A DNA stretch of 64,000 nt from Bispira polyomma. Lineage: Eukaryota. Both the position numbers and the translations under genes were made by a program. Shown piece after piece: positions 1-64,000 of this stretch (positions within the stretch are counted from its first letter, which is position 1; the number at the start of each line of letters is the position of its first letter). The notes beneath the pieces were generated by a model. The model did not search any database, was not told the origin of the DNA, and saw nothing but the letters and a program-made list of their open reading frames with translations. The DNA is taken from positions 3,224,001 through 3,288,000 of the forward strand of contig OZ287761.1 of assembly GCA_965649765.1 (NCBI GenBank), written 5' to 3'.

Positions 1-1409
1 ATTGTAGACGTAATAAAAACACTATAACGACTTTGACTAAAAAAATAAAATACGAATGTATTAAACAACGGAAAGTAGTTTTTATTACGTATTTAATATA
101 TATATCATTTCTGGTACGTGTTTTTGTGGGTAAAATTGTGGGTGTTTAGGAGCTTTTTGGCACATTTTTGGGGGGGTGGGCGATAATGTGAGCATAGGGG
201 CGCTTCTGCGGATGATTTCGGTAATTGTTAAATAACTGATTAAACAGAATGTGTCCCACAGGTGATCCGGTGTGATGATTTCAATGTAAAATAGACAAAA
301 AGTTAGCAAACAACCCCATATAGCAAATTCAAACACTAACGATTATGCATAAAAAATCTACCAACAATTTATACAAGAGAACGAGCCCAGTTAAACTTCA
401 AAGCTAGCGTGTGACAAAGCAATATTATCATCAACTATATACTACTATTAAATACTATTGACTACTCTATCTAGATCCCAAAGTACAAACTTAATAGATT
501 AGAATTTTATCTCAAGATTACTTTTTTTATCACTTTTATATCTAACACCTGCATAATTATATATACAATATTATGACTAGAGATTTCTGGTACTCTGAAA
601 TCAGAACTTCATCCTAGTTACTGCGGGGTTTTTTTTTTTGTAAGCAAGAAATGGTAAGTTTACCTTCGTTCAAGCATTATTTACTGCATGAATAAATTAA
701 GCCAACGGTTAAATTTAACTGAGCAACATTTTTTTTAACAAGCTATATGGATATAGTATGTGAATATATGTATGTTCATTTTATTAAAAAAAGTTTTAGA
801 AGATCCTATGCTACACAGGTATTTTAATACAGGCCAGGTCATAAGTCTGAAATCCGGGGGTTGTAAGATACCGCAATAAGATACTCTCCGTGCATGCGTG
901 CGGGGTCCCGGGGTATGCGCAGCTCAGATCCAGTCGGAGTGTAATCCAAAGTGAGGCAACTAAAATGCATATTTCGAATCTTAAAAAAAATCCAATATGG
1001 CCCGCTGTGGGAGGCAACGATAGACAAAAATTTGCCGCCATAGGGCGTCATGTGTCCCCACTTGTATTACCACTAAAAACACTGGAAACTAATATGACAG
1101 ATAGATACACTGTTTTACTCGTTAGATTAATGTTTTGATCTAGAAAATCAAATCTAAAGGGACCACCTACTTATCAGGTATTTTATTTAACAGGATAATT
1201 TTTAATTAGAAATATAGCAACAGGACCTTACATACCTTCTACTTAATGGGTAATTCCACTTATAAGAGTTCTACTATATAGTAGAAAACCTACCATCCCC
1301 CACCCCGCCAATCAACTCGCCTAAAAAGTGTTTCAATATATATAACCTGACCAACATTCTAAGAAAACACCTGTGTATCACACTATAAATATTCATCTCT
1401 ACTGTGATA

Positions 1410-1907
1410 TCACTCCTCCTCGGAACCACTACTGTCGCTATCAGAATCTTCAGTGTCACTCTCGGTTTCACTTTCACTTTCAGAACTTGATGCCTCATCC
1501 TCCTCCGCTCCTTTAGCTACCTTGGTTTCACTTTCTTCCTCCTTCACCAACTCCTGGGTTTTACTTTCTTCCTCCTTTACCGACTCCTTGGTTTCACTTT
1601 CTTCCTCCTTCACAGAGGCTGCCTCCTTCTCCTCCTCCTCCTCCTCACTTTCAGTTTCACTTTCTTCATCCTTGGTTTCACTTTCTTCCTTTTCCACCAT
1701 TTCACTTTCTTCTTTTTCCACCGTTTCATTTTCTTCCTTTTCCACCGTTTCACTTTCTTCCTTCTCCACCAACTCCTTGGTTTCACTTTCTCTCTCCTCC
1801 TCCTTCTCATTCTCCTCCTCCTCCTCTTCCTCACTTTCAGTTTCACTTTCAGATTCACTCTTTGTTACAGTGACTTCCTCTTCCTGTTGGCTTTCTTGCG
1901 TTTCTTC
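1410..1907 (-). CDS. Ig-protein gene last coding exon (VEKEESET repeats, TGA stop)
   Basis: ATTTTAG acceptor, 166 codons to TGA; AATAAA candidates downstream near 1183 and 781. Confidence 0.7.
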   Translation of the reverse strand, partial: EETQESQQEEEVTVTKSESESETESEEEEEEENEKEEERESETKELVEKEESETVEKEENETVEKEESEMVEKEESETKDEESETESEEEEEEKEAASVKEEESETKESVKEEESKTQELVKEEESETKVAKGAEEDEASSSESESETESDTEDSDSDSSGSEEE

Positions 1908-4900
1908 CTAAAATTTGACACATTTTATTTCCTTTATCAAACTTTTAAAAATCTTTTCAAACAGAAATTTGTACACACACCCCGCCATGAAAAAATTTCT
2001 AATTCTGTTAAATCTTCTGCAATATTAGTTTTGTTTTCATGACTGAGAAATGCAAATATATCAACAATCGAAATCTTTGAAAATACCTCCACCAAAGAAA
2101 TTACCTGATTTATATTTGATAATTTGGGCCACAGCACATCAAGGCCTGTGCCACCTTCAACCCATTAACTACATGAAAGTAAAAAGTTAACCACACAAAA
2201 GTAAAAACTTAACTACACGAAAATAAAAAGTGCAACCAAAATGACCCCAGAGTGAAACATTAAGACAGACAAGTGCACGAAAATACAGTAGAACCTCTAA
2301 TATTCAAACTTCTATCATAATACCAATATTCAATTTTACAACCTAATTTAACAAATTTTTGGGGGGGGATTCCTGTTACTATATTGCCTCTTCCAAACAA
2401 AAACAAAAATCATGCTCTCCCACCATGTTCAGATAATAGAGGTTCCACTGTACGTAGTGAGGCCAGGGCCAGCGTATTCACAAACTGTCTTAGTCTTAAC
2501 TTAGTCTTAAGTTTAACATTTTGGTCTTTGATTTTGGGCTGAAAATATTAAGATTTTGGTCTTAGTCCCAGTGACAGAAAGAAAAGATATTTGGTTAGTG
2601 TTAACTTTACTCTTAAATACAAAAATTATCAGCAGTCAAGTCTTAAATATTTTACACATCAAAGATAAGCATTGGACTAAGTTAGGACTAAGGCATTATG
2701 CAAATACAGCCCCTGATTTTTCTAAATTAGAAGTAGACATTCACATTCAAGTATAGTAACCAACTCACCGCTGTCAACTGTATTTCCGTGGTAACTTGCT
2801 CCTCCTCGACAATCGTCACTTCAACTTCCTGTTCAGTGTCCACTGCGGCTTCCCCTTTCCCAATCTCTGGCTCACTGACCGTCACAGTGACCTCTCCTTT
2901 ACCCGTCTCTGTGGTGACCGTCTTCGCCTCCTCCCCCTCCCCATCTTCCTCTTCACTACTGGACTCTTCACTGGACGAATCCTCTTCACTCGAAGATTCT
3001 TCTTCACTGGACGATTCCTGATCATATAAAAAATACAACATAAGATAGAATTATACACGGGTGACCATAATTGTGTCCATTTTGCTTTGTTGATTATTTA
3101 TAACACAAAATATTATCTATATGAAAAAGCTAATTTTACATTAAATCAATAATTTCATTGTTGTAACATTAGAACATCAGTGCCAACATTTAATTACCCT
3201 ACCTAAAAAATGGCCTTAAAAAGGGAGGACACAATTTATACCACAAAGTATTTTACGGTAAAAGCTGCTACCTGTAAAATTGAATATTTGGATAACAAAA
3301 GTTTGTAGACTAAAAGCTTTTGGATAAGGAGTTAATATAACAGAGGTGACCAAGCTCCTCTTCACTACATAATTAGAATTATACCACAATGTGTAATCCC
3401 ATACACCCCCACATCCTTCCTTGCGACCTTGCTATGTCATGATTGAATCCCTGATTCAGCTGTTGCGCTTTAGAAGATCCCTAGCATCAATAAAGCACAT
3501 TAAAAAAACATAATAACTATAATAATGTATTGGAATAACATGCTTCACATAAAATAGAATATTTGGATAACTATATATAAGTCACTGACCTCCTCTTCAC
3601 TATCTCCCTGCTCTTCCTTCCTCTCAGTGGTCTCCTTCACCTCGTCCCCTTCTTTGACCTTGGTGGTGACCTCTGTGACCTTGGAGACGACCTTCTCCTC
3701 CCCGTCCTCGGACACCTCTATCACCCGCTGCACCTTGGTGACCGTTCTGACTTCCGTCACCGTGGCACCTTCAGGGATGTCTGGGTGGAGCTCTACTGAC
3801 TGACTGCTGTCTGGTAATACCATCACCTCGGTAACCTGTGTAAACACAGCAATCTGGTAATAGCATCACCTCGGTAACCTGTGTGAAGACAGCAATCTGG
3901 TAATACCATGACCTCAGTAACCTATATAAAGACAGCAATCTGGTAATACCATCACCTCGGTAACCTGGGTAATACCATCACCTTGGTAACCTGTGTAAAG
4001 ATAGGAGTTTGGCAATAGCATCACCTCGGTAACCTGTGTAAAGACAGGAACCTTGGTAACCTGTGTAAGACATAAATCTTGAATTTAGTTAGGTTTGAAC
4101 CTTTTAGGTTGCTTTTAACAGCTTAGATCATATCACGACATACAGAATCAACGGTGGAAAAAACCAGTACCAAAGCACTGTAAACCACCGATCTATGGCA
4201 AGTACCTCACAAACTTTCCCACATGAAGGACAGAATAAAGATTCAAACCCACACTGGTGAGAGGCCAGTGATATCTCTGAGTTGATATTTACTACAGTAT
4301 TTAGAATTTAGTTGTGTTTTACGTCGTTTTCAACAGCTTAGGTCATATCACCATGGCCAGATTCAATGACGGAGGAAAACAGTGATAAAGCGGTGTAAAC
4401 AACTGACCTACGGTAAGTACCTGGCAAACTTTTACACTTGAAAGAATGAACAGGACCTGTTACATGTGTAAAAACATGGAGAAATGACTCGGTAGAAAAG
4501 ACTTTAAATATGTATGACACGCACAATCCCTCAAAACACATTTGTGTAATAATAATATTGAAGATTTAAACAGAATCTTCTTCTCACAGGAAGTCCGATC
4601 CAATCCCTCCCTACCTCCATATCTTCGCCGGTCTCTTCCTTTCGGTCCGTCGTTTCTTTGACCTCGCCCCCTTCTTTCACGGTTTTCGTGACCTCTGTGA
4701 CCCTGGACACAGTCTTCTCCCCGTCCGCTCCCACCTCCACCACCTTCCTGACCTTGGTGACCTGTTTGACCTCAATGACCTCTTCCTCCGTGTCCACAGA
4801 AGCCTCGGAGTGGTCGTCGCCGAGAGACTCGGAGTACTCAGTCCAGGATTCCTCCTCCGTGACGATACCGCGGTCACTTACCACTGACTCGGCACGAGCT

Positions 4901-7900
4901 ATATGTGTTAAAATACACAAGGGGCTTTGTAAATTGAGTAAACTGGAAAACCGTTCGTGACTGTCAGAAAGTAACTGCCATAAACTGATGGCAATAGGTT
5001 CTAGAAAGCTAAAGTCATTAAATCAAACTCTAGTTCCAGAATTAAATATCGACCTCCTGTATTATTTTTTTTAAACAGGGGAGTCTGCTGTTCTAACAGT
5101 TTCCTACTGCGAGGAACTGAAGGAAAATAGAATAATATTTTAGGGGTGTCGACTGCTTGCCGATAGACATAGGACCCACAGGAGTCGAAACGGTTAAGCT
5201 GAGTTTGGTTTAACGTCGCGTGTCAACACGTCTTGTTGTCGTATTACGACAGACAGATCACTGGTAAAGAAAACTCAGTAGGTGGTCATAGTTTTCTTCT
5301 CCGCAAACCCACCAGCCTTCAGCAAGTCTACTGCCAACTCTACCACACAATTGGATGGTTAAATTATTAAGGTTTTAGCATGTGGTAAAACAGAAGGTTT
5401 ACAGGAGGTTTAAACACTACAGGGTTAAACATTGGTAACGGGAAACATTCTGAGGTCAATGAAAAAGCTCATATTCAATTAACACTAAAGAAATGGCTTT
5501 TTGGTATGCATGAACCTGGAGGCCTTTGTACAGAGGCAGTCTCTCTCTATACAGGTGGTCTCTCAAGTAGGTTTGACTGAAAACATTATAGACTGTATTT
5601 ATATATTAAAGACTAACATTCCTCCTTGCTGGCTGGTTCTGTGTTCACTCTCAGTGTAAACTGTTCTGTGACCTCGACATTCAGTAAAGCGTCCTCTTCT
5701 AGTACAGGGGACACAGGCTGTACCTCAATGGTTACCTCCTCACTTTCCTGGTCATCCTGGGGTTGGTCTAAAGAGAAGGGAATGGTCACCTCCTCATCCT
5801 GTTGGTTATCCTGGAGCTGGTCTAAAGATTAATGGTCAGCTTACTTAATGAGTGGACAGCGTACTTAATAACTGGTCATCTAATGGGCATGTTACTACAG
5901 GAGACAGAGGCTGAACCTCAATGGTCACCTCCTGTTGGTCATCCTGGGGCTGGTCTAAAGAGTAATGGTCAGCTTACTTAATAACTGGTCATGTAATAGA
6001 CATGTTACTACAACAGACTCCGGCTGTACCTCAATGGTCACCTACTCACCCTCCTGGTCATCCTGGGGCTGGTCTAAAAAGTAATGGTCAGCTTACTTAA
6101 TGACTGGTCAGCTTACTTAATGACTGGTGAACTTACCAATAACTGGTCATGGAATGGTCAATTTACTTAAGAACTGAATCGTCATCTTACACAATAACTG
6201 GTGATGTAATAGTCATCTTACACAATAACTGGTGATGTAATAGTCATCTTACACAATAACTGGTGATGTAATAGTCATCTTACACAATAACTGGTGATGT
6301 AATAGTCATCTTAAGGAGATGTCAGTCTCAGTCTGTACTTAAAAGGTCTTCTATTGGATCTGGTCCAAAGAGTAATGATTGGTCACTTTAATGTAATGGT
6401 CATTCTACCTAATAATCAGCTGTACTTCCATGGTGACCTCCTCCCCCCTCCCGCCTTGGGCTGTCCAAAGATTATAGACTGGTCAGAGTACTGAACAACT
6501 GGTCAGCTTAATTTATAAGGCCATGTATTCCTGCCAAATACCAATGTTGTCATCTTACTTAATTAGACTATATTTATTTGGTAAAGGTCTGATCTATCTT
6601 AAGGTATTCATGATACAGTTTTGAACCTCAAGGGACCAGGAGAAACTACCCTTTACTTCAAGCAGGAATTTCACTTAACAGGGGTAGATTTCGAAAAAGA
6701 AAAAGCTGTTTATGGGGACCACGCACACATAGGAAAGAGTCACCGCAATCAGAGAGCTACAATTCCTTAAAACGGTTCAGGAGGTGGTAATAGAAAGAAA
6801 ACTCACAGCAAAACTAACTCGGTTTGGAAACTTGGTAACTAAGTGGAAATGGCATGTGGTACTATAGGTCACGTCAAGTTTAAACATTATCTTAACGTTG
6901 GACAGAATAAAGACTACTTTACAGCAGACATTTTTTTGTCATCTTCAATTTTTAAATTTGGTTTTACATCGGTTTCAATGGCTTAGCTTATATGACGATG
7001 GCCAGATTTAATGGTGGAAGAAACCAGTGCTAAAGCCACTGTGTAAACCACCAGCAAGTACCTGACAAACCTTCCTACATGAAGGAACAAACAGGATTCA
7101 AACCCACATTGGCAAGAGGTCTTTAAAACGCTGTCATATGTAAGAGCATTACAGTTAGTGATTTAATTCTGTACAGATTTAGGTACTAATAAAGTATGAA
7201 ACCCTTTTTTTTAATAATTCAGAGCTATTTTGCAATTCACACTGGTGGCAAATAGGATCAGGACAAAATGTTCATCATATAAAGAGGCTTTCACTATAAT
7301 TTAGTATGTAGTTTGAGTTTAACGTTGATTTCAACACACATTTGTGTTCTATCACAACAGGTAGTTCAGTGATGGAGAATCTTAAAGCAGGGTATTTGGA
7401 CAAGCCATTATGCTTTGCAAACCACCGGCCTTCAGCAAGTCTACTGCCAACTTTTCTTACATAGAGGCAAGAGTCGAGATTCTAACCCACAACAGAAGTG
7501 GGAGGCAAGTGTGTTACCACATCACCACAGAGGCCCATGTTTACTATTCGGAAGTTTTAATGCAAATTAATTAAAACTTACGACCCCAACTGAGAACTGA
7601 AGGACATTTTTTAGGATAATAGGTACAGATAGCTGGAGTCACTGAAACACACACTACAGACTACGACCTACAGCATTCAACAACAGCCTCAGGTATATTC
7701 TTTTAAACTGAAGATTCTATTGCACTAAAAATTTGCTATTGGGAAGAACTAAAGCTCGAAAAAATACTATTTTTTTGGGGGGGGTATTGACTGCATGCCA
7801 GCAGACATAGGATCTGGGAGTAAGAAATGCTGTCGACTGCTAGTCAACAATCTAGGGGTTGAAAGGGTTAAGATATTGTCATTTCTACTCCTGTTGATCT

Positions 7901-10900
7901 TCTCACCTTCAGAAACAGCATCAGTCTTGTCCAAACCTTTGTCCACCGCTTCAGTGGTGTTCAGTTCAAGCCTCGACTCTATGGTCTCTGTGACCTCGGA
8001 GAAAGCCTGGTCTACTATTGCTGTGGCGACGGCTTCTTCAGAAGACACTTGACTGGTCTCAATGGTGACTACGGCTTCTTCAGAAGACACTTGACTGGCT
8101 TCCATAGTGACTACGGCTTCTTCAGAAGACACTTGACTGGTTTCCAGGGTGACTATGGCTTCTTCAGAAGACACTTGACTGGCTTCCATGGTGATTGTTC
8201 CATCAGTTTCACTTTGACCTGCCTCCACAACTTCTATGGTTGTTTCTGCAGGAAGACTTGCCTCCGCTGTAACAGCTTCTTCAACCAGTACAGCTTCTTC
8301 TGTGGCTGTTCCATCAGCTTCACTCACTTCAACAGCTAAATCTACTTCAATAGCTTCTTCAACAGTTTCCTTGGTTATTACGTCAGCTTCCTTGGCAGCT
8401 ACATCAGCTGAAACTTCAGGTTCAACAGTTTCCTCGTCTGTTACATCAGACTCACTGTCACTGGCTTCCTGTTCAACCACATCTTCACTAGAAACAATCT
8501 CCTTAGCAATTTTTTCAGAAGTACTTTCTATGGTTTCCGTGACAACTGTTTTTTCAGCTGACTCAGCAGTACTGGTTACGGTCATGACAGTTTCTTCAGA
8601 GGACGCGTTGCTCGATTCCGCTGCCACGGTTACTATGGCTGTTCCATCGGCTGTTTCTGCTTCTTTGTTCATTTGGTCTGCCTCCCCCTCTTGTGCATCC
8701 ACTGCTGTCATGGTTACGGTAGAAGGCTGGACAAGGACTAACTCTATAGAGGACATCTTCCTCAGTGGTTTCCTATCTCTGGCGGCCTTCATCTCCACTT
8801 CATCTAAAACAGGTTCAAACGTCACCTCAGTGCCGTTGACTGTTGTCGCTTCTGTCTTCGATTCCTCCATCTTTACTACTTGTTCTACTGTTTCTTCATT
8901 TTCCTTTATATCCACTGCGGCTGTAGTAGTTTCTACCTTTGCCGTCATCTCCACTGTACTGTCATCACCAGCTACTGCCTTGACTTCTATCGATGCTGCT
9001 TCCTCTTTTTTTTCCTCTCCCGATAATTTAATCTCTAGCTCTTCCACCGAGATTTTGGCCTCCACTTTCTCCTTCTCTACGGCTTGTATCACCTCTTCTT
9101 CTACCGGAGCTTGATCTTCTTCCTCTGATACTTTAACCTCTTCCTCTAACACTTTGACCTCTTCCTCAACTTTGACCTCCTACAGATGTGAAGATCAAGT
9201 TGAAAATGTAATGCATATGTTTATTGAATGTGAGCAGGTTAAAAATATTTTGCTTAAATGAGAAAATTGTATATCGGAAAAAAAATATCAAAAAGATACC
9301 ACTGTATGAAGTGCCACTGAGATGTGGCTAGTCAGAAATTACCAACTTTCTATTATTTAAAGCAACTCAAATGTTTGTATGTGTTGGATGAATCTAGATC
9401 TATATATGTGTATTATATGTGTAAATGTAAATCTATATATATTATTGCTACTGTAAACATACATGTAAATTAAGATTGGTATGTACAGAAGTGGTTATAA
9501 ATAAACAAAAAAAAATAAACTTTGACCTCCTCCTCTTCCTCCTCTTCAGTTGGCTGTTTCTTCAATGGCACCGGTTTTTCTGGTCTATCACTCACGGATG
9601 CTGTAATGGCATCTTCCACGACCTCATCATTTTCTACCTCATGTTCAACCTCTTCTGGCTTCTCCACTTCATTCGAAACTACGACAGCTGCTTCTTCCTC
9701 CTCTTCCTCCTCTGTTTCACTCTCGGAGGACTCTTCTGGGGTTTCAAAGGTGACCGTCTTCTTAGGTTCCTCTTTTTCTGAGGCCTGTATTCCTGCCACA
9801 GCACCGACTAACCAGTCCTTGCTCTCAGCTGGTTTTTCAGCTTCAACAACTTCTACCTTAGTTTGAGCAACTTCAGGGGGCACTTCAACTACAGGGGTCA
9901 CTTCAACTTTGGGCGTAACTGGCTTTTCCTCTTGTGGTTCTGGCTCAGGAGAGACACCTGTTAGGTTAGGTCATATCACAACGGCCAGATTTAATGGTGG
10001 AAGAAACTAGTGCTGAAGCCACTGTGTAAACCACAGTCCTGCGGCAAGTACCCTGACAAACTTTCCCACATGAAGCAGCGAACAGGATTCAAACCCATAT
10101 TGGTCAGAGGTCATTGATTGTAAAGCAGGCGCTTCTGACCACTAGGTCACCGGAGGCCCAAAACAGCCTTAACAGACAATTTATAATGTTTGAAGTTCGC
10201 ACAGACTTGATGCATCAGTCAATGTATCGAAAAACCAATTTCAACTAAATAAAAGTGGTGATACATACCTATACTTGGCTATTTTTCTATGTTTTCTACT
10301 GTGTAACTTCAAATTAAGGTGTAACATGAACAAAACCTCATACTGTCATCTATCTCAAATATTTATATTTTTCCTTGGGAACAATTTGATTTGGGGCACA
10401 TACTGAATTTTGGCAAATAGGAAATAAAATATACATGATCGAGTCCCAAAGCCTAGACCGTCAACTATTCGTCACAGCTTTACAAATCAGCCAGGTGTCA
10501 TTTTAGTATTTTACTTTCATAAACAAAAACAGTGACACGGATTTTGAAAAGGAAGAAACTGTGCCAAGTAAAAAAACTAAACAAAACTTAATTGTTAAAT
10601 CTTACCTTTCTGTTTTTCCGCAGCCTTTTCCGTTTCACTGGTGACGCTCACTTCTCCGTATTTGTCGACTTTCACCGTTCTTATATCCCCATCCTTAACC
10701 ACTAGAGACGATACACAAAACAAAAACAACCACATCAGTTAATGACACGGAGGATTGATAGATTTACTGGGGTTTATAAGATCGCTTAAACCACATTTTA
10801 TGGGGCATATCACAACGGGCAGTTTTACTGGTGAGGAAAACCAGTGCTGAACTGCTGTAAGCCACCAACCTACGGCAAGTACCAGACAAATTTTCCACAC

Positions 10901-13900
10901 GAACAAACAAACGGGATTGGTGAGAGGCCAGTGATTGTGAGTCAAACGGGCTTCTAACCACTAGGCCACCGTGGTCCCCACACAAAATCAAAATCACTTC
11001 ATGGCTCACTGTTATTAAAGGGTCAAACCTAGGCACGAGGCAATATATACAATTACTGTCGTTTTTTAAATACAGCTAAACACCTTTATGTCAAACCGCA
11101 AGGGACCAGAACAAATACCTCTTACTGAAGCACACCAGTTGGTCAAGATTTTGGCACTGTAAATCACCAGGCATTGGCAGGTAACTGCCAACTTTTCCAC
11201 ATAAAGCCGCGGATGATTTGGATACTTCAGATTTGAGCTTGATATCTTTCAAGAATACAACCACAAGTACCAATGACAAATAAAATGAAAGGACTGACTA
11301 ACTCAACTACCTGAGTCATTATTTTGTCTTTAGGTCACTTTGAATAGTTTAAGTATTGTTACATGGGTGGCGCTGGCTTCGAACTACCCTTGGCCTCGGC
11401 CATCTCGAAATTTACGACCAATTGCGACCATTGATTTTACTGGGAAATCAGCACCACCCGTGCGCCATGTATAAACAGTATATAAGGAGAAGGAATTGAC
11501 ACCATCTTTCACACGGTCAGCTCTGGCCTGCAGCAAAATACTCACGTAAAACTCACGTTAGTCACATGATCGGGTAAGTTGGCCTCGCTCGTTTTAGTGA
11601 CAGTAACACATGTCAGTTGATCACATGACCCTCTTACCTTTCCTAGTAAAGCTGACATTAGTCACATGATCGGGTATATTCGCCTCGTTCACTATACACT
11701 CGTTTTAGTGACAGTAACACAGGTCAGTTAATCACATGACCATCTTGCCTTTCCTGGTAAGCTGACGTCAGTCACATGATCGGGTATATTCGCCTCGTTC
11801 ACTATACACCCGTTTTAGTGACAGTAACACATGTCAGTTAATCACATGACCCTCTTACCTTTCCTAGTAAAGCTGACATTGGTCACATGATCGGGTACAT
11901 TTGCCTCGTTCACCATACACTCGTTTTAGTGACAGTAACACATGTCAGTTAATGACATGACCATCTTACCTTTCCTAGTAAAGCTGACGTTGGTCACATG
12001 ATCAGGTACATTTGCCTCACTCACTGTACACTTGACCTCCAGGTTTTCTCCCTCTTTTTCTTCTATTTCAAGTGGCAGTTTCTTCACAAACCTGGGAGCT
12101 GTCATTATAAAGCAGACAGGAACGTTAAATTCTGTCAATTCTTGTACAGTTTTTATACTGCTTAATCCACGGCTTAGTGGTTTTCAGCCAATGATTTTCT
12201 ATAAGTTGATTTGGCACTCCAAACCTCTGGAACCAATGATATGTGAGATATAGGACTTTTAAGTTTGACCATCCGCATTTGACCTTGAACGAGGGGCCCA
12301 AGGTCAAATCGGACTACATCAAAAGATTCTCAGCCCTTGAGTTCATATAGGTTGGTTTCACATTAAAAACCTGTTTGACCAAAATAAGTGAGATATAAGC
12401 AGTTTTAGGTTTGGCCATCCCTGTTTGATCTTAAAGGAGAGAGCCAAGGCAAATGTGAGCACATCAAAAGATTCCCTGCTTATGATTTCCTATAGGTTGG
12501 TTTCAGATCCCAAACCTGTAGGACCAATATTAAGCGAGATATAGGCACTTTTAAGTTTGGCCACCCTCATTTGACCTTGAACGAGCAGCCCAAGGTCAAA
12601 TCGGACCACATCAAAAGATTCCAAACCCATGATTTCCTATAGGTTTGTTTCAGATCCCAAACCTCTAGGACCATTTTTAAATGAGATATAGTTTGGCCAA
12701 AATCGGTCACTTGGGGTACTTTGGCACTCTGTCGATGACCTTGAATAAGGAGATTCAAGGTCAAATGCCTGCATGCTTATAAAGGACATATATATCCATT
12801 AAACATATCACCTGTAAAGAGATTCAACCTTCTACAGCTGAGAAACAGACACAGTAAAAAGCCTGATTAGTTTCAAAGAAACGCCCTCAGAGGCCATCTT
12901 GTTTGTCAAAATGAGGCCAAAATTATTCTCAGGCAAGGTTTTGTAATAAAGAACATTTCCTATAAATTTCAGGAACCTAGGTGTAAAAGTTTTCCCAGCA
13001 GAGCAGTAATGGAAAAATCTCTACACACACTGACGCGGCGTCGGCGGCGTAACAATGACTAATCCACAGTATCCACCGGAGGTACTCCTCCGGTGGATAC
13101 AATAAATGCATAAAGATATTATATTGATTTAGAATTTTCTAAATTTCATGTAATTTCATGTAATTAAAAGCATAAAGATCCAATTTAACTGAAAAAACTG
13201 CAAGTAATCCAAAACTGTTTCACCAACTCAGTTATATAAACGACTATAACCTTGAGGACACTTACCCATATTCCCTTGTTCTTTGTCAAAGTTAATGTCG
13301 TACTCGTAATCTGGCATTTGCACAAAGGACCTCTGGATTTCAATTCCATCCCTAAAAAAACCAAGAACAGATTCAGAAACATAAATACATCTTTTAAACT
13401 TGTAACACACAGTAATTTACTTCATAAAATATATAAAACTAAATTAAACTACTCAAATAAAATCTATGTGCAGCCTTCAGTTAATTTGGGGTTCTTGTGA
13501 CTTTCAACAGTCGAGCCAGGGTCCTTCTGATCCCCAGGCGAACTTCGTAACCACTAAGTCACGAGAGGTCACAACAAGTGACCCTCTGATCACCAGAATA
13601 ACTTTCTAACCACTAACCCACAGAAGACCACAAGTACATACACAAATAAGCCTGGAAAAAATTAAATCAATACAAAAGAAAACTAGAACTCCGTTTCTGG
13701 GTAATTTAGCTGGTGTAGCATAACCTCTATTATCTGAACTTCTATTCTTCAAATATTAAATTTTATAAACTCAGTTTCAGTTTCCAAATTTGGGTTTTCC
13801 TATATGCTTCGTACTAAAAAGCATCATCTTCTATTTTAAGAGCCTTTTAAGAATCTAAATTTGCCACTGTATCTAAAATTCGCCACCTCAAAAATGTTGT

Positions 13901-16900
13901 GTTTTTGGTTGAATTGGGTAATATTTGCTAAAATTGACATTTTTGTGACTATTATGCATTCCTTACCTAAAATCCAGTTATTTTTTGCCAGTCGTTAATG
14001 ATTCAGCTCAAATTTTAGGGGTGGCGAATTTCAGATAGAGTGGCCAATTTTAGATTCCTTACTCTATCTAAAGAAAATCTTGCTGTCCCAAAGATGTTCA
14101 GATAATAGAGGTTTACTCCTGTATCAGGAACGACAGAAAAACTAAACTAGATTAATTAGGTAACACACTATATGACTTACTCGTCAAACTCCCTAGGTGG
14201 CAGCACATTCACCCAACAGAAACATGTGGCCCTTCCCGCCTTGTTCTCAGCGACGAGGATGAATCTGCCCGCGTCTTGTTTCAGTGTAGATTTAATCTCC
14301 AGGAAGTGTTTATCTTTGTCAATTCCCACACGATGGCGCTCGTTGTATTGTAACTCACGGTACGGTTCTTTTAGCCAGGTGACTGAGTGTAAAAAAGTAG
14401 AGGGAATATGAAAAGATAGATCTGATTAGTTCAATTTATCACCACACGATGGCGTTCATTGTACTGTAACTCACGGTATGTTCTTTTAGCCAGGTGACTA
14501 AGCGTAAAAAATAGGCAGAATATGACAAGGTAGATCTGATTAGTCCACTTGATTACCACACGATAGGGGCTTATTGTATTTTAGCCCAAGGTAGGTTTCT
14601 TTTAACCAGGTCACTGATATATATTTTTGGCCAATTATCAAAGACCAACCTCTTAAGTTAAGACGAAGACCTTCTGTGAATACGGTTCATGATTAGTTCA
14701 CATGGCCGAGGCTTTCTTTTGAGGCCAACCGACATTTGAACAAAGCTTGGCTTATGTAAACAGGGCCAGGTGTAAAAGAGTAATTAAGGCCTTCTGTTTT
14801 GAATTTGAATTTAGTTGGGTTTGGGTTGGGTTTTACTCTGCTTTGAACAGCTTAAGTCGTATCAAGACAGCCAGATTGAATGTCAGAAGAAACCAGTGCT
14901 GAAGCCACTGTGTAAACCACCGACCTTCAGAAATACCTGATAAAACTTCCCTAGATGGAGGAATGAACAGGATTCAAACCCACATTGGTGAGAGGTCAGT
15001 GATTGTGAAGCTAAGGCTTTTAACCACTAGACCACCGTGGCCTTGGGACAATGAGGATCTAGTTAGTAAAACACAACAAATTACCTCTTGGCTTGGGGTC
15101 TCCATCCACTATACACTGTAAGCTGAGAGGATCACCCTCCGGTACTGATAAGGTGGTTGGCATAGCCTTCACAAACCAGGGGGCGGTTCCTTCAATACCT
15201 GTGTACGACATGACAGATTATACAGTTAACATTATATCACCCTCCAGTACTGGTAAGGTTGTTGCCATAGCCTTCACAAACCAGGGGGCTGTTCCTTCAA
15301 TACCTGTGTATGACATGACAGATTATACAGTTAACATTATATCACCCTCCAGTACTGGTAAGGTTGTTGTCATAGCCTTCACAAACCAGGGGGCTGTTCC
15401 TTCAATACCTGTGTACGACATGACAGATTATACAGTAAACATTATATCTCCCTCCGGTACTGGTAAGGTTGTTAGCATAGCCTTCACAAACCAGGGGGCT
15501 GTTCCTTCAATACCTATGTATGACATGATGTCACCCTTTGGTAATTAGTAAAGTTGTAAGGGAAGCTTTTCCTACTGCAAGGAACTGAAGAAAAATAAAA
15601 TAATATTATTGGGGGCTCCTTGCAGACAACCTAGGGGTCGAAATGGTAAATGTCAAATTAATAGGTTTCTTTAGGGGCCAAGCTTTCTATCTACAATAAA
15701 ACAGCGGCCTATACTACCTACAACCCTTCACACCTTGTGTCCCAATTTATACATGGTGACTTGTTAAATCTTGCTTATCTTGCATATGGTAAAAAATACA
15801 CATACAATGTACACAGAAGGTATTCAATGACAGTTTACTGCTTACATTTGTCAACAGTAATAATGCTATTCACATTTGTAGTTCACGTGTACAAAAAAAA
15901 ACAGGTGTGAACAACAGACATAGCTAGGCTCTGCTGAAAATAATAAACAGACTTGCTTCTGTTGGGATTAGAACCTCGGTTCTAACGGATCTTGAGATTA
16001 ATAGCCCAGTACACTAACAGTTGAGCCAAAGGCGAAACCCCCCAAACCCGAGTTTTTAATGCGCTGATATACACTGATATTACACAGGAATACAGAAGCA
16101 GTCTACTTGTCCAAACTCAGTTCATCCAAAAATCTGCATTACCAATAAACCGATCTCCCTAAATTTTTACATCATTTAGGAAACTCCCTGGATGATAAGG
16201 TAGTATTTTACAGGAATGTATTCTATATTCAAAAGCACTGAGTATAGGTTAATTGTAAAATAATGTATTAACTCTTACCTGGTGTGTCAAACTTGACAAT
16301 GACAGGAGACGTGTCAGTAGAAATAGCTTTGACAGGAGGGACGGTTCCTTCACTGGTGCCTGAAATACATACAAAACACCATCAGAGATGACAAACTGTC
16401 ATATTTAATCATACTAGAGTGTTGACAGAAAATTTGGCCCCTATACACAAGAAGAGTATTCCCCAGATAAAGTTGAGACTACAAGTGTACAGGGAACAAA
16501 ATTTACATGACGCACAATGACCTACGTCTCCTATTTTAAGCTGAAGGTCGAAACTCTGTCAAAGGTAAAAATCATGCTGACTCATGATGCTTAACATAAA
16601 AAACTTTAAACAAGATAAGCAGGTTCCTTTAACGAGTGGTTCTTGAGTATGGACCAGACAAGCTGTTTAAGGTTAGATAGAGACCAGAGAAGGTCACATT
16701 TAAGGTCACAATGAGGTTACACTAAGGTCTCACTTGGGTCGCAATTATGTCAACTCGAGGTCACACTGAGGTCACATCAACGTCACCCTGAAAGCCAACT
16801 AAGGTAACACTAATTTCACACTAATATAACATCAAGGTCACACTGAGGTCGCACTATGGTCACAATTAAGTCACAATTAAGTCACACTGAAGTAAAACTA

Positions 16901-19900
16901 CGGTCCCACTAAGATCAAACTACGGTAACAACGAGGTCACCCTGAGGTCACACTAAGGTCAAAATGAGTCACACTAAGGTCACAATGAGGTAAAACTAGG
17001 GTCATACTGATATCTCACTGAGGTCATAAACTGAGATCTTGCCGACACTAGACATCAATAGACACTATTGGCTGTATTTGGAAAACATTATGAACCAGTA
17101 TATCTAACATTTTCTAAAATAACCCCTAAAATAGCAGCCTGCACTCGTGCTTTTTCCCGCCATATTTTCAGCTTTACAGTACAGTATATACAGCAGAACC
17201 TCTATTATCTGAACATGTTGTGGGCAGTCCAAGATTTTGTTTGGATATTAGAAGAGGCATTTGACGTACTAAACCATGGAAAAAACATAACTCAGGGAGA
17301 GTAAAATTAAATATTTAGATGACAGAAGTTTAGATAATAGGGGCTTCACTCTCCATCCCATTTCTACTAACCTTTAACACGTAGTGTCGCCGTACTCTTC
17401 GTCTTGCCCTCACAGTTTTCCGCCACACAGAAGTAGAGGCCCGCGTCGCCAGGTTCCACCTGATTGATGACCAGCTTACAGTGGCCTTGTTCATCAGAGT
17501 ACATCTTGATACGACCTGAGGGCTCCAGACTGATGTTATCTCTCAGCCTGTTACCACGGGAACACACAGACACCATGATAGATACAAGTACATCTTGATA
17601 CGATCTGAGGGCTCTAGACTGATGTTATCTCTCAGCCTGTTACCACGGGAACACACAGACAACATGATAGATACAAGTACATCTTGATACGATCTGAAGG
17701 CTCTAGGCTGATGTTATCTCTCAGCCTGTTACCACGGAAACATAGAGACAACATGATAGATAAAAGTACATCTTGATGCAATCTGAGGGCTCGAGAGTGG
17801 TGTTATCTCTTAGACCATGGGAGATCACAGATGGGTCTGCAGTTTAACTTTCAATGTATCCATCTGTGATCTCCCATGGTCTAGTTATGATGGTACCTTG
17901 AGGCTGTGGTATGAGTAACCGTTCATGTCATCTGGATCCGGCCATTACCAGGATCAACAAAAAGCTTTGAAATTTTCCTGGTTTAACTTACATTATACCC
18001 ATCTGAATACTAACACTTAACTGAATACTGAACACTTAAACCCTAGAGCATGGGAGAGCACACAAAAAAAATTTTGGGAGTTGAACCAGACACCCTCCGA
18101 TCACCAGATCAAACCCTCAACCACTAGATGATGGGAGACAACATACAGCTATAATAAGAGTTGAACCAAGGACCTTTTGAGGACTAGGTTAAACCTTTTA
18201 ACCACTAGACCACCAACAGTTAGCTTCTTACCAGTTACCTACTTCACCTTCTTAGTTCTAGATTATGTGGGGTTCACACTCTGATGGTATGGAAAGACAG
18301 TAACACTTGTTATCAAAATTTCCCCCCGTTTCTGACTATTTCCTAGTATTTGCTTGTCACTACTGTAACTCTTACATGGTAGTAATCATCTGTTTCCATT
18401 TGTGAAATATATCTGGACAATTTTCACTCCCTATCTTTCCCCTACATGGATCAGCCAGTATAACATGCGGAAAGACAAGTTACAATACCTTCTGGTACCA
18501 CCTATCACACCGCCAATGTGTGAACGGGGCATAAATAAACTATTAACCTATTCTAATAGAACAACCATGATACCTTACCATCTAAATGTGGGCATGGGTC
18601 TTGCTGAGACTTGAGCCTCAAAGGTCGCCTTCTGTCCCAGTTGTGCAGAGGTATTGGAAGGTTCTAGAGTGAAACTTGGGGCTCTGGTCCCTTTGGTACT
18701 GTCTTCAGTGTCATCTTGGAACTCTAGAGACAGGTAGAAAAGGTTGATAATAACAGAGGTATTGGAATGTTCTAGTTGTTCTTGTTCCTTCTGTACTGAC
18801 CTCAGTGTCATCTTTGAACTCTAGACCAGGTAGAAAAAGTTTGTATTAACGGAGGTATGAAAAGGACCTACAGTGAACAATCTATGCCATTGTGCATTCA
18901 AATCTTGGCTGTAAGGCATGTATGTGGGAAAGTTGGCAGTAAACTTGCTGAAGGCCGGTGGTTTGCAGAGACCAGAAAACATTGACCAACTACACTGCTT
19001 TGTTGTGATAGTATACAAGATGTGTTTAAAGAGATGTTAAACATATCTAAGCATGGGCCCATATTTAGTCTGTTCTGTATATCTTTATGTATAAGAACGA
19101 TGTCTAAATTCTGCTCACATATTAGAGTTCCTCATTGAAAGCTCTACTCAAATTAATGGTACCCAGGTGGTGCTGTCTTCGGCCTACCATTGGTAATGGT
19201 CACCCAGTAAAGTTAGTACAAAATTAATGGAAATCTGAGATAGCCGAATCCAAGGGTAGGCCGAAGCCAGCGTTACCTGTGTAACATTTCTAGGTTGTCA
19301 TCACTTTGAGAGCCAAACCAAAAAATAAAGGTTATACTATATGTCCCTCACATATATAAAGTACTAGTCAGTTTTCCTAAAACGTCGAAGGTGATTTATT
19401 TTCTACAACAAACTTTAGACATAATTCTACAAAAACCAAGTTATTACATAATTAAGGTTTAATAAAATCCCTTTCACATGTAGAAAGACGTGTCAGTTAA
19501 TTACCTAAGACTTCCAAGGTGGCGCTAGTGGTCGCCTCGCCTTCAGTGTTGATGATTTTTGCTGTGTACACTGCCGAGTCTTCCTTCTTGAGGTTAAGAA
19601 TCTCTAGTGCAAGGAGACCATAGTCATTCTGAAGGTGGAAAAACTTATATACAGTAAAACCTACAATAGTGAATACCTCCATAGTCATTTTGAAAGTAGA
19701 ACAACTTATATACAGTAAAACCCTCCACATAGTCATTCTGAATTTGAATTTAGTTTGTTTTTACATTCGCTTTCAACAGCTTAGGTCAGATCACTAGTGC
19801 TGAATCACTGGAAGGGACTAGGCTTAACTCTAGCACAAAAGTATACTGATTAAAGCCTAAGACTTGGCTAAGTCCCTTAGTGAGTACAGGCCCAGACAAA

Positions 19901-22900
19901 GGTAGATATATATATACACTGAAAACAACCGACCTAAGGCAAAAAATGTGACAAACTTTCTCATATCAAGGGACAGGGTTGCAACCTCTCCCCTCTGCAC
20001 AGGGTGTCTGAAAACAAATTTAATATGGGAAATAAACGTTAAAAAAACAACAGGGAATGAACAGGATTCAAACCCACATTGGTGACAGGCTAATGACAGT
20101 GAAGCAGGCGCTTCTAACCATCAGGTGACAGTGGAGTGAAATGTGTGGAAATAACAAAACCCCGGGGCCTGTATTCACGAAGGGACTTTGCCAAGTCTTA
20201 GGCTTAAATCAGTATACTTTTGTGCTAGATTTAAGTCTAAAAGTCTAGATTTAAGGCTAAGTCCATTAGTGAATACGACCCCAGGTCCTCTCCTTAATAA
20301 TGGAGAAACTAACACAGGTTACACTAAGTTTTACAAGTCTAGACTTGATCCTTGGTCACCTTAAATAATAAAGAAACTAGAGTAGAATTTCTATCATCCA
20401 AACCTTGATTATCTGAAAATATTCGATTTGATGAACTTGCCCAAAATTAACATTTTCCTATTGTTTTATACAGAAATGCCTCTTCTATTTGATGACCCTT
20501 CTATACTACAAAAAAATGCTTGCTTTCCCAGACTATGTTTGGATAATAGAGGATTCCATACTGTATTTATAAGAGTAGACTGGGTATTGCGTGATTTACT
20601 TACTTATATAATTTACTACTACAAGATTTCTATCATATATAATTTTTTCTCAACAGAGATATACAGACACACCCCACCAATACTAAGTTATATAAGCTTC
20701 CTACAACTAGATTCATTCATCATCTTAGTAATATATATGTTTATCTAAATGTCTTTTGATCATCAAGACAGAATATACAGAGGCATAGAACCCACAAAGT
20801 GAGCTGTTTATGCTGTTTTTATTATTGATATAAGGCAGGAAAACAAACCTATCCATCTCCAGAGAGGTCAAGGGACTGGTATTTCTTGAAGGTATACTCA
20901 GCTCAAACTCATACTCAATTTCAAATCTGGATTGTCATTATATCTCAAATCTGACTGCATATTTAAATTCAGTGTTGAAAGCTCTATTCAAACGAATAGT
21001 CACATGTATAGGTTATTTCCATGTATTACAAGGATTTCATATCCACACACATAGAGCTTATATATATTTGAGTTGAGTATGAGTTTAAGCATGAGTCTAT
21101 TTTGAGAATATACCAAAACGCCTGATGTTTTCCTGTGATGAAGTAAATACTATCCCACTGGCTAACCCAATAAACCAGAAGAGTATGAAAATTATCCACC
21201 CAATGTATATATTATATACCTAGAAACTAAACTACCATGATGATTTTCTCAATTATTGCAAGATTATTCCTTACAATGATACGTTTCTGATTTAATGCAA
21301 GATATACTCTAAAATTATAGGTAACAGTGAACATTTATATCTAATCAATTATAATTTAGTAGCTAAAACTATTCATTATAAATTGGAGCTCCCTTCAATG
21401 TGATAAAATAACAATCCAAGGCAGAATGTTGGCAGTTTACAGTAAATATATAGTATTTATCATCAAATGGCGGAGGAGAAGTACATCAAAAGAGTGGGCG
21501 TTAGGATTAGCTGTAGTAACACAGTTCAACTGTGTGTGTAGCTAAAAGTGATATACATATAGGAAGAGACCTATAAATACAGTAGATCCTCTATTATCCA
21601 AACTTCTCTTATTCAAAAATTCAATTTTATGAACTCATTTCCAATCTCCCTCAGATTTAGGTTTTCCAATTGTTTCATACAAAACTTACTTTCCTATTTT
21701 ATTATAACCTTCTATTATCCAAACAAAATCTTGCTCTCCTAACATGTTAATTTGGATAACAGAGTTTGCACTGTTTCATAAAACAGAGTCACATTACACA
21801 CATGCTTCTCTATTCTAATAAATGTAGAATAATGTAGAACAATGTAGAAATATTTATGTAAACTTTCTATTATCTGAACAAAAATCTGGCTTTCCCCCAC
21901 AAGGTAAAAGGTTCTAGATACTATAAGCCTAATTTTAGGAGCAACTAAGAGTACAGTGGAACCTCTATTATCCAATCACATGTAGGGAAAGCAGCAAGAG
22001 TTTGTTTGGACAACGGAAGGTTTTATCAAATAGAAGAATAATTTCTGTATCAAACAATAGGAAAAACCTAAATCTGGCAGAATTGAAATGAGTTCATAAA
22101 ATTAAATATTCAGATATAGATGTTGAGATAATAGAGGTTCTACTGAATCTGCTTTGATAACTTTTATGAGACAGTATTTTAAGCTAAATGCATTGCTTGC
22201 TGACATGTTGTCAAAATAATCTTATTGAAAATTCTTATTACGTATATTATTTCTGTCTCTCAACGTGCTAGTGTGTATTTTATAAATATGGACGCTCAGA
22301 TATACATAACTAAACCTCTATATCTTTACAAACCAAAGTTTAAAAACCCAAAGCTTGCAAGAAGACAAATATAGGGGTGTACAAAATGGGGTGTACACCT
22401 TGACGGTCAATAATAATGTGAGGTTTCAAATGAGATCACATGACCTAGTCATGGTTGGTTTAACAAGAATACACCACTGAACCACAGGTTTAAGGTTGGA
22501 TGATAGTTTTTTGGCTATTGACCGTGGTTTAGTTGACGGCCATCAACTTTAGCATCTGTTAGGACAATATAAGTGTATTTTTATGCAATAAAAATAGGGG
22601 TCGCGGTGGCCCATTGGTAAGAATTACTTGTTCACAATCCATGTCCTCAATCTCACAAATGTGGGTTTTGAATCCTGTTTGTTTCTTTCATATTAGAAAG
22701 TTTGTCAGGTGCTTAATTGCTGTAGGTCGGCGGTTCACAGTGGCTTCAGCACTGGGTTTTCTTCTTTCACCATTAAATCTGGGCTTTGTAATAAACAACT
22801 AAATTCCAATCCAAAGCTTTGTAGAAGATGCTTGGGGACCTTCAAACTGTGTATACAAACAAACAACAGCTTGAACAGCATATTAGTGGGACGGTTTGTA

Positions 22901-25900
22901 CAGAAACGAGACATAATAGATCACGAACACAGCGTGTTACACAGGCCACTAGGAAAGGTCACGAAAAAACACACCAAGCCAGATTGGAAGGTGGAGAAAA
23001 AACAACAATATATTTACAGGCGTAGACGGAGTTCTACTTCTTAGCAATATACAGTAGAACCTCTATTATCTGAACTTCTGCTATCAGAATATTTGACTTT
23101 ATAAAGTTGTTTCCACTGTCTCACAAATTAATGCTTTCCTGTTGTTATATATTACTAAGATGCCTCTTCTATTTTACAAACCTTCTATTATCTGAACAGA
23201 ACCTTGCTCTTGGGACCCACCCATGTTCAGATAATAGAGGTTCCACTGTATACATTTTTTAGAAATGACTGATTATCAGAGCCTGAATGTTTAACATCCT
23301 TTCAATACGTATGTACAGTGTGTTGTTAGAGTGAGTAATGCCATGGTTATTAATCTTACAATTTATCACGAATATATAGGTTGTCAGGTGATTAACTTAT
23401 TTCTAAGTACAGCTGAGGAGAAATACTGACGTCATGAATGTAGAACCTCTATTATCTGAACTTTTATTAGCCAAATAATCAATTTTATGAACACATTTCC
23501 ACTCTCCCAAATTTAAATTTATTGATTTCCTATTGTTTTATACCAAAACGTCTCCTCTATTTTATGAACCTTCTATTATCTGAACAAAATCCTACCCTTC
23601 AACGTGTTTGGATAATGTAGGTTTAAATGTAGTTCCAAACTTGTTTCAAAACATACAGGTTTTTATTCTTAATTTACCAATTAATGTTAAATCACCAATC
23701 CATGTTTAAAGAACTTAATTTCCTACAAACAACGATAGATTAAAAAACAATATTCTATTGTGTTCACAGCAACCAGAATATATTGTATTTTCACATAATG
23801 TTGTACATGCTATTCGCCAAAATACCCAATATATGTTTGGAAGCACTAGGATTCAAACCCCTGTCCTCCTCAAGGTGAGAGGAAAAGTGATTCAATATCG
23901 ACAAGGTTTTAGCCATAAGGCTACCACGGGATAACATGTAAGATTAAATGGAAAACTTCCCCCTTAGTAGATAATTCTTCAGTTCAATATACAAAGTCTT
24001 TTTGATCATTTTGAAGTAAAAGTTAAATGACATTTTGTCTTATTTGCTACGATAAGAAGAAAATACGGGATTAAAAAAACATCTTGTACTTTTTTTCCTT
24101 GAACTTTAGATTATGCAACTTGATTGAAAAGCTGAGTAATAAAACAGGAAAAAGATGCACTATATTTAATGCTGTTTTTTTCATCGAGTAGTATTCTGAC
24201 GTCAAGATTTCAGGTAAATCGTGTTACATTCGCGATGGTAAAGGTCTTATCATTTAAAAGTAACCCATGGCATAGTGGTTTGTAACAAACTGGAAAATTA
24301 GGTAACCGCTGCGTTAGACATTATTTAGTACATGTAGAGCAGTAACTTACTATACATCAAACCTGGCTTCTACGAACCTTAGTTAATACCTCGTGTTTGC
24401 TTTTCAATTCTTCACAGATTTATCAACAAAAGTTCCAATGTATATAAACTATTTACCAATATCATTAATGTTACAAAAATCTATTAGAAACAGTAAGTCT
24501 GAGTGATATTAACTTAATAACTTTTTCTTATTTTTTTTAAATCCTAACTTTTGTGCTGGTATACTTATTTTGCTAAAACAACTCAATCTGTGTGCTTAGA
24601 TAAAAGCATAGTCTTTCCCTGGCTGTATTTATATTTATACATGGAATTGCACTTTGATTTGCAAATGTAATCAGCTACATGGCCGTCAGCAATTCTTATT
24701 GTAATAGTGTATAATAGTGTATACTAATAGTGCTATTGAGTTTTTTATACTGTATACATTTATACATATATTTCAATGTTTAAAGAAACGTGATATGCAA
24801 TTTGAAGATAAAATATTAATGCTTTTGCCAAATCGGTTCAAACACTTCAATGATCGCCATAATGAAACAAAATGTGGAATACTGGTTCTGTTAACAACAC
24901 TACGATCCAAAGATCCCGGGTGCAAGCCTTAACTGAGGCTGCTCTCCTTAAGCGAAAATCTACAACCAGGAGACTACATATTATTGTGGATACAGCCTGG
25001 AAATAATAATAACTCTAAGAATCTCAGCTAAGCCAGCTAGTTCTCTCTCTCTCTGTGCTTTCTACTCCCTGACCTTTTTTCATTAGTTCTGGAGGTTTCC
25101 ACCCACATAAACTGGATCATCTCTCCCAGAATCCGAACACTGTAGCTATGTTCTTCCCCCCCACCCCCATCCCTCCTCTCTAACATCATCTATAAGCCCC
25201 CCCCCCCCACCTCTTACCCCTTTTACCGCTCCACTTACTGATGAAAATGAAGACTGACGTAGACAAAATTGTAGACATCATACATACACTCCTACACTGG
25301 TTTTTTCTCCTGACAAATATTATTCTCTGGCAAGAAGAAGAAACAAGTGGATTTACAACACAGATTTGTAATACAGTAGAACCTCTATTATCTGAAAATA
25401 TTGGAAGAGAGCAATATTTTGTTTGGAAAATAGAAGGTTCATGAACAAAGGCATTTTTGTATGAAATAACAAAATTAAAAATTCCGAAGGAGGAAATGAT
25501 CACAAAAATATTTCTATAATAGACGTTCAGATAATAGAGATTTTGCTGTATTTACCTTTATACAGAAAAATCCCCGAATGTACGACTTAAACCGTAATAT
25601 AGGTTCCCTGGACTGACTCCTATAGATCTTATAAGTGAAAATTAATAAGAAAAGTCTGGAACTAATCTAGCGGCAAAATATATTACGGTTGACAATGGAT
25701 TAGGGACTCAGTATTTTATCTCTCATTACATAGAGTTAAATAGAATCTCTGTTCAGTCGATAACTCCTTAATTCTGAAGAACTTTTAGTCACAATAAGGC
25801 ACTTTTTACCTATTTTTGGGGGGAGTCGACTGCTTGCCGACAGACATAGCCTCAAGGAGTAACACATACCGTCGACTGCTTGCCGACAACCTAGGGGTCA

Positions 25901-28900
25901 AAAGCGTTAACGCCTCTTCTATTTTATGAATCTTCTATTATCCAAACAAAATCTTCCTCTCCCAGTATCATACTGGGAGAGGGAGATACTGACAGTATGT
26001 TCCGATAACAACTGTTTCACTGTACAGTAGAACCTCTATTATCCGACCCTCTAATTATCTGAATAATCAATTTTACAGACTTAATTTCACTCTTTCAAAA
26101 TTAGTTTTTTTGCTAGTGTTTAATGCTAAAATACCACTTCTATTTTACAGAAAATAAAGGTTCTACTGTACTTCTATTTATGCCGAGTGTCCTGTTTAAC
26201 TCAACAACCCCACATTTCTCGATCTAGAGTCTATACCAACTTATCATGTCTGACTCTTTGAGGCAACTGTAAATTACACTCTATAAACAGTACCTACACA
26301 CTCATTTGCCGGGACTAAATGTTTAATAATATGCAACATCTATATAAAGACCACAGGTCGGTCATTAAAGACCACTTTTCCGGATTCCCTTGGGTGGTCT
26401 TGATATATAAGTTTATTGTACCCACAAACATCTTAAACATAAGAATAAAATAGCCTCATAAATATACACCACTCACAAACATCTTGTACTTGTCCCCCTC
26501 GCTGATGGTTCCGTTTCCCTTCATCCAGATGACGCTGGGCATGTTGGGTATGGCGGCCACTGTACAACTGAAGCGAGCGCTCTGGCCCTCTAAAGCCCTC
26601 CTCGACCTCATGGGGTTACTGAACTGGGGCCTGTCGTCTATACGCTTCACCTTGGGGATAGGGGGAAGGTCGGGCAGTGGACCGATGTCCAGACCCGCCG
26701 AGGAGGGGACCTTAGGGCCGCGATCCTTGTACTGGGATCGGTCGTAGATACTCTCGTAAGGAAGACCTGACATAAATAAATAGACAGATTGATTGGGGTT
26801 TAATGTCGAATAATTCACAGAGTGTTAATCAACAAACAAAATGTGACTATTTTAATAAAATACCCGTTAAAATACCCTGGGCTGGTTTTCACACAGAGAC
26901 CTTATTCCTAAATTTTTGCATCCAAAAATGGTTTCACTCTCCCAAATTGATGTTTTAAACTAAAAATCCTCTTCCATTTGATGAACCTTTTATTATCATA
27001 ACAAAATCTTTCTCTCCAAACATGTTTAGATAAAAGAGGTCTCTATTGTTAATCAAGCCTCACTATAGCATACTGACTACCAGCCAGCGGTCACACACCT
27101 CCCTTAGTCATAAATCTCAAGATTTTGGCTGAAAAGGTTAAATATTTTGGTCTGTAGTCCCAGTAAGAAAAGATCTTTGATTAGTGATAATTTTGCTCCT
27201 AACACGCACCAAGACTAAAATCTTTGCACCTTAGAATTTGTTACAACAAAAATAAGTGCTAAAATTTAAACAGTAGGCAGTCTTCAATATTTTAAGACAT
27301 TAATGTTATAACTAAGTTGAGACTAGTGCCATGTGGCTCTACTGACCTCTCTTGAGGTAAATCGACTTGATGTACCCCGGGGGCGTGAGCTGTGGGTGGA
27401 CTCTTTTATTTTATGAACCTTCCCTTACAATAAGAGAATCTTTCTCCCTCAACATGTTCAGATAATAGAGGTTATACTGTATTATGGCTGCACTCGTATA
27501 ATAGAGAGGCCAGCTAGTGTGGCTACACTGACCTCCCTTGAGGTAGATAGCCTTGATGTACCCGGGGGTGAGGTGTGGGTGGACGTGGTTGTACTTGTCC
27601 CTCTTGTCCATGTGCTCCCTGGCGATATTATCCTCAAACCCGTTCTGACCAAGGAGGTAGCTCATATCTCTGAAAGAAAACAAAACATATACATAGCATT
27701 TATTACAAGATGGACATTTTTATTCACCCGTCAGCCAGCAATAGACGGTATAATATGTTATGGTATCGAGAAAAGTATATTTATTCATTTGTGATGTAAT
27801 CCAGTTGTTGTAAAAATGTCATTTGTGATGTCATCAAAGTGTGTCAAAGTATTATCCCTCAGTACAGTGGAATAACTCTCCATCGGTGGCAAAGGGGTTA
27901 AGTGAAGTGTTTGTTGTAAATGAATCAATCAGAAAATAAGTTACCAAAAGGTTTCATTAAAAAAGTCATTCATTACCTCGGATTAAAATATTTAAAGCAT
28001 ATCATCGAAACCTTTGTCTTTTGTGAGGGATAATGTGACCTTAAAAAAGGTCAAAGGAACAACACCAATGACATCACTATACAGTGGAGTCACAGTTACA
28101 CTTAGGTTAGGACTGGTTTCCAGTGAAATTATTTAAATACACTGGACACATAGATACTTTTACAAAGGTGACCACACCATATGATGCTATATATACTATA
28201 TGTGTTATATGTGTTGTTAAACGATCTATATATTGTATAGATCGTTTAACAACACGGTCACGCTAACCGTCCACAAACAAAGTTTTCATAGTACTTTTGG
28301 CCTCATTTATCAAAACTGAATGCAGCACAACTTTTGTTTTCCTTTTCTCGTTATCCACTTCTTGTTATAACTTTTGTTTCAACCTTTCTCATAAATTTCA
28401 AAATCTGCTGAGAAATAAGACAGTTGAGAGAACAATAACCCATAGCTCACCTATAGCCGTATATACATATAAATGTGAATAGGGCACGGTCCAGTTGTGT
28501 TTTGGTATATGCATACATAAATGGTAAAACCTTAATACTACTACAAAACTATTAAACGCTGTGGTAATAGAAGGAAAAGAACTACTTTTAATGTGGCATA
28601 TGAATATATAATGGTAAACCTTAAGGAAGAACTACTTTCAATGTGGCATATGAATACATAATGGTAAACCTTAAAGAAGAACTACTTTCAATGTGGCATA
28701 TGAATACATAAAGGTAAACCTTAAGGAAAAACTACTTTTAATATGGCGTATGGATACATAATGGTCAACCTTAAGGAAGAACTACTTTCAATATGGCCAG
28801 ACAGGTGACATGTCCAGTGAACAACAGGAGCTGAGCCTATACTTTTGGTTTACCTTTTCTCATGATCTTTCTCCACTTCCTGTCGTATTTTGGCCTCCAG

Positions 28901-30418
28901 CTTCCTCCGTTTTTCCTCAGTATCCTCCACCTCATACCCCGCCCCAGGCTGCTGCATCCTGCCTCTGTACTGTACCTCAACGCTCTCCTTGTCACCACAG
29001 TAACGCCTCAGCGCCTCCGACACGTCCGTCCCAGGTGGCACCACCAGCTTCTCTTTGATCTTCACTCCGTACACCACTGCCTCGGGCGGCTCCCCGATCT
29101 GGGCCAGCTCAACCTCGTTAAGTTGGAAGAAGCGGATCTGCTGATAAACGACGGTGTCCTCGGGAAACAGGTGTCGGTTGTTCTTCACGAAGCCCTCCAG
29201 AGTGTCCATTGTCTCCTGCAGCTTCATCGTATTGCGAATCACCTTCTCGATATCGGCATCCGCCAGTTGCCTGTTGCCCGAGCCCTCCTGCGAGAACTTG
29301 GTGTAGATGGTTTTCTTCTGGCCAGATGGCAGCACCTGTACCTTGACGTCGTCCGCGCCGTAGTGGATGTTGCTGTTTAACAGTGAGCTGTAGTCAGACT
29401 TGTCATACTTCAGTGCGGCGTTACCACCAACGGTTGTCATGGCGATGCCTTTCTTTCTCAGACCACGGTAAGATCGCCTTGGAAGAGGCTCATAGTCATA
29501 GTAATCATCATCATTCAGAGCCTCCAAGTCGTTGTATCTAGAGAGGCTCTGCGACCTTTTGGCACTACCTCGACTGGCACGGTACCTCTGCTCGCTCTCG
29601 TCACACAACCTGGAGATACTGGTAGATCTGGTTCTAGAGGGCCTGAATAGAGGCTTCTTCTCTAAATCGTAAGGCCTCAGGCTCTCTGTGGTGGTAGTAG
29701 TAGTATAATGCGTCGGTAGCACCGCCGCCAATGCTCCTGCATGTCGAGTATCGAGGTAGTTCTCAGTGTTGACTCGCTTCACGATCTCGTTGACATTCTC
29801 ATCTTGAGATGAGAGCGTGCCATAGCCGCTGTACGTCTGTTCCAACTGATCCTGGAGGTCTCGCTTACGTTTCTGTCGCTCGTAGCTTTGGGCATAGTTC
29901 TCGGTCTTCTTCATTCTACTGCTGACCCTCGGAGAGGGTTCAAGGTCAAGGTAGCTGTCATCCATGTAGGTGTACCTCCTGCTTGTGGAGGAGGCAGAAG
30001 ACACTGGTGCCCCTGTCGTGGCGTAAGAGGAGGCCCTGTAGGAAGTCCTTGGTGCTTGGTATGGATAGCTAGCCTCCCTGTCCATGGACAGGGTGCGAGC
30101 ACTGCTGCTGGCGGCCCTGGTGTGACCCCTGGGACGACCTCTGCCCTCCCCATCCAGGTGAAGGGTGTGCGTGCCTTCGGTCGAGTGGTACATGACCCCA
30201 GCCTCCGAGGGGATGTAGATTGGCCCCGACTCGGCCACCACCCTCGCGCCACCGTTCATCTCTGCCACCCCTCCACCTTGAGAGGTATATCTACTGCTGG
30301 AGTAAGTACTGCTGCTGTCCCTCGTATTATAGGTCCTTTCCTTCTTCGGGGGAGTGGGATCGTAATTACCGTACTGGTATTTGCTTCGAAATTCCCGCTT
30401 GCGCTGGTTGTCCATCAT
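1410..30418 (-). CDS. Multi-exon titin/stretchin-like protein (3 I-set Ig domains, truncated 4th Ig, Glu-rich tail), about 2091 aa, 19 coding exons
   Basis: Exons (minus): 30418-28854, 27669-27533, 26766-26477, 19628-19505, 18723-18579, 17547-17372, 16359-16279, 15198-15085, 14382-14181, 13351-13266, 12098-11970, 10701-10606, 9957-9527, 9179-7907, 5767-5618, 4898-4615, 3835-3590, 3017-2769, 1907-1410. All introns are GT-AG with consistent phases, total 6276 nt. I-set motifs: P.F...EGQSARFSCTV..W.K, L.I..L..EDSAVY, DAGLYFCVAEN, DGDPKP.VTWLK, DAGRFILVAEN. Start codon inferred. Confidence 0.8.
2769..3017 (-). CDS. Ig-protein gene exon 18 (ESSSEEE repeats)
   Basis: Phase 0-0; GCG|GTGAGT donor. 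Confidence 0.75.
3590..3835 (-). CDS. Ig-protein gene exon 17
   Basis: TTTACACAG acceptor; GAG|GTCAGT donor; paralogous to exon 16. Confidence 0.75.
3811..4070. repeat. 43-bp tandem repeat spanning the exon 17 acceptor
   Basis: CTGGTAATA at 3811, 3854, 3897, 3940. Confidence 0.9.
4615..4898 (-). CDS. Ig-protein gene exon 16
   Basis: Phase 1 in, 0 out; GAG|GTAGGG donor. Confidence 0.75.
5618..5767 (-). CDS. Ig-protein gene exon 15
   Basis: CTTCTCTTTAG acceptor, T|GTTAGT donor, phase 1-1, DQPQDDQESEEVTIEVQP. Confidence 0.7.
7907..9179 (-). CDS. Ig-protein gene exon 14 (E/V/T/A-rich, includes 4x 14-aa repeat)
   Basis: Long open frame; acceptor TCTGTAG|GAG; donor GAAG|GTGAGA. Confidence 0.8.
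9182..9517 (+). mobile_element. 5'-truncated non-LTR retrotransposon (L1/Tx1-like 3' end) with 14-bp TSD
   Basis: AACTTTGACCTCCT at 9168-9181 and 9518-9531; remnant RCEDQVENVMHMFIECEQVK (C-terminal zinc-knuckle type); A-rich tail. Confidence 0.8.
9527..9957 (-). CDS. Ig-protein gene exon 13 (PEVK-like, E-rich)
   Basis: In phase with exon 12; ends at GAG|GTCAAA inside the LINE target-site duplication (weak donor). Confidence 0.7.
9961..10160 (-). mobile_element. tRNA-derived SINE family A (other copies near 4085-4280, 4303-4455, 6955-7120, 10780-10980, 14805-15045, 19745-20135, 33500-33710, 55345-55432)
   Basis: A box GGTGACCTAGTGG, B box GGTTTGAATCC, shared body ATGTGGGAAAGTTTGTCAGGTACTTGCC. 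Confidence 0.75.
10606..10701 (-). CDS. Ig-protein gene exon 12
   Basis: TCTCTAG acceptor, AAG|GTAAG donor, VVKDGDIRTVKVDKYGEVSVTSETEK. Confidence 0.7.
11545..12030. repeat. About 111-bp tandem repeat spanning the exon 11 donor
   Basis: CTT(A/G)CCTTTCCT at 11965, 11854, 11744, 11633. Confidence 0.9.
11970..12098 (-). CDS. Ig-protein gene exon 11 (N-terminal half of a 4th Ig)
   Basis: APRFVKKLPLEIEEKEGENLEVKCTV; donor AAG|GTAAG. Confidence 0.8.
12150..13105. mobile_element. Helentron/HINE-like element with about 4 internal 147-bp repeats
   Basis: Tandem TGACCTTGA...AAGGTCAA units at 12190-12770; subterminal hairpin GTATCCACCGGAGG-TACT-CCTCCGGTGGATAC near 13070-13100. Confidence 0.6.
13266..13351 (-). 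CDS. Ig-protein gene exon 10 (linker)
   Basis: TTTTTTAG acceptor, G|GTAAGT donor, phase 2 in and 1 out. Confidence 0.75.
14181..14382 (-). CDS. Ig-protein gene exon 9 (second half of Ig3)
   Basis: VTWLKEP...HFLEIKSTLKQDAGRFILVAENKAGRATCFCWVNV; donor GA|GTAAGT. Confidence 0.85.
14805..15045 (-). mobile_element. SINE family A, near full-length copy
   Basis: Same head, body and tail as 9961-10160. Confidence 0.7.
15085..15198 (-). CDS. Ig-protein gene exon 8 (first half of Ig3)
   Basis: APWFVKAMPTTLSVPEGDPLSLQCIVDGDPKPR. Confidence 0.85.
15131..15530. repeat. 105-bp tandem repeat x4 spanning the exon 8 acceptor
   Basis: TTCAATACCT at 15191, 15296, 15401, 15506. Confidence 0.9.
16279..16359 (-). 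CDS. Ig-protein gene exon 7 (81-nt symmetric linker exon)
   Basis: TATTTCAG acceptor, CAG|GTAAGA donor, open in frame (GTSEGTVPPVKAISTDTSPVIVKFDTP). Confidence 0.7.
16690..17030. repeat. Degenerate 11-bp microrepeat (GGTCACACTGA)
   Basis: Visible short-period repeat. Confidence 0.7.
17372..17547 (-). CDS. Ig-protein gene exon 6 (second half of Ig2)
   Basis: CKLVINQVEPGDAGLYFCVAENCEGKTKSTATLRV; phase 2 in, 1 out. Confidence 0.88.
17498..17812. repeat. 89-bp tandem repeat x3.5 spanning the exon 6 acceptor
   Basis: TCTCAGCCTG at 17541, 17630, 17719. Confidence 0.9.
18579..18723 (-). CDS. Ig-protein gene exon 5 (first half of Ig2)
   Basis: APSFTLEPSNTSAQLGQKATFEAQVSARPMPTFRW; donor TG|GTAAG. 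Confidence 0.85.
19505..19628 (-). CDS. Ig-protein gene exon 4 (second half of Ig1)
   Basis: LALEILNLKKEDSAVYTAKIINTEGEATTSATLEV; phase 0 in, 1 out. Confidence 0.85.
22597..22800 (+). mobile_element. SINE family A copy in plus orientation
   Basis: GGGGTCGCGGTGGCCCATTGGT head, GAATCCTG B-box remnant, same body. Confidence 0.65.
23050..23250. mobile_element. Tc1/mariner-type MITE, about 200 bp (more than 15 copies, e.g. 2284-2452, 21952-22145, 25372-25550, 37014-37213, 42800-42988, 56560-56742)
   Basis: TIR CAGTAGAACCTCTATTATCTGAAC flanked by TA. Confidence 0.8.
26477..26766 (-). CDS. Ig-protein gene exon 3 (first half of Ig1)
   Basis: RPQFSNPMRSRRALEGQSARFSCTV...VIWMKG; donor TTT|GTGAGT. 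Confidence 0.85.
27533..27669 (-). CDS. Ig-protein gene exon 2 (RDMSYLLGQNGF...AIYLKG)
   Basis: TTTCAG acceptor, G|GTCAGT donor, phase 2 in and 1 out. Confidence 0.75.
28560..28800. repeat. 50-bp minisatellite x5
   Basis: ACTACTTT at 28581, 28631, 28681, 28731, 28781. Confidence 0.9.
28854..30418 (-). CDS. Ig-protein gene, first coding exon (S/Y/R-rich region plus an unrecognised ordered segment)
   Basis: Long GC-richer ORF; acceptor TTTCAG before 30467; AAAATGATG start at 30418; donor AG|GTAAAC, phase 2. Confidence 0.75.
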
Positions 30419-31809
30419 TTTGGACCAGCTCTGAGGTGAAGAATCGACACTTCTGGAAGGCACTGTTCTGAAATAGCCCACACACAGTGTCTCTTCTTTT
30501 TGAAAATTTATTGGAAGGGATTGTAAAAATTCTGTTTTACTAAAATACATACAGGGGGGGATAGCGATTCGTGGTGGACAGCGTTCACCATAAATATGGT
30601 TATTACACCTAATCACTGTATAAAATTAATTTTAAAGGAATTATTTTTCCATTATAATATTCATATAACATACACATGCCTATGCCACAAATATATATTT
30701 TCTGCCAAAATAAATTTTAAATGAATTTAACATACCAACACAACAAAATAAACAGTGGTACTGCTTAAAATGTGAGGTTGAGGATGAGACTGTCGTTCAG
30801 ATGATTTATTGGACTGTATTGCTGATTGTTTTCTATTTCTCATATTATGCATCATGTAGATAAACTACTTTACATCATCACTATTATTTTGAATAAAGCT
30901 TATAAGTAATATTTTAATGCAAATATTTACCATTGCTTGAAAATGGCGAAATACTGTCGACTTTGTAATCAATTTTTACCCAGTCCCTTTGGTTACTAAA
31001 TTGTGGTTAAAACTCGTCACAAATACCTTCATGTAACTGGGTACAAGTCTAATATGCATGCAATAAAAGGACCTTCAAAAATTACCAGTGAGTTGCCTTA
31101 ATATTATTTCCTTTTTCTTACATTTGTCAAATTTCCGTGAATAATGGGCGAACCGCTGCCCCTCCCCTCCCCTCCCCCCTGTATTGTATTTTGTTAGAGT
31201 GAGATTAGAGTAGATCAGTTGAGCCTAACTATAATGGTCTATTTTATTCAGTTAGATATAACACAGAAGACTATGTCATATATTAGTTACGTATATGATG
31301 TATTTGTGTTGAGGTTGTAATAAAACTGGGGCCATATTCTGCAAACCACTAAAGCTCAACTCACACTCAACTCAAATCTAAAGTGCACCTATATAGCTCT
31401 TTATTCTAAAATAACTGCTAAGGAAACACATCAGGGGCAGTATTCACAAAGATTCTTCTTCTTAGAGTTACTCTTATTCTTGGAATTACTCTTCTTTAAA
31501 TAATTCTTTTTTGTACATTTGGTGGTTTCTTGATCTGAAAGATTTTTTTTAAGAATTAAACCCAACAATGGTGCCAATTGTTGTTCCATTCTTAGATTTT
31601 AGCCTCATTTTAAATTTTTTTTCTTAAAAAAAGTAAAAAAATATGAAAAAAAAAAAATTTGAAAAATGTTATTCTTAGAATATTCTTAGTCAAAGAAAAA
31701 TTCTAAAAAAATTAAGAATAACTGTGCAATTCTAAGAATAAGAATCTTTGTGAATACAGCCCCTGGCGAGAATAAACCTAGGTACAGTAGGATTATATAT
31801 TTGAATATA

Positions 31810-32133
31810 GATCCCCGTGGTCTAGTGGTTAAGGTGTTGGTGTGATGATCAGAAGGTCCCCGGTTCTATCCCCAGTCCTGGCTGCTACTTTCATTTGGTG
31901 GGATAACATCCTTTGGCAAGATGTGAACACAAGTTTGCCTAGTGGCTCGGATGACCACTTAATATGGCGGTCCTCTGTCATTGAGTAATATCTCCAGTGG
32001 GAGATTAAAGATACTTGGGGACATTGATAAATGATCATCCTCAAGCACCTCGGCGCCCACAGTGTAGCCCATGAGGAAGCAATTTAAACTATAATATATA
32101 AAGCGCTATACAAATGTTGTATAATAATAATAT
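31810..32133 (+). mobile_element. tRNA-derived SINE with CORE-like block and L2/CR1-like tail
   Basis: A box GTGGTCTAGTGG, B box GGTTCTATCCC, TCCTTTGGCAAGA block, tail AGCGCTATACAAATG...ATAATAATAAT. Confidence 0.65.
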
Positions 32134-35100
32134 TCAGTGCTGCAGGCGAGTTGAGGCTCACACCTCCTCTGCCAAAGGGGAAACAGTGAAAAGTAAAATG
32201 AGATTGCATTGACCCTTTCATTCTTCTTTGACCCCATCCCTAGCTCTACCAAATGTCACGTCAATAAATTCAATAGTTTGGTGTACTCCTGGTGATAAAC
32301 AAACAAACCAATGGACAGAGGCAAAAACATAACCTCCTTAATAGATATTATGATTACATTGTAGTAGAATATTATTTCTTTGATAAACTAAAAATAGTAC
32401 TCGGGTGGACAGCTTAGTGGACAGTAACTTTAACTATAAAATTTGTTACATTTAACAAGTAGTCTGTAAAATACAAAGAACCTATAACAGTAATTTTATT
32501 TTAATACAGACTTTGCATCGAAAACAGGTCAGATTACTTAAATTAATAAAATATTTATATTTAAGGTGACTGTCCGCTATGGCTGTCGCGTCCGCTAAGC
32601 TGTCCCCCCCCTGTATATAAACTATTCCAAACTTGACTGATTAATCCAAGGTATATTTATATGTAAAGCACAGATTAATTGCATACAAATAAAAATAACC
32701 AACCTTGTTCAGTGACCACACTTGTACATGCTTTAGCCTGATAAAGAAAACAGCTTATTATGCAATCCAGAGGGGTTAGTAATTATGTTAACACAATCTA
32801 TCCAGCAACAATCGCATTAGCTATCCAGTGGTTCAAACCAGAAATTCTCCTCTTTTTTTTTTTTTGGCAAAACCCAAAGATGGCGATCTTTTCTAAACTC
32901 GAGGTATCCCAAATCGCTCGTCACACTTTATGTAATATAATGCCTATATTATATAATTACTAACACAATACAATTGATCTTTTGACACACATGTACATTT
33001 CTACTAAAACGAACGAAAAAAAAACCACAACCCAACAAGCAAGCTGGTAGCAGCCAGAAGGATTAGGATGCACAGAGAAGTAGAAAGAAAGGTGTGTGTA
33101 GGGAGCAGAGTGTATTGGGAGAATTACAAGCAACAACAGTAACTTGTGAGATATCAGTCAATTCCTTGCTCCAGCAAAGGCCAAGCCAAAACAAAGAGAA
33201 CGCTGCTTATAATAACTGATAAACTCCAGCATAAATACCAATATTTTAACAGAAGATTATTTGTAATAAGGCAAAAAAAAAAGTGTGATGACACAGCGTT
33301 TCTTTACAGTGGTATCTCGGTTATCCAAAAATACTGGGAGAGGTAAATCTTGTTTGGATAATAGAATGTTCATTAAATAGAAGAGGCATCAGAGGCACTT
33401 TGTATCAGGAAATAAATTAGTAGATTACTTGTCAGGTACAATGGAACATCTGCACAAATACTGAGAGAGGGAATTTACGTCACTTTCAATAGCTGAGGTC
33501 GCATCACGACGGTCAGATATAATGGTGCCACAACAGCCAAATTCAATGGTGGAAGAAACCAGTGCTGAAGCCACTGTGTAAACCACTGACCTACAGCTAG
33601 TACCTGATAACCTTTCCCACATGAAGGAAACAAACAGGATTCAAACCCACATTAGTGAGAAGTTGGTGATTGTGAAGTGGGCACTTCTAACCAATAGGCT
33701 ATCATGGCCGCAGAAAAGACATCAGAGGGGCATTCTGTATAAGGAAAATTAGTTTCAATACAATGGAACCCCGATTATCTGAACATACAGGGAGAGGGAG
33801 ATCTTATCTGGATTATAGAATGTTCATAAAAATAGAAGAAGGCTTTCTGTATAAAACAAACAGGAAAAACATTTGTGAAAATAGAATTGAGTTCACAAAG
33901 TTAAATTTTCGGATAAGGCTAATTTGAGAAAATAAAGACTCTATTGTATATACATGTAGCTTTTTACGTTGGTTTGCAAGAACTGTACCCCCTCTAGCTT
34001 GTTCATAAAATAGACTCCACTGTGTTGTACTTATTCATATTTAAAAATGTACAGCATTTGCACTCTTCTCTAACCAGATAAGTACCATTGTTTGGCCTTA
34101 GCTTTCCACCTAGTAGCTTTACTCTTAGAGTAGCAGGGAATGCCTCAGTAAGAACCCATTTACTCCAAAACCTTCGACCCCTATACCTACGTGTGTGTGT
34201 GTGTGTGTGTGTAAACCTAACTTAATCAATCCACTTCTCAGGTTTTTTAAATTAAAAATGCTTTTGGACGTTTAATTGAGGAATGCTGTCAGATTTCACT
34301 GCAGCGCTAACATATATAACCATGACCTTAGTAACAGTCTTATACTAACCTTAAAACTCTTCAGCATTTATAATTTGAAAATTAAGGAAGTAAAGTAAGT
34401 GAGCAGAGCGGTTCTTAGTCTTAGAAGGGACTAAGTTAATGGGCCATTATTACAACTGAATTACATGTAGGGTAAATAAAAACTCGGCCAGTTATAGAAC
34501 TACAAAAAATGTATATACAGTAGAACCACTATTATCCAAACTTCCATTATCAAAAAATTCAGTTTCATGAACTCCTTTTTACTTGCCTAAACTTAAGTCT
34601 TCCAATAGTGTTGTACTCAAAAGCCTCTTTTATTTTATGAAAATTCTATTATACGAACAAAAGCTTGCTTACTCTCTCTCAACATGTTCGGATAATTTAG
34701 CTTGAGGAAAACACCTATACTTAAGCAGCATTTCCACTTAATATGGTAGATGTTTAAAGAAAACGCCTCTGTGGGACTACATATTTTTCTCCGCATAAAA
34801 GGGAATTTGACTTAACAGAGTTCTACTTAAAGGGGTTTGACTGTATTTTATAGGAATAAGTTTATTACACTCCATTGCTACTATAGTAGTGAAATGGATT
34901 GCTTGAAAGAATGTTGTAGTCTAGACTTTTCTTTGCTTATCAAGCATCACTGCCCACTGATTACACAGTAAAAAAAAATATATACATACAGACATAAAAG
35001 AAATTATATAAACCCTTGAAACACTAGCAAAGAAGCCGATTTAATCAGTGACTAAACAGCATATTTTTTTTGCAATGAAAGGTTTGAAGCTTTGGGAGGA

Positions 35101-36882
35101 AAAAAGCTGTGTATGAGTAAGTTCTTTTTTTTTTTTTTAATTGAGGTTCCTACTGTGAAATACAGGTATGGACTCCAACTACTCAAAAATAACTACAGAA
35201 ACATTTGGAAACTGGGAATTGCATCTTATATTTCTTGGTATACAACTGTAGGAAACGGCGACACATCTCTGGCTGTATGTATATCGTTATATATATATAT
35301 ATAACCCCTTTACTGCTGATGGAGAGTAATTCCACTATACCGAGGGAAAATACTTAATTGACTCACTTTGATGACATCACAAATGACGTTTTTGCAATGA
35401 CTGATTACATCACAAATGAAACAATAATTTTTTTCTTTATTGCGTCAAATGCAGTGTTCCAAATCGATTATGTTACTATGCGCTGAGGGGTCTATACCAT
35501 ACGATGGACAAGGCTGTACACACATAATATTAACTCAAGCTACTCAAAAGTAACCACTATGTTCTTGATCGAGTTGTACAATATTTCTCACATAAACAGT
35601 GAGAAACAGTAAAGTATGTAGGACTGTATCTACATATGGTGTAATACTAAAAGTACAGAACACTGTCCATTATCCAAACAAGTATCAAAATTTTGTTCAG
35701 ATAACTGAATTATGGTACAAATATACAAAGGGTTTGTCGTACAAAATATTAGTCCACCAGGGATACAAACTAAATTTAGATAAGAACTTTGGGAGTGTAG
35801 AAATATATTTCATGAAATTGAACATTCATACAGTGGCACCTCTATATTATCTGAACATGTTGAGACAGCAGCATTTTGTTTGGATATTAGAAAAACAGAA
35901 CAGAGATTTCAGTATAATACACATGAAAAACACGAATTTAGATATGTGAAAATGAGTTCTTAAAATCAAATATTCCTATTTCATGAACTCATTTTCAGAA
36001 TAATAAAAGTTTGCATAATAAAGGTTCCACCATAGTTGATTTTATACAGTCATCGACTCATTTTAAATCCACTATTTTTTTTTTAATATCACAATCTATA
36101 CCTTTACTTAAGAGGAGATATTTAGGCACCAAAACGATCAACATGATAAATAGGCACCAAATTATAGCTACACATATGTACATATACCTTTGTTGTGAGA
36201 ATCTATGTAGGCTTTTCAACACAATTTGTAGGCTCCAGTCAAGACTGGTTGTTTACAGATTGTGTGTTTACACAGTTTTCCCCAATACCTACACAGCAGT
36301 GGGAGGGGGGAGGAGGGGAGTTTGAGCAAGAGTTTCTTACAAGAATATGGACCCTCAGTTTCTTTCTGCAAGCTACACTAACTATCAACTCTATTTTTAG
36401 CACCAAGATTCCCAGATATCAAGAAATCTATACTAAAGGGACAGATTGAAGTATGAAAGTATTTTTTTTCCAATTAACTTATCACAATATGGTTATGTAT
36501 AAAAAATGCTTAGAGTGAGGTGTTGCCAGTATGGTTACATTTTAGGTTTAAGCTGAACTATTTTTTTCAAGGAGCATCAGGCACATCACTATGTTTATTT
36601 TGGTACTCCCTTATGATTGGCTCAACATGTTTATGATCTGTTTGTTTCCAAGGCAACCCATGCAAGGGCACACCAACCAAGAAGTTTGGTTTTGCTTTCC
36701 AAGAATAAATATACATTATGAGGCATACACATATAAAGAGGAGAGAATTAAAAAAAAAAAATCTTATGGGACCATGCCGTCTAATAAAAAAAACACTCAG
36801 CAGAGGTCCCATAAAAGTCCAAAAACATTAAACAGCAAGTTAATTTACATTTGTTTCTCCTCACAGACACAGTCATTGTATA

Positions 36883-36997
36883 CCTGGGGCCGTATTCACG
36901 AAGGGACTTAGCCCAGTCTTAGGCTTAAATCAGTATACTTTTGTGCTAGATTTAAGCCTAAGCCCTGGCTAAGTCCCTTCGTGAATACGGCCCCAGG
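36883..36997. mobile_element. Palindromic MITE, PIF/Harbinger-like ends (also 61397-61508, 20162-20285; longer forms 2463-2715, 31432-31766, 57190-57365)
   Basis: TIR GGGCCGTATTCAC, near-perfect fold-back, CWG flanks. Confidence 0.75.
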
Positions 36998-37834
36998 ACA
37001 TTTTTATGCCTATTACAGGTGAAACCTCTATTATCTGAACATGTTGGGAGAACAAGATTTAGTTCAGATAATAGAAGATTCATAAAATCGAAGACATAAA
37101 TTTGAAAGAATTTTTTATTTTGGAACATAAATTTAGAAGAGTCAAAACTGATTTTTTTTAAAAACCGAATAATTCAGTCCAATAGAAGTTCAGATAACAG
37201 AGGTTCTACTGTACTTGAAAAAAATGGTTGTTAAACACTTCTTGGGCCATATGTTGATAACAATTTGTCCTACATGGACAAAAAGGCAGGACCAATACAG
37301 GGTGTACGTTTCACAAAAGGTATTAGCCTGGGCTTTGGCTTAAAATTAAGAATTAACAAACCGCCAAGACTTTTCAAGTTTTGTCTTAGACTTACTAGTA
37401 TTCACAAAGAATTTAAGATATGTTTTAGACTTAGTCAAGGGCTTAATTTTAAGACAGATCAATTTAATACCCAAGTATAGGCCCCCTCCAACTTTCACGA
37501 CCTTGGCTTTTAGGACGATCTGGGTGACCTACAATTTTCACTGGTTGTACTCCATTTAAGTTTGACCACAACAATGTCCCCATGCGTTCTCAACTCAAAT
37601 ACTGCTCGTTCTGTCTGACACCAGTCCATTCTTTTTTTTGTAGGTATTGTGTTGTATTAAAATGTTTACTCCACAGATTTATCTATCTTTATCTGGTATT
37701 CAAAGTGATAATAAACATTTTTTTGACTGTCCAACTTCAGCCAACCAGCACAAGTAACTGTGATTCTAGAAGTGATAAATAAGAGAGGCTCGAGGATGAG
37801 GACCCCGTATATCAATGTCCCCCATGTTCTTTAA

Positions 37835-38714
37835 GGCTTTAGTAACGTAAACACAAAAAAACGATCGCCGCTAAACCACGTTATGTGTGTTTGAGCTTCT
37901 CAGAAACTGCACAACCTTTTTGGGGTGGCCTTGAACTCGATTTATGGATAACATATTTACATTTGCATGAGTAGAAATAATAAAGAATGACATATATTTT
38001 AATTAGATACTAATTCATATATTTTACGTGTTATTTTAATAGGCATCTTGAGACATACACTGCATATAGCAGTGTGAAAAAAAGGTAACTAAAATGGGTA
38101 ATATTTTCAAAGTACATGCTTTACAAACGTGACACAATTCACATACCAAGAAAGAATCAATACTGAAGTATTGTGTATGACTAGCAAAAGGAAAACATCA
38201 GCATTATTTTGAATGAATTTGTTTTTCAATAAAATCACAAAAAACAGGGATAATTTTAGAAAAACATTAAAGTTACACTCTTTTAAACAAAAAGATGTTT
38301 GTATTCTTCATTTTTATAAAATAAGGAAACATATTGAAAAATGTAAATCATTGAAAATAATATACATGTTCTCTAAAGTCGTGTAGACTATATAATGTCT
38401 GCATATGTGTAGGATCAATACTCGTATTGTGTCACAACAGACAGGGCTCTCTGCGAGAATTGTTTACAAATATGACGTTCTACCATAGATTTCAAATTAT
38501 GTGATGTCACAATACAAGATTCGTTATACTATTCTTTTAGTAATTTTTCAATGAAATATTGAAGTATTAAAGTATTTCTGCATATAAAAATGGTTAATAT
38601 TGCTATTAAACTATCATTTTAAGTCAGGCAAAGTGAGTATATAGGCTAAAATAAAATTTAGTAAACGCAACATAATATCTCGGCAGCGCATTTATGGTTT
38701 ACGTTACTAACACC
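37835..38714. mobile_element. Non-autonomous TTAA-targeting DNA transposon (Kolobok-like)
   Basis: TTAA|GGCTTTAGTAACGTAAAC ... GTTTACGTTACTAACACC|TTAA. Confidence 0.65.
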
Positions 38715-41700
38715 TTAACCTGCTACTGGGAGTAGGACTCAATGACAGACGAATACCGCCATTTTAAGTGCTCATCTTAGACCACTATGTATCAGTCTGT
38801 ACCTGGGAGCCCCAGGCTGGTATCAAACCCAGGTCCTCAAGCAATTCCTAAGTGAGATGAGTTACCCGCTAGGTCACAGTAGCAGTATATTGTTACTAAG
38901 TGCATACCTGAAGAGATCTGTGAACTGTTTGCAGACAATTGTAGCAGTACCACATCACAAGACATCTGTAGATACAGCTGTGCATCTTCTCCAACTTAGT
39001 CCCTGGCAAGGTGGTGATTCCACACTGCTACTACTAGGCCACCAGTCAGTTTGTATGTGCATTTCATGCATTTGTAAGAGACTGAGCAGTCAATCACCGA
39101 CACCTTATTACTGACCAACCCCCACAATGAGTGCATTGTCAATTTCCTTAGCTTATATTATACTCAGCAAATTTTCTTAAATTCAAGTAGTTTATATGCA
39201 CTCGACATTGTGTCCTGTAGGATCAATGATAAGCATCAAATAAGGGCCTAGAAGTATTGAAACCATCTTTGAAGTTGTGGGAGGGTAGGTCAAAACTGAT
39301 TGAAAAAAACTAGACATTGTGTCCTGTAGCATCAACGATAAGCATCATATAAAAGCCAATAAGTATTAATGCCCCTTTGACCTTGAAAGAGGGTATAAGG
39401 TTAAAACTGATCCCCTGAAAAGCTTGGCAGGCCATTATTCCCTACAAGTTGCTTTCACATTGCAAATTTCTAGGACAAATAATAAGCATAATATAATGAC
39501 CTACAAGTACACACTCTCTCATCTGATCTTGAAAGGAGAAGTAAAAGGCTAACTTTGACATGCTCAAAAGATTTCAAGACTATTATTTCCTTCAAGTTGT
39601 TTTTACATTACCAACCTCAGAGAGGTTAGGATCTACTACAGAAGTATATACATCTTCACTTGACAGGGTTAAGTAAAACCCGGGTTTTATGAGTATTGCC
39701 CAGCCCAGTGGGAAAACCCGGGTTTTCTCGGGTTTTACTGGGCAATACTGGGTAATACTGGGCAATACATATATGCTAAAAAAAATATGTATGTTCATGA
39801 AATTTAACATTGGACTGCATTAAATTATTGTTGTGGTTCCTACACTGACAACAAACTATTGAATTTTATCAAAATATAGACTTTTAAGATTAAATATTCA
39901 GAATAAAGCAAAATTTATGCAATTTCAGATGTGTGCTTTAAAGCATTGTCTATCTCATACACTGAAAACTTACAAATTGACGCACACAAACAAAATGGGC
40001 ATTTTCAAATAATTGTTTACAAAAAGTTTTCCTTGGTTCCAGGCTGTTTGGTCATATTGATTGCAATTTACTTGACCACTTGTCACACACAAACCAGAGT
40101 GGCTAATCCTTTCTGTCACAGGATACATCTTGCTTGACATTTTATGTGGGATTACACCATGTCACATTAGAGACATTACTACTTACAGTACTGTGGCTTC
40201 CCAGCTTTTAACTACTTAAATATTGCGCTTGTCACTGTGCCATTTATTATGATAGATACTTGTGCTTTACATAAAGGGAGACAATTTAAATTTTTAACCC
40301 TTCATTAGTTTCCATAAATTGCTGAACAGTTACAACTTATATTTACTATTATCGTATTATTGCATGATAATCTACAAAAAGAAATGTGAATAAAAAATAT
40401 TATTGAAGGTCTTTTTTTAAATAGAAAAAATGGCACTGTCCACCTAAATCCACAGAGAAATCAAAGCAACAAGAATAGTATTGTGAAGAAATCGCAGTGT
40501 TGAATACTGTACAATCAAAAGAACAACCCTATGCGTTGACACATCATGCAAACCAAGCTTTCAGGTAGATTATTTACTCCTTTGATGTGCATAAAGCAAA
40601 AGCTTACTGACCAATGCAGTACGGTTTATATACCAACACTTCTAAGTCAAGATTTTAAACATTTGACATGGCCTTTTAGCCATGTTTTGAGTTCTGGGTA
40701 TATTCCATATAGTTGTATCCAATAGCAATTACAAAATCTGAAAGACACCATAGAACAGATGCTTGGCTATGGTATTTACTAAAGCTGCAAATCAAACTGA
40801 GTCATTGATGATCACCCAGAGTAGATGCATCGACAAACCAATTAAACAAAGTGTCGATACATCTCTAAACTCAACTATTTGGTATGTTTTCCACAGTATA
40901 ACTTAAAATTCAAGTGTATAATAAAGATAAAGTTACAATTTTATCTACATGTATTTCTTTCTACTTTTCCTGAGCGATAAATGTGCTTTTGGACTAAAAG
41001 TCAGCCAATAGAGAGTCAAATATAAATGGTCGAGACTGTATATTTGTCACAGGCCACCACTGCATTTATCTCGCAACTAATCCTCACAGCTTTAGTACAT
41101 ACAGCTGAACCCCTTGATAGTAAAACTCTAGTATGTCACTTTCTCTTCTATGTGGAGCCAAATTTGTAATCTCACCAAGCTCTTTTCTTTTACAACCTAT
41201 AATGTTAATTAGAAATCCAAATCAAAGCTCAGTAGAGACATTTCTCCTGATCCCACAAGGTTCGACTTCAAGGGCTTCAACTGTAAAAAGTTTTCAGTTT
41301 ATCCAAGTTCCAGTGTGATAGTGCAATTCAAACTGGTTAACCTTTAACTAGTAATGTTAGGTCAAAATAGAGTACATGCAGCCATTCTGATGATGTAATG
41401 TTCTTACTTCTATATAGTAATGTTCTTACTTCTATAGCAACATACTAGAGGACCACGTATTCTCCAATCTCTGTACTATATTGTATTTGTCCTATTCATG
41501 GTTTTCGCCCTTTGTACCACTAGACATTTGTTAAATCACTGCTTACGTTGACTGGTTTACTAATTCAAGGTTACATTGTGATCCCTGGTCCTAATAGTGT
41601 CAACTGAACTAATTATTACTTAATTAGTAATGTGCTTCACAATAGAGGATCATATCTTGTGGTTCCCAAAGATCTTTCAAAAGCTTAGTCAAAAATAGCA

Positions 41701-42472
41701 CGAGATGTAGAAACTTCTCAGTCGTAGGGTGAAATAGTTGAACAATGACAAAGTATGAAAAAAATCATCTAAATTCCAAACTGTACATCGGTTTAAAACT
41801 TATTTAGTTCTCTTAGGTAGGTACATGCATGTATCGCAAGTATGTACACATATAGTCCTGAAAAAGAGTTTCCATGCTGAAGGTTATTACTCCCACTTGT
41901 ACATAATTATTTTTCACTAAAACAATGAGCTTCCAGTCTGAAGTAGGTTCTAAGAAATGATCCAGACAAGATTTCTATGGACAGGGGTCATAACTCTATT
42001 CCAAGGTCAAACGAGATCACACCATGACGCTGCACACCTACATTGTGTCAAATATAAACTTTATTGACCTCACTGTTTCTGAGATCAGATATGCTGTTGC
42101 ACACCCACATCCCTTATAAAATTTATTTTTGTTTTTCCATCACTTTCAACAGCATTGGTGCATTGATTTTAAAGCAGACACTTATAACCACTAGGCCACT
42201 GCGGCCCTTACATCCCTCAATGAATATCTGTACTAAATGTGAACTTTCGTCTGCATCAGGGTGTCCCAGAAACAGCTTCCACAAACTTGTGGCTACCCAT
42301 GCGTGAAAGCAATACTCCAAAGCTATGGCCTATATAAAAAGGCTGCGAGTAAAAAAAATAAAGGAACCAAAAACTTGAATATACCTAATGTTTAAATCCA
42401 TGCAAAACATCATATTAACTATTAGAACAGAATGAGAACAAAAAATGAGAAAACAATATAAATGTGCACTTG

Positions 42473-42478
42473 TTTATT
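42473..42478 (-). terminator. RPS26 polyadenylation signal AATAAA
   Basis: Canonical hexamer downstream of the stop, followed by a U/GU-rich tract. Confidence 0.7.
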
Positions 42479-42590
42479 CAATTAATGTAAGACAGTAACT
42501 GAATTAAAAGATAGTAAGTAGTCAAGTGTCCAATAACTGTGCTAGCACTGTCCTTTGCAATACTTCTATCAGAGCGTGTGGCTTCCTCTT

Positions 42591-48721
<6,131 letters not shown>

Positions 48722-48730
48722 TTTCGTTTT

Positions 48731-48747
48731 GGGAAGAAAGAGGAAGT
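48731..48747 (-). promoter_or_regulatory. TCT initiator / 5'TOP tract of RPS26
   Basis: CTTCCTCTTTCTTCCC lies 10 nt upstream of the ATG, typical of ribosomal protein genes. Confidence 0.8.
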
Positions 48748-50380
48748 AAATGAATTACTGCGCTTGAAACAAAGTAAATTATATATTTTAATAAGAAAAT
48801 TAACTGTGGTGAACAAACTTTCACATAATATACACGTGCAATACTTAAATAGCATTAATTACTTCAAAGGATATATGTTACATATTCCCTTCTCTTATTG
48901 CACTATATTTATTGCTCCGACATTCATGGATACAAGAAACAAAAAGTACTATCTAAATCATGGAGCTCTCTCCGGAGTTTCCCGGGAAGGTAAAAATCGC
49001 CCAATTATCGGATAAATTCCCTAGGGCTTGGGATGATAACCCTTTGGATGTAGCAGTAAAATCGCCCAGGGATCTGAGATGTGATTGTAAAATTGCTTAT
49101 AGGTCTGGTAGGTGGCTTTTAAACTTTCTATAGGTCAATGATGTGGCTTTAAAATCGCCCAGTGATCTTGTACAATCGTCTATAGGGTTGGGGGTGACTG
49201 TAAAATCGCCTAGGTTGTCTGCGACATTATCAAATGAGCTAATCAATTTATTCTTGAATATTTATTCTTCATTCAGGATGGCTTTTAATCAACATTACAA
49301 TTCTACAATAATACATTTTAAACAAATTACATAAAAAACATTTACTATTTACTTTAAACAAAAATATTGTACATATGGAAATCCCTACAATTGAATCAAA
49401 TGTGAATAATCACTAAATAATAATTAAGTTAACGCCTTCATTATTAAATGTCTCTGCCATTTGTTTTCAATATTAAGGTGATTTTCCAAGCCTCCATATT
49501 GTATATTGTACAAGGGCGATTTCTTCAAGCCTCCCAGACTGTATATTGTATACAAGGCGATTTCTCCCAGCAATGTACATTGTATATTAGGCGGTTTTAT
49601 GTGATTGCTCCCAATCGCCCTAGTTGGTAGGTGATTGCCTTTGAGTTTTAGCAGGTACTTTGACAAGAACTATATATTTTTAAACAATGAGATTGAGGTT
49701 TGAATATCACATACACATTTTTAATTTTTGTATGTTAATGTTCAAATATGACTACATATTTTAATTCTTGTATATTTCCACACTGCACAGGACAATATTT
49801 ATTCATTAAACCACCAGCTACAATACAAACATACAATGCCATCAAAATATAATTGATATAAAGATAAAGTTACATATATACCCAACAGATAATTCGCAGG
49901 ACATGCAATGGGACACTGTTATCCGGCATTGTTAAGATGAACAGCAAGTAACTTTTCTCTTATTGGCAAATTCAGTTTAACAGGTAATCGAGCATCTAAG
50001 ACACTCCTTTTTATATATATTTACTTTAGGGGGTAAATTGACATACCATTGCACTAGAATAAATGAAATGTGCTTTATTGCACATATAATACTAACCCAT
50101 TTACTTAATGTGGCACAAATTTGTAGAATGTTAATATTTAAATAGGAATTGATGATCAACCATAGTACATTGACAGACCAGGATGTATTGACAAGCCCTT
50201 TATGGCTTAATAGTGTAATCTCTAGTGTGACCCTTATTTTTCCAGAATGGTTTAAAAGTGGAATATTGATAATTTATGTTTTGAATCAACAGAGGTCTTT
50301 CTATGCATTAGATGAATTCAAACAAATTTACAGATTTGATAACAAGAATCTTTTACAATATTATTAAATAAAACCGATAA

Positions 50381-51387
50381 ATGAATTTTACTTTTTTTCT
50401 CTGTTATGTTACAGTTAAATACCCATACACTGACAGACCTAAATAAAACTGAATATCAAAAAATATATTAAAAGAATAAGCATGAGACAGGTCATATACC
50501 AGTAGTTAAAAGACTGTTTGTCCCTGGTCATGCAACAATTTTGTATAAATCTACCAAAGGTGCGCAATACTTTTACCAGGGCTTGGTAATAAACGACGAA
50601 AACAATCAGAACATTAAACTAAAATCGAACATTGACTTCAAAACAAACATTGATGAAGGAGGGGAATATATATAATTTGCTTTAAAACAGTAACTAATAT
50701 TAAGCTGATTTGGTTTCAACTTAAAATAATCTATAGATTGATAGCTACTAGAAACTATCCAAAGAAACAAAATGTTGTTGAGGACACACAGTGTGTTAGA
50801 TGCAATATTGAAAATGAAACCTTGATGCACATGTTTATGGAGTGCTCTGAAACAAAAAAGTTTTGAAAAATTATCGCAGAACATATAAATGAACTCCTGA
50901 AAGTTAAAGTAAATTTTTCTGACTTTACAATCATCTTTGGCTACCAGCAAAATAATGTCCCCATAAATGCTTCATTTAATTGTGACAGTAAAGAAGTATA
51001 TATTCGATTCCATACATCATAATAGAAGACTATCCTTAAAGGCCTTAAAACTGAAATTGAAAGTGCTTTACCTCGATGATTTTTTATTTAGCAGCTGCAG
51101 AATAAAGCAGAAATATTTAAATCTTACTAAATTAAGTGTGAGCCACTCTTCTCTTTGTAAATCAAAAGAAAATTGCCCCAATGATTACATTGTAACACGT
51201 GTGGTTTGGTGTAAAAGTAACTAAGAACATTTTAATTTCTGGATAACATTAATATTGTATTTTACGTAAAACAGCTGTCTAGTTATAGTTGGTGTGGTCA
51301 GGAGGATTAATTTAAAAAAAAATGTTCTTAAATGTCAATGTATGGGTATTTAACGGTAACATAACAGAGAAAAAAAGTAAAATTCAT
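50381..51387. mobile_element. Element bounded by about 55-bp inverted repeats, enclosing the LINE fragment
   Basis: 50381-50435 is the near-perfect reverse complement of 51333-51387. Confidence 0.55.
50540..51120 (+). mobile_element. Degenerate LINE ORF2 C-terminal fragment
   Basis: KLIWFQLKIIYRLIATRNY...CVRCNIENETLMHMFMECSET with stops and frameshifts. Confidence 0.65.
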
Positions 51388-53610
51388 ATATTTTATGTAT
51401 TGTAAACAGTGTATTTTTTTTCTTTCTTTTTCTTATACATTTCTCAAGTTTTTACAGATCATTTAGCATTTGATTTCAGGTTACAAAAAAAGTTCATATT
51501 TGGTGTAACCAATCATTACTGGGTACATCTATGCATTGTGAAGCACAACATCCTCATATTAAACCATTAACTCAAAGTGTATTAATGTAAAATAAAGGAG
51601 TCTTTAAATGTCTCTATCCTTCGTATAAAATACTACATAGATACATCCAAAGAGTTTTATTTGGACTTTGTCAGAAAATGGCAATGGTGCTTGTAATCCA
51701 AGTAATTTCATTTGAAAGTTTTTTATGTCCTAAAACAAAAATCTTGAACAATATCGTCCTAGTGAAAGCGTTCTAGTACATAATGATTTTACACTGAATT
51801 GTGATGATTTTTACATTGGATTGTTGTAAACAGAAGGCTCTGCTTAAGGGAAGTAATTTTTTGTTATTTCAAACGGTATTCACTATAAAATCAACTCTGT
51901 GTTTAATTAATGCCGTATCGTCCACATTTAATAAACTGAAATTCTCCGATTCATTACTTGATTAAGGATATTAAAAGGGTATAATTAAGCACATTTAACC
52001 ATGAAATGGGTGCTTGATGCAGATACAAAACCTCCCACATCTTCAATTTTTTTCATAAAAATTTGAAATACAATGTAATATGTTTTACTTGAATCATTTT
52101 ACCGAGAATGGCAAAACATTCTATAGAATCATCTGCATAACATGGTCAGTATTTATTGACGTTACATGGTTGGAAACAAAAGTTTATGACTTTTGCTTGA
52201 ACTCTTACAATTGAGGTTCATAATCTCAACAGACAGTATTTTCTTTTTGACTCGCATTCTATTTCAAAGCAGTAAAACCAATTATGGTGACAATAAAGTG
52301 TTATTAAAATATAGGTGTAGGTCATTAGATCAAGAGATGTTAAGGCCATTATACTCCAATATCTGAAAAAGATCAGACGATACAACAAATGTATTTTCGT
52401 GCTCTGAGGTTGGAAGTGCTACAGGAAATAAATACCTTTTTACCGGAGATTGACACAGATGTTACAAAAATATACTTAAGGGATTTTTTAATAGCAACAG
52501 GTTCATACAACATTGATAGATTATAATTTGAAAAAGTGCAGAAATATATAGGAAACTTAAAAGATTTGATTGTTATGTTTTGTTGTTATTATATACTGTA
52601 CTGTAACGCCACTTCTTTTCATTATTATGTTCATGTTCTATACTGTATTTACAGTTGAATATTTCTTTTGTATTGACATTGTAAAATCGGACAATAGCGG
52701 CTGGTGGCAGCTGTCTAGGTCATTTACTGCTAGGTCAAAATACAGTGAGGTTACACATATGAACTGTTGTTAGGAAATATTTGTACCAAATATAAACTTC
52801 TCGTGAAAAATAGTCAGAGATATAGTCTAAACAGACATATAGTCTAAATAAGACTTTTTAGATCGAAGCCAGTATTCCATGGTCAAAAGTCACTGTATTA
52901 GCTTCACATTCAACAATTACAAACCAGCTTTTTGGATATTGTGGGACACATTTATTGATTCATTGTTTACATGACAGAAACATGAAGATAAACTTTTCTA
53001 CTGTATTAAATAAAAAATAGTTATTATATAACCATCCCAGCATTTCTATTTAATAGTTTTTCAAAGTAACATTAAACAAGACAACAGATTATTACATTAA
53101 ACACCATGACTGTTTATTTCTGTTCGTTTTTCTGTTTTCAAATTCTTTTTCAGTGGCACAACAGACTTCCGAACTCTTCCATCGACACAGACTGTTCATG
53201 GGTCTCCGCTGCAGAAAATTATCCAGCACAGTTTCCTCTAAAACATTTTAACAGAACACATGTTTATAGCATCCTTGGTCATTGTACCATAGCAACTGTT
53301 TCCATCCAGTACCAATTTGGGGGGCTTCTTGATCACTATTTTCAACTTGAACCTTTTAATACACTTCCTTACAATCAATTGAAGCTATGGGTTTTCAGCC
53401 ATTAGTTTACATTAGTTTGAGTTTAACATTGCTTTCAACCCCTCTGGTGTGATATATCATATCATGACGTATCACTGGTGGAGGAAATCAGAACAGAGCA
53501 GTTGGTCAAGGTTTTCTGCTATGCAAACTACCAGCCTTCAGCAGGTCTACTAACACCTTTCCCATAGACACTAGGGCAGAGTATGTTACCACTACACCAC
53601 CCCTAAGTAC

Positions 53611-55621
53611 CTAAGGTCTCATCCAGTATATAGTCTGTATGGTACAAAGCCGCAGTAGCTTTATCTGTTGTAGCACTATCTTCACTGGCTTCTTTAATGT
53701 CACCTGGTTTTTCAGAGTTTGGTATAAAATGCCCACCATTCACTCCACCCCTGCCATTGCCCAATTCATGTGCATTTAATGCACAATGCCCATTGACCTC
53801 CCCAACCTTACAATGTCTAGCTTTTTGTTTCACTGTGGCTATGTCCAAGTTTCTAGTCTCCTTTTCAGAGTTCAATGGGTTGTCATCTTGACTTAGCACA
53901 TTCCACTTGTCAACCAAAATCCCTGCAACAATTCCACTATTGTCACTATTACACTTCTCAACTTTGTCACCGTTTCTGTCACCCTTAGCCATAACATTAT
54001 GGACTACATCACTACTTTCATCCATTATATTTGTGAGTAAACCATCTACATTGATCTTTCCACTTTCTCCACCCACCGTACGTATACTACAGCCAAATAT
54101 CCCACAGTCTTCATCCAGTTCCTTTGTAGTTAACACAGGATTGTTGATGACTTCAGGGCCTCCACCCACTTTAGATATGCTTATGGTATTGTCATTATTA
54201 CCAACCTCGTGACATTCCCTATAAGTGTTACTTATATCCCACGTGCAACCAATGGCTTTACTGTCTATGCTATGATTTTCATCTATTCTACTTGCACTAC
54301 CATTAACTTTACTGCTTGTACCATAATCTCCATCTATTGTACCTATATTTACACCACCAGTGTCACCATCACCTGTCCCTGTTTCTTCCACTAGATCACC
54401 TGTATTTGATGTATGGCTCTCATCCACCATATCATTCTCCTCACTGTTTGTTCTTTCACTGATCTTACATTCCTCACAAATCATCCCAATACAATCATCT
54501 TTCACCCTTGTAGTCAATGTACAATCCAGAGCTCCAATGTTTTCAACATGACCTGCCTCTATTAAATCCCTAGGATCAGAAATTACACAATCTGCAATAA
54601 AGGCACTGGACTTATGGCAGTTACCATTTGATTGACAATCTAAATCTGATCCTGTTGTAGACGTTAAATCCAGTTCATTGTCACTGTTAACAATATTGTG
54701 GTCAGTTTCTATTTCTTGACCATTTTGACAGATGTTACCTTCAGCATACAATGAAGAATAGCCATTGACTTCACAATTGTCATCATTTTGCAATGCTTCT
54801 GGATTGCAATCCTTCCTGGAAGCAATGTTGTCTGTCTCTGGACTCACATCCATCCAATCTGCATCGGTTTCATTCCCTGCTTCCAGTTGTGGTCTATTTT
54901 CTGGTGTGACTGTTTGTGTCTGTTGATCTGCACAGATTTCACTCTCAACTTTGACAGAATGTAACTGAACAAGGAAGTAAGGTTTCTGAGCGTCATGTCT
55001 TGGTTTAATGCACTCTTTGCCACCAGTTCGACTGCAAAATAAATACGTAGATCTTGAACATAAATTAATAAATTACTGTAGGTGCAATTCATGCAACATA
55101 ATTGCTATCATTCAAACTTCTACTTACTATTCAATATTAAGAACTCATATTCACTCACCAAAATGTACGTTTTCTAATAACTTTATACTAAACTGTTCGT
55201 TCTCCATATGAAAATTTAATTATTCAAACAAAATCTTGCGCTTACAATGTGTTCGAATAATAAAGGCTCTACTCTAGTTGGAAACTAATCAGTCATTAAA
55301 ACTTTCTATTTAAATTTTTACGTTTTTACGTTACATTAATTATAATGAAGGAACAAACTGGACCGAACCCATATTGGTGAGAGACCAATGATTGTTATCA
55401 AGCCCTTCCAACCACTAGGCCACCACAGCCCCAAGAGACCCCATGACCAAGTCTTCTCAAACAACAGTAAAACAACTAGTATTTTCAAATTATCTTCCAA
55501 AAAAACATATGTAAGATTCCTCGACAGTATATAAAAAAAATATTACTAAAATAACTCACTTTGGTGACGTTTGTGGCTTCTTTCCTTTTTTTCTCCTCAG
55601 ATAAAGTATCAAACCCAGCAT
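53611..55621 (-). CDS. Uncharacterised D/E/N/G/S-rich protein, about 500 aa (exons 55621-55560 and 55031-53611; 3' end uncertain)
   Basis: MLGLILYLRRKKGKKPQTSP then AA|GTGAGT (phase 2) joins in frame to the ATTTTGCAG acceptor at 55031 and 473 open codons; ends at TAG 53603 or at donor G|GTACTT. Confidence 0.6.
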
Positions 55622-57720
55622 ATTCCACCGCGAAAATCAAATAACATTAAATCAATTCTCGGATAAGTTTGCAAGGCTCAAACCGTTGCTCCCAATTCGT
55701 CTATTACTAATTAATAAATAGACTCAGTATTGTTCACAAACAACTCAGCAGGAGTTTGTGTATTTTCTAGTCAGACAAATATTATATCTGCAGCACATAT
55801 CCAGTGCAGTTAGAGTGAGTAAGCTATAACAAACAGCATTAGTCCCAAAAACAGCATCTCACATCCTTTCACAAGAGCTAAATTTACTCTTCTCACAGCA
55901 GGCCTATAATAAAAGTCCCCTCAAGTCCATCTCTCTGAATGGTGAAAGGGATTTCCTACCACCACATCGATGATAAGCCATAAACATGTAAATAACAGGG
56001 AAGAACTATAGAACTATATAGTTGAGTAGTATCATTGAAGGATGCACAAATTACTTTAATCGCAATATATTGGTGTATTTTTTTTTCAATGCACCCTATC
56101 CCAAGTCAGTGTAGTTATTACTGGATACACTTCTGTAAATTGTAAACCAGGCTGTCAGTTTTAAGTCACCTTTAACCTGAGGTTCGGAGTTAAACTGTGT
56201 GGCAGAAAAGAAAAAAAAAGCTTTATATATTATTCAACTTTTGAGTTTGAGTCTGACCTCAAGTTGGGGCACAAAGTCCCTGACCAGTGAATGGATCAGG
56301 GGGATAGAACTGACAGATGAAGTGTGTTCCTATAAGTTTGGTGAGAAGGGGGAGAAGGGGGGGGGGGGTGAAGGGGAGATATATGTACACACACACCGGT
56401 CAGGAAACTTCCTCAAACTTAAGCTCAATATTTCAAACCTACTTCAATTCTTCCCACAAAAAGTTCAATTCAGATAAAAAAAAATTGGTTTCTAATCCTT
56501 TTGAGTAACTTAAATCTTATATTCTATCATATGTTTAAACATATAAGTGTATTGAGCTATACAGTAGAACCTCTATTTTCTGAATTTCTGTTATCGAAAC
56601 ATTCAATTTATAAACTCATTTCGACAAATTTAGGGTTTTCTATTGTTTTATACTAAAAAGGCCCCTTCTATTTTATGAACTTCTCTGATCCAAACAAAAT
56701 CTTACTCTCCCATGATATTTGGATAATAGAGGTAGCACTGTATTATTGTCAATTAACTGAAATTTTGCAGTGCTTCGTAAAATACACATACATTTTATTC
56801 TGATTTAACCAAAGATAAAACCTTAAGTAATTTGTATGTAATATACACGTGTAGTGAGATTCATTCTCATAAAATAATCTAATTTGTTGTGTCGGATAGG
56901 GTTACATATTACAATTGATTTCCTGGTATCGCACCATTTCAGCTGATAGCATTAAAGGGCTGTTTCCACTGCATGCGGTATGCAGCATCTGGCATCTGAG
57001 TGTATGCGGTATACGGCTTCTCAAAGTCATCAGAGTTGGGATAGTTTCCGAATGACGGAAATACATATTTACTATACCCTGTACCATGCATACATACATA
57101 TGTTCTTACAATGATTTTAAAGTCATCTGATGTGTTAACATTTCAGGTTTCTCTATAAACAAGATGTAAATAAGCAAGTGTATGAAGTCCAGGGGCCGTA
57201 TTCACAAAAAGGTCTTAGTCCTAACTTAGTCTTAAGCTTATCAATTATGTCTAAAATATTTAAGACTGTCTCTACTCTTAAAGACCAAAATTTTAACCCT
57301 TTTGGCCAAAATCAAAATCTTAAGACTAAGTTAAGACTAAGACCTTTTATGAATACGGCCCCTGGAGAAACTTAGTATAGTCGCTTACTACATGTCGGAT
57401 TCTAGATGATGTATACCCTATGTATGGAAAAGGTGCTTTAAATGTTTGCTAACTGAATGTGGTTGAATAGGGTTCCCACAGTAATTTTTAGGCTTGCTAA
57501 GATTAGGGCCAGCTGATGGAATGATCTCTACACAGTACTACACGTACACAGCTGATATGATAACCTGGACAGGATTGATTACTGCATAGATTTGACTAGT
57601 GGAGGAAAAAAGGTAGACATATACAGCTACCTAATAGTTCTCATCTACATTGAAGAGGGAGAATATTTTTATTGAATTATTTTGTAATGTTTCTAAGGAG
57701 TTTTAGTCCTAATTTGTCAT

Positions 57721-60700
57721 ATGTTTGCAGTAAAGTCAAATCCCCTCCTTGAGAACTTTCTTGAGTCTATTTCTCTTTCATGTGGAAAAATAACCTTAAT
57801 CCTGGAAAAGGGATTTTCTCTTTTAAAATCTGACCTGTTATGTGGAAATCCTGGTTACGTAGAGGTATATTTCTCCTGGCTTTTCAACATGTAGGACACA
57901 TAATATTCTTGTAAACAATCGTATTTGTCAATATACTGTTGTAGGTAACGGAGGTGGTGACCTCCAGGCATCTCTGCACAGGTTCGACATTTATTGTACA
58001 AATGAGACAAGGAACCTCATGGTCTTGTACTAACTGGGCCATGCATCTCTGACTCTACTTAACACCCAATGCTATACACCCAGTGTAAAGACTTCCCACA
58101 AAGAAATTCCTGATCTGTTTTGCGATAATATGCATAGTAGTATAAATCAATAAGAAAATATTAATAATTAGGGACAGTGAAATTAAGTTCATCAATTTGA
58201 ATACGTAGAGATTATAATTTCGGATAATAGGGTTCTTTTGTAAAAATTAGTAATAACTCTGATTTGATTTTTAAAAATAATAAAGTTATGATTATAAAAA
58301 GTAACACTTTAAGATTCCTTTTTATCTAAATATATTATTTTTATTATGGTTAATATTAAGCAGTACTAGCATTGATTATTTAAAAGATAATTCAAGTTAT
58401 TTTAATTGGAATTGAACTAAATTAATTGTCACTCTTGGCCACTTCGAGCTATAAAAGCTCAATGTCAATTTATATTTGTTACTGGAAATTAATCCGACGA
58501 AAACGGCCTAATTTCGACAAAAACGGGTCAAATTATATCAAATTTCATAAGTAGTGACTCCTAAATTTTAACTTGAATTTCTCAGCTATTATACAATATA
58601 ATCCCCTATACTTACCGAGTATTTAATCAATAATCCCCACTGTAAAAACTTGCATTTTGAACAATTTTGGAAACACAGTCGAACTTAAACTAACGATATC
58701 TTCATTACCATTTAATTTGAATTGAACTTCGTGACACACGTCACAAAGTACTCAATCAGAACTTTCTGATGACACCAAAACAAATATGTTAGGTGAAGCA
58801 TTTATATAGATATAGTAGCCCCAAAATAATGGCGCAATGACTGGGTGTGCAGTATAAAAAGCTATTATTACAAAAGACGTTTTCAGCATTTTCCATGAAA
58901 TTCTCATTTAAATATTGTAGTTGAAGTTATGACTGGTCAGGATACATCTATAATATTCATAAAATAAAGCCACTTCGCGATATAAATCATGCATGACTTA
59001 CTTAAACTTTTAAAGCTTTATGTTTAAAAGTGGACCCATTTTCGTCAAAAAGTAGCTGTTTTCGCGGTAGTTATTGGATGTGTTTTATGTGACAACAATG
59101 AGGTATAATTAACCCAGCAAGATTATACATGGGTGGTATGAATTCTAGACAGAATTTAATGTTTTTACTTAAATTTAAGTATGTCGCATAGGATATAATA
59201 AAAAGTCAAATATACTGAAATAGGTATACATGAAACACTTGTCATACATCAATATGAATGAAAAAAAAAATCTTTTGACAGATTCTTTAAAATAAGGTTT
59301 TAAATTTGTTTATACGTGGTATGAATTCTAGACAGTTTGGCGGCTAAGAGAAAGTGCAAGGCTGAGTGTCACCTAGGGATTCAATGTGCAGAAATAGCAT
59401 ATCTCTATGCTTCTTCATCTTATTTTCTGTTATTATTTTTTTTTTCACAACTTTATTATTAAATCTGAAATAAACAATATTTTATCAGGTCACTACTTTG
59501 CCACCACAAGATATAAGTAGATATATTTGAAACACTTATATGCAAATGCAATATATAGGACCAACTTGTATATCTATATATTTAAATTATGATTTATTCT
59601 ATATTTTGTCACTTTTTTTTTAGTAAGAAGACATTCAGTAGTGCAAAATAAATAATAAAATAATGTTAGTTTGACATGGTAGTTTCTGTGTATTTCCTGT
59701 TATTTACATATGATTTTATTTATTGGCTAGGATTCGTACTAGCCAGAATTCTTACCACCCGTGTACTGCTAAATTTATGACACCATGTGCACACTGAAGA
59801 AATACAACAAAAGCTTACTTTTTACCAACTTCTACAAAGTAATTTAAAATGTTTTCCATTATATCCACAAGATAACGTTTCAATCGTATATGTTTCCATT
59901 CCCTGTAAAGAGCTTTACTCCCCACATTTAAACTAACCATTTGTGTGACGTCACAACCAGCTGACATAACGATCATTTTGAAACGTGAGTACCCTTGTTT
60001 TGTTTAGCTCTTGCGTTTATTTGACGTGTTATTGCTTTTAACTCTTGCATATTTTGCCATTTTTTTTGTAAATACGTCCAAGTTTACTGGGTCGCGACTA
60101 TCGTGAAACTACGGACGACACGTTTACGCCTACATTTTTTTTCTTTCCAGCTATCTATATTTTGCACCCTTTTCCCGTAACTTCATGTGACCTTTTGGTG
60201 TCTAGAAGTTTCCATATAGTTATTTCGCTGTTAAAGTCAGGGGTTTCGCTGGATATATATTTTCCAGGATATCCAGACTTACTATTCAAAAACTGAGGAT
60301 GCTGAGGACATGGCTAGTGTGCTCAACTTTATGTACAGTGTCCCTACAGACGGGAGCAGTGCCATCACACTTAGAGGTTAGTGACCAAGATGTAGACTAG
60401 TGTACTCCACTTTATGTACAGTGTTTTCACACCTAGAGGTTAGTGACCAGGATGTAGACTAGTGTACTCCACTTTATGTACAGTGTTATCACACCTAGAG
60501 GTTAGTGACCAGGATGTCGACTAGTGTACTCCACTTTATGTACAGTGTTATCACACCTAGAGGTTAGTGACCAGGATGTAGACTAGTGTACTCCACTTTA
60601 TGTACAGTGGCATCACACCTAGAGGTTAGTGACCAGGATGTAGACTAGTGTACTCCACTTTATGTACAGTGTCATCACACCTAGAGGTTAGTGACCAGGA

Positions 60701-63460
60701 TGTAGACTAGTGTACTCCACTTTATGTACAGTGTTATCACACCTAGAGGTTAGTGACCAGGATGTCGACTAGTGTACTCCACTTTATGTACAGTGTCCCT
60801 ATAGAAGGAAGCAGTATCATCACACCTAGAGGTTAGTGACCAGGATGTCGACTAGTGTACTCCACTTTATGTACAGTGTTATCACACCTAGAGGTTAGTG
60901 ACCAGGATGTCGACTAGTGTACTCCACTTTATGTACAGTGTCATTACACCTAGAGGTTAGTGACCAGGATGTAGACTAGTGTACTCCACTTTATGTACAG
61001 TGTCATCACACCTAGAGGTTAGTGACCAGGATGTAGACTAGTGTACTCCACTTTATGTACAGTGTCATCACACCTAGAGGTTAGTGACCAGGATGTAGAC
61101 TAGTGTACTCCACTTTATGTACAGTGTTATCACACCTAGAGGTTAGTGACCAGGATGTAGACTAGTGTACTCCACTTTATGTACAGTCTTATCAGACCTA
61201 GAGGTCAGTGACCAGGATGTAGACTAGTGTACTCCATTTTATGTACAGTGTCCCTATAGAAGGAAGCAGTATCATCACACCTAGAGGTTAGTGACCAGGA
61301 TGTAGACTAGTCTACTCCACTTTATGTACAGTGTCCCTACAGAAGGGAGCAGTGTCATCACAGCTACAGGATAGATTATAAATATTTACTAATACCAGGG
61401 CCCGTATTCACGAAAGGACTTAGCCAGGTCTTAGGCTTAAATCAGTATACTTTTGTGCTAGATTTAAGCCTAAGATCTGGCTAAGTCCCTTCGTGAATAT
61501 GGGCCCAGAGGGATATGTTGTCCAATCTGCTAACTGAGAGTTAGTACTCTCTAATAATGTTATTTTCTTCAGTTTGCAATCTTATTGCATCCCTTCAGTT
61601 TAATCCAGTGTTTGTATTTTTATGCGAAGAACATGCACTTCTGAAGAGTAACAACATCCTCTGTAACTGAAAGGCCTTTCTTAAGATACAATAAAAGGCT
61701 GTACTTGAATACAACTGACAGAAACCCCTATTGTCCCATCATTTTTGGAAAGTTGACATTTTCTTTGGATGAAAGAAGGTTTGCAGCATAGAAGCTACAA
61801 AAAATACAACAAAATTAAGAAAACGTGAATTTGGGCTGGTGAAATTGAGTGGATTATATATGACCTAATATTCAGCTACAAAGAGGGTCTATTGTATGCC
61901 AAAAATAAATCGAAACATTCAGTAACAACTTGTAACAAAGTATAGTCAGAGTATTCAGTATGGTGGTATTAACAAAGTATAGTCAGAGTATTCAGTATGG
62001 TGGTATTAACAAAGTATAGTCAGAGTATTCAATATGGTGGTAGTAACAAGGTATAGTCAGAGTATCACAGTCACTGCCATCGGGCATGGCCAGTCAGTCG
62101 CGGAAATTTAGACTTTTACTGTATTCCCTGGTGACCAAGAGCATAGCGGTCGTTGGGGTTCAAAACTTTGTAATCAGCAATATAGGGCCTATTCTTCACA
62201 TTGTAACCCAAAGTCTAAGGGTACACACGGCAAGGCGATAAAATTCCTCCCACCCTCCCTACAGTTTTTCAGTTGTGCACTTGGATGCGTCTGAATTGGC
62301 ACCCGTGTAACGGTCGATCGTTCCCCTCATAAACTTGCTCTTGGCGTGGCTGCCAAGAGAATTCGGAGCTCTGCGGGGTATGACCGGACGCTGCTAGGCG
62401 TGTTGGTGTCGAAGACTGCCGACTTTTGACGTACCCCTGTGCACTTTGATTTTCTGAACATTTTTTCTTTTAATTCTCTTGCAGCATGTTCTCTTGGTTT
62501 CTAGAGTGATCAGACATTGTGCATGTATTTCAAGTGTATATTATTCTTTGACCGAAGATGTCGAACTTTTATCTGTAACTTTTAATTATGTTTATACGTC
62601 TCCCCATTGTGGGCTGTTTATGGCAAAATATTATGCTTTTTCACAAGCTTTATGCCCCTTTTTTGGGATGCGTGAACAGTTATTACTTGACATTTAGTAG
62701 CCTTGTTATGGTTAATTTATGCTAGATCAGCAAAATGTTATGCTTTTTCACAAGCTTTATGCCCCTTTTATGGGACGTGTGAACAGTTATTATTTGATGT
62801 TTAGTAGCCTTGTTATGGTTAAATTATGCTAGATTTGCATATGTTTTAATTTTATTTCCCTTTATTTGTGGGGACATGTGAGCCGTAATGGCCTTTTAAA
62901 ATTTTAATGAATGGAAATTCCATTAAAATTCTGTACAGATGTAAAAATTAAAAATGTAAATAAAGATACTCCAAACTGCATCACATCTTTCTCAACTAAC
63001 CAACTTAATACTACTTTTAAGGCCAATCATGTGATAACATCCCATAAGACATATCTGGGTTTGCGAGATTGTTCAGCATGGTGGTAGTAACAAAGTATAG
63101 TCAGAGTATTCAGTATGGTGGTAGTAACAAAGTATAGTCAGAGTATTCAGTATGGTGGTATTAACAAAGTATAGTCAGAGTATTCAGTATGGTGGTATTG
63201 AATTCTTGTGTTTTTATATTGCAGGTGATTCATTGCATAAACCAGGATCATCAGAAGATAACGTTCAGCAAGGTTCATCAAAGAATAAGGTTCAACCAGG
63301 AACATCCAAGGATATGGTGGAGATCCAGCAGTTCTATAAAGCTGAAACTTCAACGCAAGCTTCAATCAAGCTGCCCAGAATCACTTTTAAACGCCTTAAA
63401 TCCAAAGTTGAGAGAAAATTGGGCAGGATTGGAAAGCTATTCTCCTGTTTAAAAACTTAA
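57721..63460 (+). CDS. Putative small uncharacterised protein (exons 57721-57864, 60268-60376, 63225-63460; about 160 aa)
   Basis: Phase-consistent GT-AG chain (0, 1); acceptors TTTTCCAG and TTTTTATATTGCAG; ends KLGRIGKLFSCLKT*. No recognised homology; start uncertain. Confidence 0.4.
59126..59765. mobile_element. MITE with CA(C/T)GGGTGG ends and TA flanks (related short forms near 11360-11470, 19160-19285)
   Basis: TACATGGGTGGTATGAATTCT ... AGAATTCTTACCACCCGTGTA. Confidence 0.55.
60310..61370 (+). repeat. 62/83-bp tandem array (about 16 units) spanning a splice donor
   Basis: GAGGT(T/C)AGTGACC recurs at 60374, 60436, ... 61284; units nearly identical. Confidence 0.95.
61934..63200. repeat. 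37-bp minisatellite in two blocks (61934-62066, 63078-63200) split by about 1 kb of other sequence
   Basis: Unit AACAAAGTATAGTCAGAGTATTCAGTATGGTGGTATT. Confidence 0.85.
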
Positions 63461-64000
63461 GATAAAAGACAGAACTTCCACTTTTATTTTTTTAGTTTTG
63501 ATTGTGGTATGTGTAACCTCTTGTCAGTATTAATTGTCCTGTGAAAATGATTGACCTATTTTTTAGAATAGTATTGAGAATTGCTCCGACGTAGTATTTA
63601 TTATTAAAAGTTCCATTAGTTTGATGCAGTTAAATATATCAGTATTTTTGTTGAGAAAATTATTATTTATCATTTGTCTGTTAAAAGTTCCATTATTTTA
63701 ATCCTAGATATATGCAGTTAAATATACCAGTATTTTTGAAGAACAAATTAGTATTATCATTTGTCTGTTAAAAGTTCCATTATTTTGATGGTAGATATAT
63801 TAGCATTTTTGTTTAATAAAAGATGGACACTTAGCGTAATCGTGTGTAATATATTGCAGTTGTTTTCAAATTGCAAGCATTTTTTTATTGTAGTAATAAT
63901 TTATATTTCAGCCAAACAGTATTATGTCTTTGATACGTTTCCATACTTTTGTCTTAGTTCAGTTCTGTAGTAAGCCGTAATGTCTTACGGTAGTTCAGTT

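What the first reader, a model, noticed from the sequence alone, without database searches (positions are those of the whole stretch)
9168..9531. Candidate intron gain: LINE inserted in a coding exon, with the TSD supplying both splice sites
Seen: a 336-bp 5'-truncated LINE end (zinc-knuckle remnant, A-rich tail, antisense to the gene) lies between exact 14-bp repeats AACTTTGACCTCCT. On the gene strand this repeat reads AGGAG|GTCAAAGTT, an AG|GT proto-splice site. Removing the insert plus one repeat restores a continuous frame (...EEEEVKVEEEVKVLEEEVKV...). The upstream repeat copy gives a phase-0 donor (GAG|GTCAAA, 9526). The antisense LINE gives a pyrimidine tract ending TCTGTAG|GAG|, a NAGNAG acceptor: the second AG gives perfect excision (350-nt intron) and the first adds one Glu (347 nt). 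Retention reaches an in-frame TAA at 9470-9472, while about 900 codons downstream remain open. Established: TSD-mediated intron gain at AGGT is a long-standing model, and the cases I know are mostly DNA transposons (Introners). Inference: this is a retrotransposon-born intron, or a recent disruptive polymorphic allele. The donor is weak.
Basis: partly seen in the sequence, partly recalled or inferred. Interest (0 to 1): 0.85.

Follow-up and report, generated by a model that had tools for sequence, protein, structure and literature searches.

The report
Old LINE insert, probable new intron
An old fragment of a jumping gene sits inside a large coding exon of a muscle-type (Ig-domain, acidic-spring) gene, and indirect evidence suggests the cell now cuts it out as a new intron. 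No RNA data could be obtained to prove this, and transposon-born introns of this kind are already known.

Summary
A 336-nt LINE 3' end (9182-9517, + strand, antisense to the gene) lies between exact 14-nt target-site duplications, inside a 1.7-kb exon (9957-7907, minus strand).

- **The exon.** It is phase 1-1 and encodes an acidic, PEVK-like segment. I-set Ig exons lie upstream on the same strand.
The copy also carries a private ~290-nt internal deletion. It is not recent: it belongs to the family's old subfamily, with about 9-12% decay and a stop codon in its own ORF remnant. It appears homozygous in two DNA samples.
- **Support for splicing.** The host frame is still open on both sides (0 stops, against 50 and 61 in the other two frames). 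The TSDs are perfect. The 62 nt next to the proposed acceptor carry 1 change, where about 6.6 are expected. Together these point to continued selection, so the insert is probably removed as a ~347-nt phase-0 intron.
- **Against.** The TSD donor GAG|GTCAAA is weak. Other in-frame cryptic donors exist. Skipping the whole exon would also keep the frame. No RNA run or orthologue was available.

Verdict: a plausible single LINE-born intron, a new member of a known kind, and unproven.

The parts
9182..9517 (+). 5'-truncated, internally deleted 3' end of a non-LTR retrotransposon (LINE), antisense to the host gene; the proposed intron body
   Evidence: It matches more than 200 candidate sites in the own genome. 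Copies are 5'-truncated at different points. The family encodes RVT_1 and zf-RVT. The copy sits in the old subfamily with an end branch of 0.12.
9182..9283 (+). Remnant of the ORF2 C-terminal zinc-binding (zf-RVT, CCHC) region. It has 8 private changes, all nonsynonymous, including TTA>TGA. On the gene strand its first 62 nt form the pyrimidine-rich 3' splice-site region.
   Evidence: Alignment with 11 other copies; change positions 9208, 9244, 9245, 9247, 9251, 9260, 9269, 9275; zf-RVT hit on the homologous ORF of L037.
9283..9303 (+). Junction of a private internal deletion of about 290 nt
   Evidence: In other copies, parts 1-102 and 122-336 of the insert lie about 290 nt further apart. The junction sequence occurs only here in the genome.
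9505..9517 (+). A-rich 3' tail of the LINE copy
   Evidence: Sequence; aligned tails of other copies.
9168..9181 (.). Target-site duplication, the downstream copy on the gene strand. It supplies the G of the acceptor AG (the A could be LINE or TSD) and the first exon codons GAG GTC AAA GTT.
   Evidence: Exact 14-nt repeat; sequence.
9518..9531 (.). Target-site duplication, the upstream copy on the gene strand. It reads AGGAG|GTCAAAGTT and supplies the proposed phase-0 donor (G at 9526).
   Evidence: Exact repeat; frame; donor scores.
7907..9957 (-). Host exon, 2051 nt now and 1701 nt without the insert. Both flanking introns are phase 1. It encodes an acidic PEVK-like disordered segment (E 24%, V 16%).
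   Evidence: Acceptor ...cctaacctaacag|GTGTCT and donor GAAG|GTGAGA. The previous exon's donor at 11969 is phase 1.
9470..9472 (-). In-frame TAA that is reached if the insert is retained
   Evidence: ORF 9470..9901; sequence.
9177..9181 (-). Tandem acceptor TAG|GAG| at the LINE/TSD junction. The first AG gives a 347-nt intron and one extra Glu. The second AG gives 350 nt and exact restoration.
   Evidence: Sequence; acceptor scan.
9590..9598 (-). Alternative in-frame cryptic donor TCC|GTGAGT (G at 9595). Using it would remove 23 more codons.
   Evidence: U1 duplex -6.6 kcal/mol.

Best explanation
A LINE (a non-LTR family encoding RVT_1 and zf-RVT) inserted by target-primed reverse transcription into a 1.7-kb coding exon. 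It inserted antisense and 5'-truncated, and it made a 14-nt TSD. The exon encodes an acidic, PEVK-like disordered stretch, in a locus with several I-set Ig exons upstream on the same strand.

The insertion is old, at about 9-12% neutral decay with three indels, and it appears fixed. Because the host reading frame, the TSDs and the acceptor-proximal end of the insert have all escaped that decay, the insert is most likely removed from the mRNA as a phase-0 intron of about 347 nt.

- The 3' splice site is the pyrimidine-rich antisense LINE end plus the AG at the LINE/TSD junction.
- The 5' splice site is probably the GT inside the upstream TSD copy (GAG|GTCAAAGT). The purine-rich GAR sequence just upstream may help it. 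This would add one Glu to a poly-Glu run.

Shown: the anatomy, the age, the zygosity, the open frame and the uneven decay. Inferred: the splicing itself and which donor is used.
For: - **Exact TSDs and the LINE family:**
- **Age:** ML end branch of 0.12 within the old subfamily (99/95 support). 18 of 193 UTR sites differ from the majority of all copies, and 19 of 207 from the copy's own subfamily. There are 8 private changes, all nonsynonymous, including a stop, in the ORF2 remnant. The deletion is private.
- **Zygosity:** junction-spanning contigs are at full single-copy depth in both samples. X1 has 8160-9225 at 23.7 and 9448-9995 at 21.7, against 19.6-24.6 elsewhere. X3 has 9471-9992 at 78.1. 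A known heterozygous SNP sits at half depth.
- **The frame is kept:** 0 stops in 566 codons, against 50 and 61 in the other frames. Neutral simulation keeps the 424 downstream codons stop-free with P of 0.28, 0.13, 0.06 and 0.03 at 3, 5, 7 and 9% divergence. The indel-to-substitution ratio in this family is 0.12, so several frameshifts would also be expected.
- **Uneven decay:** 1 change in the 62 nt next to the acceptor, against 25 in the other 233 nt (Fisher P = 0.022). Other old copies show no such depletion.
- **Splice sites are in frame:**
Against: - No RNA evidence of any kind was available.
- The TSD donor has C at +3 and A at +5. Its PWM score is -1.5, against 4.4-7.1 for the gene's likely real donors. 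Its U1 duplex is -5.3 kcal/mol, against -8.3 to -9.9.
- Other in-frame donors score as well or better: 9595, 9637 and 9856, at about -6.5.
- The insert contains other acceptor-like sites and a GTATGT at 9462.
- The exon is phase 1-1, so skipping it also preserves the frame.
- The 62-nt boundary of the decay test was chosen after looking at the data.
- A perfect TSD also occurs in one other old copy, L009.
- The age estimate assumes that the private changes arose after insertion.
Confidence: 0.5

Rival explanations
1. The insert is simply retained. The message stops at the TAA (9472-9470). The gene therefore makes a C-terminally truncated protein or is degraded by nonsense-mediated decay, and the downstream open frame is a leftover.
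For: The exon has strong outer splice sites and only weak internal donors, so exon definition would favour retention. Stop-free survival by chance is not negligible if the insert is younger than estimated (P = 0.28 at 3%).
Against: At the estimated age of 9-12%, 424 open codons with no frameshift are unlikely. This reading does not explain the low decay next to the acceptor or the perfect TSDs.
Confidence: 0.2
2. The functional message skips the whole 2-kb exon, which is phase 1-1 and so keeps the frame. The insertion is tolerated because this disordered segment is optional.
For: Both flanking introns are phase 1. PEVK-like segments are typically subject to alternative splicing (general knowledge of titin-type genes).
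Against: If the exon were never translated, all 566 codons would decay. They are fully open, with a strong codon-position bias (G 57% at position 1 and 6% at position 2).
Confidence: 0.15
3. The insert is spliced out in frame, but from a cryptic donor in the upstream exon part (TCC|GTGAGT at 9595 or GAG|GTAGAA at 9637) rather than from the TSD. That would delete 23 or 37 codons.
For: These donors are phase 0 and pair slightly better with U1 (-6.6 against -5.3 kcal/mol). Their PWM scores are 0.1 against -1.5.
Against: They are also weak and lie further from the acceptor. The codons between them and the TSD are still open, although that stretch is too short to be informative.
Confidence: 0.12
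4. It is a recent, polymorphic, disruptive insertion allele that was captured by the assembly.
For: The TSDs are perfect. First-stage notes report other LINE-in-exon cases in this genome.
Against: The copy has decayed by about 10%, has three indels and belongs to the old subfamily. It is at full depth, with no break at the junctions, in two samples.
Confidence: 0.03

Closest known systems
Introners (intron-generating transposons; PMC9860276, PMC12130899)
   Same: A transposon lands in an exon and is spliced out. Splice sites may come partly or wholly from the TSD or the neighbouring exon, and a codon may be added or lost (PMC9860276). Non-LTR retrotransposon-derived families make up about 5% of the categorised introner families (PMC12130899).
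   Different: Introners are defined as families that have created many similar introns. Here there is one copy of an ordinary LINE, the copy has a private deletion, no family-wide intron generation has been shown, and splicing is unproven.
Single transposon- or retrotransposon-derived introns (reviewed in PMC11282704), such as transposon insertions spliced out of maize waxy alleles (my own recollection)
   Same: A one-off insertion into coding sequence is tolerated because cryptic sites in or beside the element allow it to be removed from the RNA.
   Different: Those cases have transcript evidence. Many of them give imperfect or partial splicing, and many are recent mutant alleles rather than old fixed ones.
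New introns flanked by short direct repeats at AGGT sites (Daphnia-type gains attributed to break repair; my own recollection)
   Same: A direct repeat containing AG|GT flanks the new intron, so one copy serves each splice site.
   Different: Here the repeat is a 14-nt TSD from target-primed reverse transcription, and the filler is an identifiable LINE tail.
Antisense LINE/SINE exonisation and cryptic splice sites in mammals (my own recollection)
   Same: The antisense strand of a retroelement provides pyrimidine tracts and AG acceptors.
   Different: In those cases the element usually adds an exon inside an existing intron. Here it would create an intron inside an exon. The acceptor comes from the antisense ORF2 end, not from the antisense poly(A) tail.

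Membership tests
Non-LTR retrotransposon (LINE) insertion made by target-primed reverse transcription | Belongs to a repeat family that encodes a reverse transcriptase | tested here: met
   Longer copies (L037) carry RVT_1 (E = 1e-12) and zf-RVT (E = 1.5e-7) directly upstream of the homologous tail.
Non-LTR retrotransposon (LINE) insertion made by target-primed reverse transcription | Shared 3' end with variable 5' truncation among copies | tested here: met
   The 5' limits of homology differ from copy to copy while the 3' ends coincide.
Non-LTR retrotransposon (LINE) insertion made by target-primed reverse transcription | A-rich 3' tail, with a target-site duplication flanking the copy | tested here: met
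   The tail is at 9505-9517. The exact 14-nt repeat was not matched by any of 100 shuffles.
Spliceosomal intron gained by transposon insertion | GT...AG boundaries whose use keeps the reading frame | tested here: met
   GT at 9526-9525 and AG at 9181-9180 give 347 nt. With the 350-nt insertion this leaves a net +3 nt.
Spliceosomal intron gained by transposon insertion | The sequence is absent from mature mRNA | not testable with these tools
   The only runs found are DNA contigs.
Spliceosomal intron gained by transposon insertion | The site is intron-less in the ancestor or in orthologues | tested here: inconclusive
   The TSD structure and the continuous frame imply an uninterrupted ancestral exon. 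No orthologue or paralogue of the exon was found.
Spliceosomal intron gained by transposon insertion | Splice signals of normal strength | tested here: not met
   The donor has a PWM score of -1.5 and a U1 duplex of -5.3 kcal/mol, against 4.4-7.1 and -8.3 to -9.9 for the gene's likely donors. The acceptor tract is moderate, at 63% pyrimidine.
Introner family | Many near-identical copies, each forming an intron in a different gene | not tested
   The genome has no annotation available here. Only this copy was examined in a genic context.

The most novel reading that the evidence does not exclude
An ordinary LINE fragment became a genuine, fixed spliceosomal intron in an animal gene. Its target-site duplication supplies both splice dinucleotides and its antisense ORF2 end supplies the 3' splice-site region. 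It has since been kept by selection for about 10% of neutral divergence. That would make it a datable, mechanistically transparent case of intron birth by retrotransposition in a metazoan.
Probability: 0.35. Interest if true: 0.6.

Novelty: new member of a known kind. Interest (0 to 1): 0.4.

Why it matters
Intron gain in animals is rare and seldom caught with its mechanism still readable. If transcripts confirm the junction, this locus would show each step:
- insertion by target-primed reverse transcription at an AGGAG|GT site;
- both splice sites taken from the TSD;
- tolerance of one extra Glu in a disordered segment;
- later constraint on the new 3' splice-site region.

It would also show that a very weak donor next to a purine-rich exon can sustain a new intron. 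If transcripts retain the insert, it is simply an old disruptive insertion in a dispensable tail. The concept itself is already established, since transposon-born introns include non-LTR-derived ones and ones whose splice sites come from the TSD.

Tried and rejected
- **RNA evidence.** The single run search returned three runs from one study, all DNA contigs with even coverage of introns and repeats. No junction could be tested. An empty-site joint would not appear among the 15 joints listed, so absence of an empty allele rests on contig depth and continuity only.
- **Orthologues.** phmmer of the 470-residue downstream piece against 1.84 billion representatives gave only two low-complexity repeat hits. 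I therefore did not spend homologous-protein searches on it.
- **Paralogue or second haplotype.** Both flanks are single copy in the genome.
- **Other libraries.** Pfam found nothing on the acidic exon pieces. Rfam found nothing in 6000-13000.
- **TSDs of other copies.** Automatic TSD detection was too crude to calibrate TSD decay.
- **Rejected: the LINE-end acceptor serving the upstream intron.** The phases do not fit, and both versions reach a TGA within four codons.
- **Rejected: the conserved 62 nt being coding in the host frame.** That stretch contains in-frame TGA and TAG.
- **Joined sequence.** The joined empty-site or spliced sequence was translated only inside scripts and was not sent to any search tool.

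Full report
**1. The observation**

The 14-mer AACTTTGACCTCCT occurs exactly twice in the 64-kb window, at 9168-9181 and 9518-9531. None of 100 shuffles gave two matches.

The 336 nt between the two copies are the 3' end of a repeat with more than 200 candidate sites in the animal's own 1.04-Gb genome.
- Copies share the 3' end and are truncated at different 5' points.
- A longer copy (L037) encodes RVT_1 and, directly upstream of the shared tail, the zinc-binding zf-RVT domain.
- The window copy begins inside that domain (…YRCEDQVENVMHMFIECEQ…) and ends in an A-rich tail.

One feature was missed. Compared with every other copy, about 290 nt are missing between positions 102 and 122 of the insert. 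That junction occurs nowhere else in the genome.

**2. The host exon**

On the minus strand the insert lies in an exon bounded by the acceptor …cctaacctaacag|GTGTCT (exon start 9957) and the strong donor GAAG|GTGAGA (last exon base 7907). Both neighbouring introns are phase 1. The preceding candidate exon ends AAG|GTAAGA at 11970, also in phase 1.

Without the insert and one TSD copy the exon is 1701 nt.
- One frame has no stop in 566 codons. The other two have 50 and 61 stops. In 2000 shuffles, even the best of the three frames always had at least 17 stops.
- Codon positions are strongly asymmetric, with G at 57% in position 1 and 6% in position 2.

It is therefore a real coding exon. It encodes an acidic, PEVK-like disordered segment (E 24%, V 16%).

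I-set immunoglobulin exons lie upstream on the same strand, at 26459-26824, 19500-19760, 17370-17624 and 14180-14425. The gene therefore looks like a titin- or palladin-style Ig protein with an acidic spring or tail. More acidic ORFs lie downstream at 1413-5828, but I could not chain them reliably.

If the insert is retained, the frame runs into TAA at 9472-9470.

**3. The insertion is old and apparently fixed**

- In an ML tree of 30 copies, the window copy sits in the older of two subfamilies (13 rows, support 99/95). That subfamily is a star-like radiation. The window copy's end branch is 0.12 substitutions per site, against 0.014-0.05 for young copies.
- It differs from the majority base at 18 of 193 well-defined UTR sites, and from its own subfamily's majority at 19 of 207.
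- In the ORF2 remnant it has 8 private changes in about 100 nt. All are nonsynonymous and one is TTA>TGA. That is the pattern of a dead copy decaying in place.
- It has three indels: the 290-nt deletion, +1 and -5.

The only public runs holding the locus are DNA contigs from two samples of one study. In both samples, contigs run straight through the LINE/flank junctions at full single-copy depth.
- X1 has 8160-9225 at depth 23.7 and 9448-9995 at 21.7.
- X3 has 9471-9992 at depth 78.1.
- A heterozygous SNP nearby sits at half depth.

The insert is therefore homozygous in both samples. One sample is probably the source of the assembly, and it is not certain that the two samples are different individuals.

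**4. What has escaped the decay**

- **The host frame.** I mutated the present 424 downstream codons at random. They stay stop-free with P of 0.28, 0.13, 0.06 and 0.03 at 3, 5, 7 and 9% divergence. The family's own indel-to-substitution ratio is 0.12, so several frameshifts would also be expected. None is seen.
- **The TSDs.** Both 14-nt copies are identical. About 3 changes would be expected in 28 nt, giving P of about 0.05. One other old copy, L009, also has a perfect TSD.
- **The end of the insert next to the proposed acceptor.** The 62 nt there carry 1 change, against 25 in the remaining 233 aligned nt (Fisher P = 0.022; Poisson P = 0.01). Other old copies show no such depletion. The boundary was chosen after looking at the data; with an a-priori 50-nt region I estimate P of about 0.04. 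This stretch is not coding in the host frame, because it contains in-frame TGA and TAG.

These three points are what one expects if the exon is still translated on both sides and the 3' end of the insert serves as a branch-point, pyrimidine-tract and AG region.

**5. The splice signals**

*Acceptor.* The sequence …AACTTGATCTTCACATCTGTAG|GAG| has 63% pyrimidines. The AG is formed at the LINE/TSD junction. The second AG is a GAG, which from general knowledge of tandem acceptors is rarely used. The likely product is therefore the 347-nt intron with one extra Glu, not exact restoration.

*Donor.* GAG|GTCAAAGT has C at +3 and A at +5.

| Site | PWM score | U1 duplex (kcal/mol) |
|---|---|---|
| TSD donor, G at 9526 | -1.5 | -5.3, in a bulged register |
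| This gene's likely real donors | 4.4 to 7.1 | -8.3 to -9.9 |
| In-frame, upstream of the TAA: 9595 TCC\|GTGAGT | 0.1 | -6.6 |
| In-frame, upstream of the TAA: 9637 GAG\|GTAGAA | 0.1 | -6.6 |
| In-frame, upstream of the TAA: 9856 AAG\|GTAGAA | 1.0 | -6.5 |
| Inside the insert, after the TAA: 9462 CAT\|GTATGT | 2.4 | -1.9 |

The PWM uses metazoan frequencies that I recalled from memory.

The run GAAGAGGAGGAAGAGGAGGAG just upstream of the TSD donor is a classical purine-rich enhancer motif (general knowledge). It could compensate for the weak donor.

**6. Mechanism and rivals**

*Best reading (0.5).* A LINE inserted by target-primed reverse transcription at an AGGAG|GT site in a disordered-region exon. 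It has since been removed as a phase-0 intron ending at the junction AG, most likely starting at the TSD's GT.

*Rivals:*
- Retention with truncation or nonsense-mediated decay (0.2).
- Skipping of the whole phase 1-1 exon (0.15). The intact frame of the exon argues against this.
- In-frame removal from an upstream cryptic donor (0.12).
- A recent polymorphic allele (0.03).

**7. Comparison with what is known**

Transposon-born introns are established. In Introner families, splice sites can be recruited from the element, the TSD or the neighbouring exon, and codons can be added or lost (PMC9860276). About 5% of categorised introner families derive from non-LTR retrotransposons (PMC12130899). 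[quoted passage not shown]

This locus would be a single-copy, datable animal example. It is not a new kind, and it is not shown to be an Introner family.

**8. Limits**

- No RNA data were available.
- No orthologue or paralogue of the exon was found.
- Earlier notes of this scan call the animal a fan worm and list other LINE-in-exon candidates in the same genome. I did not verify either point.
- The joined sequence was used only inside scripts and was not sent to any search tool.

Noticed in passing
window 9966-10150 (also 6901-7700, 10701-11500, 12101-12500): A very high-copy repeat (summed word depth in the tens of thousands to hundreds of thousands) ends at 9966. That is only about 8 nt upstream of the host exon's acceptor, so the branch-point and pyrimidine region of that older intron may itself be repeat-derived. 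Rfam finds no family there.
   Followed up: partly
window 8010-8195 (-): The exon contains about four tandem 14-residue units (…ASQVSSEEAVVTxE…). These were the only part that matched anything in the 1.84-billion-protein library, and both hits were low-complexity repeats.
   Followed up: partly
window 46472-46657 (-): An ORF piece reads like ribosomal protein S26 (…[40 protein letters not shown]…). This is recognised by eye only.
   Followed up: no
window 8301-9100: Run X3 shows no contig over this unique exon stretch, although it holds 82% of the sampled words of 7767-9901. This is probably the tool's record filter, but it is unexplained.
   Followed up: no
L017 (G000:C3:86505643-86508855) and L018 (G000:C3:86629401-86632608): These two LINE copies, 124 kb apart, share homology beyond the element's 3' end (about 80% over 830 nt). 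They look like a segmental duplication rather than independent insertions.
   Followed up: no
window 28853-30625 (-): A 591-codon open frame rich in Ser, Arg and Tyr, with no Pfam hit, lies upstream of the Ig exons on the same strand. It may be a large N-terminal exon of the same gene.
   Followed up: partly
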